Shown one piece after another: positions 1-64,000 of a DNA stretch of 64,000 nt. A program made the translations under genes and the position numbers. The notes below the pieces were generated by a model that worked only from the letters and a program-made list of their open reading frames with translations, was not told the origin of the DNA and did not search any database. The number at the start of each line of letters is the position of its first letter. Within the stretch, counting starts at the first letter, position 1. The stretch comes from Mayamaea pseudoterrestris (Eukaryota). The DNA lies in NCBI GenBank assembly GCA_027923505.1, contig BROI01000001.1, positions 372,001 through 436,000 of the forward strand. The letters run 5' to 3'.

Positions 1-1559
1 CGCGCCAATCTTATCCATTCGACTAAGCGTCGAGCTCATTTTGCGAAACATGAGCTCAATGAGAACTCCTGAAGTCCCGCCCATGGATTTTGACACAGCG
101 TCGGCGATCGAGGAAAACATGGGGACTGGGTGGTGCAACGAAATCGTTCCCTTTTCAAGTTGCTCAAGTATCTCTACCGCTCCGCGCTTGAATGTGATTC
201 CACAGTCTCCATCTCCGACAATGGTGTCGTACTTGGTCAGTAAGGGTTCCGATTCAATGAGCTTTTGAACCACACGTGTCACTAGCGCCTTGGACGTAGC
301 AGCAAAGTCAGCCACTTCCAGTTCGGGCTCCTTCGCTTTTACAGCTGCTTCGACCACCGCTTTTTCAGGTACTTCCATCAAAGAGGGGCGAATATCTCCG
401 CTCGACCAAATGTCGCAGGCGTGCCAAGCCGGCGCACTCGTCGGAGCATCCAGTAGCTCCAGCAAATCTTGGCGCCCACTTACGTTCATTAAAGTAATAG
501 AAGCTCCATGCATGTCAAATGAAGTCATGTATGCTCCAACTAGCACGCGAGAAGCTTTGACTTTGTACGCGCTACCTTCCAGGACTCTGACACACGAGCG
601 TGCAAGAATGGACATTTCAAAGTTTGACGTTCCTCCTAGGTTATTGACCAACAAAACGACTTCGTCACCAGGCTGACAGAATGGAACAATTTCCTGCGAG
701 TTGTCGTCTTTGATGCGCCCATATTGCTGAATCGTCGCAATCATTTCTTCCGCAAGATCATTTGCAGATTTCAATGGCGACTGCTTCAAGCCAGCTTCGC
801 CATGAATGCCAAGGCCAATCTCAATGGTATGCTCGTCGAGTCGCTCATTGATTGAGTCAGCACCTGGAACTGTCACATTGTTCATCGAGACACCAAGACT
901 TCCAGTCAAGCGGCAAGCGCTTCGTGCCAAAGAGGCAACCTCCTGGAGTGATTTACCAGCCGCCGCAGCTGCGCCTATGAGTGTTGCGTCAATGCGAGAT
1001 CCGACGAAAGTGAGATAAAAGAACCAAACGAAAGACAATCCCCAATTACAGACTCACCAGCTATTTTGTGGATCAGCACCGTTCCAGCGACTCCTCGTGC
1101 TCCCGTGATTCCCTTGGTTCGCTCCAGCGCGCAATCGTCCGCAACAACCACCATTTCCGTGGAAATGTGCTCCTGCGCGGCACGCTCCGCTGCCATTCCG
1201 AAGTTCAGTCGATCGCCCGTATAGTTCTTGATGATCAGCAAGACTCCTCTATCGTCAGCTGGTGCCACCACTCTAATGGCTGCAAGAATGGCATTCACGG
1301 ATGGACTGGCAAAGATTCCTCCGCAGACGGCAGCCGTAAGCATACCTGATCCATCCAACCATCCGGCGTGAGAAGGCTCGTGGCCGCTGCCACCTCCACT
1401 GACCAGTGCGACTTGGCCGCTTTTGATGCGGTTGACAGCCAAGACAACGTGGTGGTTGGAGAGCTTTTGGAGAGAGTTGGGGTATTGAAGTAAAAGGCCT
1501 TCAATGAATTCGTCGACGCTCCGGGCGGGATCATTCAGGATTTTCTTCGGTTTAACCAT
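1..1559 (-). CDS. DAK: Dihydroxyacetone kinase / triokinase-FMN cyclase (DAK1+DAK2), 3' end runs off the window; exons 1559-1058 and 974-<1
   Basis: Motifs SGGGSGHEP, GGIFASPS, IKNYTGDRLNFG, RGVAGT. A GTGAG..TAG intron at 1057-975 restores the frame (KIAG|AAAAAGKSL). Exon 2 carries GLGIHGEAG and the DAK2 motif DTIVGDGDCG. Confidence 0.93.
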
Positions 1560-1953
1560 TATTGAGTATTCGCTTTATTGAATTGAAACGTTTTCGGCAA
1601 GTCGTTAGAAAAATCTCATCGGTAGAATGGTTAGCAAAGTATTTGCAAGTGTATGTGAGAGCTGCGCATGCTGCAACACGAGATCTTTGATCAAAATGTC
1701 GCAGTCAGTACCGATTCGACAGACATCAATATGGCTCAACGGGTACTAATATAGGCTCGGGAGGCTCTGCCGGCGCAATCGTCCTTTTGATTGGATAACG
1801 TGATATCTTTGGGGCCGTTTTCATGATGATGCACAGGACTCCTGATGGCTGATGTTTGATGTCTTTCGAATCACTTTCGCACCTCTTGATGAACCTGTGA
1901 TGCTTATACCAATACAATCATCAATCTCGAATCAACCAGCTATAAAAACAAGC

Positions 1954-4900
1954 ATGTACTTTCTGCTTATAACGGCGGTGTCTGCTGCAACGTTTGTGCC
2001 CTCACTGCCGAGCTTTAGAGGGCTTCCGACTTGCCCCAGCCAGAGTTCCCTCCATCTCGACCAACGACTTTCCAAGGTGCCGACACCCTATCCGTTCCAG
2101 CCAGTCGGTGTGGCTCCAGCTCCAACCAGGCCAGATGATGATGTGTCCTATGATCTCGACCTCCTCTTGCAGGAGACTGATGCTGATCTTCAGCTATGCC
2201 AGCAGGAGCTCGAGAATCTAAGCCTACTCGTTCCGACGTTGGAAGATCTGTATGAGACAACCATTCAGATCCAAGAAGCCATGCAGCAAAAAGAGATGGA
2301 GTACCAGCAAAACATTATTGTAGTTCAGCGAGAGTTTGAGAACTTGAGCAAACTGACGACTGAAAAGGTTCGCGATGAAGCTGAGATGAAGGTGAAAGAA
2401 TTGACCGAGTCTCTGACCAGCAAGGAGGAGGCAATCAAGCAGCAAGAGCGACAGTACCAGGAAACTCTGCGTAAGGAACGAGAAGAGGCAGATGCACGAG
2501 AGAAACTGTTCAAGCAGAAGACGGAATCGCTTGCGAAGGAAATGGCTCAGGTCAAAGCCAAGAGTGAACAGGAAAAAACACGAGAAGCTGAACTCCATTC
2601 TCAGATTGATTCGTTGCACCGAAAGCTGAAAGAACAGATGGAGCAGAACGAGGCAGTCAACTTTTCGCTACAAAAGCTGGAGGAAGAAGCGCAAGCAAAG
2701 GTTACTGCTGCTGAATCAAAGGTTCGAGCGAATCACGAGATATTGCAAACGAGCCTTCTGCAAGTTGCCTCGAAAGAAAAGCATCTTACGGCGCAAGTCA
2801 AAAAGATTGCTAGTTTGCTACAAGAAATGAAAGCCAAAGTTCTTGTTTCGCCGCGCATTTTCCGCAACTCGGGCCAAAGTGCTCCCAAGGCTCCGGCCAC
2901 GGTCGATCAACATAGTGGCTACAAAACAAATGGATTTCATCCAATGAATGGAGCTTCGCATGCAAGTGTCCAACCTCCATTGGTCGATATAAAACCAGTT
3001 GCATCCTCAGGTGACTATCTGAGTGCACTATCTGGATCTACATCAACATCTACACCAAAGAAATCATTTGCTCCTTACTCACAGACCGCAAAGCCGGTTG
3101 TCAGAGATATGGGATACCTCGGCAACTTGAATTCCGTCGCGACCACTTCAGCGTCGTCGCATGCATCTGCTGTGGCGAGTGCATCAACACCAACCAAAGC
3201 CGCTCCAGCATCAACTGCCGGCTACTTTAGTACCATGCCAAGCTCGTCAGCGGCCAGTGGGCCAAAGAAGTCATACGCTCCGGGCGGAGGATTGATGAAG
3301 ATTGTTAAGGAGTCTGGTTATCTTGGCAATCTAAACGCGGTCTCCGAATCGGTGCCAAGCAATTCAAACACAGCAACAACAAGCAGCTCAGCCCCGACCA
3401 CAACGCATGCTGCGCCAGCGACAACCGGTGACTATCTTAGCGCAATGTCTGGATCAACCGCTCACAGTGGACCAAAGAGGTCATACGCTCCTGGCGGAGG
3501 GTCAATGAAGGTTGTCAAAGAGTCGAGCTACCTTAGCAATCTCAGTGGGTCCGCTCATGCTGGTCCCTCGTACTCCCCTCCTGCTGATACCAGCACTTCT
3601 GCATCGACGACCACGCGAGATGCACCAGCGACAACCGGCGACTACCTCAGCGCAATGTCTGGGCCGACTGCTCACGGTGGACCAAAGAAGTCATACGCTC
3701 CAGGTGGAGGTTCTTTGAAGGTTGTCAAAGATTCAGGTTACTTGGGCAATCTCAACGCTGTTGCTAGTCCAAGTTTGTCATATTCGCCTGCTCCTGAAAC
3801 AAGCAATTCCGATTCGACGACGAAGAGTTCACTATCGACTGGAGACTATCTGAGCGCCATGTCTGGCTCATCGGCGTCGACTGGGCCGAAGAAATCCTAT
3901 GCTCCTGGCGGAGGATCAATGAAGGTTGTCAAGGAGACTGGATATCTCAGCAATTTGAGTTCCAATGGTGCTGCATCGACGGCGTCAACTCCGGCACACG
4001 TACCCAAATCGACTCCGTCACACTCACCCGCTGACTCTGATGCACCAAGTACAACGGTTACACCAGTCTCAACCGGCGACTACCTGAAAGGCATCTCTGG
4101 CTCGTCTGCCTCTGCAGGCCCAAAGAAGTCATATGCACCAGGGGTTGGGTCATTCAAGGTTGTCAAAGAGACGGGGTATTTTGGAAATCTGAATTCTGCT
4201 GCGGGCACTCCTCTCCCATCATATCAGTCTGCTAGTAAGCCAATTGCGAGGGCTGCACCAGCGTCCACCGGCGACTATTTGAAAGCCATGTCTGGCTCGT
4301 CTGCCTCTGCAGGCCCAAAGAAGTCATATGCACCAGGGGGTGGGTCATTCAAGGTTGTCAAAGAGACGGGGTATTTCGCAAATCTGAATTCTGCTGCGGG
4401 CTCTCCACTTCCATCAAATCAGTCTACTAGTAAACCAATTGCGAGTGCTGCACCTGCATCCACCGGCGACTACTTGAAAGGCATGTCTGGCTCGTCTGCC
4501 TCTGCAGGCTTAAAGAAGTCATATGCACCAGGGGGTGGGTCATTCAAGGTTGTAAAGGAGTCGGGATACTTTGCGAATTTGAATGCTCCCGCCGCCGGAC
4601 CGTCGGCAGCAGACCAGCCGGCTTCTGCTGCATCTGTGACAAGTGAGCGAGCTACATCAGCTTCGACAGGAGATTACCTAAGTGCCATGTCTAGGGCTCC
4701 ACCTACATCGTCAACCCCGAAGAAGTCCTATGCCCCAGGCGGCGGTTCTATGAAGGTCGTCAAGGATTCGGGATACCTCAGTAATCTGAATGCTGTGGCT
4801 CCACTTCCGTCGCAGGAAGCAAATCCCTCACCTACTAAGGACGTTGCGGCCAACGAATCTCCCAAACCAGTCGCCGCTTCTAGCGGGGACTACCTGAGTG

Positions 4901-5670
4901 CCCTCAATAGGTCTCCCATGACTCCTGGACCGAAGAAGTTGTTCGCCCCAGGCGGAAACAAAATAAAGCCAGCTGCTGATGGAGGCTACCTTGGTGGTCT
5001 TTCGCAAACTAGAAGTCCAACTAACGAGGCACCAAAACTGTTCACTATCGAACCGAAGGTCAAGTCGACAAGTGAGTATCTGAAGACTATGTCGGGGGCT
5101 TCGACAGCTGACTTTCTCAGTGCCATGTCCAGGAACTCGACTGAGTTTACCGGCGGCAACATGATGACTGGTGGTGAGCCAGTCGTACGTACTCCTGTGG
5201 CAAAGGAGACGCCCGCGGAGAATGTCAATGAGCCAAGTAGCTCTCAGAAGTCTTCCGCACCCGCATCGACGAGCGACTATTTGAGTTCCATGTCGTCCGC
5301 CTCCAAGACGTCATATGCTTCTTTTTCCGGGCCCAAGAAATCATTTGCCCCTGGAGCGGGTATGCCGAAGGCACCACCAGCCACGGGCTACCTCGGTGCT
5401 TTAGCAAATGCCGCCCCCATGCAATCCTACTCGCCTGCATCGACGCAAGAAGCTTCTGCTCCTGTGCCGCCATCCAGTCCTCAGGCCCCAGAGAAGCCTA
5501 AAGAATCAGAAGCGCCACCTGATACTGGTCTTTCATCATCTGTCGCTTCTTTGTATTCATCCATGCCACCAAGGCCAGTTCCGGAAGCTGAAACGGAAGA
5601 AAAGAAAGCTGGATGGTTGAAGGACGCAGTAAGTCCCATCAGGTCGTACCTTTCCAACTTGAGGAACTAA
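1954..5670 (+). CDS. Predicted plastid-targeted coiled-coil + low-complexity repeat protein; candidate pyrenoid linker/scaffold (PYCO-like)
   Basis: Single long ORF. ATG 1954 gives MYFLLITAVSAAT-FVPS (signal + ASAFAP-like). E/K/Q-rich coiled coil at about 2150-2830, then 11 units of GDYLSAMSG-x-KKSYAPGGGS-x-GYLxNLN separated by S/T/A/P spacers. The CDS is secure; the function is inference. Confidence 0.85.
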   Translation: MYFLLITAVSAATFVPSLPSFRGLPTCPSQSSLHLDQRLSKVPTPYPFQPVGVAPAPTRPDDDVSYDLDLLLQETDADLQLCQQELENLSLLVPTLEDLYETTIQIQEAMQQKEMEYQQNIIVVQREFENLSKLTTEKVRDEAEMKVKELTESLTSKEEAIKQQERQYQETLRKEREEADAREKLFKQKTESLAKEMAQVKAKSEQEKTREAELHSQIDSLHRKLKEQMEQNEAVNFSLQKLEEEAQAKVTAAESKVRANHEILQTSLLQVASKEKHLTAQVKKIASLLQEMKAKVLVSPRIFRNSGQSAPKAPATVDQHSGYKTNGFHPMNGASHASVQPPLVDIKPVASSGDYLSALSGSTSTSTPKKSFAPYSQTAKPVVRDMGYLGNLNSVATTSASSHASAVASASTPTKAAPASTAGYFSTMPSSSAASGPKKSYAPGGGLMKIVKESGYLGNLNAVSESVPSNSNTATTSSSAPTTTHAAPATTGDYLSAMSGSTAHSGPKRSYAPGGGSMKVVKESSYLSNLSGSAHAGPSYSPPADTSTSASTTTRDAPATTGDYLSAMSGPTAHGGPKKSYAPGGGSLKVVKDSGYLGNLNAVASPSLSYSPAPETSNSDSTTKSSLSTGDYLSAMSGSSASTGPKKSYAPGGGSMKVVKETGYLSNLSSNGAASTASTPAHVPKSTPSHSPADSDAPSTTVTPVSTGDYLKGISGSSASAGPKKSYAPGVGSFKVVKETGYFGNLNSAAGTPLPSYQSASKPIARAAPASTGDYLKAMSGSSASAGPKKSYAPGGGSFKVVKETGYFANLNSAAGSPLPSNQSTSKPIASAAPASTGDYLKGMSGSSASAGLKKSYAPGGGSFKVVKESGYFANLNAPAAGPSAADQPASAASVTSERATSASTGDYLSAMSRAPPTSSTPKKSYAPGGGSMKVVKDSGYLSNLNAVAPLPSQEANPSPTKDVAANESPKPVAASSGDYLSALNRSPMTPGPKKLFAPGGNKIKPAADGGYLGGLSQTRSPTNEAPKLFTIEPKVKSTSEYLKTMSGASTADFLSAMSRNSTEFTGGNMMTGGEPVVRTPVAKETPAENVNEPSSSQKSSAPASTSDYLSSMSSASKTSYASFSGPKKSFAPGAGMPKAPPATGYLGALANAAPMQSYSPASTQEASAPVPPSSPQAPEKPKESEAPPDTGLSSSVASLYSSMPPRPVPEAETEEKKAGWLKDAVSPIRSYLSNLRN
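3010..5410 (+). repeat. Coding tandem repeats (~65-70 aa, ~195-210 bp period) inside the repeat protein
   Basis: KKS(Y/F)APG-type motif occurs 11 times. Three near-identical DNA units start near 4072, 4267 and 4462 (195-bp period). Confidence 0.95.
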
Positions 5671-5848
5671 TTGTGCTGGTGTTACGATGAATACTTGCTT
5701 ATCTGTTGTTCCCAGGCTAATTTGCGCATACTAAAAGCTACTGCTGCGACTGCCTCTCACTCGCTCCATCGTATCCAAGAAATAAATTATGGCCAATTAA
5801 GCTACTGTATGTCAAAATTGTCGCCTGCAGCAGTTTCATGATAGTATG

Positions 5849-6772
5849 TTATTGTCCGCTTTGAACTTTCAAAGGCTCATCATGAAGCGGTGCCGCAAGT
5901 TCCGGTAGACTCGTTGCTTGCTCCTCGCCAATGTTTCCTCCGAGCGCCATGACACTTCGCTGATGTGTCGCCACGCCAACATACTCACTACTCTGGTAAT
6001 GGAGTCGCTGTCGCTCCTTGGCCGACAAGTCTCGTAATTTGCGTGCCGGATTGCCCACCCACAGTTCACCCGACGCAACGACTTGCTTTGGCTGGATAAC
6101 TGCGCCGGCGCCGATCAAGCATTCGGCCTGCACATGCGCACCTTCTCCAATGACGCTTCCCATGCCAATCAAGCAAAAGTCGTCAATCTTGGCGCTATGA
6201 ATCTGCGCCAAGTGACCAATCGTGACACCCTCTCCAATGACGGTATGGTCAATTCGTGATGTAATGACGCAACCATCCTGTACGTTGGTGTTTGCGCCAA
6301 TGAAGATTGCTCCGCCGTGGTGATGGTCAGAGTCTTTTGCGTTCAATTTCCATGGTTCCTTTATTTGACATTCTCCATCTTCTTGTGCTTCTACCAGTTC
6401 TGATCCATCTGATATAGCTTGATGATTCTCACTGTACACTTCTGCGTTGAGACACTCATCCGCTCGCAAAACGGCTCCGTACCAAACGGAGCACCCTGAC
6501 GCTATGTGAACACTGCCGATGAGCGTCGCACAAGGCGCCAAATACGCAACGTGTGGATGAACGATTGGCTTTCCAGAATATAGGAGCGGCATGAGTTGTC
6601 GATGTCGTGATAGATTATCATCAAACAGGCAAGGGTCGTCGTAGTAATCGTGCTTCGTCGCGGCGAGTTGAGCGGTCCGTAGACCGAGGCGGTCGAGTGC
6701 TTGGCCCGTCTCGCGAAAGGCGCGTCCAATAACTTGACGAAAATGTTGAACGAGTGATGGAGCTCGAGGCAT
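5849..6772 (-). CDS. Gamma carbonic anhydrase-like protein (mitochondrial complex I type)
   Basis: N-terminal GRAFRETGQALDRLG, SRHRQLMPL, hexapeptide repeats (SVWYGAVLRAD, IGANTNVQDG, VTIGH, LIGMGS) and ELWVGNPARKLRDL. The start is taken at MPRAPS. Confidence 0.9.
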   Translation of the reverse strand: MPRAPSLVQHFRQVIGRAFRETGQALDRLGLRTAQLAATKHDYYDDPCLFDDNLSRHRQLMPLLYSGKPIVHPHVAYLAPCATLIGSVHIASGCSVWYGAVLRADECLNAEVYSENHQAISDGSELVEAQEDGECQIKEPWKLNAKDSDHHHGGAIFIGANTNVQDGCVITSRIDHTVIGEGVTIGHLAQIHSAKIDDFCLIGMGSVIGEGAHVQAECLIGAGAVIQPKQVVASGELWVGNPARKLRDLSAKERQRLHYQSSEYVGVATHQRSVMALGGNIGEEQATSLPELAAPLHDEPLKVQSGQ

Positions 6773-7314
6773 AATGGATTTTGTGTAAGAAAGAAGCAAG
6801 CTGTGTATAGAGACAAGGTCCAAGCTGATGGAAGAGATGCAGCCTGAAAAAAATGGAGGGATGATCATCGCTTCCCCAAGTCGCACCGTTTTTCTCCATT
6901 GCCGGTAAGACGTTGACCTATCTTATTTCGCTTCATGATAGTCCTGGTCCGTCGTTTGCACAATTGCGCAACATCTACGCAGGAGTCGCCGCATCATTCC
7001 AGCTCGGTAGATGCAATCACCAGGGCTGCCGTTGCCGTCGATGCTTGTTGAGTGTGTAGCAGGCGCTGCCAGTCAATGGTGGAGTTTGCGTGCGAAAGAT
7101 ACTACGAGCTCGAAAACTAACTTGGCAGCAGAGCTGCTGCATATCAAACAGAGGGTCTACTGTATTAGTTTGCACTTTTGGCGTATGCGTATCTTTCACA
7201 AGCGTGTCTCGCCAGGATGCCGATCCATCCATCGCTAAACACCCAAAACCCAAACACAACCATCTCGCTCTACACCCCTTCTTGCTTGCTCATTTTCAGC
7301 AAGTGGTTCGCTCC

Positions 7315-7927
7315 CTACGCCTTTTTCGTTCGATTCGCTGGAATGTCCGAGTATGGATGCGGCCGCAAAAAGCCAACGGGCGGAGCCAAGTAGGCGGCCA
7401 GTAGCCAAAGCGCCACCACAAACAGCATGAGCTTGAAATGTGCCGCGTAAAAGTAGCAACCAATGGGAAATATGAAAACAAGAAAACTGGCAATGTTTAG
7501 TGTAATCGACTTGATATCCAAGCCAGCTGAAGTTGGAAAATATGAGATAGATTTATAGCACATGGTGTTAGTCATTGCGATCGTTTCTTCGTTGCTGTGC
7601 GTCGTCGTCATGTCGTCGTCGGAAAATTGACTGATTCGACTTCGACACCCGTCAATTGAGCTGTTCAACGAGCGCTAATCGATGCATGCATATATGATCC
7701 GTTACGGAACTTTGATACATTTGTGAATGCACCTTCTATCAACCAATCGAATTGCTCCTGCTCAGTGCTTTAGCAAGAATACTTTCAAGAACTCACAGCT
7801 GTAGTAAGGATCTCTCTTGGTTGGTTCGGACATGATGGCAACGTTGATTCAATTGTGCAGTTACGGTTCTTATTGTTGCAATTACTACAAGTACGAAAGA
7901 GAAGCAAGCAACATGACGACGATCCAT
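7315..7927 (-). CDS. Hypothetical small membrane protein (tentative exons 7927-7797 and 7660-7315)
   Basis: A signal-like MDRRHVACFSFVLVVIATIRTVTA is followed by a GTGAGT donor at 7796. An AG at 7662-7661 joins it in frame to ORF 7315-7668, which has two hydrophobic helices. No family recognised. Confidence 0.3.
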
Positions 7928-8476
7928 CGTCGTCGCTTGTCCGTCATCGTCGTCATCACGGGGAACATCGGTGTCGCACCAGTTCTAAACGACGTCACAC
8001 ATAGTGTTTCGCCAAAGATCATTCATCTCGTACAACATGACCATGAACCTATGGCTTCTGCAGTTGCAGGATTTACAAATGGCATATCACTTACTCGTAA
8101 AGCTTTCGTCAGCAAAGAGTGATGGTTGTCTCAATAGCGACAAGCGCCCTAGCCACGCAGCAAGAACTTTCAAGGCCAATGACGCGGGAGCACAGCAGAT
8201 CCTAACCCACGCGAGGCTACCTAACAGTTAGTCACACTTCTCTTACTCTTCGTCGCTACCTCGCTTGTAAACATTCAAATGAACTCGACAAAGGAAGCGC
8301 GTTGAGAAGTTGCAGAGTCCATTTCGTAGAGACGCGTCACACTCCTGTTTCTGGTCAATTCGTTAGATCTTTGTCTAAAAATGCCTTCCGTCCATATCAT
8401 CAAGCGCACACAGACCTGTAAACTTCGGAACACTTACCCAGCAAACTATAACACATTCTATGTCATTATGTTGCGC

Positions 8477-10941
8477 CTACTCTACAAGTTCATCCCATGG
8501 TACAATGACAACCTTCTGCACTGAAACATCGCTGCGAATGACAATCCGAACGCCAAGAAGGTCGGACCGATCGACGCGGCTTTCCGACGCAAAGGCAACT
8601 CGAATGCGCAAGTGTCCGTTCCTGTGTACCACTCCTTGTCGACGACTGAGTGAAAAGTACTCGCGTCCAGTGCCTTTCAATGAGATGTCATTGATCGTCA
8701 AGGTTCCACTCGTTGTTCGTCCGACATAAAGAAATGCGTTGGACCGCCACTTGCCGTCGATCATGACGGGCGGATTGAATCTAAGCTTAGAGTCGCTTAT
8801 CCATTGGGCAACCTCATTCCAGGACCGTCGCTGCGTCACTTCTTGAATGTCACCATGTCCTTCCCCGTTATTGTACTTTGGAGACGAGTAGTATTTTTTA
8901 GCACCGCCGTTTTGCCGCAACATCCATTCCACAAGCAAGCATCTCAAATGTTCCGCCTTGCCGATCAGCTGCAAACTCTGCTTCTTCCGTGACAACAAGT
9001 TGTTCATTTCGTACGGATCGGTTGCAAGATTGTACATCATGTCTTGCGAGTCATAATCTGCGCTCTTGGCAATCAGTAACTTCCAATGTTCGTACCTAAT
9101 CATAAAGTTGGGAAATTCACCCAGCTTCTTGACTTCTGCATCCTCGGAAACACAAAAGTCATCATCATAAAGCTCATTATAGCTGCTTCCAGCAATCAAA
9201 GGACGTAGACTTGTGCCATCACTTTTGTCTAAACTGGACAACCCAGCGTAATCCAAAATAGTCGCCAACAGATTCAAATGTGCCCCGACCGGCCTACTGA
9301 CGACGGTTCCTGGCTCAATTTTGCCAGGCAGTCGCATCAAAAATGGAACGCGAAGAGCTTCTTCAATGAGCCCCAGCTTGCCTCCCATGCTATGAAGAAC
9401 CGTGCGCGCACAAAGTTAGAGCCATGCTTAAAGTTTGCAGCTGCTGAGCACGGGCATCATCGGAAATACTTACCCATGAGCACCAAGAAACTCGCCATGA
9501 TCCGACGTAAAAGCAACCAGTGTGTTTTCAGACACTCCTTGCCGATCTAACTCATCCAATAAGACACCAATCCACTCGTCAACTTGCTCAATCATTCCCA
9601 TGTACACGGCCGAAAACCCTTGCACAAGGTTGGGGTCGCGAAATCCTTTGGCAGCATCCGCTCGTTGCTTGGAAGCGTACCAGTCATTGTCAAATTTGCT
9701 CTGCATGTTGGGCGGGGTGAGAATGTCTTGCTGATTTTCAAGGTAGTATTGGGCGTACTCTTCGCTCACAACCCACGGCGAGTCTGTCGGCAAGTGAGAT
9801 GATTTATTGCAGCGGTCAGTAACCTCAAATTTTAAATATATATGCAACTGCAAAAGAGACACTTACGTGGATAGTCAAAAGAAACAGTCAAGACCCATGG
9901 CTTTGATTGCTGCGCCAATCGTTGAATGGCCAGCTGTCCCTGCCGCCCCGTGTAGGTTGCTAGCGAATATTTTGGCGGAAGTGAGTCGACACCAAACATA
10001 CTAAAATCCGCCGCCCTTTCAGAATATGGCTTTTGATAGCGTGGATCGATCTTGATTGGCGTGTAGAGACAACTGGTTCGAACGTTGTTTTGCATGCCAG
10101 GTTGGTAGATTTGCGGAAAGTCGCTTTCATCAACCCAGAACGCGACTTGCTTTAAATACTCATCCGCATCCTCCTCCTCGCCATCAAATATTGGATTTTC
10201 CATGTCAAGGTCGTAAGTGTTGTATGAGATTGCATTTTTGCTATTGTCTGCGCTTCTGTACCATCGAGCAGGAAGATGAAACTTGCCGAATGATTCCGCC
10301 TCGTAGCCTTGGTCGAAAAGAATCTGATCGTAAGTACGAACAGAATTTATTTTGCGTGTAGCAATCGGATCATTCGTGTAATCTGGAAGCATTCTATTTG
10401 CTTCTATGCCATGTCGTTCAATGGTGCAACCAGTTCGGAGGGTTGCTCGGGCTGGAGCGCAACTTGCAAATTGAGAGTAGGCGTTTTGAAACCATACACC
10501 ATCCTTGGCGAGGCGATCAATGTTGGGAGTCTTGACATGGAGTTTATCTTTGTATATCGGCATACTCTCCTGAATGAATTGAATATAATCATAGCGAAGT
10601 TGATCCATTGTAATTATGAGAATATTTAGTTTCTTGTCGTCGCTGTTGGCTTGTATCGTCACATCTTGGTGCGACAATTTAAACGTTTCCTCCGACACTG
10701 GCTTAGAGAAAGTCGCCAAGGGTTCATATTTTTCGTTACTAAAGACATCGTCAGTTGCGTATATGGAAGAGTCTGCTGTCGTTGATACGTTGTTGCTGGT
10801 GCTTAAAATGGCTTGCACCTCTCCAGCTTCGACTCTGAGTTCGTCGGACGGTTCGTTTCGGTTACTACTAGTTCCTCCATCAAGTGCGCTTGCCCTGGAA
10901 AATGTCAGCGAGACAAGCAGCAGCAGCAACAACGGATTCAT
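8477..10941 (-). CDS. Secreted sulfatase (formylglycine-dependent, S1); exons 10941-9867, 9783-9474, 9389-8477
   Basis: Signal peptide; NILIITMDQLR, TPNIDRLA, CAPARATLRTG (CxPxR), GKFH, spliced YP-HSPW, FTSDHGE, RVPFLMR, YNLATDPYE. Two canonical introns of 83 and 84 nt. Confidence 0.93.
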
Positions 10942-11517
10942 GCTCAGCGTACTTGTCCAACTGTTCGACTCGACAAGCGCCTGGTTGGAGGGAAGATCGA
11001 CCAGAAGATCTTGACGGTCGCTGAAAAGACTGCCACTCGGAGTCGAAGCTTTTCAATGTCAGGTGCGATCATTTTAGATACACCACAATAATGGTGCGAA
11101 TGCACCCCCCGGCTATAAGTACTGCGTAAAACCATTGATCCTACCACCTCCCCGCCCCGCGAATGTGTTAATTAACGCTATTGAGACATTCAATTCCAGT
11201 TCGTTTGGCACGACTGCATTGACACCCAACAAAGGAAGTGCTCATCTGTATCTATCATAACTACGAAATTATCCACCCAGCCTTTCCATGCTTCAATATC
11301 TCTATCATATCAATCGTCTAAAAGTCGAATGTTAACATAATCAGGCTAATGGTAACTAGCTTTCGCATCCTATAAACTCCTATTTGTCTCTCGATGCCCA
11401 TCAGGCGGACCGCAACCGCCAACATATCGCGGTCAGCAGCGATTTAGCAACGCCAGATATGTCGGTCCTTGACGTATTCTCCATACCCTTCCGCATGCAA
11501 CTATAAAGAGACCGAAT

Positions 11518-13083
11518 TTACTTCTTCAATGATAGCGAGCAGTACGACTTGCCCAAGGCAATGCTCACCACCAACTTGTCGGTGCGATCCGGGTCATTGT
11601 CGTCATACGACATGCTACATACTTCAATAATAAGTGGTTGTTGCATTTTTTGCCAGTTTCGAACCTTGTATTGCTCTCCGACGCTCAAACCAGCCACTGA
11701 CTGTGATCGGCTTGGGTCGTTGCGGGTAATGGTCAGCATGTTTCGCTTCTCCTCCGTGTCTTTGTTGAACTTTTTGGCTCGATTGAACTGCAGAAAATAC
11801 ACGTTGTTAATATTGATCAAGACTGGTCGTCTCCCGGCCGTGTCGTAGTCGACGAAGGAAACCATTGCTATGCGCCGAGGAGTCGAAACATCATCGATTT
11901 GCAAAGCGTTGGATGCGTACCATCCAAGCTGCCAGTTTTTAAACCCGTCAAAGCACTTTAGCGGATATGTACTGCTGAGTTGTCCATAGCCCTGTGCAAC
12001 CCCGTACAAGAATTCATCATTGTGTGAGACAAAACGATGGGGCAATCAAAGCGCGACACGCAACAGAAGTTTTGCTGATGCTTGCAGAAATGCGCACGGC
12101 GCGACCAAACTCAACAAACGCATGACTCTCACCATATACCCCGTCTTGTCGCCATACGACAAGTCTGGATCTAAGGTTCCTTCCCCCGAATGGAGCAGCC
12201 CCAAGTTATGTCCAATCTCATGCATGCCGGCGCTCAATGACATGGCCCACTTGTCATTGTACGTGGATCTCCAGTAGTTTACGCCCGCATTGGACAGCCA
12301 GGGTGTTCCAAGCGTGCCGGGCGGCAGTACAATCATCATGCGAGTCGCCAGGGTTGATACGGAGCTAACTCTTCTCAACGCCGCAAGCCGCTGCAGCGCC
12401 GCATCCACCAGTGCCGCCGGTGTGGCAAAGGCTGTGACGGAAGCATTTATTTCAACTGTTTGGCCGTCGGCATAAACAAAGTTTAGTTGATTGAAGCTGC
12501 ATTTACTATACTGCTCGCGAATGCTTGGACTCGTGTCGGTCGTGGTTCTTCCTACAATTTGCCGCTTGAGCGCTGGTAATGAATATGTTGGTTCAGAATC
12601 TGTCGTGCTGACGCGCAATATGAAAATGGTTTGCTTGCCCGACGCAGGATTGAGTAGTGTGGGCGAGACACCTGTACTTGCGGTGCCGGATGCCCGAGCG
12701 TTTGTGGATGATTGCAAAGGACTCGAGGAGAGAATCTTGTACCTTGTGTTTTCGGTCGTGACGATGCGAGCGTCCTTTGAGCGCGCGTTGATAATCTTGA
12801 TCCAAAGTGTCCCTTGCAGCAAATCAGCTTGATAATATTGCTGCAAATCACTTGGAAAGTTGTCGATTGGCCAGATGTAATCGTTCTGGTAAATGCAGGC
12901 TACTTCCTGTCCATACTTGCCACTGGCGTAGAAGGTGTTTGACATTGTCATTTGACACTTGAATGACGTTGCTTCACTAATGGCAAGCTGTCGGCTTTTC
13001 ACTTTGGCGTGGCATGGTGAAAGAATGTTTCCCAACACCAAAAGCAGTAGCTTGTGAAGAATGAATTGTCGAGTAGCACCCAT
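11518..13083 (-). CDS. Gametolysin-like M11 zinc metalloprotease, secreted; exons 13083-12133 and 11991-11518
   Basis: Signal peptide, HEIGHNLGLLHS, YGDKTGYM|GY Met-turn across a phase-0 GTGAG..CAG intron, CFDGFKNWQLGWY. Confidence 0.9.
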
Positions 13084-13724
13084 GTTGAAGCGTTGAAGAG
13101 CGCGATGAGAAAAGCTTGGAAAACTCTTGTAGAAGCCAAAGAGTCGTCAAGCTGCGACGTTAATATACAAATATCGACAAGTACAAGTGAAGCAATTAGA
13201 CTGTGAAAAGCAAAAGGATGCTGAGAGGTATTTGAAATGCAAGGGCGTGTTACCAAGCACTGCCAAAATTGTCGATTGACGCGGCTGCGAACAGCCATGG
13301 ATTTCGTCGAGCACAATCCACAATGCAACACTGCAAAAAGGCAAACAACGCTCTCTCGTACCTTTGTGCTATAAACAATGCGTGCTGCTCATGAGCGCAA
13401 TGGCTAGCCGCTTCGTCAGACAGAGAATGACTTGATCAACGATCGTGCATGACCACGCGCGGTCATGGTGGACTGATTGTGGCTCTGCAATATTGAATAC
13501 TCCGCTCCTGCGATGTCACAAAGAAGAAAACAGCTAATCTTCAATATTGCCCCTTTCATTATCTTCTGCATGCAATTCCCACCGCTAATAGCGCACTAAT
13601 TGGGTACACCGCTTGAAACATACAGTACTCGTAAACATGATTATAACAATACACACTGCCAACACTACTATACTACTTCAACATACTTGAACATGGGCGC
13701 ACGCGTATGAGACGTTCCATTTGA

Positions 13725-16063
13725 CTACAAAAAGGAATGTTCCGGCAAGGACGGCATTTCCACGTCATCATTGTACGTTGGTCCAACTTCAGCATCATCT
13801 TCCGTGTCTGGTTTCATCAAATCTTCCTCTTCATTCGAAGAATCGGACGAAAAGGAAGCGCTGCGAGAAGCGTTGGTTTGTTCCGTATTGGGACTACGCT
13901 GGCGCTTTGGTTTGAAGAAGCCATCCATTTCGCGACTTGCGCGGTACTCCATCTCCTGCGCCCACCAAAGGCGATGCATGTAGGTAAGTGTAACGAGTGA
14001 GAAGCAAGTGATGAAGAGAATCATGACAATGTTCTTGTGAGGCTTCTTGGAATGGGAGTTGGACGGAGACTTATCGACAGCAAAGTTGCTATCATTATGC
14101 CGGTTCATGACTGTATTGTACTCGAATGCGTTACCCTGAGTAAGACTGTTTTGATCATCGTCATTGCCATTGTCATCATCGTCGACGTGACTGTTGTTCT
14201 TGCTCTTGCTTTCTTCGATGGGTCTTGTCGGACTGCTGGTTGCCACGTCGATCGACGGTTCGATCGTCGGACCCTCGGTGATGGCGGCGCTGCTGCTGCT
14301 TGCAATAGTAGTACTAGCGGTCGGGCTACTTGTTTCAATGCTCATCGTGCTGCTGGCCGTCGGAAAGCTCGTGGCAACGCGACTCGTCGTTGGGCTGTAG
14401 GTCGGTCGCCTCGTCGTAGGACTTGCCGTCGCGGCAACAACGTCATTGTCGCTTCGACTACTCGCCGCGTACAAGAGCGAGCAAACTGACGAGTCTGGCC
14501 CAATTCCAACAATCAATACATCCGCAGTCGATCCAGTAGCATCGGAACTGACGCTGCAAACAACAATTACTACTCCATTCGCAACAAACGGATTATCATT
14601 CTCGGTCAAACTTGCCACCAAGTTAGTTCCGCTGGAGGTTTTCTGAACAATGACGAGTGTATCAGGATGTTCGCCTGTGTCGCTGTTGTAACTCTTGGCG
14701 CGATTGTACTGCAAGTAAAGTCCCATGCTGACAATTTCCAAGACAACATATTGACTTGGATTAGTCAATTTGTAGTCTACAAATGCCGCCACTTGATATA
14801 AATTCGATACTCCAGTATCCACTTGTAGCAAGCGATCGTCGTACCAGCCCAATTGAGCGTGGTTTTCCGCATTATAGCATCGCTGCGGAAAGTCGACCTT
14901 TTCAGTTGCCGATCCCATGAAGCCTGTAGTGTCGCCATAGTCCATGCCGCCTTCCCAAGAATGCATCAAGCCAAAGCTGTATATTGAAAGCGAGAATATG
15001 GGTAAGATGAAGGTAGCAAGCTTGCACTTACTCAATTATTTGTGCGCATTCAAACAGCAGAGTTAATTAATAATTCATTCAACGAATTCACTCACTTGTG
15101 TCCCACTTCATGCGCCATGCCTCCCATATACGTAGCCCATACATCATTAAAGACAGTTTGCTGTCCCGGAATGGTTCCAAAGGCGGCCCAGTCAAACTGC
15201 GCCCGGCCCGATCCCGTGGAAATGGTTCCCGGTGGCAAAACAAACATGATTAAATCCGAAAGATTTCGAACGTCTGTGATGCTACTGTCGCTGCGTTGCA
15301 CCACTGGCAGTGCTGCATCATACGCTTCATTGACCAAGTCCAAGTAGTTGCGTCCATTGGCCGACAAGTTGACGCGAGCGTCCAAGACGCCAAAGGACGT
15401 TGGCGCAATATTAAGCTTTCCAGCCGAGCAGCGAAGCAGTTGCGATCGGAGCGACATGGATGAATCGAAAACATAGTAGTGCATTTCGTCACTCGTCGGA
15501 GTTGGTTGCGCGTCATTGGCAATGATACGAATGACAATGGCAGTCAATGTTCCCGAGTTGGGAGGTGCGCCAAGCAAGTGGCGATGGTCATGCCGTATCA
15601 TGCTGCTGCTCGCAGTCTCATCTTCATGGAAAAGCTCCAATGATGCATCCTTTGCAATCACAACTTTGTTTTCGGCAATGCGTCCATTTGAAATCTTAAG
15701 AAACAAGAGTTTGCCTCTGGCGAGGCGAGGCTTGGCGCTTTTGAGAATCTCGATCAACGGCGCATCTTCATCCTTGTCCTCGGTGAAGCTATACGTGTAT
15801 GGGAGCGTGACTCCAAACTCGACTGGCTGACACGAGACAAAATCGCGAGACGTATGCGATGCTTGTTTTTGCTGCTTTTGCAAGGCATTAAAAAGGACTA
15901 ATCGGCAGTGCAGGACGGATGCAGAGTCCTTGTCCTGGCTTGTTGTTGCGACAGTCGCAGCAGGAGATGCCGCAGCAGCAGTCGTTACTTGCAGTAGAGC
16001 CAAAAGCATCATTGCAAAGCATCGAAGACTGTAGCAACATGACGCTATTGTCCTTCTCTTCAT
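13725..16063 (-). CDS. Gametolysin-like M11 metalloprotease with Ser/Thr stalk and C-terminal TM helix; exons 16063-15096 and 14976-13725 (ORF stays open upstream to 16423, start uncertain)
   Basis: HEVGH-N|FGLMHS is joined by a GTGAG..CAG intron. YGDTTGFMG, CYNAENHAQLGWY, T/S/P-rich region, hydrophobic IVMILFITCFSLVTLTYM. Confidence 0.88.
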
Positions 16064-16819
16064 TGCTTGAGTGATGCTGCTCCTCCTTTCGTCAAGTACA
16101 AGCGGTGATCGCTCCGCTGGTGAAAGAGCGTCTTTGGCTTGTAAAAGAGCATGCCGGATTACCTCCGCAGCCTTGTTGCGACCTTCCGCCGCTTTAGCCG
16201 ACTCGTGTTTCCCGTCATGGTCCTTTTCCTGGACATCGTCATGACCCCGTTCCTCTTCGTCCCCGCCAAGATTAGGATCGACTGGACCAGGCAGCATCGA
16301 GTCGTCACGGCCCGGATAGAGATCCGTCGATTGTGCCAGGACTGTACTGGAAGGCAGATTCGTAATCATTATGAAGAGATGATTTAGTTTGCCGCAATAA
16401 CACAAGGGAAGATAGAGGTGCAAGTACTATGGTCTTGAATTTGGTGGAGGGAATAGATGATGGAAGCATTGCTCATTGGCTTTTTTAGCTCGTGGAAAGG
16501 TTCGTCATCAGAACGTTGAATGTCGCAGTTAAAACCAGTAAGACTTTTGTTCACAATACATACTACCTGAAGCAATACACGATGCTCAACTACAGATATC
16601 ATAGCATGCATGTGGATAGATCCAACTAAAACAACAGCAACAATAGAATTACGTGCGATCCCGTTCATTGGGTGCATATAAATGGGTCATCTTATACCAG
16701 CTTCGGCACCATTCTATACCGGTACTAACTTCCGTCCTCGTCAACTTACAATTTTTGGATGGAAGCGAGAAAAGCCTGTTTCGCCGACGATCAACTCGTC
16801 GGCAATGATAATTTGCATC

Positions 16820-18187
16820 TCAATTCCCACTTGATAGCATGCCTATCATCTTCTCGCCAAGTCCCGACATATCCATGCACATGATGCAGCATTCGACAGC
16901 AATCAATCCGACGATGATCCATTCCAACGTGTTGGACTTTTGCGACTGCAACACCTCTAGAAAAAACTTGGCATTCTGCTGAATCAAATTCAACTTCATT
17001 TCGATGCTGTCAAACCGGTCGTCAATTTCAAACTCGTCGCGTAGCGCCGAATGTATGTCTTGATACTTGGTCAGGTTCCAAGCCGTGTCGTTGCGATCCT
17101 TGATGCGAATCTTTGAAATCATGTCGATAAAGATGGAGTTGTTCTTGGCAACAGTTTGAAACAAGAATTGCTTGTGCGAGGCATCAAACTTGCCGTTTCC
17201 GCCATTCGCCACGCCGCTGCTCGTAATGGAGGAGTTAATTTTGGCAAACTGCGAAAGCATGTCGTCGACCATGTCATTGTAGGAGTCTAACGCAACAGTC
17301 TGAGCCAAGATATTGCTAATGACAGCAACCCCATTCATGTCGAGCTCTGGAACGACGCAATAGTCACCCGTGACGATGCGCGAGGGCGTTTGCTGCTGCT
17401 GTTGCGAAACCTCATTGTTTCTACTACCTTGCTCATCAACGCCGTCAAGTGAATTGTTCGCATCATGTTGTAAATGCTGCTGCTGGTTCTTTGGTTGCAA
17501 AAGCATAATTCCAAATCGCTCCGTTCGCTCCGACCCTTCCAACACTGGCTCCCTTGCGTACAGCTTTTTAATGTTGGCAACGAGCTCATTGCGCTCGCGC
17601 GGACTCATGTTAATGCAAACAACCGATCCGAACCGAAAGACAGCTACATATCGTGGTGGATCTTGGGGTGCATGGGGAGGAAGCTGAACGACAAAGGAAT
17701 TCTTGTGAAACATTTGCTTCTTTATAAAATCGCGCGCAAATATAGTCGACAGGACGGGCGACAAGTCAATCGTTTGTGCAATATGAATCGCCAGTACTGG
17801 GAACAGCTTGTCAGAAGTTTTCTCATTGGTTGTTGTATCTGTAGTTGATGTTGTTGTTGCTGCCAAAGAGTTGCTCGTGCCGACAGCTTGAGCGGCGGCA
17901 ACCCTCTTCGTTTGGCTTCGAGCGCCCAGCTGCCAGCGCGACGGTACCCGAGCCCCTATACGTCGTCGACGCGATAAAGACACTGAGATTGGTTTTTGGG
18001 ACGAATATTGCCGCGTTAACGATATTAGACAAACCATACGATGCTTGAATGGTTGGCCTTGTGCTAATGACAAACCAATGCTTGCTGAAGCGTGACAAAA
18101 AAGCCGATGCAGGTTCGACGGCCCAGGAAGATTCCTCAACACTGTTCTAGGTTCCTGCAGCACTGTCCGTGCAAACACTGAAAACAT
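16820..18187 (-). CDS. RMND1/Rmd1/Sif2 family (DUF155) protein, probably mitochondrial
   Basis: VFRFGSVV, ISNILAQTVALD, AWN..Y..LRDEFEIDDRF..IEMKLNLIQ, KSNTLEWIIVGLIAVE. The N-terminus is Arg/Ser-rich. Confidence 0.88.
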   Translation of the reverse strand: MFSVFARTVLQEPRTVLRNLPGPSNLHRLFCHASASIGLSLAQGQPFKHRMVCLISLTRQYSSQKPISVSLSRRRRIGARVPSRWQLGARSQTKRVAAAQAVGTSNSLAATTTSTTDTTTNEKTSDKLFPVLAIHIAQTIDLSPVLSTIFARDFIKKQMFHKNSFVVQLPPHAPQDPPRYVAVFRFGSVVCINMSPRERNELVANIKKLYAREPVLEGSERTERFGIMLLQPKNQQQHLQHDANNSLDGVDEQGSRNNEVSQQQQQTPSRIVTGDYCVVPELDMNGVAVISNILAQTVALDSYNDMVDDMLSQFAKINSSITSSGVANGGNGKFDASHKQFLFQTVAKNNSIFIDMISKIRIKDRNDTAWNLTKYQDIHSALRDEFEIDDRFDSIEMKLNLIQQNAKFFLEVLQSQKSNTLEWIIVGLIAVECCIMCMDMSGLGEKMIGMLSSGN

Positions 18188-18563
18188 TGTGGTAGTTTCG
18201 TGTAGCAGTCTTTAACGAGCATCGAAACATGAATCAATGAGCGTTTTCCGTGCCAGGGAATTCTGACATGGTGGATGGTTGCGCATCGCGTCCAAAACGT
18301 GCAGTATCTTACCGGTACTTGACTGACGTCATTGATTGCGTGACCGCGTCGCGCGCCGCGCCTTCCGTGGGCCGTCGACTGCAACATCATCTTCCACAAC
18401 AACTCACCTCCAACTCATCAAGACTTGTTGTGTGTTCTTGCCATCAAGCACTTGATTGTAGCAAAACAATATACTTCAAAGCCGAGTGGACCTGACTACC
18501 GATAGGCGATCCATCCATCCATCACATTACTCGCTACAACTGCCATTCGTACAAACGACAAAC

Positions 18564-19332
18564 ATGACGCGACTATTCTGCTGCACACTTCTAGCGCTAT
18601 ATGCGAGTACAATAAATGCGTGGACTTCAACGTCGTCAATGATTAGTGCATTTAATGGAAGGCTCGTATTGGAACGTACATCCGCCGCCTCAAATACGGT
18701 CTTGTGCATGAAGAAGAACCGAAGTGTTCCGCCGCACATGCGCAGCCAGTATGCTCGCATGCAGGAAATGCAGACGCAGCGCGACCAAATGATGGCCAAT
18801 AGCAAGCCTGGAGCGGATGGATTGCCTGTTTTTAACTTGTATGTGAGAGCGAACGGAAAAGGAGTGAGTAGGACAAAACGAGTCTGGAGTGTTGCTCGTT
18901 GATGGATGGATGCTTGATGGAACGTACGAGGTTATCATGCTTATTCGTGTCGTATACTAACCGCCTTATTTTCCCATTCCATTCATTCTGCAGATGTGGT
19001 ATCCATGCGGCTCTTTCAAAGGTGACGAGCGCTCCGCTGCCCTTGCCAAGTCATACTCGGACGGCGGTCTCATGTCGGGTCTATCGAAGAATCAGCTTGA
19101 TGCTGGCATTTCCGGTTCATTGTTTCGCGACAAGGACAAGCTGATTGAAAGCTTGGTGCGAGCGCTTCCACAGTTGCGACAGAGTCGAGACAATTTGGAA
19201 TTTGGTTACAAGTTAGCGTTTGAAGGACTTGATGAAGACAAGGCAAAAATTGAGCCGATTGAAGTCAAGGAGCAAAAGGGAATTTTCGATAACATCAAGA
19301 ATGCGTTCAACTTTGGAGGAGGTGAAAAGTAG
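18564..19332 (+). CDS. HHL1-like (DUF6523-type) plastid protein; exons 18564-18863 and 18994-19332
   Basis: Bipartite presequence (..STINA-WTS). LPVFNLYVR and WYPCGSFKG..FGYK resemble HHL1. GTGAG..CAG phase-0 intron. Confidence 0.7.
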
Positions 19333-19537
19333 GGAAACAAATAACTAACTCATTACGACCGTGACATTTAAACATTTATTCAATCGACTGTTCACTATCT
19401 TAACTCGACTTCGTCTGACTCAACTTCATTGACCTTGTATCGCTGCGCCATCTTAATCTCGATACCTTCTTTTATTCTTCTACACAACACGAGTAACACA
19501 TATATTGACAACCAAACTATTCCGCTTGTCTGCTTCA

Positions 19538-21184
19538 TCAATTGTTCGCATCCATCATTAGTCCCATGTGCTCGGCCCAACTGTAAAGGTCGTCGTCGAG
19601 CTTGCCGGATGCATTTTGAAATGGTGTATGGCTACGAGTTTCCAACGGCATGAGCTGTGAGTACCCATGCGCCGATGAAGATGCGCCCTCCTCACAGTAT
19701 CCATTACGAAAGAGCGGTAATGGCGGCGGCGACCAGTAGGCATGCGCTTCATGGTCGTGACTGTCGCTCGTGACGCTTGGTGGAATGAGGAGCGGCTGCA
19801 CGTAGCCTGGACTCGCTGGGCTAACGCACTGCATGTACGCGGGCGTTGCTGGCGAGGGCATGCTAATGGTGTCTCGGTTTGCCTTTCCAAACATGACTGG
19901 CGACGCAGCCGGCGTCATTGTTCCGTGATGATGAAAGCAAATGCCGCAGTTGCCATTCGCGCAGGTTGCTGCCGTACCCATGCCTGCAAACGACAACGAG
20001 TGATCGTAGTCGTCGAACCAAAAGTCTGCAAAATTGCTCAAAAGCTGCGCGTGCTGGTCATCGCCATCGTCAAGGTGCAAATCTCGGATTGGTTCCCACA
20101 CACCGCTTTCTTCATCGCTAACGTTATCCAAATCTTCCGCGATCATTCCATATTCGAACGAAATTGGCCGAAACGACGGCAAGACGCTTGAGACGGAGCT
20201 ACCTTGCTTGTTCCGCATTAGAGTCTTTCGAGTTGGCTCCGGCTTTGCCATGCGAGTGGTGAGCTGCTTATCGTTCGGGAAACGGCGTCCAATTAGATCA
20301 GAGTTATCCGCCATTGTTCTTCCATCTTCTTCCGTATACTGCCTTGCAATGCCACTTCCTTCTCCATTGGTTTGCTCTTGCTGCAACTGATTGATCTTGT
20401 GTTGCTTCAAAAACAAGAAATCTAGAAAGTGGTGCGGCTTTTTGCGCGACTCGCACGTGGCCTTGCGGTTGCGCTTGCGTACATTGGTCGTCCAATTGAC
20501 CACCTGCGAGTGTGATAGCTGCGTTTGCTGCATCAAGTACTGTATGTCGGCATTGGTTGGAAAGGGTTGATGGACGTTATGAATCATCCAGGTCATCAAG
20601 ACGTCCGTCTGCTGCTTTGTGTATTTTGTGGCAATGGGAGCACCCGACATTGGTGTTGCGGTGGCGTTCATGTCCAATGCGCCTGACTTGGCGATTGCTG
20701 GCAACACGGCATTACTGCTGTCACCATGAATGCTACGACTAGTATCTGGGCTCACTTGCGTGGACGCAGTCCCTGTAGTCGCTCGTTTGGTGGCTTCCAT
20801 GGCCTGTAGTTCGCGCTGGAGTGTCTTGATAATGTCATCGACGAGAATGTCGGTCATTGGATGAACGTCCCGAGCAATTGTACGTGGAGGAGCATTCAAT
20901 AGTTTGGCTTGCAACGTAGAGACGGCGCGTAGAACTTCGTCGGTTTGGAGTGGAGCGCCCGAGTGACTTGGCTTTCGATTAGCGACTCCGTGAGTGATTG
21001 TCGTTGAATAACCGCCCGAATGATACTGTTGACGACCCAGCTTGACCATTGCTGCCAAAGAAACAATCGTTGGGAAGTCTTGATGCTGCAAAAGGAGACT
21101 GAAATCATCGACCGGCCCCTCAAGCTCCCGCTTGTTGCTGCCGCGCGACGACCCGCTGCTTGCCACCTTGTCGGGAGTCTGCAT
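19538..21184 (-). CDS. TALE-class homeodomain transcription factor
   Basis: QTDVLMTWMIHNVHQPFPT..L..QTQLSHSQVVNWTTNVRKRNRK. Confidence 0.88.
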   Translation of the reverse strand: MQTPDKVASSGSSRGSNKRELEGPVDDFSLLLQHQDFPTIVSLAAMVKLGRQQYHSGGYSTTITHGVANRKPSHSGAPLQTDEVLRAVSTLQAKLLNAPPRTIARDVHPMTDILVDDIIKTLQRELQAMEATKRATTGTASTQVSPDTSRSIHGDSSNAVLPAIAKSGALDMNATATPMSGAPIATKYTKQQTDVLMTWMIHNVHQPFPTNADIQYLMQQTQLSHSQVVNWTTNVRKRNRKATCESRKKPHHFLDFLFLKQHKINQLQQEQTNGEGSGIARQYTEEDGRTMADNSDLIGRRFPNDKQLTTRMAKPEPTRKTLMRNKQGSSVSSVLPSFRPISFEYGMIAEDLDNVSDEESGVWEPIRDLHLDDGDDQHAQLLSNFADFWFDDYDHSLSFAGMGTAATCANGNCGICFHHHGTMTPAASPVMFGKANRDTISMPSPATPAYMQCVSPASPGYVQPLLIPPSVTSDSHDHEAHAYWSPPPLPLFRNGYCEEGASSSAHGYSQLMPLETRSHTPFQNASGKLDDDLYSWAEHMGLMMDANN

Positions 21185-22304
21185 ACTCGTGGCGGCTACT
21201 GTCGACGGCGTTGCTGGAGTCGATAAGCACTTGACAAGAGAATGTAATGCGAGCCTTTCGATGGCCTAAATTGTGCGTGAACATGGTGATGACCTTCGAC
21301 CCTGCGAGACCGGTTTGATGTAGTTTAAGAATTTTCGCCCGTGGTTCTTGGAAGAACCAATATGACAAATCGCGCACCTCCTTTTACATGTGACAAGCCA
21401 TCATCCATCGAGCGAGTAGTGTCGGCTGCGCAGAGTTTTATAGCATAGAGAGATCAAGCAAAGCATTTCAGAGCCTCGTGCATTCGCAATTCGCATTCGC
21501 TCAATGAATCTGACTGGCATGGTCATCCACATAACGTCGTTGCCTTCAACCGCCATTATTTTCAAACGTTTCGATGAATCTACATCAACGTTAACAAAGA
21601 CTCAAGTCAATCCCACCTCCGATGGTTCTAATAACTTCGTCGTTGATTGGCAATTCATAGATAACGCGCATGCTTCGATAAACGCTCGTCAACGACACAA
21701 ACCTGAGACGCTTTGCATGATCCACAGGTCCTTTGCGCATACACTCGTGTATTCCTCTGTTTGGTGTATTCTTTGATTTCTCAACTTTCGTTTGCTAGCT
21801 TATGAGTATAACATTGGTCCAAATTATCATGGTTGACGAGCGAGAGGTTTGTGGTCCTCGTTCCATTACACATACCGGTACGACGTCTTCCAAATTCAAT
21901 GCCTACGATAGCTATAGTTCCAGAAAACAATCTGAAAGCCTACTACACCCGCATATCTAACTTTGTCTTTTTTCGCAAATCTGACGGACAGTCGGACGTC
22001 AATAAAGCTATCTTCCCAATTCTTTGACCTTTTGCGGGCCGAGAATCTAGACCCTCTGCGAACTGCGGATTGAAATACGCCGCAAATTCATCCAAAAATG
22101 ACAAATATATCTAGGCTGGCTGAGCAGCATGCTAGGATACTGTATAGTACAAAAGCGAATGTCAACTTACAATCGGTCCATGGAAATGGTTATCTACTAT
22201 AGAACGCCTGATGCTCCGTCGCGCTCCATTTCATATCAGCAATCTCGACCAATTCATTCTCGTCCAATAAGTCAAAGTCGTCAAGGTGCGTCGGATCGAA
22301 ACCA

Positions 22305-22745
22305 TCAGTTTGCTTCCAAGTGAACGAGTCGCGCATTCATACACTTCATTTCCGCCTTCAACTCCTTCATTTCCGCCTTCAACTCCTTCATTTCCGCCTT
22401 CAACTCCTTCATTTCCGCCTTCAACTCCTTGCTTTCCGCCTCCAAGCCGGCATTAGCCGCAGCCAATTTATTGACTCGCGTGTTCAAGCGCTTGGTTTCG
22501 GCGTTCGTATTCGGCGCAGAATTCGGCGCAGAATACGGCGAATAAGCTGGAGGCATGTTGTTGGGACGATGCGGCGGCAGCGGCGGCAAGTTGGCGATGT
22601 TGAACGGCGGTGGCGGGTATAGATGCCATTGCTGACGCATTCGCTCTCCTTCGTTTAGATAGGCCCGCTGATAGTTTGCATTGTTTGCCAGCCAGGCTGC
22701 CTCATTCGGAGTGCGGTTCTTGGCGGCAAGGTAGCGGCGGTCCAT
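22305..22745 (-). CDS. Hypothetical protein: Pro-rich segment + heptad repeat coiled coil (ELKAEMK)n
   Basis: 146-aa ORF with perfect 7-aa repeats; no family recognised. Confidence 0.4.
   Translation of the reverse strand: MDRRYLAAKNRTPNEAAWLANNANYQRAYLNEGERMRQQWHLYPPPPFNIANLPPLPPHRPNNMPPAYSPYSAPNSAPNTNAETKRLNTRVNKLAAANAGLEAESKELKAEMKELKAEMKELKAEMKELKAEMKCMNARLVHLEAN
22344..22448. repeat. 21-bp minisatellite (4 perfect copies + 1 degenerate)
   Basis: CTTCATTTCCGCCTTCAACTC at 22344, 22365, 22386 and 22407, then CTTGCTTTCCGCCTCCAAGCC. Confidence 0.95.
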
Positions 22746-23399
22746 CTCTTTGAGCTGGCTTACAGTATACTGTAAAGTATAAAAGGTAGAGTGAGTCGGG
22801 TTGAAGTCAATTACGATTGAGCAAGCGGATCTGAACGGCAGGTTCGAGTCGATTCGTGTCGTTTCGAACTACAACTCGTTACTTCTGAAAGCGAGGGCTC
22901 TACTCTGTAACCATGGTCATTCGCAGGCTTACAGGCATCATCTGTACCTCCAACGTACCATGGTTGTGCCGGAAAAGAGAGTCGTATGGTGGCACCGGAG
23001 AATGAAGCGAACTATGATCGTCGCATTGGGCGGGCTGTGAAGGATCAAGGCTTTCGCAGCGTGGAAGGGCGCGCGCGCCATCGCCTGGCGCGAAAACGAA
23101 GATCCACAATGAGCGCGTTGTTAGTTAGGGATAAGATTATTAGTCGGAAGCGTTCACGAGTATAGATGAAAAGAGTACCGAGGTTTCCTCTTCCGACCAT
23201 TTCGCTGAGAGCAAGAGTCACCGTCAGTCGTGGAGAAACACACATGCGCCTGATCAAAATGACTATGAAAGCAGACTATTGTAGCTGCCAGTGAATGCCG
23301 CGCGGGATATGCGCCACTCCGAAACGAAGAACAGGAAAGCCTGAAGAGGCTGTTCGCTGCGAACGCCACTGGCGTGGCTTGAAGGAACTTAATATCCAA

Positions 23400-24354
23400 A
23401 AGCGCCACTTCTCATTTCGACCAGAATCAAGGGCATGTTAAATGGGGGTTAACTGTAAATCGAAGGCGCCGAACAAGAATCTGACGAGCAAAAACGCATC
23501 AAAATTGACAATTGGATCTACAAACAGCGCCGTTGATTCCATCAAGGCCAACCTTCCAGGCAAGCGACTCGAGTTGCTAGAGCGTGAAGGATTCGATTGG
23601 TTTACTAACGACGACAAAGAAGCAAATTGCTGGAACGAAATGCTTTCTGAGTTGACTCGTTTTCAACATGATTAAAATACCTGCAATTTTCCTTCAATGA
23701 CGGACGCGCAATAAGCTGGCGCTTTGGTTGATGTTGATGCGAGTCAAGAAGAGGCGAACAAGCTGCACAGCGAGCGCATAAATCAGTAACAAGCTTGGAA
23801 TCGACTGGGATTGGTTCCCATTGCCGCGAGACTACTCGCAAGACATCGGTAATGACAAGACGGTAAAGAGAAAGAAGCAATTAAGCGGCTTGGACAATGA
23901 GTACGAAGATGACGACGATGCACATAATGCGGTTCCAGCTGCTGGTCCGTTCATTCTTCCGGTTGGTGCTCCTGATGTGGCTCATACTGCGGGCGCCAGT
24001 GATGCGATAATTGGCATTGGGCAAGCTCCCGCTCCTGCTGCTCAACCTTTTCTTTTGGTACAGCTCCAGCTGCTTCCGATTGCTGCTCCTGTCAATGGTA
24101 CGATGGCTGCGTATGTCGAGCCTTCAGTTGCCAATGATGTGGCTCCAGCTGTTGAGCCGCACATTGCTCCAGTCGATGCTCCTTTCATGGTTCGTACTGC
24201 TACAGTCTCTATTGATGCGATGATTGGCACTGGACACGCTGCTGCAACTCGGTCGACCGGTACAATCTCAATTATTGACACGCACATCAAAGTCATCACA
24301 TACGATACCGGCAATACCTGGCTTGAAAGGCTAAACCGGAGAGCTCGTCCATGA
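23400..24354 (+). pseudogene. Degenerate helicase-associated (HA) domain gene with Ala/Pro/Val-rich tail
   Basis: HA-repeat fragments lie in different frames with stops: FDQNQGHV, NWIYKQRR*, KRLELLEREGFDW, WNEMLSELTRFQHD*NTCNFP, KLALWLMLMR, ERINQ*, NKLGIDW (the last in frame with ORF 23821-24354). Confidence 0.65.
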
Positions 24355-24447
24355 GCAAATGGAAAACCGCATTCTGTTTCATCCTTCCCTGGAATTGTTG
24401 TTAGCTCAGATGTTTCGTCGCCACCAGGTGCTCAACCCGACTGGCAT

Positions 24448-25455
24448 TCATAACTTGCGGAGCAACCAATCGGGCAATTTTTTCGTCGGACGCCAAATGG
24501 TGCTATTCAATCCCATGATCGTTACCTTGCCTTGGGCAATCGGGTTGTAACCTCCTTTCGTTAGCACAGACACGGTCTGCATGCAGTCAACAACCATGCC
24601 TCCCTTTTTCGAGCAGAATTCGGTATGCACAGTCACTGGGCAGTCTCCTGGCGACAGTACCTTATCATTGGCAAGTAGTTTCAAGTCTGTCATGGTCGTG
24701 ACCACGTAAACGACGCCGTCCTCCGTCTTCATGCGGTTCAAGGCGTTCGGACCGCCAATCCAGTTGGTGCGCGCTCGTTCAAAGAGCTTCAAGACTGTAA
24801 ACAGCGGCAAGTGACGAGGTAACTGCGGATCAAATTCGTCGCGAAACGTAGTAAAGGTGTCGATCGTAAAAGTAGAGTTTGGTAAAGACGAGTCGATTGA
24901 CGGCAGGCGATCATATTGCTCGACATGGTTAGTCATGGACTGTAATTTGACATTCGTTGCCGTCGAGTATACAGTCGCTCCATCTGGACTCAGCATCGTC
25001 ATATTCCATGCTTGAGAGTCCTTGCAAAACTCTCCTTTCACAAGAAACTCTTGTCCCAAAGTTGGCGCTTGCTTGAACTTTAGCTCGCCAACTTGCACAA
25101 TGCTCCAGTGTGGCGACGGAGGAAAACCAGCTAATGATGGTTCCTGCAACTGCGCCTGATGCATGGCTCGCTCATAGGTTCGCATATAGTTGGCATTATA
25201 CTTGACGCCGTATGCATCTGTATCTTCAATGTAAATTGGCATGGGCGGAGACGTAAAGACGGATGGTTTTGTAAGGCCAACTACCGATTGGTCGGCGACG
25301 CAATCTAATGGATCGCAAGCTTGCAGCTGCATAAACGAAGGCCTCCGCCTCGTTAACATGTAATTCCTTTTATTATCACTGAATCCATTTATATAATAGC
25401 TTCGCAAGTCGCAAAGGATCCAGAAGATAGCCACAAGTGAAAGGCGGTTCGTCAT
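24448..25455 (-). CDS. Double hot-dog thioesterase (4HBT/YbgC-like), probably plastid-targeted
   Basis: IYIEDTDAYGVKYNANYMRTYERA; second domain LKLFERARTNWIGG. Signal MTNRLSLVAIFWIL..ING-FS. Confidence 0.8.
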   Translation of the reverse strand: MTNRLSLVAIFWILCDLRSYYINGFSDNKRNYMLTRRRPSFMQLQACDPLDCVADQSVVGLTKPSVFTSPPMPIYIEDTDAYGVKYNANYMRTYERAMHQAQLQEPSLAGFPPSPHWSIVQVGELKFKQAPTLGQEFLVKGEFCKDSQAWNMTMLSPDGATVYSTATNVKLQSMTNHVEQYDRLPSIDSSLPNSTFTIDTFTTFRDEFDPQLPRHLPLFTVLKLFERARTNWIGGPNALNRMKTEDGVVYVVTTMTDLKLLANDKVLSPGDCPVTVHTEFCSKKGGMVVDCMQTVSVLTKGGYNPIAQGKVTIMGLNSTIWRPTKKLPDWLLRKL

Positions 25456-25780
25456 GGTGGCGTCGGCACTTTTTTGGATAATCATGGACGAAGGACGACG
25501 ACGGAAACAGGAGTACCAGTACGACTTAACCACCATTGAGAAATGGTGCGACATTTGCGAGCGAGTACGGGGCACGCGACGATGCGTTCGACCATGGCCG
25601 CAAAATCTTTGCCAACGGATCCATACCTTGTCGTTGCCATTGACTGACACCAAGGAAGATTGCAAGAGTCGCTTTCCTCGCGCTCACCATCTGATTTTCT
25701 GGTAGACGAGCCGACAATTTATCTCAATCCGACTGACTTGCTTCGCTCATAGCCAGCATCGAGCACCCTCAGATCCTCAG

Positions 25781-28723
25781 ATGCCATCCTCATCCGCCAT
25801 GAAAGACTCTCTCCAAAATGCTCCCATTCGCCCCGTCTGTAGACGACTTCCATTTTCACAAAAATTATGGGAAGATTCAAACCTTCCATTTGGTCTCGTG
25901 GTGACCCCGCTAGCAGCTAATGCTTCATCCGCTGATGCATCATCATCGCAGTCGTTGTCGCTCATCCCAAAGTGCTTGCAGTGCGGCGCCCCTCATGCTA
26001 TCAAGGAGACGCATTTTCGACTGCCAGCACCAAGTGAGAGAGAGGAGGATGCTCGGATTCTTTGCTACCTTTGTGGAGCAACGTCTTTTACCAGTAAAAA
26101 GCTGCAGCAAGCCAAGCGAGAGGCAGTGGAAGGACCGATTGATTTGCAGCAAATACAGCAATCTTCCAAGAAAACTGATCCTTTTCTATTTGATCTTCCA
26201 CTGCGATTGCCTTCAACGGAGCAGCAATCCAGCATTCCAGCCATTGCCTGTCCGCCTCTATGGTTCATTCTACTCGACGGTACCTGCACCAGTCCATCAT
26301 ACTGGAAAGCGACTAGTCACGTCTTGCTGCAAGCACTTTCAAACATTCCTTCGCACGTCCATGTATCTCTCTTGATTGCAAGTCATAATATTGATGACGG
26401 CAATATTGACGACAATACTGACAATGCAAACGTCATGTCCATCTTTCAACTGACCAGTCCGATTCCTCATTTGCTGCACTACTCGGAAAAAAATCGAAAC
26501 GACTTGGTGCAAGCGATCGCCAACAGCTTGACGGACGGCATGCATCGGTCGCATCTGCAGACGGCCGTAAGATCTCTGTTGGACTATAAAAGCAATCAAT
26601 TTTCAATCTTTGATGACGAGTTTCTTGCTGAAAAACAGCATACGTCGTCATCGAAAGGCATTCACCTTGCTTGGTGCGTGGAAACGATACTGGATGTTTT
26701 ACAGTCGCATGGACAAGTCGCAGGCCAGCGCCAAGACATGAATGTTGACGATGGTGGCAGCAAGTTCATTCTCAAGCGACCCTACGCTGGCGCCAAGTTG
26801 ACCTGTCTATTGTCGCAACAACCCAGTGGCGTTTGTCGCAGCAATCAACGTTCTAAAAAGTCGTCGGGGTTCATGTCGAGATTGATGCGAGAGAAGCAAC
26901 AACAATCTACAACGGCGACGCCAACCATTGGAATGGGTGGATTTGGCGGACGCATCGCCAGTCAAGCTGATCGAAAAATAAACTCACAGCAATCTACCAG
27001 TACAACAGACGTACAGAATGGCCACAGCGGTGATGCAACGGCGGATGCTTTTCGTAGAGCAAGCGTGGACCTGACGCCAGGTCAGCTGGAAGAAACCTAT
27101 CAGCCTTTGCCTGACATTGCCTTGTACATGGACGAGCTTGGTCGGCAGTGCGCGCAAGCAGCAACTGGTGTCGACTTGCTATTTTTGCTCGAACAACCAG
27201 ACGACGAGCACAGCTCCTTTAAACCATTGGCGCTACCATTGTACGGACACTTGGCGAGCAAGAGTGGCGCTCCGGGCCCATTACTATTTGATTGCAACGA
27301 CGAAACTTCCATGGACCGACTGGAACGAGAATTGGCTGCTCGAGTACCCTGGCGCGAAGGCATGGTGTTTGCCGCTGAGCTGCGCCTTCGACTACCATTG
27401 GGCTTTGTCGTCGATGACGCGGCATTGGAGACGAGCCGTGAAGAAAGGGGCCCGCAGCTGGCTCCGCTGTGGGTAGATGCCGGGCTGATGGGACCGGCAT
27501 CATCCGTTGATGATTCGAAGCAATTGTGGAGGATGGGCATCTGCGACGCGTTCACGTCGTTTGCGATTGATTTGCGCCTGAAGGATGCGACAGCCCCTCG
27601 TGAGATATCCGTGCCAGGACTGGGCACTGTCGCAACCAAGCCTGTGGTGCAAACATGCTTTGCTTATACAACGATTGAAAAGGATGACTGTGGCACGTAT
27701 ATTGTTAAACGACGAATGAGGATACATAGTTGTCCGGTACCACTTGCGAACGAATCGGAAATGCTTTATACTGCATTGGATACCGAAGCATTGACTGTGG
27801 TTCTGTTTCACAAGTTGGCGATTGCTTTGTTCCAAGACGGAATAGCGGAAGGCGTAAATGTTGCAGAAGACTGGCTCATCTCCACACTTGTTGCTATTTA
27901 CAATTCCGCAGAAGAATATCACGAGCAGACGAACAATAAGGCAACTGTTAATGGCAATGGAAGCAACAATTTGAATTTTCTAAGCCATGAGCGATTACTG
28001 GACCAGGAAGGCGAATTTTCGACCGATGATGTATTGTTGGCTCAGGGCCACATATTGCTGCGACGCATAGTACTCATCATCTATCAGCTCATGCAGTGCC
28101 ATGCATTTCGCGTGCCGCATGACAACTTTATTCCCTCATCCGACCTTCGACATGCTGCGTTGTGCCAAATGCAATCTATGCCGCCTCAGATATTGAATCG
28201 ATGCATCAGACCGCTACTACAAGCATGGTTGAGTGGAATGGAAGCTACAGAGCCTGTTATCGATGCAGTGGAGCTTCGCCGCAAGTCAGTTCGCCTGGCT
28301 GTGGAAGAATTTTCCAAGTACGACGACGTCTTGTTCTTCTTGAACAGTCCAAGTATTGTTGCACTGCTTGATGGGCGGACGTTAGAAGAGCAAAATAAAG
28401 GATCGCAGGAGAGTTCAGCGCTGCTCGTCAACGCCAAGCTTCAGAGCACTGTGAGTGAGGCATGTCTGTCATATCGTGCGAAGTTAGACGTGATTTATAG
28501 CCTAGGAGGTGAGATCGGCACTTATGACTCGATGGATATCCTCTCCGACGTTTTAATCCGAGACATGGCGAGTGCATCCGGCCACGCCAACTTTACAAAA
28601 TGGAAGAAGGATATAGCTGCACGCGTGCTTGAGTAAGTACTGCTGTATGTTATATCTGACATTTGACGCTCACGAAACATTTCACTTTCTAATTGTTGCA
28701 TTTACAGGGAGCTTGACAAATAG
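25781..28723 (+). CDS. Divergent Sec23/Sec24-like protein; exons 25781-28632 and 28708-28723
   Basis: LPFGLVVTPLA, zinc finger CLQC..CYLC, vWA-like FILLDGT, beta-sandwich VVQTCFAYT..RRMRI. A GTAAGT donor at 28633 and TTTACAG acceptor add EELDK*. Confidence 0.75.
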
Positions 28724-28778
28724 AAATATACACTACTACTATAAACATGACAACATAGACTACCGGTAGTATTGCTCC

Positions 28779-29881
28779 TTATATCTCCCTTTGTATCTTC
28801 TTCTGGCCTACTACACGTATTCTACGATAATCGGCCTTCCATACACCGTCGTGGTAGAGTGACGGCCGACATTGGTCCACAACGCGATCAATAATGTTTT
28901 CGACGTCGCCACTTTCAAGCCCATCAAAGAACTTGTTGGCAAACATTTTCAGCCACGTATGCAGACCTTGCTCGCCTACAAGATCGGTCGGCCGATCAAA
29001 TAGCTGCGCCTGTGTCACTTCCAACCCATGTTGCTCCATCAGTGTTGCCAATTCTCCAATGGACGGATACCACCAAAAGTCGGCAGCTTGTCTCGGCAAA
29101 TCCATAACTTCTAGAATGGATGTAACAATTGTTTCAACGTTTCCCTTGCCTCCAAACTCCAATACAAAGCGTCCATTTGGAACAAGTGCGTCGGACATGC
29201 ATTCAATGGCCCTTGCCGCTCCATTTCTACCTACCCAATGGAGAGCGGCGTTGGAAAAGACTACGTCGACTGGCTCCTCACGCTGGAAGTTGCAAGCGTC
29301 TCCAACAAAAAAGTCAAGTTTCTTCTTGCTGTCACCTTTGCCATCTCGAACAAACTGCTCCGTTGCTCGCCGAATCATGTTTGGATCCGCATCCATGCCA
29401 ATCACTGTAGCTTGTGCGTCGGCTCGCTGATACAGTTGCTCCGTCAGCTCACCAGTTCCGCATCCAATATCAAGAATACGACATCTATTTGACACTGGCA
29501 AATCAGTAAATACCAAATCAACCAAGGATGATCCATGCTTCCAAACGAAACTGTGATTCTGCTGATAGAGGTCAGCGTCCCACTGGCGAGCAAATTCGAA
29601 CGACGATTGCAAAAGTTGAGTCATCTTTAATTGGAAGCGTTCATACTGATAAACTCATTCAAATTTACCTCTTGAGCAACATTGTCTGTTGCTAAAGTAG
29701 CCATTTCCAAGGGCCCTCGCTCTGCCAGACGTGGAGGAACGAAGTGACAAGGACGACGACCTGCCGTCGAATGATGATGCGAATGTTCAATGGATCGAGA
29801 AGGTGCGAAACTATGAACCGAGCTGGCCCAACCGAATGCCAAGGCTGTCAACGAGAGTCCACTGTAGTTGATAGTCGGCAT
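28779..29881 (-). CDS. Class I SAM methyltransferase (trans-aconitate methyltransferase-like), plastid-targeted; exons 29881-29669 and 29582-28779
   Basis: WDADLYQQNHSFVW, ILDIGCGTG, DVVFSNAALHWV, WKADYRRIR. Exon 1 is a presequence (..SSVHS-FAP) ending at a GTAAAT donor. Confidence 0.85.
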
Positions 29882-30165
29882 GCCGGTAGTATTGCTTCAA
29901 TGAGCAAGGTTTTGTTCGAGGTGCAATGGCACGAGTTTGTTCGAGGAAGTTCGTGTCGATGCACGTTTCGTGCTTTCAAAACGTCATCGTGTCTCATCGG
30001 TGACGAAATACTAGGTCCCCCAAAGTCGGGCTCGATTCGAATCGATTTCGTGCAAAACCCAAGGTCTTCTGTTCGCACAAAAGTGATGGATCTCTCTCGC
30101 ACCAAGGCAGCAAGGAACAAGGAGCCAAGCGTATCATTGAAACAACCAGCGTATCGCGTCTAAAC

Positions 30166-30921
30166 ATGAGTGAACCCAGCAGCAAACAGCCAACGACATC
30201 AACGAGCATGAAGCTTCCCAGCAATCGCATCCTGTACAAAGTCCAGGCAGCGTCGGGTCTCTTCTTCGCCTCGTACCTAATCATGCATTTTGCTTCGCAC
30301 TATTCGCTGTTGAAGGGATGGGACTTTGGAAACAAGCAGTTGAACCGCTTTCGCGTCATTTATCACAATCCCGTGTACGAAACCATGCTGTTTCTGTCAT
30401 TGCTCGTCCACACGACTGTGAGCGCCTACATGGTAATCAAGCGTCGGACAGAACACACGGAAGACAAGAAGGAGGGTGGTCTTCGTCCGGCTGGATCTAC
30501 GGAGCGCCAGTTTCATCGCTACGCTGGCTATGTCATGGCGGCAAGCATTGTTGGTCATGTGCTCAGCACCCGAGTTGTTGGTCTCTTGTTCTTAAAGAAT
30601 CCAGAATTGTATGACTACACCATGATCTTTGTTGAGAACCAGCACTTTATGAATACATTGGCGGCCTTTTTGGTTGTCTTTGGCTTGGCTGGTGCCTGGC
30701 ACTTGATTTACGGAACGCGCCTGTCGATTGCCATTCTGCGCGACAAGAGCATTTCGGGTGAACCCTTTCCAGTCTTGTTGAAGGTGTTGTATGCAGTCAT
30801 GGCCATGCTTTTGATCAATGCCATCTTGGCAGCAACGGGTCATGTTTATCCCATCAAGCTGCAGCCGCACATGGAAGTGGCGGCGGAACATATTCATAAG
30901 AAGATGACCATGCAGGGTTAG
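30166..30921 (+). CDS. Multi-pass membrane protein, Mcp1/DUF1691-like with conserved TM histidines
   Basis: QAASGLFFASYLIMH, SLLVH, HRYAGY..GHV..TR, WHLIYG; about 5-6 hydrophobic helices. Confidence 0.65.
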   Translation: MSEPSSKQPTTSTSMKLPSNRILYKVQAASGLFFASYLIMHFASHYSLLKGWDFGNKQLNRFRVIYHNPVYETMLFLSLLVHTTVSAYMVIKRRTEHTEDKKEGGLRPAGSTERQFHRYAGYVMAASIVGHVLSTRVVGLLFLKNPELYDYTMIFVENQHFMNTLAAFLVVFGLAGAWHLIYGTRLSIAILRDKSISGEPFPVLLKVLYAVMAMLLINAILAATGHVYPIKLQPHMEVAAEHIHKKMTMQG

Positions 30922-31290
30922 CTTTTGCTTGCATTAACGTTTGCAGAAGGCTGGCGAGGCGTAAGCTTTGTAACGGTTCCAAAATACTCTATTGTAATCG
31001 ATTCTATGTACACCAAGCCATATATGATAATCGACGTTTCGTTTATTTCGTTGTCATCAACCTGCACTGCTACGTTAACAGGATAGCTAAACGAGAGACA
31101 TCCAGAATGACTGTGATATTTTCTCCAATTATTGCCTCCATTCATTGGCGTGCCCGACCAAAGCTTTGCCTAACTTTGCAAGAGTCATCGAACGCTGCAG
31201 AGCATGCTTCTCCCAGAGATTTTGGCTTGTTGCTCATGCATCACCATGGCGAAAATCGCCGTTGCAGTGCTTCAAAGAAGAGCCTCTAGA

Positions 31291-32857
31291 ATGAAAATTT
31301 TGATCGTAACATGTCAATTGATTATAATTGCTGCCACAATAATAATAGCGCAGGCTGATTCAAGCGTTGAAGTGAGCAGTGGCGGCGAGTTGAACCTGCT
31401 GAATGACGAAAATGATGCGAACCTCCATGATGCATCAGCAGCCTCGACAATGAATGATACTGATGCTGCTAATGCTGTCCAGAAGCCATCCGAAGAGACG
31501 ACAATGACGAGCCCTTTTTCGTATTTGGAAGATGACGACGACGACGAAGAAGAAGATGGTTTCGATGACGAGGATGATTTTTATGATGACAATGAGGACT
31601 ATGTTCAACCCATGATTTCACCATACGACGACAACGAGTTGCATGATGGCGACATCGACGACGCCTCAGACTTTGGTGTCCCCCAAATATACGCTTACAA
31701 TTATGAAGACGAAATTTACGTGGAAATTGAATCTGCTCGTTACTACATGGAGCAAAAGGTTTGGGCCGACGATTCAATGGAACTAGTTTGGGACTTGTGC
31801 GTCAACAAGGACGAAAACTGCGCGCATTGGAGCGTTTTGGGCGAGTGCGACGCCAATCCGAGCTATATGAAGACCAACTGCGCTCCCTTTTGCCAAAGTT
31901 GCGAAATGATGCATGTTTCCACCCGATGTCCAAAGCCGTCTGAAAATGCAACGCTGGCAATGTATCCAGGTGACTTGGATCGCATCATGCTGCGGCTACT
32001 AAATGATCCAGAATTTACAAAATATGAGCCAAAAGCATTGTCTCGACCTGAGTTTGCGGACGGTGACACACTAGAGTCGGCCGACTACGCGCTCGGAATG
32101 TGGGTGGTTGTACTGGAAAACATTGTCAACGAAGAGGAAGCGAATCACTTGATTGGACTAGCTCGGAAACGAGGATTTGAACGAAGCGCCGACGTTGGAG
32201 AGGAACTGGATGATGGAACCTTTGGAGTCGATGTGAATGATGACCGAACGTCGACAAATGCCTGGTGCGAAGACGATTGCCTCAAAGATCAAGTGGCGCA
32301 AAAAGTTATGGATACTATTGAGCATGTCACTGGGATCCCGGAACGAAACCAAGAGCCACTGCAGCAGCTATTTTACGAGGAAGGACAATTTTACCGCACA
32401 CACAATGATTTCATCGAGTACCAGGTCGATCGAGAAGGCGGCCCAAGGATTCTGTGAGTATGATTTGATTGATTGGATGTGTCCAGCTGTTGTTAAGGGT
32501 GTTGGCTCATCCACTTTGACTTGCACAAAAACTTAGGACCTTCTTTCTATATCTAAACGATGTCGAAGAAGGCGGTGAAACGCAGTTTCCGCGAATAAAC
32601 ATTAGCGTCAAACCAAAACTGGGTCGAGCAGTGCTTTGGCCAAGTGTTTACAATCACGACCCGTTCCAAAACGATTTACGTAGTGATCATCAAGCTTTGC
32701 CTGTAATAAAGGGAGTCAAGTATGGGGCCAACGCTTGGGTAAGTGTCTGTTGTTGATTGCGGACTTGTAACTTGTTCTCACTCATTAACGACTTGCTTTC
32801 GCATCTATACAGATACATCAAGGCAACGTTAAGGACGATCCTTTGGACTGCATGTAG
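31291..32857 (+). CDS. ShK-domain prolyl 4-hydroxylase; exons 31291-32453, 32537-32738, 32813-32857
   Basis: Signal peptide, ShK (C..C..W...GECDANPSYMKTNCAPFCQSC), RTSTNAW, YRTHNDF, PRIL|TFFLYLNDVEEGGET, H..LPVIKGVKYGANAW|IH. Confidence 0.92.
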
Positions 32858-32933
32858 TGGTTTCACTTACAATTATTCGGCCTACTAATATCTTAGATAG
32901 CAAATGAATACGACCGCTTGACTTTTTTGTAAA

Positions 32934-34160
32934 CTACCGAAAAAGCGGTTGAGCTTCAACGTCGCTCAAATGCTGCTTGTACATCTTGGGGTTGGCCGCC
33001 ATCATTTCTAACTGGCCATTCTCCGCCGAAACTGTCGGCGTCGACTGCGTACCGTTGATCGTCTTTCGTTGTTTACCATTCATTCGCATTAAACTCGATG
33101 CAAGCAGTCCACCGAGCACCAGCGTTGCTCCTACTGGATAAAACCACGAGAAGCCTTTTGGAAAAAGCACAAAACTCAAGACGAGCGTCATGCCCTTGCG
33201 CACCGTTGCCAATAGAACGGCCGCCACTCCGCCAAACCGCTTGACCACCATCATGTGCGTGGAAATGGCCAAGTAGGCGACAAAAGTGTAAATCATGAAA
33301 TACATTTGCAACTCCTTCGACTGGATCGTTATTCGCCATGCGCCAATCAGATCGCCCGACAATAGCGTCGAAACTGTCATGGCCAGTAGCGTGTAGCAGT
33401 TTGTATAAAGCGTCACTTCGAGACGACTGGCTCCCATGCGAAAAAGGCGCTCCTGCGCGTTTGGTAGTATGGCATCGGCGCAGACACTCAGCGTCACCAT
33501 GACTAGTCCGATCGGATGAAAGGAAGGACTAAGGTCCCAGTCGGCGGCTGCAAACAAGACGAGGCCCAGGCAAATGGCAAAGGCGCAGGCATATTCCGAA
33601 AGTAGAAAAATCTTTTTGTTGACTATACTGGCTACGAGCATGGTCGGTATCAACTTGCAGCTTCGAAAGACAACTTTTGTGGGAAAGTTAATAAAGTTGA
33701 GACTCATGTTTGAAAGGGCGGATGATGCCATTAAGCAACCCATGAGCAAGGGATATGCCGACATTGGAGCGACGCGCCGAGCTGCGGAAGGATAATGGCT
33801 TCTGCCATGATTATGATCATGATCATGTTCAGACTCCGTATTGCTGTTAGATTTGCTGTCTCGAAGCAGTAGCTGATGTTGCTTTAGCTCTCGATGGATC
33901 AAATAGGTTCGTTCCAGTAGACTACACACGGCTACTCCCAAGACTTCCATGTAGCCAAGCATGACGCCATAGCGAAAGCCACTAACACTCATTATTGCTT
34001 CTTGCAAGTAATTATGTAGCCCAAAGAAGAGTATGACGCCACAAGAGAGAATTGCGAATTGTACAGTAGGTGAAAGGCCATCGAAGAAAGCAGGACGATT
34101 CGAGAGAAAGGCAGCATGATGATTGTTGTGGTTTTGTACTATTGCAGATTGGGTTCCCAT
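32934..34160 (-). CDS. UAA-family nucleotide-sugar/PAPS transporter (SLC35B3-like)
   Basis: HNYLQEAI, LSNMSLNFINFPTKVVFRSCKLIPTM, PNAQERLF, TVRKGMTLVLSFVLFPK. Confidence 0.9.
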   Translation of the reverse strand: MGTQSAIVQNHNNHHAAFLSNRPAFFDGLSPTVQFAILSCGVILFFGLHNYLQEAIMSVSGFRYGVMLGYMEVLGVAVCSLLERTYLIHRELKQHQLLLRDSKSNSNTESEHDHDHNHGRSHYPSAARRVAPMSAYPLLMGCLMASSALSNMSLNFINFPTKVVFRSCKLIPTMLVASIVNKKIFLLSEYACAFAICLGLVLFAAADWDLSPSFHPIGLVMVTLSVCADAILPNAQERLFRMGASRLEVTLYTNCYTLLAMTVSTLLSGDLIGAWRITIQSKELQMYFMIYTFVAYLAISTHMMVVKRFGGVAAVLLATVRKGMTLVLSFVLFPKGFSWFYPVGATLVLGGLLASSLMRMNGKQRKTINGTQSTPTVSAENGQLEMMAANPKMYKQHLSDVEAQPLFR

Positions 34161-35230
34161 TATTTTCAATAACTGATGACTCTGATGTATATATCGGACC
34201 AATATTGAACACGCCAAAGTTGTCGCTTAATGAAAGGGAGAGAGAGATAATATTATGCTCACCTCTCCTTCGCCCGCCATGGTGGTGGTCGTCACACATT
34301 CGGCGATGCCGATTGCGTACCGCTACGACTTTCGTCAATTCCTGATATTGTCGTACCGGTAGCGGTCGATCGTCTACTCGTGGAGAGAATAATGCTTTGC
34401 TAAAAAGCTGACTGCTAACGGAGAGAAACACTCATACTGTTATACCGTACAACAAGAAGCATGGGGCTACGTGAGGAACAAAAAAGGTGGGTTGACCTTG
34501 TATGTGTTGCGCATCTTTAATCTGATGGGATAGGTCCAGTAGCCAAGTCGCCAAGTCTTGTGGCCAACTATGGTACTATCGCGGCCGGTACCGGCCGGTA
34601 TGCATTGAAGCTTGAAGTATGAGTACGTTGTCTAAAAGCTGTTTCTGGCGCACACTAATGACGATTTGTCTTGAGCTTGCGATAGGAAATGGCGTTCCGT
34701 CGCCAGCAATGAAGCTACAGGCCCAGACAAATTGAGAAGCGATGGCAAGACAATCAATTGACGACTTACACTCCTTTATGCGGTCAATTATGTCGCTTCG
34801 GATTGGTACAACCATCCTTATATGCTGGGGGCATTCTTTTGGCGCCGCAAGTTCTGCCGCTCGGCGCTGATGCCGACTGCGTAGCTCACAGAAAGCAGAA
34901 CCAAGCTCGTCATTGGGTCATATTGATATTATGCCACATCTTTCGTTGATGTCTTTTTTCTTCATTTAATAATGCCTCATCACTCTCGTCGTTGGACTAA
35001 ATGAGGGCTTAAAACGCTGTGCTAGTTAATTGGCGCCTTAAACGCCAGTTGTGTCCCTTGAAGCTTCGCGTTGCAACGCTAAAAGAACGCTCTTGACATT
35101 ATCCTGGGCCTCTCCAACTTGACGCCGAAATTGAGTCGTCTTCTTTTCCCTCACAATACGCGCAAACCTCCCTTGTTTGATCGACCCATCTACCGATAGT
35201 ATACTTTAAACCTCTTGTATCACCTCTGCA

Positions 35231-35899
35231 ATGGTGAATGAAATGAGCTGTAAGTGAATTGTAGTCCTGGGAGTGCGATGCGAGAGCCGCGATCAGTGCT
35301 CAGTGTAACTTGCCAAGTTGCAATGATTTAATGGTAGTACTTCGTAGCTTAAGAAAAGGCAAATGTGCACCACGAGCTTTGGAACAACCTCACAGCCCAC
35401 GCGTCGATAAATATCATCAGACGTTACGATCAGCATGGTCATGGACACATGGGAGTCGATGCGCCGCATCAAAAACTATGAAGAAGTTGCTGGTGCCAAG
35501 CTGTTCCAAAAGCTATTCAACCAATGCCCAGAGGCCAAGACGCTCTTTGGTTTTCCGATAGACGCGGATGCCAATAGCCATGAAGTTTTGAGCAGCAAGC
35601 GATTCTTGATGCACGCTTCGTATCTGATCCAAATGATTGACACGGCGCTGAACATGCTCGGTCCTGACTACGAGTTGTTGACAGATATCCTTCTGGAGCT
35701 TGGAGCCAAGCACGTTCGCTTCGGTGTTAAGCCAGATATGTTTCCTGTGATGGGTCTTTGTCTCATTGCGACGCTGGAGGAGACATTGGAAGACGGAGCG
35801 ATAACTCCTGCGGCCAAGCGTGCTTGGCTGGAAACCTACGACGCGTTGGCCGCCGACATGATTCGCGGACAGAAGGAGGTCCGACGATCCAGCAAGTAG
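35231..35899 (+). CDS. Single-domain 3/3 globin; exons 35231-35249 and 35421-35899
   Basis: LFQKLF..CPEAKTLFGF (CD1 Phe), FLMHA (E7 His), LGAKH (F8 His), AW..YD. A 19-nt first exon with a GTAAGT..CAG intron gives MVNEMSYVTISMVMDTW. Confidence 0.92.
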
Positions 35900-36099
35900 A
35901 AGTCCGCGAACAAAAAAACGTAAGAAAGTGAGCCTGAAATATGTACATTGCTCCGGTATGCATTATAAGCATACTTGCTCGATGGGTGTTGACCCGCATA
36001 AAGATAAATCGTTGGATAAAAGTCGTACATATCACAATCCCTGCATCTTCTTTGTGCACCTAAATTGTATGAGTAGCATCATGAGTCGAATATCTATCA

Positions 36100-38007
36100 T
36101 TATCGTTTCATCCCTGGCTGACTTTGCGCTATCTTTGAGTGGTGAGCTGGTGACCATTTCCCGCCCGTTCCCGTCTCGAGCGTCTCCATGCGGCGAATAT
36201 CCTTGATCAACCGCGACACAGTCGGATTCTCTAAGGGTACCTGCATATTCTCATATATGTTTAGCGCCACGCCGTAAAACGTTTTTGCCTCGTCCAGATG
36301 ATTCAGTTCCACCAATATGTTTGCGTAATCGTGCGCCGCCACGGCGCAGCTGGGATGTAAACTGCCATAAATTTGTCTACGCGCGCGGTATACCTGCCCC
36401 TGTAATTTACGCGATTCCTGCAGGTCTCCAGACTTGCGATGATAGCGGGCAAGTTGGTTCATAGTGTTAACCGTATCTGCGTGGAGACCGCCAAGGTGGA
36501 CTTGACGCAAGCGTACGGCTTCCCGCAAAAGGTTGTGAACTTGACTCAAATAAGAAGCATCGCCCTTGGCCTGAAGGCTCGCAACCTGACTGATCTTTTC
36601 AAGCGCCAGCGCCCTTGCGACAGGTTTGCGTACGAATGACCGGTGTGCTCGTGCAAACGCACGGAGAGCGGCTGGCAAGTCCTGGCCATTCTCAAGGTAC
36701 GCCGCTCCAAGCTGAAGATAGGCCTGTCCTGTCGGAACACTTTCCGCACCAAACGATCGGATACATTGATCAACGTGATCATGCAGTGGCTTGAAACTTT
36801 CACTGTCGTGCTGGTCGTCTTCACTGTCACCGTCACCGTCATACACGCGCGAGTCTGCCGACGAAACCGAATATTCGAAATCTTCTTGACCATGGACGTG
36901 CCCTGACAGCGGGTTGCTCGATACATAATCACTGTGCGAAATCTCATCATCAATGTTTTTGCTTTCTTCGTCCTCTTCAACTTTCTTTTCCTCCATGGCG
37001 CTCATGCGTGAAAGCGGCGGTGTACCTCGACAACCGTATCGAAGTGCATCTGGAGCCAAATTTTCGTCCCTCGACGCATTGGGTGTCTGCACGTTCTCTG
37101 ATACGCTTACATCGTTGTACTTGACACCCTCGTCTTCACCACAAACATTATTTGCACCAAATTGACCCATATACGGCATGTGCAACGTCGAACGACATGC
37201 GCTTTTTTGGTTCATGGCCGCGATCTCATTGCCGTCCTCACTCTCGTCGCCTCCGATTGTGGGTTGTGATGCATTCCTTCGACCAAGGTAAGACAATTCA
37301 TCGTCATAGTAATGGCTTTGCCTGTTCAACTCATCTTCCTCCGACTCAACAACTGCTTCAGACGAGTCGTTTTGCGGCAACTCAAAGCACATGTTTCTCG
37401 CTAATTGTCCATCTGGGTCGAGTCGCTTACAAGGAGTTTCGTTCGCTTGAAAAGGTGCATGCCCCAAATATGGAAAAGTGTCGTCAACGCAGTTAGCTTC
37501 AAAGTCTTGCGGAGACGACTTCTTTTGGTGTCCAGTAACTGCCCGATTCTTCAGTTCGGGAGGCGCCACCAGAGTGTGTGGGCGACCTAGATACGGGAAA
37601 AGACCATCGTCGTCAAGGTCACATTCTTCCGATTTCTCCGTATCTAACGTCGAATTCATCTGTTTTCTGTTGTACTTTTGACTTTCCTCGTATTCCTGCC
37701 AAACGATGGAGTCTGCTTGTCGACTTCTATCACTCGGCGCACTTCCATGCTGGAAAACCGTTGACGGATACTTTAGCTCCACTGATGGCGAATGCTCCTC
37801 CTTGTATTCATTAGCCAGAAAGGAAGACGCCATGGAGGCTGTTGACGATGCGTCACTGACGATAATTTGGGACTTGCGGAAACTCTTGGAGGTGCTCCGC
37901 TGAGGCTGTTGCGGCGATCGAATCACCTTGGCTTGGCTCATGCCGACGGGCGGGTCACTGGCCTGAACAAGCGACCGGAAACTGCTTCGTCTCCGTCCAT
38001 AAGGCAT
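36100..38007 (-). CDS. Acidic disordered protein with C-terminal kinesin-light-chain-type TPR repeats
   Basis: LGGLHADTVNTMNQLA, YGSLHPSCAVAAHDYA, FYGVALNIY. Confidence 0.8.
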   Translation of the reverse strand: MPYGRRRSSFRSLVQASDPPVGMSQAKVIRSPQQPQRSTSKSFRKSQIIVSDASSTASMASSFLANEYKEEHSPSVELKYPSTVFQHGSAPSDRSRQADSIVWQEYEESQKYNRKQMNSTLDTEKSEECDLDDDGLFPYLGRPHTLVAPPELKNRAVTGHQKKSSPQDFEANCVDDTFPYLGHAPFQANETPCKRLDPDGQLARNMCFELPQNDSSEAVVESEEDELNRQSHYYDDELSYLGRRNASQPTIGGDESEDGNEIAAMNQKSACRSTLHMPYMGQFGANNVCGEDEGVKYNDVSVSENVQTPNASRDENLAPDALRYGCRGTPPLSRMSAMEEKKVEEDEESKNIDDEISHSDYVSSNPLSGHVHGQEDFEYSVSSADSRVYDGDGDSEDDQHDSESFKPLHDHVDQCIRSFGAESVPTGQAYLQLGAAYLENGQDLPAALRAFARAHRSFVRKPVARALALEKISQVASLQAKGDASYLSQVHNLLREAVRLRQVHLGGLHADTVNTMNQLARYHRKSGDLQESRKLQGQVYRARRQIYGSLHPSCAVAAHDYANILVELNHLDEAKTFYGVALNIYENMQVPLENPTVSRLIKDIRRMETLETGTGGKWSPAHHSKIAQSQPGMKR

Positions 38008-38625
38008 GCTTCGATTAGTATATAACTACCCGGTAGTTGATGTAGACTATCCGATAAATGCGGGTTCAGGTAAATGGCGAAAAGAAGCCATGGTCGTCCA
38101 CAAGAGCGGCGCGGTGGCAGTTTTTCTTCCAACGCCTGCGTGGCGCGGCACGCGCGATGCACACAGAAATGAATCGTGTGAACGGGGATTTGGAGTCATG
38201 TGATAAGCAATGACGTCATTCACGTTTTGGCGCGCCAAAAAGGATGGGACGGCCTGCAGAGCAATTGAACCGCCTCCGAGACTGGAAGCTATATACCTAC
38301 CGGTACGGTACCCCTGCAGGACCAAAAGTATAACGCGCGACAGCAACATCTACATTTGTTTCAACGTCAAAGTACTGCAAGGGTTTGATATAAATCACAG
38401 CAAGTGGAACGAAATTTGCTTTATATTGCATGAGTAGAATTCAAGCCATGAATTAGCATCTGTAAGCGTTATAGACACATGAACAGGACCCAGGATTGTG
38501 CAATATACTGTGGCCGATTTGCATGCTAGCGCCGTCAAGTGTACGGAGTGTTTTGTAGTTGAGAGAGCAGGTTGCTCATTGCTCAGAAAGGCCGTCACGC
38601 ACACGGGAAAGTAAGGTGAATTCCT

Positions 38626-39207
38626 CTACAGACCATCAGTCCCGGCACTCTTGTCTTCATTTCCACTCGCCATACTTGCAGAGACGCTTTGATCCTCTTC
38701 TGGATGATTCTTGTAGTATTCTTCAAGCTCATGCTTCCTTAGAAACCGCCCGCCAGGTCCGCGCGGCCTTTTCATGGCATGCTGATGGCGCGACTCGTGC
38801 ATGTAGGGTCGTTTGTGCGTCTTTTGTTCCTTGTAGTATTCCTCCATCTTGGCCCGAGCATCTCGGCGCTTGACAATCCGGCGAAACTGCTTGGCATTGA
38901 CATAGGTTGGTCCGGGAGCGGATGCAGATGAAAGGACAGCAGCTGTTGGCGCATCTACTGGATTTGAAGCTTGATGATGTAGCATTGGAAGTGTAGTATG
39001 AGGAGTATAACTGGGCCACATGTTGGATATAGCTTGATGCTGGGGCTGATGTGCGAAATGATTGTTATTCATGGTCGCATGATGAGGCAAGTTCATTTGA
39101 AAGATTCCATTGCCATTCATCATGGGAAAGCCTTGCGTCATTTGCGCGTAGGCATTAAATTGTGAAGCAGGAGCCTCCATGGTTGGATTTGAGCCTTCAG
39201 TAGACAT
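38626..39207 (-). CDS. NFYA: CCAAT-binding factor subunit NF-YA (HAP2)
   Basis: [42 protein letters not shown]. Confidence 0.95.
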
Positions 39208-39567
39208 TTCAATTGCTTCTATTGGTAAGGTCTGCAGGAGCGACGACGAGCCGTTCCGGTTTGTGGAAGAGATCTTGAAGTCGGTTCAACGAGAGGCTGT
39301 GAAATGGCGTGCTTGGTGCGTAGGCGAGTCTGAACCGCTACGACTTTCAACGGCTACATGCCATCACGGCAATTCACTGTCAATGTTGGCGTCGACTGAT
39401 GTTTGTTAGTAGTCATACAAGTAAAGTACTGGTACCTTATCGATACGAGACGCCATGAATAGATGGACTATCAATGAGATTTCTGGCGCTATTCATAGCA
39501 AATTCTAAATCATCTGTAATCTATTTACAAACTGCATAAAGTTTCCAAAAAAGTCATTCACATTCAA

Positions 39568-42111
39568 CTACTGTTCGGGCAGCTGCGGACTCTGAAAGAG
39601 TACAGATTCGAGAGGCGAGTAGAAAATCTTGTCATGCCAAGGTTCCCGGCGTAACATGTTGGCCATGTCGTGCGGAGGAACGTGAGGACGGCGCACTCCG
39701 GCAGTCTGCGACAGTTGACCAATCTGAGTGTCCTGTGCAACCTTTTCCGCCTGCTTAGAACACAACTGCGACAAGCGATCATTGTCCATGGATGCAGCAA
39801 CGTCTGACCATAGTTTCCAAACTTTTAATGCACCTCCTGGAATCGCATTCTCCTTCAGGCAGAGTCCAATGCAGTGCTGCGCCAACAAGGGTTCGCCACG
39901 CGAATGCTCCAAGCGAGCAAATGTGTATAAAATCACTGAGCGCAACATAGCTCCTTCCAAACAATTTTCAGTCAATCGAAGCGCATGGTCAAGCATCGTC
40001 TCGGCACGTTCCACATTGTCCAAGTGCCATTCACAAATTCCCCACGAGTGAAACAACTGCGCAAGATTAGAGGGACTACGTCCATCGCAAGTAGTCATAA
40101 CCTTTATTGCACCCTCATAAAATATCCGGCGAGCCGATAAATAGTTGCCTTGCTTCATCTCGTATTCGGCAAGCAGTCGATGCGGATCAGCATGCCCCTT
40201 GCCGATTCTGCAAGCCTCTTCCAATAGTTTCGGAGCGCGGTCCAACAAGCCTTGGTGCAAATAATACCGCGCCACATCCAAAGTAAACTTGTAATCTCTT
40301 GGGAAAGCAAACTTGGCTCGCTCGTAAATCTCTTCAACCGCTTCTAAGCTTCCATGGCACGCCTCCAGACGAAGCCATGTGCGATAGACGTTGAAAAAGC
40401 GATCGCCGGAGCGGTAGACTGGAACTCGTTTCAAAAACTCATTCTTCAGTTGCACCGTATCATTAGTGACAGCAGCAAACGTTGTCTTGTCCATTGGTAT
40501 TTTGTGTCGCTTCAAAGACGTTAACAGGAAGCGCTCGTATGTGGCCAGCGCCGAAATGCAAACCGCCCTCGCCTTGTCAATGTTACCCTCCGTCTCCTCG
40601 AACTGCGCCAAAGCTTGCCAAGCATTTGCGTTTCGGCCATTGTAGGAGCTAACAGCCTTGACTAACCATTGACGGCACTCTTCAGTACCGCCTTGCTCAT
40701 ACTTGACAAAGGCCAGATTCGTGTAAGCAAAACCCAATGAACTTTCATGTGGCGAAAGCTGAATGGCACGATGGTAGCACGTGGCTGCCATGTCCCACAG
40801 TTTCGCGTCCCGATAAACATCCCCAAGCGCATGGTGCAGCCGATGCGCCGCCCGGGGTGGAACCTTCTGCAAGCCTACGTTCAACACGCGCATGGCCGAC
40901 GCAATCTGACCCTGCGAGTGCAGCAAGACTCCGAGCGCGTGATGTGCATGAGGAATGCTTGGGTCACATGCAATCGACTGTTGGTAGTAATCCTTGGCTG
41001 TCTCCGTTCCCGTGGCAAGCGTCGCCATGCCGTGTAAAAGGTAGGGGTCCTTTGGCTGCAAGTACAAGCCCTTTTGCAATATCTTGCGAGCCATGGAAAC
41101 GTTACCTTGGTCAGCTTCCAATCGCGCCAAACGACGATACAGTCGAGCGTCCTTTGGAGTGAGCTTCAAGAGCTGATAGAGTATGCGTTTAGTCAGCTTG
41201 ACATCGCCTCGCTTGTCCGCCTTTCGCGCCATGTAGTAAAGGTCATTTATCCGTGTAGGATGTATGGTTGAAGAATGAGGCGAGCCCATGTCGCCCACAT
41301 TTTGAGTCTCCGTCAGCCCTTTCAACTGCGTTGACTTGCCGTGAAGCTTTTCGTGTTGAATGGTTCTTCGCCGCTGCAAAAGGGGCTCCAAGTTTACTGT
41401 GCGCGACCATTCCGCCAGCGAATTAGGCGCCTCCGACATTGCAGCCGCAGATTCCGCCTCGTCCAGTTCACGCTTCAAGTTCCGTCGTTCGATCCGATCA
41501 CGAATGAAAGCTCGCTTCTTGGAGAGTGCCGAATCGTCACTGTGAGCGTCGTGACGGCCATGTTGTTTTCGACTTGGTTTGTTCCGTTGTTGTCTTTGCT
41601 GCCACGGAACGATTTGTTCTGCTTGGTCAGCCGCTGCTGCTGCTGCAGCAAAGGGACTCATGGCCAGTTTTCGTATTGGCTTGCTGCTTGGAATGCTCGT
41701 TGTATTGTTTCTGCTAGTTCGATGTAATGTGGTTGTTGTAGATGCAGTTGATTCGTCCAGCAGGATTAATTGTTGCTCCAACCGAGCTGCCGCCATGAGT
41801 GGTCGCTGCTGCGGCTGCAAATGCTTGGCGTAATCCTGCGTTGCTTCCGAAGTTTTAGTTGCAAAGTATATTCCAAGTCTCCCTCGATGGAGCCGTCGTT
41901 GTAGATTGTTATTGTTACTGCTTTTAATATCGTTTCGTTTCTCGGACGGCGCTAGCGTCGATGCAACGACTGGAGGCGGCTTGACAAGAATATTATTGAC
42001 GTGATGCTGCTCCAGAAACATGCTGAGTGGCAATCTCGAAGGAGCCGAGTTGCTGTATGAACAGCAGGATGTAGTCATTAAAAGTAACAGCATGACTGGG
42101 AAAAGGTGCAT
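39568..42111 (-). CDS. HAT/TPR protein, HCF107/Mbb1-like plastid RNA maturation factor (ORF open upstream to 42384)
   Basis: Multiple HAT repeats (AWQALAQFEETEGNIDKAR, LFHSWGICEW). A hydrophobic signal begins at MHLFPVMLLLLM. Confidence 0.75.
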   Translation of the reverse strand: MHLFPVMLLLLMTTSCCSYSNSAPSRLPLSMFLEQHHVNNILVKPPPVVASTLAPSEKRNDIKSSNNNNLQRRLHRGRLGIYFATKTSEATQDYAKHLQPQQRPLMAAARLEQQLILLDESTASTTTTLHRTSRNNTTSIPSSKPIRKLAMSPFAAAAAAADQAEQIVPWQQRQQRNKPSRKQHGRHDAHSDDSALSKKRAFIRDRIERRNLKRELDEAESAAAMSEAPNSLAEWSRTVNLEPLLQRRRTIQHEKLHGKSTQLKGLTETQNVGDMGSPHSSTIHPTRINDLYYMARKADKRGDVKLTKRILYQLLKLTPKDARLYRRLARLEADQGNVSMARKILQKGLYLQPKDPYLLHGMATLATGTETAKDYYQQSIACDPSIPHAHHALGVLLHSQGQIASAMRVLNVGLQKVPPRAAHRLHHALGDVYRDAKLWDMAATCYHRAIQLSPHESSLGFAYTNLAFVKYEQGGTEECRQWLVKAVSSYNGRNANAWQALAQFEETEGNIDKARAVCISALATYERFLLTSLKRHKIPMDKTTFAAVTNDTVQLKNEFLKRVPVYRSGDRFFNVYRTWLRLEACHGSLEAVEEIYERAKFAFPRDYKFTLDVARYYLHQGLLDRAPKLLEEACRIGKGHADPHRLLAEYEMKQGNYLSARRIFYEGAIKVMTTCDGRSPSNLAQLFHSWGICEWHLDNVERAETMLDHALRLTENCLEGAMLRSVILYTFARLEHSRGEPLLAQHCIGLCLKENAIPGGALKVWKLWSDVAASMDNDRLSQLCSKQAEKVAQDTQIGQLSQTAGVRRPHVPPHDMANMLRREPWHDKIFYSPLESVLFQSPQLPEQ

Positions 42112-42743
42112 CTGCAGTCCTTGTCGCTGTCGCCGTCGCGATGCCAATCGAATCAAACTGATAGTCGGCTCGTCCTCTTTATCAACTTGATTCCGTCGAG
42201 ACGTGATCAAGATACACGGATCAAATGACTCTGCTAATTGATAATTGCCATCTTCTGAAGCTTCTTGCCGAGACGATGAAGAACCCATCAGAGTCGTGCC
42301 GTCGGCCTCCATCGAATCAAGTGATCGGTCGTCTGCTCGCTCGTCAACTATTCGTTTGCAATTCAGCCGATGATTGAGTGCCATTGCGTGCAGTGATAAT
42401 GAAGATAGTTAGCACGTCTCGTCTTGATCTTCCATGAGAGTTTTGCAGGAGCGCATCATCGATATTGAACAGCTGGCGCAAGGCGAGAGGAACGAGACAT
42501 GCGGTGAGCGAAACGCTGCTTCCGTCATCGCGGAACTTTCGTACAGTCAGCTCGCTGAGTGGTTCTGCGACATCTGACACGTCACTAGTGAAACGGGCGC
42601 GTCGACGAAAGGCTTCCCGTCTGCGATCCATTCGAAGGAAAAAAGGCAGGCGGCAGCAAATCCATCACCTGCTATCTGCACGATCAAGAAAGTACTACTA
42701 GGCAGACGATAACGATAACTGCGCAATTTTTGAAAATACAATC

Positions 42744-44767
42744 ATGTTCCTCTTTCGCTTGGCTTCCCGACGGACGGTAGCTAGCGTCTTGCTACAAAAG
42801 CGTCGGCCTCCGTCGCAGGTCGTGTCAGGAGCAGCCATGTCACACTTGTCAACCATTCGCTGTTCGTCAACAGCTGCTACAAACGACAATGCTACTACTT
42901 CTTCGTCCAATGATCCCCGACTGACGGCTCCCCGCGAGTGCATGCCATACGATGTCGTCATTGTCGGAGGAGGGCCGGCTGGTTTGGCAGCCTCGATTCG
43001 ACTCAAGCAGCTTTGCCTTGAAAACAGTCACGACCTTTCCGTATGTGTTTTGGAAAAGGGAAGGTACGATCTTGAATTGAATATATGATGGAATTTGTAC
43101 TACCGGATATTGTAATTGTATGTTCGCTGACTCTAGTCATTCCATTCTCCATTGATTTTTCCAGTGAAATTGGTTCTCACATTTTATCCGGCAACGTGTT
43201 GGATCCTCGCGCCTTGGATGAACTCTTTGCTTCCGACTTGCCAAACTGGAAGGAAGATTTTGAGACTACTGGAACATTTGCAACGCCAGTCGCAACCGAT
43301 GAATTCAAAGTCTTACTAAACGCGACCAAGTCGTTTACCATTCCACACTTTTTGCTGCCGCCGCAACTTGACAATGCCGGTAACTATATTATCAGCCTTT
43401 CGCAACTGACTCGCTGGCTTGCCGCAAAGGCCGAAGACTTGGGTGTGGAGATATATCCTGGCTTTGCCGCGTCCGAAGTATTGATGAGAGACAATTCCGT
43501 CTATGGGGTTGCCACGCGCGACGTTGGACTGGACAAGCACGGCAAACCAAAGGAGGGATTGTTTGAGCGAGGCGTGGAACTGCAGGCGAGGCAAACGATA
43601 CTGGCGGAAGGTGCGCGGGGATCTTGCAGCGAGTACGTCATGGACAAGTTTGACTTGCGTAACGACTGTCAGCCGCAAACGTATGGACTTGGATTAAAGG
43701 AGGTTTGGCAAGTGCCGCCCGAGCATTTCCAAAAGGGATTGGTGCAGCATACACTTGGATTTCCATTGCAGTCGGGAATCATGGACAAGACGTTTGGAGG
43801 TTCCTTTTTGTACATGCAGGAGCCTAATTTGGTGCTGATTGGGTTGGTCGTCGGACTTGACTACGCCAATCCGTACTTGAATCCGTACCAAGAGTTTCAA
43901 CGCTGGAAGACGCATCCAGAGATTGCGCAGCATCTAAAAGGAGGTACTTGTGTGTCGTATGGTGCTCGCGTCTTGAACGAAGGCGGCTTTTATAGTATAC
44001 CAAAGTTGACATTTCCTGGAGGTCTTTTAGTGGGTTGTTCAGCCGGCTTTTTGAACGCTGTCAAGATAAAAGGAACGCACACGGCTATTAAATCGGGCAT
44101 GCTTGCCGCAGAAGCTGTGTTTGATGGATTGACGAGCGGCGAATCGGCTGAGGTGCCATCTGTATCCGAGAGTGGCGAAATTCCGTCAGTGCCAGCCTTG
44201 GAGCTGGTTGATTACACGAAAAGGATTGAGTCGTCTTGGATCCATAAGGAGTTGCATCAAGTAAGAAACTGTCACGAAGCCTTTGCAAAGTGGGGAACGA
44301 CTGGTGGACTCGTTTACACTGCCATGGCGGCTTTTATAACCAAGGGACGCGAGCCATGGACATTGAAGCATTCGAAGCGCGATTGCGATACAACAGGCAA
44401 GGCCAAGGACTTTGAGCCAATCAAGTATCCAGCCGCCGACAATATATTGACCTTTGACCTACTTACGAACCTGCAACGATCCGGTACGTACCATGCGGAG
44501 GATCAGCCAGCTCATTTGCGAATCAAGCCCGAGCTGGGCGATATTCCCGAGAACGTTTCGCTTCAGACCTATGCTGGACCCGAGCAACGTTTCTGTCCTG
44601 CCGGTGTCTACGAATACGTGGATGATGAAGCTAAGGGTAGCAAGAAGCTGGTCATTAATGCGCAAAATTGCATTCATTGCAAGTGCTGTTCCATCAAGAC
44701 GCCTGCAGAGTACATTGACTGGACGGTTCCAGAAGGCGGCGGAGGTCCACAGTATCAGATTATGTAA
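42744..44767 (+). CDS. ETFDH: Electron transfer flavoprotein:ubiquinone oxidoreductase; exons 42744-43063 and 43165-44767
   Basis: YDVVIVGGGPAGL, EKG|SEIGSHILSG, KIKGTHTAIKSG, RFCPAGVYE, NCIHCKCCSIK, VPEGGGGPQY; mitochondrial-type presequence. Confidence 0.97.
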
Positions 44768-44922
44768 CTTTTTAGCGTAACCGTCTCGAAGTTTGCATAG
44801 CAATATATGTAAAGTACATTGTAATTGGCAATGGCTTACTTTACTATTAATGTTGTTGTATCTAACAATGTTCTTATTCTTTCTACGTATAACTTTAAGC
44901 GAGAAACTTGTCGTCGCGGCGC

Positions 44923-46213
44923 TTACATGCACTTCATCTTCATGGCATTGCCACCCTTGCAAGTGAGCCCAACGCAGCACTGATTAGAGCTAGTGCAAGT
45001 GACTGAAGATGGACGGCAAATGTGATCCAAGCGGAAGGTCTCGAACTGGACAATCATGCGTTCGATCTGTCCTGGCGTGAACTCCCCGTTCTCCTTGAGA
45101 CAGTTACCTCCAACGTAATTCATATGATTGTTAATCGGGTCTAATCCAATGTCCGCTCCGTTGTTGAGGTCCTTGCACGTGTCGAGAGGAGGGCTGTGGA
45201 GGAAGTCAGGCGCGAAAATGGATTAGACGGTTGTTTACCGTGCAGACCTTAAAGCCAATGACACACTTACTTGAACTTCCAGCAAACATTCGCACCAGGA
45301 AGAGCATTCGTTGGTCCAGAGTGGGCGGGAGTATCGGCTACATCGTCTCCCGAGAGATGCATGATGACCGGAGTGTCATCTTCACCCAACTTTAGATTCC
45401 ACACCTTGGGCGAGCAACCTCCCTTTAAAGTTCGACGTGGAAGACAATGTGAGTGCATCATTTACAAGCGTTCCAGCGTCTCTTGTATCGATGGAGACTT
45501 ACCTCGAACGTGTGTAACAAACCAAGGAAGTGACCGGTCTCGTGGACAATGTTTTGGATGGCAGTCTCCTTCTTGTCAAGCGCCGGTACGAGAGCCGTGT
45601 TGCGGATGACAACACCATCATAAACATCTCCGCTTTGAAGAGGATAACTTGACCATGAACGGCTATCGGAGGTGGACGAATCACAAATGTAAATGTTCAG
45701 GACGTTCTTGCCTGCAACTTTTAAGGTTTGCTTCATCAAGTACTCGCTAGCACCCAGGCGCTCGCATTTGCCGTAGTCCGCACTCTCGACAATCTGAATG
45801 CCCTTGAGGTCAAAGTCAAAAGGAGTCTGACGAAATCCGTACTCGAGAGCCTTGAAGTGGACCGACTCAATCGTCTCCTTGGTGAGGATCTGGCCGGCGG
45901 TGCTACCAGGAGCGTAAGCGTGCCAAATGTAAACTGGAATGGTGTAGTTCTTCATGACGGTGGACTGCAACTTGCGACCACTTGCCTTCCAAGTGTCGAC
46001 CATCTTGGCTACTTGCAGGCGCTCTTCGACCGAAGGTGACTGGAAGCCACAGTGTGACTGGCTGTCTTCAAAGGCATCTTGAAGAGTGCGGTCATGCGCG
46101 TCTTGCTCGTTAAGCGGGGAGCCGAGACGACGCGCACCAGAATCGGAGCATCCAGCAGCCCCGCCCATGGCGACGGACAGCAAAAAGAAAAGTCGGGCAA
46201 AGGCAGGAATCAT
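44923..46213 (-). CDS. M43 (pappalysin/ulilysin-like) metalloprotease, paralog A; exons 46213-45503, 45422-45271, 45193-44923
   Basis: Signal peptide, propeptide CG, LNIYIC, DGVVI, HETGHFLGLLHTFE|GGC, DDVADTPAH, NHMNY, FTPGQIERM, Cys-rich tail. Confidence 0.92.
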
Positions 46214-46695
46214 GGTCAGTTGCGCGTTGATAATTTAAAGTTATTTTCGGTTGCAGTGCTTTGAATTTGTGAGGAATTTGGTAACCAAAAGCAATTTGAC
46301 GAGCGAGGCATGCCTACGTGAGAAGCATACCGTGCGTAGATTTTGTACTGTAGACGTCGTTCAGGGAGCTGTGCGTGTGGACCGTGGTAAGCCTACCGAA
46401 CGTAGAAGCTGTACTCTTGACGATGTAGAGCCGGAAACGAAGCGGCAAGCGATTCTGGTCGTAAGTGTGACTGGACGCGACTGTCGTTTCTGGCGAATGA
46501 CCGATGACCGCGGTGTCGCATTTGTGTCGCTCCGAATGAGCTAGCGAGGAGTACTCGCCAAGTCAATTGGCTGAGAATTACTGTAGCAGACATTGCCATG
46601 GAAGTAATATCACTTTGTTACTAGTGCTTCTTATTGGTGTTGGGACTGACTACCATAACTAATTTACCCGCACCGCAGCTCATGCGAAGCATGGC

Positions 46696-48021
46696 TTATT
46701 TGGGCGTCGGTCCTTTGCACTTCTTCTTCATGGGACTTCCCCCAATGCAGCGCAAACCCGCGCAACACTGGTCATCCGAGACGCAAGTAATGTCACTGAC
46801 GCGGCAAATGTTGTCCAGGCGAAAGGTTTCATGCTGGACGACCATGCGCTCAATTTGACCGGGAGTAAACTCTCCAAACTTCTTACTGCAAGTACCTAGC
46901 AGATAATTCATCTGATTCTTTACAGGGTCCGCGCCATACTTTTGGTTCTTGCAGGTGTTGAGAGGAGGGCTGCGTTAATGCGAAAAATGATTGTGAGGTC
47001 TTAGTGAGGGTGCGAGTTCATCGTTCGCATCAAAAACACTTACTCAAAGATCCAGCACACATCCTCGCCGGGAACAACGTCTTTCGTCGGAATTTCGTGC
47101 TGTGCTGTGTCATCTACTCCGTCTCCACTGACAACAATCTTGCCGTCGGATGACTGAATAACCCGATTGGAGCACCCGCCTAAGGTTGCAAAGATTGTGA
47201 GAGATCGAATTTGCTGCGTCGCTGCAATTGCTTGCGGATGGCCTCACGTACCAAGAAAGGTGTGTTCCAACCCAAGAAAATGACCGACTTCATGGACAAT
47301 GTTCTCAATCGCGTTGATCTGCTTGTTGCCAGGCGGAGTTGTTGCATAGTTGCGCAGGACGCTGGGAAAATTGACGAGACGTACAAGGGTGAGCGCAAAC
47401 GTAGGAGTGCACACATTTAAAGCTCACGTAGACTCACACGCCAGAATACTCTTTCCAGGTGTCTTCTTCTACTGGAAAGCTCGACCAGTAACGACTGTCA
47501 GAAGCGGAAGAGTCGCAAATGTAAACGTTCAAAACATCCTTGCCAGGCGCCTTCAACGCTGCCTTCATGGCATATTCGCTTGGGGCTTCGCGCTCGCAGT
47601 GACCAAACTCGGCACTCTCAACAATCTGAATATCCTTGAGCTCAAACTGGAAGGGCGTGTCGCGGAAGCCATACTGAAGTGCCGCGAATTGGTTGGCGGC
47701 GATGAACTCCTTGGTGAGAATCTGGTCGGGAGTGCTGCCGGGCGAGTAGGTGTGCCAAAAGTAAACCGGAATGGTGTAGCTCTTGACGGCACTCAGCTTG
47801 CGACCACTCGCTTTCCAATGGCTGACCGACTTGGCAATCTCCAAGAGCTGCATGTCCGTCGACGGCTTGGTTCCGCAAGACTCGTGCTCTTCGACGTCTT
47901 TCGCGAGCTGGCGAGCAAAGGAAAGCTCCTCCTCGGGCGAGCCCAAGCGACGACCGCATCCAGCGGCGGTGCCCATGGTGAGAGCGAGGACGAAAGCGAG
48001 ACGAGCAAGGGACGTAAACAT
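46696..48021 (-). CDS. M43 metalloprotease, paralog B; exons 48021-47438, 47361-47252, 47179-47044, 46969-46696
   Basis: Signal peptide, SCGT, HEVGHFLGLEHTFLGGC after splicing, DGVDDT, NQMNY, FTPGQIERM, Cys-rich tail. Confidence 0.92.
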
Positions 48022-48122
48022 GGCGATGATGGTGCTTGATATGTCTTGCCGCGGCCGAAAAATGACTGTTCCGAAGCTTTGCAAAATGATTTCACGACCA
48101 TTAATGTTCGCTTTGGACATGT

Positions 48123-48287
48123 GAGTCCTCGATTTTTAAGGGAGTCCTCGTGTGAACTGGCATTTGAGCGTCATAAAAGGGATTATCGCGAGCTGACGAT
48201 GCGATTGTACGAATGAGGGAGTCTACTATTAGATTGCGGGAGTCCTCGATTGCTCCAATCTGTGGAATTATGTCGTGGGAGTCCTCG
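48123..48287. promoter_or_regulatory. Clustered GAGTCCTCG motif upstream of M43 paralog B
   Basis: Exact copies at 48123, 48142, 48240 and 48279, plus a degenerate GGGAGTCTAC at 48217. The regulatory role is inferred only from position. Confidence 0.4.
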
Positions 48288-48532
48288 CTTTGGATCGTGC
48301 GACGAGTTCTCGGTCGAGGCGAGTGTCACTGCGACAAGACCCGTTACTGAAGTGTGCCTCGTCGCCTTTGCCAATGCGGTGGCCTCTTCGCTTGTTTGCT
48401 AGGCACATACTTGTAATTCGGGCAACACTACACGGACTAGCTGTAATATCAATGTTATTTATCCCGTTCGTTTTGGTGGCCTATATATGTATTTCCTGTC
48501 CACACCCGCACTTGTCAAAATGCGCACAGCAC

Positions 48533-49694
48533 CTACTGGCAACTCTTTCCCGTCACATCGTCCGGCAAGCAACGCAATCCTGCACAGCACTGAGAGTCCA
48601 ATCGACACGCAATGTTCTGCTGTCGACAAATCCTGTCCAGTCGAAACGTTTCATGCTGAACAACCATGCGCTCCACTTGACCTGCTGTGAACGTCGCATT
48701 GCGCCGGCACTTACTATACAGATAGTTCATGGTGTTCCCGACAGGATCATCTCCCGCGTCGACACCAGCGACATTGTCGGGACACGTATTGAGTGGAGGA
48801 CTATGAAAGCGACGAGGTTCATGTAAGAATAAGATGATGGGCGAAGCCATTACGAGAAGTTCACGGTCCGAACTTACTCAAGAAGCCAACATGTTTCCTT
48901 TCCCGGTTGCAAGTTCGTTGGCCCCGAATGCGCAGGTGTATCGAGCACGGCATCGCCGATAATCATGCTTCCATCGATAAAACGAGTTGGCTCTGAAAGA
49001 CAGCCGCCCTGTAAATCGAAAATGAGCGGAGGACTGAGTTGAAGAAACACAATCGTCCAAAAAATCGCGCGCACGACAAGCATACCTCAAAAGTATGTAA
49101 AAGCCCCAACCAGTGTCCAACCTCGTGTGCAATGTTGCTAATATAGCTCCATCGCAACGGATCGTCTACCGGTAGAAGTCTGTAGTTCGTCAAAACAACG
49201 CCATCGTAGTCACTATCGCTCATGACAGGGACAGATCCCCAGGATTTTGCCGCTGATCCAGCGCCTCCGGTGTTGCAGATGAAAATGTTTAAAGATGTTT
49301 TACCAGGGACTCGCAACTTTTTCTTCATTTTGAACTCGCTTGGTTGGCCCATGATGCAATGACTGAAAGCAAGACTCTCGACAATCCGAATGCTTTTAAG
49401 CGTGAATAGGAAGGGTGTGTCGCGAAAGCTATGGCTGAGAAAGGAGAAGTACTTGCGGCGTATCTCACTTTTGGTTAGCGCCGAAGGCGCATCCGCGGGC
49501 GAGTACGTATGGAACACATAGACTGGAATAGTGTACTTTTTTGTAGTCGCCAAGACTCTCCCGCTTGGCTGAGAGTTGTCCCACACTGCATCTACATCTG
49601 TCGCATTGCCGGGATACGGCCGACTACTGCTAGTGATAGCTGTAATGCATGAGACGGCTGCGATGAAGATTAAGCGGAAGAACGAGAAGGCCAT
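48533..49694 (-). CDS. M43 metalloprotease, paralog C (short propeptide); exons 49694-49086, 49008-48878, 48800-48533
   Basis: HEVGHWLGLLHTFE|GGC, DAVLDTPAH, NTMNY, FTAGQVERM, Cys-rich tail. Confidence 0.92.
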
Positions 49695-50486
49695 GGTGCG
49701 GAAGTCGTTTCAGTCAAACGTATCGTCGAAATGGTTGCAGCAGCATCCTGGGTCACACTTGCTGGTCTTGATTGGGTCGTCACTCGACCGTAGCAGGCCA
49801 CTGTGATCATTACCAAGTGTAGAAAATGTACCACTCTCCTCGTGAAAGGCACGATTTTACAAGTGTGACTGAACATGCATGGATGTTGCATTGTCGTGCG
49901 GAGAAAAGAATTCCAGTCCCGTTGAGATGGCACATACGACGAGCTATTTCGTCCGCACCAAGTAAGGAGGCCACACGTTTGCACTCCATGAATAAAACGA
50001 CGAATAATTTAAGTCTGTACTCACTTACTTTATATTTTGGTGGCTTCTAAAAGGCAAACGAAAGTGTTTTCTGGGCTCCAGCTAATCTCATCTCACAGTT
50101 CCTTTCAGCGCAAGTCGCGTAAGCACATAGTGTTGCCAAGCATATCGACAAGTCAGCATATGTGTTGTACAGTTCGTAATGCTCCAAAGTGTAATGCCTC
50201 TAATGTTTACTGCATCGCGAGCGAAAACTATAGGCAGTAAACGGTAAGTATGTGGCCTGGTTCGACCTGTTAAGGCGTTCGAGCAAATTACACTGACTCA
50301 ATACATTGCCAACCACAAGGGATTTCAATCAGTCAGGCAGCTTGCAACAACGGTTGTAGACAGTTAAGCGTGCTATAGTTTTAAATTAGTTTGACTGCGA
50401 CCAGCAGGTAGAGATAAATAACTGATAACGAGGTGTTGATGCAACCCAGTGAAGCCAGCGTCACGCATGCAGACAATACCAGTGAT

Positions 50487-50888
50487 TTAAACGTCGTCGT
50501 CTCCATCAACAGCGGAAGACTTTTCAGCCTCCAATTCCTTCTCGCTCTTTGGCTTGGTGGCTTCGTAGATTGCTCCCTTTGTATTGTTGACGAGCTCGCC
50601 AGTCTTTTTCCCAATCGTTGTCAAAATGTTGGGCTTTTCCTCCTCCATTGGGACAGCAGCACGCGGAGTTTCTTCCTCTCCCGGCTTGGTATGATCGTGG
50701 ATAAACTCTCGACTCTTGGACAGGCCCTCGTTCGTCTTGGAAACCACTACGGCTCCGATTTCCTTGGTCTTTTCCGCTGCCACGGCTCCAATCTCCTTGC
50801 TCTTTTCGACGGTAGCACCCCATCCCTTCTTGATATTGTCCAAAAGGCCGCCGCCGCCACTGTTGTTGCTGCTATCTTCGTTGCTCAT
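50487..50888 (-). CDS. Small hydrophilic LEA-like protein
   Basis: 11-aa periodic EKSKEIGAVAA/EKTKEIGAVVV; highly charged, no Cys. Confidence 0.6.
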   Translation of the reverse strand: MSNEDSSNNSGGGGLLDNIKKGWGATVEKSKEIGAVAAEKTKEIGAVVVSKTNEGLSKSREFIHDHTKPGEEETPRAAVPMEEEKPNILTTIGKKTGELVNNTKGAIYEATKPKSEKELEAEKSSAVDGDDDV

Positions 50889-51713
50889 GTTATTTCGTTT
50901 GATAGAATGCAGAATGACGAGCTGCTGCTACGAGGTGTGGAAGGTGGTGCAGCAAGACCCATGCGCGCGCAGACGAATGATTCGTTGAAAGAGTTCGGCC
51001 ATGCCGGCGCGCATGCGTACACGTCAAACGCTTGTCGTTACGGGACTCATCTAACTAGTAGCATCCTTCTGGATGAGGCCACAACCAAAGAGTGCATCCG
51101 GTAGGCGACATTTTCTGTGTGCTCAATAGCTCGTTGGACAATATACATTGAGTAATACCACCATTCAGCTTCATTTACAGTGGTTATACAGAGAAACAAT
51201 GAATATTTAGCTTTGCCAGATTCAGTGCGCCAGATGAGGTACATCAATGACAAGCGACTTCCACCTGAGAGTTGTAAGTTGGCTGTGAAGCAATTCTAAT
51301 TGCTCTTTACTCACTGAACCGTATAATGAACGATTATGATAGCAACCGGTAGCCTACCATTATGTTGATACGTACCGGTAGCATCGCTTTCCAGCACGTT
51401 GCCTGCAACGAATGACGCATCAGGCATCATCCAATGCCGACCTGGCGAAAAGGCCCTATCGCCCGCCAGCACTCTTCCGTAAGCTATTGCCCACTGCACG
51501 GAACACGACATTGCCAAGACGAATGACGCCATGAAGAATCACCGACGACAGTCATTCGATAAGTTTACTTAACAGTATCGGAGCATCATACTTCAAGGAC
51601 AGGTCATCGCAAGTTTGTCCGATGTTTGCACAAAACATATTTCCCGAGTAACTTTGCTTGCTCACGATCACTTCACTTTCTCATTCTTCACCTCCCGCCT
51701 CCAATATACCGCC

Positions 51714-51947
51714 ATGAAGCCCACCTTGTCAAATAAGAGCCGCTCAAGCAACCAAAATACACGAGACGTGCTCCACGAGTCTCAAATGTTGCAGCAAGGT
51801 CAAGGTCACCCAAATCGATTCTTTCCACCGTTGACGACTCGACAAAAGCGAGAAAAGCTTGCTTCCATCTTGAGCGCAGCACTTGACATGATTCATACAT
51901 TCGATGACGGCTCCTCTTTGCAACAAAGTGAAAAAGAGCTTGCATGA
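51714..51947 (+). CDS. Small hypothetical protein (77 aa)
   Basis: GCCATG context after a CT-rich leader; amphipathic REKLASILSAALDMI. It occupies an otherwise empty interval. Confidence 0.45.
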   Translation: MKPTLSNKSRSSNQNTRDVLHESQMLQQGQGHPNRFFPPLTTRQKREKLASILSAALDMIHTFDDGSSLQQSEKELA

Positions 51948-52370
51948 ATAGCGACGCGTGGACGACCCGTCAAACGTCAAGCTCACTGGCACTGGCTTTT
52001 GTCAAGAAGGGAATCACAAATTCCAGACATATTTTGGCTTCCACATTTTTACAAATCATCTATTAAAGTGTAACAATAGGATTTTTTTTTTTGAAGATTA
52101 AGATTTTTCCGTGTAGTCGTAGCTTGCAGCATTACTTGTTTGCGTAGTCCAAGCCGCAGCGAGTCAATGACGGAAAGAACGGGAAACTTAATTTCGACTC
52201 GTCCCAGGTTTCCAAAGGTATCGAGCGTTGCACATAACGCATAACTTGTCTCATGATAAATGTGCCGATCGCGAACGGCAACACTCTCAAAGCATGACTG
52301 AGCTAATTGGGGCCTGCTAACTGCCAACTAAAACTCACACCTTCGAAAGCGATCGGCACATATACCAACG

Positions 52371-53432
52371 CTATTTGTTGGTGGATGCAGGACTCACAAC
52401 ATTAGCCAAATCATCGTTCTCGTCATCATCGCTTTCGCCTCCTTCCTCGTCGTCGGAGCACAATACAAATGAAACCTTGTTCGGAACCTCATTCTTTGAA
52501 TCAATCTTGTCGTTCAACTCTAATTCCTCTTTCAATGGTGTCTTGAGACCACCCCGCAGCAGATTGAGAAACGTGCCTGGATAGGACGATGTGCCGCCAG
52601 CCAAATGAGACGAGTTTACCCCCTCCGAGGCGCACGACGATCCCGACCCACCAGATTCAAGTGATACAGCTGACACTGACGCGGCCAATGACGACGTACT
52701 CTGGTTTCGTCGCAAGCCCCATGAACGACCGCCAAGGCCAGCCTCTGCTTGTTCATACTTGGCCAGCCGAGCTTCAAGCTTGGCAATCGTATCTTGTTGA
52801 GCTTGCTTGTCCTTGGCGGCCTCTTGCAGCATGACATCCTTTTGTAGTAGTTGCTCCTCCAACTCATCGTTACTTGCTCGACAAGTCGCCAGTTCAATTG
52901 CTAGTTCACCCGCTTTGAACATTGCTGTATCGCGTGCACCTTGAAGCTCCCTCCACTCGTTCAGCGGAACCTTGATGCAATCATAGTCAGCTTGACTTGC
53001 TCCATTACGTCGAACCGTCAAGTCATCCATTGATTCAAGTCGCAGTCTTGTCAGTTCCTTGTTGAGCATTTTCACTGTAGCCTCTAAGGTTTGCACTTGC
53101 TCCTGCAGCGAGACGCGTTCCATTTCTGCCGAAACCAAATCATGTTCAAGTTGCTCCACTGGTGCATGCGCCGAAATGACTTGCTCCTCGAGGGATTTAA
53201 TCGTTTGCTGCAGAAGCTCAACTTGCTGCTCATGCTTGCTGTTTTGGCGATTCTCCTTGGAGGAGGGTGATGTAAGTGAAAGCTTGCGATGCCAAGGTGT
53301 TTGCTGCTGCTCCTGCTGGCCGTGCGCCGTCGACAAAGATCGAGGACTGACACCTTGACCCAATATTGCCTCCTCGAAATTGCTATCCCAAAGGTCATCA
53401 TGCGATTGCTCGTGATCGTCAACAAAGTCCAT
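52371..53432 (-). CDS. Coiled-coil protein of unknown function
   Basis: 353-aa ORF with long E/Q/L heptads and an acidic tail. Confidence 0.8.
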   Translation of the reverse strand: MDFVDDHEQSHDDLWDSNFEEAILGQGVSPRSLSTAHGQQEQQQTPWHRKLSLTSPSSKENRQNSKHEQQVELLQQTIKSLEEQVISAHAPVEQLEHDLVSAEMERVSLQEQVQTLEATVKMLNKELTRLRLESMDDLTVRRNGASQADYDCIKVPLNEWRELQGARDTAMFKAGELAIELATCRASNDELEEQLLQKDVMLQEAAKDKQAQQDTIAKLEARLAKYEQAEAGLGGRSWGLRRNQSTSSLAASVSAVSLESGGSGSSCASEGVNSSHLAGGTSSYPGTFLNLLRGGLKTPLKEELELNDKIDSKNEVPNKVSFVLCSDDEEGGESDDDENDDLANVVSPASTNK

Positions 53433-53956
53433 GATACGTTGTTGTGTGTTTGAGAGTTAAAATTTTAGGTGTATGTATGTTAACAATGATGCTGTTGGGC
53501 GCGACTGAAGCTGCAGGTCTTACGGAACGTTCCTTTAATTTTCTGCCACACTATAAACTCCTTCTCAATCCACTTGATGGTTGAGTAATGCCAATTGACA
53601 AGGGCGAGTTTACGAGGCTTGTTCAAAGGTGGTCAAGCAGCATGTGCGCGAGTCCCAAAGATTGAACGAACGGCTGCGTTTCTCATCTTCGGCGCGTCTT
53701 TGAAACATCGAATGAATTTTTGTGCAGTATTGCCCCTAAATGACCTTCATTTACTGTTATAGCCCTCACTTTGAATAGAGCCTTTCATGATCGTAAGCAG
53801 CTAGATTCTTTGTACTGTGGGATAAAATGTACATATCGTGCTCATGACCCGTAACGGCGGTCGAAGATGAAAGATCGGCGCATCAACAACCGTCAGTTGG
53901 TCCCCCTTCACAGCGTTATCGTTGCACCTCTTTTGTCACACTTGACAACGAAGAAA

Positions 53957-54982
53957 ATGAGTCGACTCGCATTATTGCTACTAGCCTTGCTGTCTGCATG
54001 TGCATCTGCGTCACAAGGTCCACGACTATTTGGTGTGACGAAATTGCGAGGAGGAGATGATGGTGATGAGCAACAACAACACGCATCATCATCCGATTCA
54101 CAGGACGCATCTAACAGCAACGTTGTCGAAGCGACGCGTGGCGGATCCTTCGAACCAAGTAGTAGCAGCAGCGGCAATGAAGATGATTACTATGTAGCTC
54201 AACTAGAACAAATCAAGGCACAAGCAATGGAATCGGCTCGCACTGAAATCGACAATTTACGCAAAACAATCATCGACCAAGGAACCGTCGTGGAAGATCT
54301 GGGACAACGTTCCGATACCATTTGCAACCAAGCGCTTCAAGCCTTTGCGCAATCCGCTCCCGACGCGGCCAATGATGTTAACCGCGCCGTCTTGTACGAT
54401 CGCAAACTCCGCGAGTTGGAGGCCGCCGTTGATGCGCCTCTACAAGTCCTGTACTTGCGCCAGCTCGCCTACTTGCGCGAAGCAGCCCTCCAACGGTTCC
54501 GAGCGTCCACCAAGACGACTGGCGTTTCCGACTATGAAGCCATGCTGCAAGCCGACTCGCAGTTCGTCTCGCAGGCGGAGCAATCGACGCGTCCGTCCAA
54601 CGCCGACTGGGACTACAGCAGCGAACGCACCTTTCTCCAAGCCGTCATGAACAACTTTGCCGAAACCTCGCGCAAGGTGCAGGACGCGGCCATTACCGCC
54701 TCGCAGCAGCAGCAAACGGCCATGCAGTTTCTGCAGTCGCAGCAGCAAATGATTCAGCAGCTGCAGATGCAACTATATGGACAGTCGAGTCCGTGGAACG
54801 TTGGAGTAGCCTACCGTATTCCGGATACAAACTTTAACTTGCAGGGCAGCTACCAGCAGGGACGAGCCAATGTGCAACTGAGTTGCGTGCCAGACGAGTA
54901 TGCGCCATTCTTGGGACCAAATGGATTCACAAATGGTGTTGGACCGGGTAACTTGGGATTGTCGGTGAATTTGAGTGTGTAA
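53957..54982 (+). CDS. Signal-peptide protein with LRGG motif; tentative periplastid PPP1-like conserved protein
   Basis: MSRLALLLLALLSACASA signal, KLRGG, helical core, QQ-rich helix and C-terminal PWNVGVAYRIPDTNFNLQGSYQQGRANVQLSCVPDE; strong C-ending codon bias. The family call is from memory and tentative. Confidence 0.7.
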   Translation: MSRLALLLLALLSACASASQGPRLFGVTKLRGGDDGDEQQQHASSSDSQDASNSNVVEATRGGSFEPSSSSSGNEDDYYVAQLEQIKAQAMESARTEIDNLRKTIIDQGTVVEDLGQRSDTICNQALQAFAQSAPDAANDVNRAVLYDRKLRELEAAVDAPLQVLYLRQLAYLREAALQRFRASTKTTGVSDYEAMLQADSQFVSQAEQSTRPSNADWDYSSERTFLQAVMNNFAETSRKVQDAAITASQQQQTAMQFLQSQQQMIQQLQMQLYGQSSPWNVGVAYRIPDTNFNLQGSYQQGRANVQLSCVPDEYAPFLGPNGFTNGVGPGNLGLSVNLSV

Positions 54983-55058
54983 ATAAGTATAGTGAAAGGA
55001 GGCGAGATTAAGCAAACAAGCTACAGTAAACAAGAACATATGTACGTGTTAACCTTTG

Positions 55059-55778
55059 TTATTCACTAGACTTGTAACCCATGAGTTGTATACCAATCGT
55101 TCGATCTCGCGGACCATCCAAGTCAAAGAGCAAAACACTTTGCCACTGCCCCAGCACCATTTCGCCATTATTGACAGGTATACACTCGCTCGACCCAAGC
55201 AGCATGCTGAGCAAATGCGAGTGCGCATTGATTGGTTCCTGATCGCGCCAGGCTTGCAGTTGCGTAGCGTCGGTAATGTTCCAACCGTTATCCAAGCAGC
55301 GCTGGGCTTCCTCATCCGAGTCGGGTCGAAGGTGAATGTCATTATGCTTGTACAAAACTCCGTCAACACGAGCGTCACTGCTGCTACGTTCATCGGGAGG
55401 AGCAAGTTTCAGCAAAAAGGCTTGCAAGTCACGAAAGAGTCGAGACTCGCGCTCGTTAATGGTGATGGAAGTCGTCGTGTGACGCGAGATTACGTGAATG
55501 ACGCCGTTGGTCATGCTCGAGTTTTGCAACAGTCCCAGCAGGACGGGCGTCAAGTCTTCCACGGAAATGGCTTGTCGAGGAGGACCAGTTTGGGATGTAG
55601 GGATGTTAATGGTATGATACTCGCAAATGGGATCGTTAAGCGAGCAAAGCGAAAATGCTGCCGATGAATGCAGATGCCGATGCGCTGAGTGTTGGAACGA
55701 GCGAGTCACACTTGGATTTCGAAAGGCAAGCGACGGTACTAAAAGCGGTAAAACTTGTAGAAGAATTAAATACGGCAT
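55059..55778 (-). CDS. YjbQ/UPF0047 family protein, plastid-targeted
   Basis: HTTTSITINE, YKHND, NAHSHL, LGQWQSVLLFDLDGPRDR; presequence ..PSLA-FRNP. Confidence 0.92.
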   Translation of the reverse strand: MPYLILLQVLPLLVPSLAFRNPSVTRSFQHSAHRHLHSSAAFSLCSLNDPICEYHTINIPTSQTGPPRQAISVEDLTPVLLGLLQNSSMTNGVIHVISRHTTTSITINERESRLFRDLQAFLLKLAPPDERSSSDARVDGVLYKHNDIHLRPDSDEEAQRCLDNGWNITDATQLQAWRDQEPINAHSHLLSMLLGSSECIPVNNGEMVLGQWQSVLLFDLDGPRDRTIGIQLMGYKSSE

Positions 55779-56028
55779 TGGTGACGTGACTATCGGTTTG
55801 TTCGCCGCAAAAGGACGCCAGTGATGAGTATGGTGGCTTCCTTGTTATGGAGAAAAAATTGGATGCTCCCACATTTCACGCTGTCGCATCAGTACTGACT
55901 GTCGGTCACCGCGAGACATTTCCGTCGTCGCGTCGTTCCAAAAGCCAATCACTCCCAACTCCTCATCACCTTCATCCACTTATCCGATCCTTCATAGTTG
56001 TTTGCCCAGACTAAACATTCAATAGACC

Positions 56029-57285
56029 ATGTTGATGGCTAGAGAATCTCAACGTCGTATCAATAAAGCACTTGGCGTATTCGTGGTTCTGTCGGTCTTC
56101 CTTCGCTACAGTCATCTTTTCCTACTGCTGTCGTTCAAGGGGGCTAATAATGCCGAATCTGACGTCCCAAAGGATCAGCAATTGCCTCAAGCGCCGGTTT
56201 TTTGCTCCGAATGCTTGGATATTATTCAACGAATGAATTTTACCAATACGAGTTTTGTACCTGTTGCTCATATTCATTCACACTTGGGGGCAGTGGATCA
56301 GTTTGGAGTCGCTGGATACGTTCATGATGTGACTGCCCTTCGACGGAACCCTCCACGCTTAAACATGACTCAAGAATACATTGCAAAAGAATGCTTGAAT
56401 CAGGATGATGATTTCAGAATGATCAAGGAGAGATTCGTAATAGATTTCGCGTACGAACAAGAGATGCAGCAATCGAAAAAGCCTCGACCAAGATTACTTT
56501 GCGTCATTTATACGGTCGCTTCGGGACATGGAAGAATTCAAAACATTCGAGAAACATGGGGACAAAAGTGCGATGGCTTGCTCGTGGCATCGGATACAGC
56601 AGATCCATCAGTTGACAGTGTCAAGATTTTACACAAGGGCAAGGAAGATTACGGCAACATGTGGCAAAAGGTGCGAAGCATGTGGGAGTACATTTATGAC
56701 AATTACTACAGTGATTATGATTTTTACCATATGGGAGGCGACGACATGTTCGTCATTGTTGAGAATTTGCGGCGCTATCTGGAGAGTGACGAGATTCGGG
56801 CGGCACAAAATGGAGGCATGCTCACATCCGAGCAACCAGAGGAGATGCAGATTCCCTTATATCTCGGCGAGCGATACAAGTTTAATGGAGATGGCAACGA
56901 TATTTACAATACTGGCGGGCCAGGCTACACCTTGAATAGAGCAGCCGTCAAGACGCTGGTGGTTGACGGCTTGCCTTATCATTTCACTGACGTGAAGAGC
57001 TCGATGGAAGATGTCTTTGTCGCCAGAGTTTTGAAAATCCTTGGCGTTGACGCATACCAAACGAGAGATGAATACCGTGGTGAGCGATACATGCATTTTG
57101 CTCCAAGCTGGTACTACAATTTCACCAGTACCAGAATAGATTGGATGGGCAAATTTTACATTGACCCAGTGGAAGGATTCAATCACAGTTCGCCATACAG
57201 CGTTTCGTTTCACTACATGAAGGATGAAATGATGAAGCGCGCGCACTCGCTCCTGTATTATCAATGCCCCGAGACAAATCGATGA
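56029..57285 (+). CDS. GT31 core-1 beta-1,3-galactosyltransferase-like (C1GALT1/Fringe)
   Basis: Type II TM, LLCVIYT, IRETWGQKCDG, MWQKVR, GGDDMFVIVENLRRYL, GGPGYTLNRAA, EDV, VSFHY. Confidence 0.9.
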   Translation: MLMARESQRRINKALGVFVVLSVFLRYSHLFLLLSFKGANNAESDVPKDQQLPQAPVFCSECLDIIQRMNFTNTSFVPVAHIHSHLGAVDQFGVAGYVHDVTALRRNPPRLNMTQEYIAKECLNQDDDFRMIKERFVIDFAYEQEMQQSKKPRPRLLCVIYTVASGHGRIQNIRETWGQKCDGLLVASDTADPSVDSVKILHKGKEDYGNMWQKVRSMWEYIYDNYYSDYDFYHMGGDDMFVIVENLRRYLESDEIRAAQNGGMLTSEQPEEMQIPLYLGERYKFNGDGNDIYNTGGPGYTLNRAAVKTLVVDGLPYHFTDVKSSMEDVFVARVLKILGVDAYQTRDEYRGERYMHFAPSWYYNFTSTRIDWMGKFYIDPVEGFNHSSPYSVSFHYMKDEMMKRAHSLLYYQCPETNR

Positions 57286-57993
57286 TGATGACAACATCAT
57301 CCATGTGATTGCTCAAATGCGGGAAGCGGCAAAGAATGAGTCCCGAGCTGTTGTCCTTGGGTAACGGTGAATTACAGATGCGTGCATCATCACAGACTGG
57401 TACAGCGTTGACAGCACGTAACAAAAAGAATACAAAATTAATAACATCGGTATCACACGGGCGAGATGTATTCTTAGTGCGTTTGTCGTACACATATCTA
57501 TTTAGTCGACGGTCAAGTACGAGTCATCTGCCATACTCCGTGCACGCACAGTTGCCCCACTATATATTTCGATGATGCGTTTACGACGTCGACAACGGCC
57601 TGTATCTCGCTGAAATTCCAATCCTATCGTTGTAGTGGTTTAGTCCTTCTCCCACAAACACGCTTGTGAGTGTCGTCCCAAAATTGTAACTTTTTCACCA
57701 GCCAATTATAGATTTTATTAGGCTGGAGAATTGAGAACACGACCAGCAGTTAGCAAGGCATACTTGTACCAGCATAACAATAGCTTACCGATACGAGTAC
57801 ACTGGTAGCTATACTATCGCAAGATTACGGTTGCATTTCTACGATCGCATCGGTACTTGATGACGTCATGATTTCTTCGACCAAAATGCCGAAACGCCAT
57901 CAACCTTTCGGCACCATGGGATTTTACTTTTTGTCGTCAAATAGGACAAACAAGAAGATAGCGCGCATCTGGTTCATGCTTGGAATAGCAAAA

Positions 57994-58849
57994 ATGACAC
58001 GAGGAGCGATTGTCAAAGACTTGTGGATTTTGCGGCATGGTACGTACCAGGTACCAGGCACTGTCATCCTTCTTTGTATCCCGAGATTTTTCATCGCTCA
58101 CATCATTCATTCACCTTTGTACAGGCCAAGCCATGCATAATCCAATCGCCGAAGCCAAAAGAGCAGCTGGATGTTCACACGAAGAGTTTCTTCAACAAAT
58201 GAAGGATGACGATGTTTTGGACGCTCCACTAACTGAGCTTGGCGTCAAGCAAGCCCAGGCCGTGCATTCAGCGTACCACGCATTGTATCACGAGCAGGTA
58301 CAACTAGTTGTAAGCTCGCCACTCTCACGAGCCATTGAAACAGCCAATCATGCCATTCCAAACCATGAAAATCGAGTCGTCTACGAACATGTTCGCGAAA
58401 TCAATGGCTGGTTGTTGAACGCCAAGCGAAAGCGCAAGCAAGACTTGATGAAGCAGTTTCCAGCCTGGTCCTTGGACGAGTTGGAACATGAGGAAGATGT
58501 ATACTGGACTGAGGAATTAGAGACGGAAGCAGATTGTAGTGAACGAGGTTATCAAACACTATCGTGGCTGATGCATGATCGTCCCGAAACGTCAGTCTTT
58601 ATGGTGGCACATGGAGGTATCCTTCGCTTCCTCATGACCATGCATTCGCACATTACAGTCAAAGACGGTAGAAGACAGGAGAATGGATTGGGGGATAGCC
58701 GCAGAAGAGACTCAAAGGCAAGATTTGACAACTGCGAGCTTCGGCGGTATCGCATGGAGGTTGATGAGCACCATTGTGTCGACAACGGCAATACAAACCA
58801 TGATGATCGGCCGAGGCTAGTACTAACCGAGCTGAATTTGGAGCAATAG
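57994..58849 (+). CDS. Histidine phosphatase / phosphoglycerate mutase-like; exons 57994-58039 and 58125-58849
   Basis: LRH|GQAMHN is restored by a GTACGT..CAG intron; DAPLTELG, SSPLSRAIET, VAHGGILR, FDNCELR. Confidence 0.9.
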
Positions 58850-59156
58850 AAAGACATCCGTATTGCTTGTGGTAAGAGTTTTTAGAAGGAGCAATCCGTT
58901 TTGCAACATATGGTCTACTAGCGATTAGTGCTATTGAAACAGTGTCGTTTACACGCACTTTTCAGTGACATCATAGGTATAGCCGATGAGACCGCATCCA
59001 ATCCTCGTTCATGAGCAGCCAAGCTGTCTTCCTGGTCTAAACCCCCAGGGTATCCTGCAGATTTCTTCTCTGCTTCAAAATTAGCACATTCGCGACAGCA
59101 ATATGATACAGCAAGACGGATGAGCTTTGTAAAAACAACATCATAGCATGTCCGTA

Positions 59157-61229
59157 TCACACTTGCGAAATCATTGGCCCCGCATCCGAGGTAGGCGCCG
59201 CTGAACCAAGAACGCGCCCGCGTCCTGTAAACGGAGCCCAATCCTGTCGCCGATCACTGCCTTCGTCCGTCAAGTAAATTGATTGTTGACGACTAGAGAA
59301 TCTCTGAATCAGCAGCTTGCCCAGTTGCCGACCAGGTTCAATGGTTGTGTACCCGAGTGTGCGCCAAAATATACCCTCCTGGTACTCATGAAGCTTCTCA
59401 CAAGCACAGCAACCACCGCCAAAAAGTAATGTAAAGCGAATGATAGAGAGAAATGATGGAATGGTGGTCGATGCACCAGGAATAGCAAGATTGGCACCAA
59501 ACGCCATGCTTGTATCGACCAAAACAATGACCGCAACGAATATGAATGCCCTTGACAGAGGCTCTCGACGATCGGACGCATCGCTTACCGTCTCCGTAGA
59601 GCCGCAGGAAGATGCCCAAAACAGCAATCCAAAAACGCTCGGAAGCAGCGCCCATGCCGAAGCTGACTGTCCACGAGTCGCCGAATGCACCAGGATGGCT
59701 GCAAAAGCTCGCATTGTCCAAACATATAGCCCGCGGCCACGTATGAAGGCATGCATGAAGGTTGATTTCCATCCCGGAATGATATTGCGAATGTATTTCA
59801 GGTAACAGTAGTAGAGCAATGGGATCAAAATGGCAGGGTGTAGCACCTTCATTGGCAAAAGACCCCAGTGCAGCACATATCCAACTAAGAGCCCCGCCAA
59901 GTGTCCAGAAAACGATACTCGAGGCAATATGAGCTGCGCCACCGCTAGCTGCACCAATGGAGCAAAGCTAAAGACCATGCCAGCCACGACATATGTGCGA
60001 AAGCATAGCTGCGGCAGGAACGGAATTGGACAAGTCGCGCTTTGATTTAGTGCAGCGACAACCATCCAAGCAAAAAGTACGCCCGAATACCCAACGGTCC
60101 ATTCATCCTCCGTATTAGGTGTGGCGTTTCCATTGCGCTGACGGCGATACATGGATTGCCCATATTGCAGCATACACCAAACCACTTTTGTTACAAGAAT
60201 GAGCGACAGATTCAGCAGAAAAAAGGAAATGCTTGAATACATTCCTGTTCCTTCAAGTTGGTTACCGAGTGCATACAAGCAAACCATGTTGAAGCCCAAA
60301 TGCCAAATCTCAAAGTGTGCCGTCGCGCCCGAAAGGCATCGCCATGCTTCACCGCGGTGCACAAGGCGAGTGTAACTCAGCGCGACACTAGCTGGATCGA
60401 CGCGGTGATTCCAGTACATGAAATATAGAACGCAGTTCAATGCAATGAGGAAACTCGTGGCCGGAGTTTCATAGAGCGCCTCCACCAATGGTGATGCTTG
60501 CTGAGATTGAAGTCGGCGACGTGTTTGCTTGTCTGACAGTGAATGCAAGCGAGAAGCCTTTCGTAACTGCGTCGTCGTGTCACTGTCTTCTTTATTTTTA
60601 CGGCCGCCCGCTTCGTGTTCGTTAGCTGATGGTGCTAGACAAACGACCGTCGCTGCAAGGTCTGCCGCTGCTTTGGCCTTTCTGCCATCTACATCGCCAC
60701 GGTAGTATGCTCCACAGACGGTTCCGCCCTCGGAGACTGCAACTACGTCCTTGTTCGACGACATTAGCACCCAATGCGTAAAATCACTTGATTGTGCCAG
60801 AGTCCATTTGTTGCTCGATGGTGACTGCAAAACAGCTGTTGCTTTCTGAACGTAAACGGCGACTTGCATCGCGTTTCCATTCAATGGAGGCATTTCCATG
60901 ACTCGCGAATATGACGCCCCCGTTCTATCGCGGCGATATAGTCCAGACACCATGTTTGCTGGGAAAATGATTTCAGTTGCGGCTGATGTGCTTATAGCAA
61001 CCCATGAATGCAATCTTACTTGCACCAATTCGAGTCCACCAATGGCGTTAATCCAGCGCACCGATACATGCCAGTACGTGATTCCTGCAGGAAGCAACAA
61101 GAGACTCCCCAGTAGCTTTAGTAGCGACATCCACACGGAAGCATTCGTCCATCGAGACATGCTGACAGAATGCAGAAGGATACAGTCGCGAGTCGAGATG
61201 TCGTAACGATTGCCAGGCACCACAAGCAA
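59157..61229 (-). CDS. Rhomboid-like intramembrane serine protease with N- and C-terminal extensions (start uncertain)
   Basis: WRCLSGATAHFEIWHLGFNM, VGYSGVLF (catalytic Ser), SFSGHLAG (catalytic His). Confidence 0.85.
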   Translation of the reverse strand: MLVVPGNRYDISTRDCILLHSVSMSRWTNASVWMSLLKLLGSLLLLPAGITYWHVSVRWINAIGGLELVQVRLHSWVAISTSAATEIIFPANMVSGLYRRDRTGASYSRVMEMPPLNGNAMQVAVYVQKATAVLQSPSSNKWTLAQSSDFTHWVLMSSNKDVVAVSEGGTVCGAYYRGDVDGRKAKAAADLAATVVCLAPSANEHEAGGRKNKEDSDTTTQLRKASRLHSLSDKQTRRRLQSQQASPLVEALYETPATSFLIALNCVLYFMYWNHRVDPASVALSYTRLVHRGEAWRCLSGATAHFEIWHLGFNMVCLYALGNQLEGTGMYSSISFFLLNLSLILVTKVVWCMLQYGQSMYRRQRNGNATPNTEDEWTVGYSGVLFAWMVVAALNQSATCPIPFLPQLCFRTYVVAGMVFSFAPLVQLAVAQLILPRVSFSGHLAGLLVGYVLHWGLLPMKVLHPAILIPLLYYCYLKYIRNIIPGWKSTFMHAFIRGRGLYVWTMRAFAAILVHSATRGQSASAWALLPSVFGLLFWASSCGSTETVSDASDRREPLSRAFIFVAVIVLVDTSMAFGANLAIPGASTTIPSFLSIIRFTLLFGGGCCACEKLHEYQEGIFWRTLGYTTIEPGRQLGKLLIQRFSSRQQSIYLTDEGSDRRQDWAPFTGRGRVLGSAAPTSDAGPMISQV

Positions 61230-61708
61230 TGACTGGATTAGACGACAATCAGGTACGCTTTAGTTCCTCTTGTTTCAATCGATACAGGAAGCAAGAGCGT
61301 CTTAACACAGATGATCAGCCGAGTATAATTGAAAAGCGAGAAGCAGAATTGACTGTTCAAAGTCGCTCCAGTGGATTTTAGTTATAGAGATCAAGCAAAG
61401 CCAGCAGTTGCTCGTCCAACTGCTATTTCACTTGCATTAACCCTAATCTTCTCGCCCGCTTTGCAAAGGTATGCGTCTGGCCATGCGGAAAACAAGCGAA
61501 GCTGCAGCGCCATGGTGACAGACGAAAACCATAGCGAATGTGGTTCTCGTGAATGAAGCACATTTGGAGTCACGAATGACGTCGCAATCGCAGCGGTTCT
61601 TTATTGGAGCTCGTGCAAAACGCCGTCGCATCCAAGCAATGATCTCACCATGGCGGACAAGGCCATTGCTTCCTACAGTAACAATCAGCCGCAGGAAAGT
61701 CTAATCTA

Positions 61709-62926
61709 ATGGAGTCAAGCAATCTAACATCAGACGATGATGAAGTCTTAACGTTCATGCATGCGAGACATCATGGGCCGCTCCAGGGACAGACCAATAG
61801 TCATCACACGCCGATTCGAGCAAGGACAGTTTCCTCGGCGACAGTTGAACCATCTTCTCCAGCCATGCCATACTACCAATCTCCCTCATTAGCGTCAAAG
61901 TCAAGAATCTCATCAAATATGAGCAAGTCAAAGCGTCAAAGACTACGCGTATACTTTTACAACTGCCGGAGACGGCTTCAGAAACGACGACAATTCACAT
62001 TGATCTTCGTCATTTTCTTCCTCATTCTTTCAATATTAATCTACACTCTCTTCTGGGTCTTTCACCATTTCCAATGCTATCATCGTGAACATGGTATCGT
62101 CTGGCGGGAAGCTCCCATTCATGGCATGACACGAACATGTCCGCCGCCAACGTACGAAACCATTGCTGCTACTTCCGCCAAGCCCCAAAACATTTGTCTC
62201 ACGACTCTGACGGATCGACAATCACCATCACTGATGCAGCGCATGGTACGATGTCGCGATTTTGATGCCCTTGAGCTCATTTCCTTTCCAAATCAACGAG
62301 CATACGCTTCCAAACACAATTACCAATGGACAGATTCGTCGCATATGGTAGATCCGTCGCGGCCACCAGCCTGGAGCAAGATTCTTGCCGTGCAACACTT
62401 GCTCGAGCAGCAAGCGTGCGACTGGGTTTTATGGCTAGACGCGGACGTGTTAGTCATGAACTCCAACGTTCGCATCGAACGCTTGCTTCCGTCGGATCCA
62501 AACGTTATGCTGGTGGCCACGCACGATCGCAAATATACAGTCAACTCTGGAGTATGGCTCATTCGAAACAGTGCCTGGAGTCGGCAGTTTCTAAAGAACT
62601 GGTGGAATCTAAAGTCGTGGGTTCGTCGGCCTGGCCTGAGTTTGAGTGGTGACAATGCAGCCTTTGGTCACTTGGTGGATCAAGTGTTGCGCAAGGAAGC
62701 TTGGCGCGTTCAAATACCGGCGCGATGCAACATGAACTCGTTTGGAGTCTTTCTAAGCGAAACGCAGTATCAAAATATTGTTGTCAATGGTGGTGCAGAT
62801 GCATTGAACAAGCAGGAGTGGTACTTGAGCGACCAGTTTTACCATCAGGGCGACTTTATCGTTCACGCGTCAGGCATTGACAAGAAGAAGGAAGTTTTGG
62901 AAATGCTACTCGAAAAGGCTATTTGA
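61709..62926 (+). CDS. GT34 (MNN10/galactosyl-xylosyl transferase-like) glycosyltransferase
   Basis: Type II TM, AYASKHNY, PAWSKILAV, WVLWLDADV, NSGVWLIRN, GDFIVHASG. Confidence 0.9.
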   Translation: MESSNLTSDDDEVLTFMHARHHGPLQGQTNSHHTPIRARTVSSATVEPSSPAMPYYQSPSLASKSRISSNMSKSKRQRLRVYFYNCRRRLQKRRQFTLIFVIFFLILSILIYTLFWVFHHFQCYHREHGIVWREAPIHGMTRTCPPPTYETIAATSAKPQNICLTTLTDRQSPSLMQRMVRCRDFDALELISFPNQRAYASKHNYQWTDSSHMVDPSRPPAWSKILAVQHLLEQQACDWVLWLDADVLVMNSNVRIERLLPSDPNVMLVATHDRKYTVNSGVWLIRNSAWSRQFLKNWWNLKSWVRRPGLSLSGDNAAFGHLVDQVLRKEAWRVQIPARCNMNSFGVFLSETQYQNIVVNGGADALNKQEWYLSDQFYHQGDFIVHASGIDKKKEVLEMLLEKAI

Positions 62927-63313
62927 TGCGGCAGCAATACAGTGCCTTGATTACCCCGCACCATATCTTCATGGCAGAGATGACGCTGATCGCCAACCCA
63001 ACAAGCTGCAAGAACTGCACGAGTAGTACTTGTATCATGGAGGGTTGCAAAAGCTTCAATACACACGAGACGCAAAGCTAGCGGAACGTCTGTATTTTGC
63101 ATGGAACGCTTTTTAGCATTTTCTAAGCTGAAGACGAGCTACATGAGAAAGGCGGATCAGTTCAGTGCCGGTACGATCGGCCTCGCCGCAAATTGCCGCG
63201 ATTCGGTTCACAAATCCGAACTTGCACCTCGATCATGGCCATGGCTTCGGATTGCATCTCACCAGAGCTTGACAAGACTCTGATTATCGCATTACAACAA
63301 AATTATACACGCC

Positions 63314-64000
63314 ATGTTTAACTTACAAGTTCTATCGTCCATTTTCCTTCTTGGAGCTGCCGTTGCCGTCCATGCTACACGAGTCAGCAATTCTCTCGCA
63401 CGGAACGTGTTGATCGTCAACGACTCTGACGAAACACTGACCGTCGACTGGGTCGATCCCAACTCTGGCGAAACTGTATCGTATTGGAAGGGTGAAAAGG
63501 GACAGCAATTGACGGTTGATTCGTTTGTAAACCATACCTTTCTCATTCGACCGACCGACGTATATGAGGCAACGTCTCCTTTATGCCCTTCGCCTGCGCA
63601 CGCCGCGAAACAAGACGAGTGCTTGAGCTTTCCAACCATTACAGTGAGCGAGGAACCGACGGAGCAGATTTTTCATGTCCAGCGAGGTCTAAAAGTCATC
63701 AAGGAGGAGGCCCTTCCCACTAAGATTGTCAATGACAAGGTTCGGTTGCTTGCTTCCGACATTGTCTTTCACTGCAAGCTCGATGCCGACGTGGCTCTAT
63801 TCAAAGGTAAATCGTTAGAGCAAGTATACATAACGCTGACGGAATGTCTTGAGCAACGAACAGCCAACGTATTGGAAGAAAAGAACGAGGAGCTCGCCTT
63901 GGAAGCCAATTTGCGACAGTCCATTGCCCACATGGCTGAAGATTACACTTGCAGTGATCCAGATCGAGAAACGACTAAGCCTGTTCGCGAAACGACATGG
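63314..64000 (+). CDS. Secreted protein, 5' part only (absent from the ORF track because it runs off the window); possibly a prolyl-4-hydroxylase-type protein
   Basis: My translation is open from ATG 63314 to the end: MFNLQVLSSIFLLGAAVAVHA (signal), IVNDSDETLTVDWVDPNSG..DSFVNHTF (beta domain), ..MAEDYTCSDPDRETT. Confidence 0.75.
   Translation, partial: MFNLQVLSSIFLLGAAVAVHATRVSNSLARNVLIVNDSDETLTVDWVDPNSGETVSYWKGEKGQQLTVDSFVNHTFLIRPTDVYEATSPLCPSPAHAAKQDECLSFPTITVSEEPTEQIFHVQRGLKVIKEEALPTKIVNDKVRLLASDIVFHCKLDADVALFKGKSLEQVYITLTECLEQRTANVLEEKNEELALEANLRQSIAHMAEDYTCSDPDRETTKPVRETTW

Follow-up and report, generated by a model that had tools for sequence, protein, structure and literature searches.

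A candidate plastid-imported multivalent scaffold protein with eleven tripartite motif units from a pennate-type diatom

In a window of 64,000 nucleotides, the whole stretch of DNA analyzed, we found a gene whose product, P0001, can tentatively be regarded as a plastid-imported multivalent scaffold, most likely associated with Rubisco or the pyrenoid. The best explanation places the gene in the nucleus of a photosynthetic diatom of pennate type. No published description of its architecture could be found in the literature searched, as the original prediction had anticipated; the observations behind that prediction were confirmed, and its interpretation, that the protein might condense Rubisco, is partly supported.

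We propose that P0001 would enter the ER via its signal peptide and, given the phenylalanine after the cleavage site, would then be passed into the plastid stroma. The acidic coiled coil of 240 aa might pair or bundle P0001 chains, and the basic, disordered C-terminal 900 aa would display, 11 times per chain, a short-linear-motif unit in which the short helix DYLSAM is followed by KKSYAPGGGS and then by GYLxNL. If these units are stickers that engage a symmetric multimer, form ID Rubisco being the likeliest partner, P0001 would cross-link or tether the pyrenoid matrix; the same unit on other domains could recruit related proteins to the same place.

Gene structure and N-terminal region

A single open reading frame of 1272 aa occupies 1852..5670 on the plus strand. 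Two more in-frame ATGs lie 5' of ATG-1954, at 1852 and at 1900, the latter being the start of the database gene model P0002. The gene and the N-terminal part of its product comprise the following features.

1560..1953, no strand: intergenic, flanked by the divergent Dak1 gene on the minus strand, with its start codon side at 1559, and by the P0001 gene; includes the alternative ATGs
1954..5670, plus strand: coding sequence of P0001 (1238 aa; stop codon 5668-5670; frame open from 1852)
1954..1992, plus strand: signal-peptide-like hydrophobic N-terminus, aa 1-13, MYFLLITAVSAAT (from hydropathy and candidate cleavage sites)
1993..2133, plus strand: transit-peptide-like, S/T/P-rich stretch, aa 14-60, first residues F-V-P (from composition and ASAFind-matrix score)
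2134..2853, plus strand: acidic coiled-coil-like helical region, aa 61-300, pI 4.9 (from composition and periodicity)

The promoter and 5' UTR presumably lie within 1560..1953. Codon bias is absent from the gene, whose ENC of 53.8 falls among those of 29 other open reading frames in the window (43.7-59.4); an abundant matrix protein might be expected to show such bias, if codon bias tracks expression in this organism.

The N-terminus of P0001 reads MYFLLITAVSAAT|FVPSLPSF, with a mean Kyte-Doolittle hydropathy of 2.3 in its best 10-aa window and candidate cleavage sites at VSA|A, SAA|T and AAT|F; the F-V-P predicted to follow an ASAFAP-like cleavage site is thus found after AAT. The first 60 aa have a pI of 9.8, with four K+R and one D+E. 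When the ATG-1954 product was scored with a crude imitation of ASAFind, a procedure distinct from SignalP, F was at +1, one residue off the A-x-A site, and the predicted transit-peptide score at AAT|F was 5.53 (threshold 2); the raw matrix maximum has no discriminating power, reaching at least 5 in 14 of the 29 other window frames. Two points count against the pyrenoid reading here. Translation from ATG-1954 leaves a signal peptide of just 13 aa with an uncharged n-region, whereas the signal-peptide-like stretch would be 31 aa long from ATG-1900; and 5 of the 13 family members whose N-terminus is hydrophobic fail the crude +1 rule. The remaining 8 have F, W, Y or L at +1, and judged by eye, the last plausible site is followed by F, W or L in 12 of the 13; the relative P0015 carries a textbook ARA|FAP site. 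One study, in its accessible part, assigns F at +1 a crucial role in the import of proteins into diatom plastids (PMC4329603). This import-signal pattern points to a plastid location for P0001.

A signal-peptide-like N-terminus would also suit a structural component of the cell wall or of mucilage, for which the signal peptide would lead to the ER only and a lectin-like domain found in relatives would bind wall polysaccharide; we consider this explanation rather unlikely. The residue after the signal peptide, F, W or L in 8 (crude rule) to 12 (by eye) of 13 members, argues against it: with a specificity of 0.82 for the low-confidence class of ASAFind, the pattern is unlikely to be a coincidence among ER-only proteins.

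The coiled coil, originally put at about 230 aa, is borne out as a predicted feature. In aa 61-300, P and G are nearly absent, E/K/R/D/Q make up 36-71%, and hydrophobic residues recur with a periodicity of 3.5 residues (z=4.7; equalled in 3 of 500 shuffles), which the same analysis did not find in the repeat region. Coiled-coil-type matches of P0001 to SMC, Rad50, Hook3 and SidF were weak and all below cut-offs.

Repeat units, their conservation and their family

Downstream, aa 330-1238 are rich in S (19.3%), A (13.8%), P (10.2%), G (9.7%) and T (7.7%); the repeat region contains about 7% lysine and has a pI of 9.48, compared with 9.05 for whole P0001. Eleven units align across a 50-aa core (DYLSAM / KKSYAPGGGS / GYLxNL) with a mean column identity of 65%, and Y10, K24, A28, P29, K35, Y42 and L46 are invariant in all 11. 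The units follow each other at 65-78 aa, except for 129 aa from unit 10 to unit 11, and are separated by variable spacers of 15-30 aa. AlphaFold2 gave unit 3 a pLDDT of 60.8, with a lone helix at unit residues 7-14 (TGDYLSAM) and low-confidence coil elsewhere. The 11 three-motif units and the S/T/A/P/G-rich disorder of the original prediction both hold. The unit cores below were placed by unit alignment.

2989..3141, plus strand: unit 1 core (DYLSAL / KKSFAPYSQ / GYLGNL)
3196..3345, plus strand: unit 2 core (GYFSTM / KKSYAPGGG / GYLGNL)
3406..3555, plus strand: unit 3 core (DYLSAM / KRSYAPGGGS / SYLSNL), the unit folded with AlphaFold2
3616..3765, plus strand: unit 4 core
3820..3969, plus strand: unit 5 core
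4054..4203, plus strand: unit 6 core, first of three duplicated 65-aa periods
4249..4398, plus strand: unit 7 core, within the 195-bp period
4444..4593, plus strand: unit 8 core, within the 195-bp period
4648..4800, plus strand: unit 9 core
4864..5013, plus strand: unit 10 core, degenerate (KKLFAPGGN, GYLGGL)
5074..5127, plus strand: two extra DYL-type motifs, EYLKTM...DFLSAM, aa 1041-1058, the other two motifs being absent
5251..5415, plus strand: unit 11 core (DYLSSM / KKSFAPGAG / GYLGAL), with a 5-aa insertion
5542..5667, plus strand: conserved C-terminal tail, aa 1197-1238 (SLYSxxPPRPV ... GWxKDAxSPIxSYLSxLR), colinear with the C-terminus of P0005

DYL-type motifs number 13, 11 within units plus EYLKTM and DFLSAM between units 10 and 11, a pair that is kept in the ortholog fragment P0005. 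The middle motif, K[KR][SL][YF]AP, occurs 11 times in P0001, and [GS]Y[LF]x[NGA]L 12 times, 11 within units and once as the C-terminal SYLSNL. This last motif was correctly placed at the C-terminus, but the exact end of the protein is SYLSNLRN; the tail that holds it also contains the sole tryptophan of P0001, W1221.

Tandem Repeats Finder reported DNA periods of 210 and 195 bp in the gene, and units 6-8 are recently duplicated 65-aa periods (195-bp DNA period, 90% matches). This recent duplication, and the lack of any match of P0001 to Pfam, NCBIfam or PDB families, would be compatible with a fast-evolving low-complexity frame without specific function, in which replication slippage created the repeats and recent duplication kept the motifs. 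Against this stand the evolution of the units and their spread. Between units 7 and 8, pN and pS are 0.058 and 0.32 in the core and 0.57 and 0.43 in the spacer; between units 6 and 8, they are 0.109 and 0.33 in the core and 0.55 and 0.41 in the spacer. The motif cores are under purifying selection, with pN/pS well below 1, and the spacers, at about 1.3, are not. Eighteen other proteins, of various origin, contain a recognizable unit with identical invariant residues, at identities down to 28-40%, and the colinear C-terminal tail is kept in P0005. This cross-species conservation largely refutes the low-complexity explanation, which we regard as highly improbable, and the conservation of motif cores supports the proposed sticker-spacer architecture.

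The motif search suggested with the original prediction was run as a unit profile against 1.84 billion representatives and found 19 proteins including P0001 itself, a very small family; the match to a Mayamaea protein had an E value of 3e-181. The two named relatives are hypothetical proteins of pennate diatoms, which we take to be raphid pennates. No Phaeodactylum tricornutum or Thalassiosira pseudonana name occurs in the 90%-identity clusters of all 18 non-self hits, so the family cannot serve diatoms in general. Across these 18 proteins, Y10 (97%), L11, S12, S26, Y/F27, P29 (95%), G31, G41, Y/F42, L43 and L46 are conserved, and the middle motif takes the wider form KxSY[AS]P[FG]GxKPKxV; GGGS is conserved only in the window and Mayamaea-type proteins.

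Family proteins carry up to 20 motifs on diverse architectures. The unit is joined to a coiled coil in P0001 and also at the C-terminus of P0017, to a Cupin_3 domain in P0015 (E 6e-12), to an all-beta jelly-roll domain in P0003, P0010, P0012/27 and P0008, and to a weakly matched FAD-Rossmann-like domain in P0008/P0026. The jelly roll, C-terminal in several relatives, is concanavalin-A-like or SPRY-like; its best fold match is the legume-lectin domain 7exo_A (Z 11.4, with an rmsd of 3.4 across 148 residues), followed by many tied hits at Z 9-10.6, among them GH16, PL7, ERGIC-53 and SPRY. Domains of the lectin type occur more often in the secretory pathway than in plastids, and their presence in relatives counts against the pyrenoid reading.

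The same jelly roll, with lectins and glycoside hydrolases among its best matches, favors a wall or mucilage protein, as do the S-rich (19%) and K-containing (7%) repeats with their S/T/P-rich spacers, eight K..K motifs, one RGL nine residues past the cleavage site and nine N-x-S/T sequons. The acidic N-terminal part followed by basic repeats also fits, an order that silaffin-1 of Cylindrotheca reportedly shares. The named relatives come from presumed raphid pennates, and a precedent exists in the raphid diatom Amphora, whose modular, Y- and K-rich protein AC3362 is biosilica-associated according to the accessible text of its description (PMC4220933). Against a wall protein, lysine is well under the 15.5% given there for AC3362, only 42 of 1138 100-aa windows reach at least 10% K together with at least 18% S, the GDPH motif is absent from P0001, and the supplement on Amphora Y-rich proteins contains none of six motif strings of the family. 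A 240-aa E/K-rich coiled coil, a cupin and an FAD-Rossmann-like domain would moreover be unusual partners for a wall protein. SPRY domains, which are intracellular protein binders, tie with lectins in the fold search, which likewise speaks against a wall protein.

Rubisco as the candidate partner

Rubisco, the candidate partner, is present in the organism's sequencing runs. Run X1, which holds 0.91 of the words of the window stretch, contains a 16.9-kb contig at depth 1300 that covers diatom-type rbcL and rbcS without indels (120 differences in 1499 bases and 42 in 429, respectively), and run X4, from another sample, shows X1's variant letter in all 25 listed rows with X4 depth. The aromatic helix of PYCO1 binds a large-subunit pocket formed by Y89, D92, F102, F104, L361, F366 and F482 (PMC10288592); these residues are invariant in 20 of 20 diatom-type RbcL from metagenome loci.

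The PYCO1 sticker had been given correctly as KWSPRGGS-like, the published motif being KWSPRGGS (PMC10288592), but the alignment drawn from it was not supported. KWSPRGGS and SYAPGGGS share 4 of 8 residues, a near-chance likeness reached by 3010 of 10080 motif shuffles (289 of 10080 if W must also fall on an aromatic residue), and GGGS is not family-conserved. The two large-subunit motifs and GTGYNP did no better in the shuffle test. P0001, with its one W, contains none of the motifs KWSP, WSP, GTGYNP and EW[GA]SMN, and searches of P0001 and the unit profile against PDB sequences at E up to 10 returned no PYCO1-like chain, the presence of the PYCO1 fragment in that set being unconfirmed. P0001 is therefore not a detectable relative of PYCO1, with no homology in the profile and PDB searches and none of these motifs.

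This lack of a specific sequence link to known Rubisco-binding motifs favors another, not very probable explanation, that P0001 is a plastid-imported multivalent scaffold unrelated to Rubisco, whose units would bind some other multimer of the stroma or thylakoid surface (the PyShell lattice, the plastid division or nucleoid machinery, or membrane surfaces, for example) and whose coiled coil would be a spacer or tether. The import-signal evidence is the same as for a Rubisco scaffold, the unit is used modularly with unrelated domains, and the gene lacks the codon bias that one would expect if its product were a stoichiometric partner of Rubisco. A long coiled coil suits a tether better than a matrix linker, and EPYC1, CsLinker, SUPA1 and PYCO1 are described without one in the accessible parts of the sources. 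Conversely, as far as these sources extend, the pyrenoid is the only plastid system known so far in which multi-copy short motifs sit on disordered basic proteins of several architectures, and our results suggest no alternative partner. Published linker screens, as far as accessible, looked for largely disordered proteins in which structured elements recur every 20-120 residues (PMC11570498) and for at least three repeats with a pI above 8 (bioRxiv 10.64898/2026.07.16.738900). The repeat period (65-78 aa) and pI (9.48) of P0001 fall within these ranges, which supports a linker-like character of its basic, mostly disordered repeat region and favors a Rubisco-associated scaffold.

Comparison with known systems

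Silaffin- or cingulin-like and tyrosine-rich biosilica proteins, such as AC3362 of Amphora coffeaeformis, resemble P0001 in their signal peptide, K..K spacing and modular low-complexity S/K/Y/P/G-rich repeats unlike those of other families, as far as the accessible text describes them, and differ in lysine content (15.5% versus 7%) (PMC4220933). The F at +1 and the long coiled coil belong to P0001, and fusions to cupin and FAD-like domains to its relatives.

EPYC1, CsLinker and SUPA1, the class screened by FLIPPer, are, according to the accessible sources, likewise disordered and basic with at least three evenly spaced repeats, each combining a short helix-forming sticker with a flexible spacer, and they are lineage-restricted, with sequences unconserved between lineages. 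They have 5-6 stickers in about 300 residues, whereas P0001 has 11 units in about 1240 residues and a putative oligomerizing domain; they bind form IB Rubisco, whereas any Rubisco partner of P0001 would be form ID. Abundance and binding have been demonstrated for them, whereas P0001 is a candidate from its sequence.

From the accessible reports, pyrenoid proteins of Chlamydomonas and Ulva share Rubisco-binding motifs across unrelated architectures. Proteins such as SAGA1/SAGA2, RBMP1/2 and PUMA1 resemble the diatom family in bearing one short motif on unrelated architectures, which would recruit them to the Rubisco matrix; their motif sequences are unrelated, and their copy number is far lower than the up to 20 of the diatom family. 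They are pyrenoid proteins, whereas the diatom unit family is so far one of predicted proteins. SAGA1 is said to combine long coiled coils with Rubisco-binding motifs.

PYCO1 (Phatr3_J49957), the Rubisco linker of the P. tricornutum pyrenoid, is another diatom protein that carries a plastid presequence at its N-terminus (predicted for P0001) and is mostly disordered and basic (pI 10.03 versus 9.05, or 9.48 in the repeats, for P0001). Its tandem repeats, about 80 aa long against 65-78 aa in P0001, each contain more than one conserved aromatic motif, as those of P0001 do, and both proteins have a separate tryptophan-containing element close to the C-terminus (PMC10288592). In both, one motif has the form aromatic-small-P-x-G-G-S, but the essential W of KWSPR is replaced in P0001 by Y/F, after an extra residue. 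PYCO1 has 6 bipartite repeats, whereas P0001 has 11 tripartite units with Y-L-x-x-L/M motifs absent from PYCO1, and a 240-aa coiled coil is not described in the PYCO1 paper (PMC10288592). Rubisco binding has been demonstrated for PYCO1, whereas P0001 is a candidate binder. PYCO1 has no homologs outside P. tricornutum (PMC10288592), and in T. pseudonana, the accessible source reports no repeat linker; since known linkers are so lineage-restricted, a separate linker family is to be expected in other diatoms.

The repeat gene, its product and its neighbours

The repeat protein is encoded by a single unbroken open reading frame (ORF) of 1272 amino acids (aa) at window positions 1852..5670 on the forward strand. 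Candidate start codons lie at 1852, 1900 and 1954; the database gene model of the locus (P0002) uses ATG-1900, and the original prediction chose ATG-1954, from which the product (P0001) has 1238 aa and the following layout:

aa 1-13: hydrophobic N-terminus, with F-V-P next
aa 14-60: S/T/P-rich stretch
aa 61-300: acidic region, pI 4.9, almost without P or G, 36-71% charged or Q
aa 330-1238: repeat region, 61% S/A/P/G/T, pI 9.48

The layout originally predicted, namely a hydrophobic N-terminus with F-V-P, a coiled-coil-like region and S/T/A/P/G-rich repeats, is correct on each countable point. Residues 1-60 hold four K+R and one D+E, and the pI of the complete protein is 9.05. Hydrophobic residues recur in aa 61-300 with a period of 3.5 residues (z 4.7, matched by 3 of 500 shuffles), a periodicity that is absent in aa 330-600; it is this sequence periodicity that suggests oligomerization of the protein through a coiled coil in the acidic region. 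The 11 predicted units, each with its three motifs, were all recovered in aa 330-1238; their 50-aa cores (consensus xxAPASTGDYLSAMSGSSAxxGPKKSYAPGGGSxKVVKExGYLGNLNxxA) align at 65% mean column identity with seven invariant columns, and are spaced 65-78 aa apart, apart from one gap of 129 aa. Units 10 and 11 are separated by a stretch with two additional DYL-type motifs. The protein had been said to end in SYLSNL; this motif does lie at the far C-terminus, but two more residues follow it. When one unit was modeled by AF2 from 11 paralogous rows, the structure was of low confidence (mean pLDDT 60.8), with one helix at unit residues 7-14. Searches of Pfam, NCBIfam and PDB sequences with P0001 returned only sub-threshold coiled-coil noise, the ESM Atlas yielded no usable match to the repeat region, and across the six frames of the window the unit profile matched no further copy.

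A dihydroxyacetone-kinase gene (Dak1 + Dak2; window 1-1559, reverse strand) stands head to head with the repeat-protein gene; its start at 1559 leaves approximately 300-400 bases for a shared promoter. The kinase gene extends past the window start, has its upstream region in common with the repeat-protein gene, and reads as two ORFs (975-1559 and 1-885) whose gap of ~89 bases probably marks a short intron. Positions 1560-1953 contain no CO2/cAMP-responsive hexamers (TGACGT and the like), which says little for this species. The convergent downstream neighbor (5849-6868, reverse strand) encodes a 339-aa protein with hexapeptide repeats (left-handed beta-helix; Pfam Hexapep, E 5e-13), a type that includes gamma-carbonic-anhydrase-like mitochondrial proteins. 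Farther on, a sulfatase (8477-10941, reverse strand) is divided into an N-terminal Sulfatase part (9832-10941) and an SGSH_C part (8477-9388), suggesting an intron or break of ~440 bases. Among 31 long ORFs scanned, 13 had no Pfam match at E<=1e-5, in the regions 13725-16369 (reverse strand), 24448-28636 and 45458-54982; one of these ORFs, at 25781-28636 on the forward strand, is 951 aa long.

A small family of proteins sharing the unit

The original prediction had called for a motif or HMM search. When a profile built from the 11 units was searched against 1.84 billion representative proteins (E cut-off 0.001), 19 proteins were found, the window's own counted in, 10 of them at E<=1e-10. Two of the 18 relatives are named: GKZ01055.1, a hypothetical protein of Mayamaea pseudoterrestris with 20 units, which is the only one from an NCBI source, and Psemu1/304763 from Pseudo-nitzschia multiseries; the other records come from JGI, ENA or Logan. 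The 18 relatives looked up include no member from P. tricornutum or T. pseudonana. A homology search started from another relative, P0004, gave six proteins, all without a name. The Mayamaea protein carries the label PF21875, which has 0 matched stretches and was rejected as an artefact of low complexity, and the supplements of a Mayamaea copper-stress paper do not mention MPSEU_001057200.

In the other members, weighted by protein, the residues kept are Y10 (97%), L11 (83%), S12, L/M14, K24 and S26 (83%) in the first half of the core, followed by Y/F27, A/S28, P29 (95%), F/G30, G31 (78%), K35 and V37, and finally by G41 (86%), Y/F42, L43 (91%) and L46 (83%). The same residues are kept in the older units of P0001 and in other species. 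Units 6-8 are a recent tandem duplication with a 195-bp period and 90% matches, within which, on small numbers, units 7 and 8 differ with pN 0.058 and pS 0.32 in the core versus pN 0.57 and pS 0.43 in the spacer, and units 6 and 8 with pN 0.109 and pS 0.33 versus pN 0.55 and pS 0.41. Read from these substitutions, the cores of the window gene are under constraint and the spacers are not. That the ORF is a functionless stretch of low complexity is highly improbable. A colinear ortholog fragment, P0005, retains the stretch EYLxxM...(D/Q)(F/Y)LSAMSRNSTxFTGGNMM and the C-terminal tail SLYSxxPPRPV...GWxKDAxSPIxSYLSxLR. The unit proteins are a genuine, very small sticker-spacer family.

The architecture had not been recognized as a described one, nor did we find the family or its motifs described in the PYCO1, diatom-pyrenoid-linker and Rubisco-binding-motif literature; six family motif strings had no occurrence in a full-text literature search. 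By this measure, the family is undescribed.

The unit is modular and occurs on unrelated architectures. It is joined to a coiled coil that is N-terminal in P0001 and C-terminal in P0017, to a Cupin_3 domain in P0015 (E 6e-12), and to an all-beta C-terminal domain in P0003, P0010 and P0012/P0027. P0008/P0026 (1.9 kaa; 1912-1958 aa) combine the unit and the beta domain with a C-terminal FAD-Rossmann-like region of 510 aa, for which only sub-threshold matches to geranylgeranyl-reductase and lycopene-cyclase type models were obtained. In these proteins, one continuous ORF carries, in order, a signal peptide (SLA↓F, the arrow marking cleavage), an acidic region, the jelly roll, three units of the form PKKSYAPxGxxMKNVTSTGYLGELE, and the FAD-like region.

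The beta domain (~175 aa, C-terminal or internal) is strongly conserved in P0003, P0010, P0012/P0027 and P0008/P0025/P0026, with ~80 invariant columns in a six-protein alignment, and never occurs without repeat units. No sequence match to it was found in Pfam, NCBIfam or the PDB, and the ESM Atlas was uninformative. Its fold as predicted from the six-row alignment (pLDDT 50-84 over residues 167-346) gave a legume-lectin domain as the best hit of a fold search (Z 11.4, rmsd 3.4, 148 aligned), followed by ~50 ties at Z 9-10.6 among lectins, GH16 and PL7 enzymes, ERGIC-53 and SPRY domains; the domain is thus predicted to be a concanavalin-A-like or SPRY-like jelly roll. Kinship with PyShell was rejected: PDB sequences gave no match at E up to 10, and the fold search favored jelly rolls of the ConA or SPRY type. 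The modeled jelly roll cuts both ways: the lectin type hints at the secretory pathway, whereas SPRY domains bind proteins.

Probable plastid import and the wall-protein alternative

According to the ASAFind paper (PMC4329603), the signal peptide of diatom plastid proteins has F, less often W, Y or L, just after its cleavage site. The rule given there (PMC4329603) looks for F/W/Y/L at most two positions from the SignalP site together with a transit score >2, its low-confidence class having a sensitivity of 0.93 and a specificity of 0.82. Our procedure imitated this rule and was not SignalP: the cleavage site was anchored by a hydrophobic window and the -3/-1 columns, and the published slide of +/-2 was then applied. 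In P0001 the -3/-1 rule chose SAA↓T, and the published matrix shifted the site by one residue to AAT↓F, with a score of 5.53, most of it due to F alone (3.25); the plastid-type F of the original prediction thus stands at +1.

Hydrophobic N-termini were present in 13 family members, eight of which had F/W/Y/L at +1 by this crude procedure: F in P0001, P0003, P0015, P0020, P0027 and P0042, and Y, at doubtful sites, in P0007 and P0041. P0004, P0013, P0019, P0024 and P0026 were negative, but four of these five have, by eye, F or W 3-5 residues past the chosen site (AYG↓F, CES↓F, AEG↓W and SLA↓F). Judged by eye, F/W/L follows the last plausible site in 12 of the 13, with a textbook ARA↓FAP in P0015 and P0019 (ASA↓M) as the sole misfit. 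Because the N-termini are otherwise dissimilar, such a pattern is hard to explain for proteins confined to the ER, and we consider that P0001 is probably imported into the plastid. The highest unanchored ASAFind-matrix score within the first 60 residues was dropped as a measure, since 14 of 29 other window ORFs reached at least 5 and internal stretches had a median of 5.2.

In P0003, P0004, P0007, P0019, P0020, P0024 and P0027, the first S-Y-L/M-x-x-L/I motif lies 1-4 residues past the post-cleavage residue (for example, F-SSYLSSL, F-GSNSYLNQL and W-NSYLQTL), so that the mature or transit N-terminus of these seven members starts with a sticker-like element; P0001 has no such N-terminal element.

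A secretory protein of the wall or mucilage, for which an ASAFAP-type signature would be misleading, is a rather unlikely alternative that has to be weighed against this pattern. The S/T/P-rich spacers, eight K..K motifs and an RGL near the cleavage site recall diatom wall proteins, and the lectin-type domains of the relatives hint at the secretory pathway. An RXL propeptide site after the signal peptide is a silaffin- or cingulin-like feature; the RGL of P0001 occurs once, at aa 22-24, and as a three-residue pattern carries little information. Screens for such proteins look for K >=10% and S >=18% in 100-aa windows, thresholds that only 42 of 1138 windows of P0001 pass, its repeats having a mean K of 7.2% and a mean S of 19.4%. 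A study on Amphora (PMC4220933) describes a Y- and K-rich modular protein, AC3362, as biosilica-associated; that protein, however, has 15.5% K (PMC4220933), twice the lysine of P0001, and all six family motif strings are absent from the Amphora protein supplement. Even as a wall protein, P0001 would belong to an undescribed family.

Rubisco, PYCO1 and a possible pyrenoid role

Diatoms fix about one fifth of global CO2, in pyrenoids, and to our knowledge PYCO1 of P. tricornutum, which uses a four-small-subunit site on Rubisco, is the only diatom Rubisco linker known. In Thalassiosira, none is reported to have been found, and the question at stake is how Rubisco is packed in other diatoms.

Four DNA runs containing the window stretch, from one organism, were compared with the diatom-type rbcL-rbcS locus. 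Run X1 held one 16.9-kb contig at a depth of 1300 (rbcL 92% and rbcS 90% identity, no indels), and in run X4, from another sample, the variant letters agreed with X1 in all 25 listed rows having depth. The organism is the most likely source of the rbcL-rbcS type common to X1 and X4, and the Rubisco that a pyrenoid role presupposes would thus be present. Run X2, from the same sample as X1, gave 806 short rbcL-rbcS pieces on metagenome locus L070:1300-3300 (191 at >=99% identity, 258 at 95-99%, 297 at 90-95% and 60 at <90%), and seems to mix several diatom-type plastid sequences. The large-subunit pocket for the tryptophan helix of PYCO1 (Y89, D92, F102, F104, L361, F366 and F482) does not vary among 20 diatom-type RbcL sequences from metagenome loci, so that a short aromatic helix such as DYLSAM or GYLGNL would meet an identical pocket in any diatom. 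The same 20 loci (among L001-L080; alignments A3 and A4) have GTG as the rbcS start codon and are 92-96% identical in RbcL and 80-90% in RbcS to the first sequence; of their small-subunit PYCO1 contacts, N133 is at least 90% conserved, and N105 and G137 are merely the majority residue.

As described (PMC10288592), PYCO1 has six repeats of ~80 aa and a pI of 10.03, a small-subunit sticker KWSPRGGS in which W is essential, a homotypic motif GTGYNP, and two C-terminal helices for the large subunit, AAEWGSMNQ and ASEWASMNT; the authors state there that they found no homologs outside its own genome or in other algae (PMC10288592). The sticker had been given correctly in the original prediction, but its alignment with SYAPGGGS is a lead and not evidence: 4 of 8 positions are identical with the aromatic aligned, and 3010 of 10080 shuffled versions of the PYCO1 motif equal this on identities, or 289 of 10080 with the aromatic condition added. 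In most relatives, the GGS part is replaced by F-G-x-K-P-K, leaving aromatic-(S/A)-P-x-G as the only family-wide overlap. KWSP and WSP are absent from P0001 and the 18 relatives; GTGYNP, GYNP and the PYCO1 large-subunit helix strings are absent from P0001, whose only W is at position 1221. GTGYNP matches the unit consensus at best in 2 of 6 positions, a value reached by 360 of 360 shuffles, and the likeness of the large-subunit motifs to DYLSAM (acidic-aromatic-x-S) is loose, with a chance-level score. At E up to 10, PDB sequences, a set in which the presence of the PYCO1 fragment is unconfirmed, yielded no PYCO1-like chain to either P0001 or the unit profile A1. Lacking the PYCO1 strings, with a single W and near-chance motif likeness, P0001 is, judged by these motifs, not a PYCO1 family member.

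Our best reading, which we put forward tentatively, is that P0001 is a scaffold imported into the plastid, oligomerized by its coiled coil and highly multivalent, with units that bind Rubisco or the pyrenoid. In a more specific version, which we regard as speculative and rather improbable, a group of pennate diatoms would bind Rubisco through the tripartite unit (Y-L-S-x-L/M ... K-x-S-Y/F-A/S-P-x-G ... G-Y/F-L-x-x-L), and P0001, assembled by its coiled coil into a particle with at least 22 units, would be their pyrenoid matrix linker or matrix-to-boundary tether, of origin independent from PYCO1; relatives that carry 1-20 units beside cupin, jelly-roll or FAD-type domains would then be clients drawn to the pyrenoid by the same motif. 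Against a pyrenoid role count the absence of the family from two model diatoms, a coiled coil unlike any described linker, and the absence of codon bias (ENC 53.8 versus 43.7-59.4 in 29 other window ORFs), a weak proxy for abundance. The same plastid scaffold could serve a partner other than Rubisco, which seems to us doubtful.

The gene is a concrete, clonable candidate from another diatom lineage, and the 50-aa motif profile singles out a small set of partner candidates; together they make the question of Rubisco packing directly testable by localization, gel shift, droplet assays and cryo-EM. If our best reading is true, a Rubisco linker or tether would have arisen independently for the third or fourth time in P0001, here with a motif grammar of its own, and P0001 would be the first candidate for diatoms beyond Phaeodactylum. 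Should the unit prove to be a shared pyrenoid address, it would further provide a handle for sequence-based mapping of the diatom pyrenoid proteome.

Published linker screens look for repeats spaced 20-120 residues apart in largely disordered proteins with structured elements (PMC11570498), and for at least three repeats with a pI >8 (bioRxiv 10.64898/2026.07.16.738900). With FLIPPer-type criteria applied by hand, P0001 qualifies both by its repeats (11 units, 65-78 aa apart, once 129) and by its pI (9.05 overall, 9.48 for aa 330-1238). It differs in its long coiled coil (240 aa), which none of the described Rubisco linkers has and which suits a tether better than a matrix linker. The Rubisco-binding motifs of Chlamydomonas and Ulva are likewise shared by unrelated architectures, as the unit is here; if the unit is indeed such a Rubisco-binding motif, the family would be the red-lineage counterpart of that logic.
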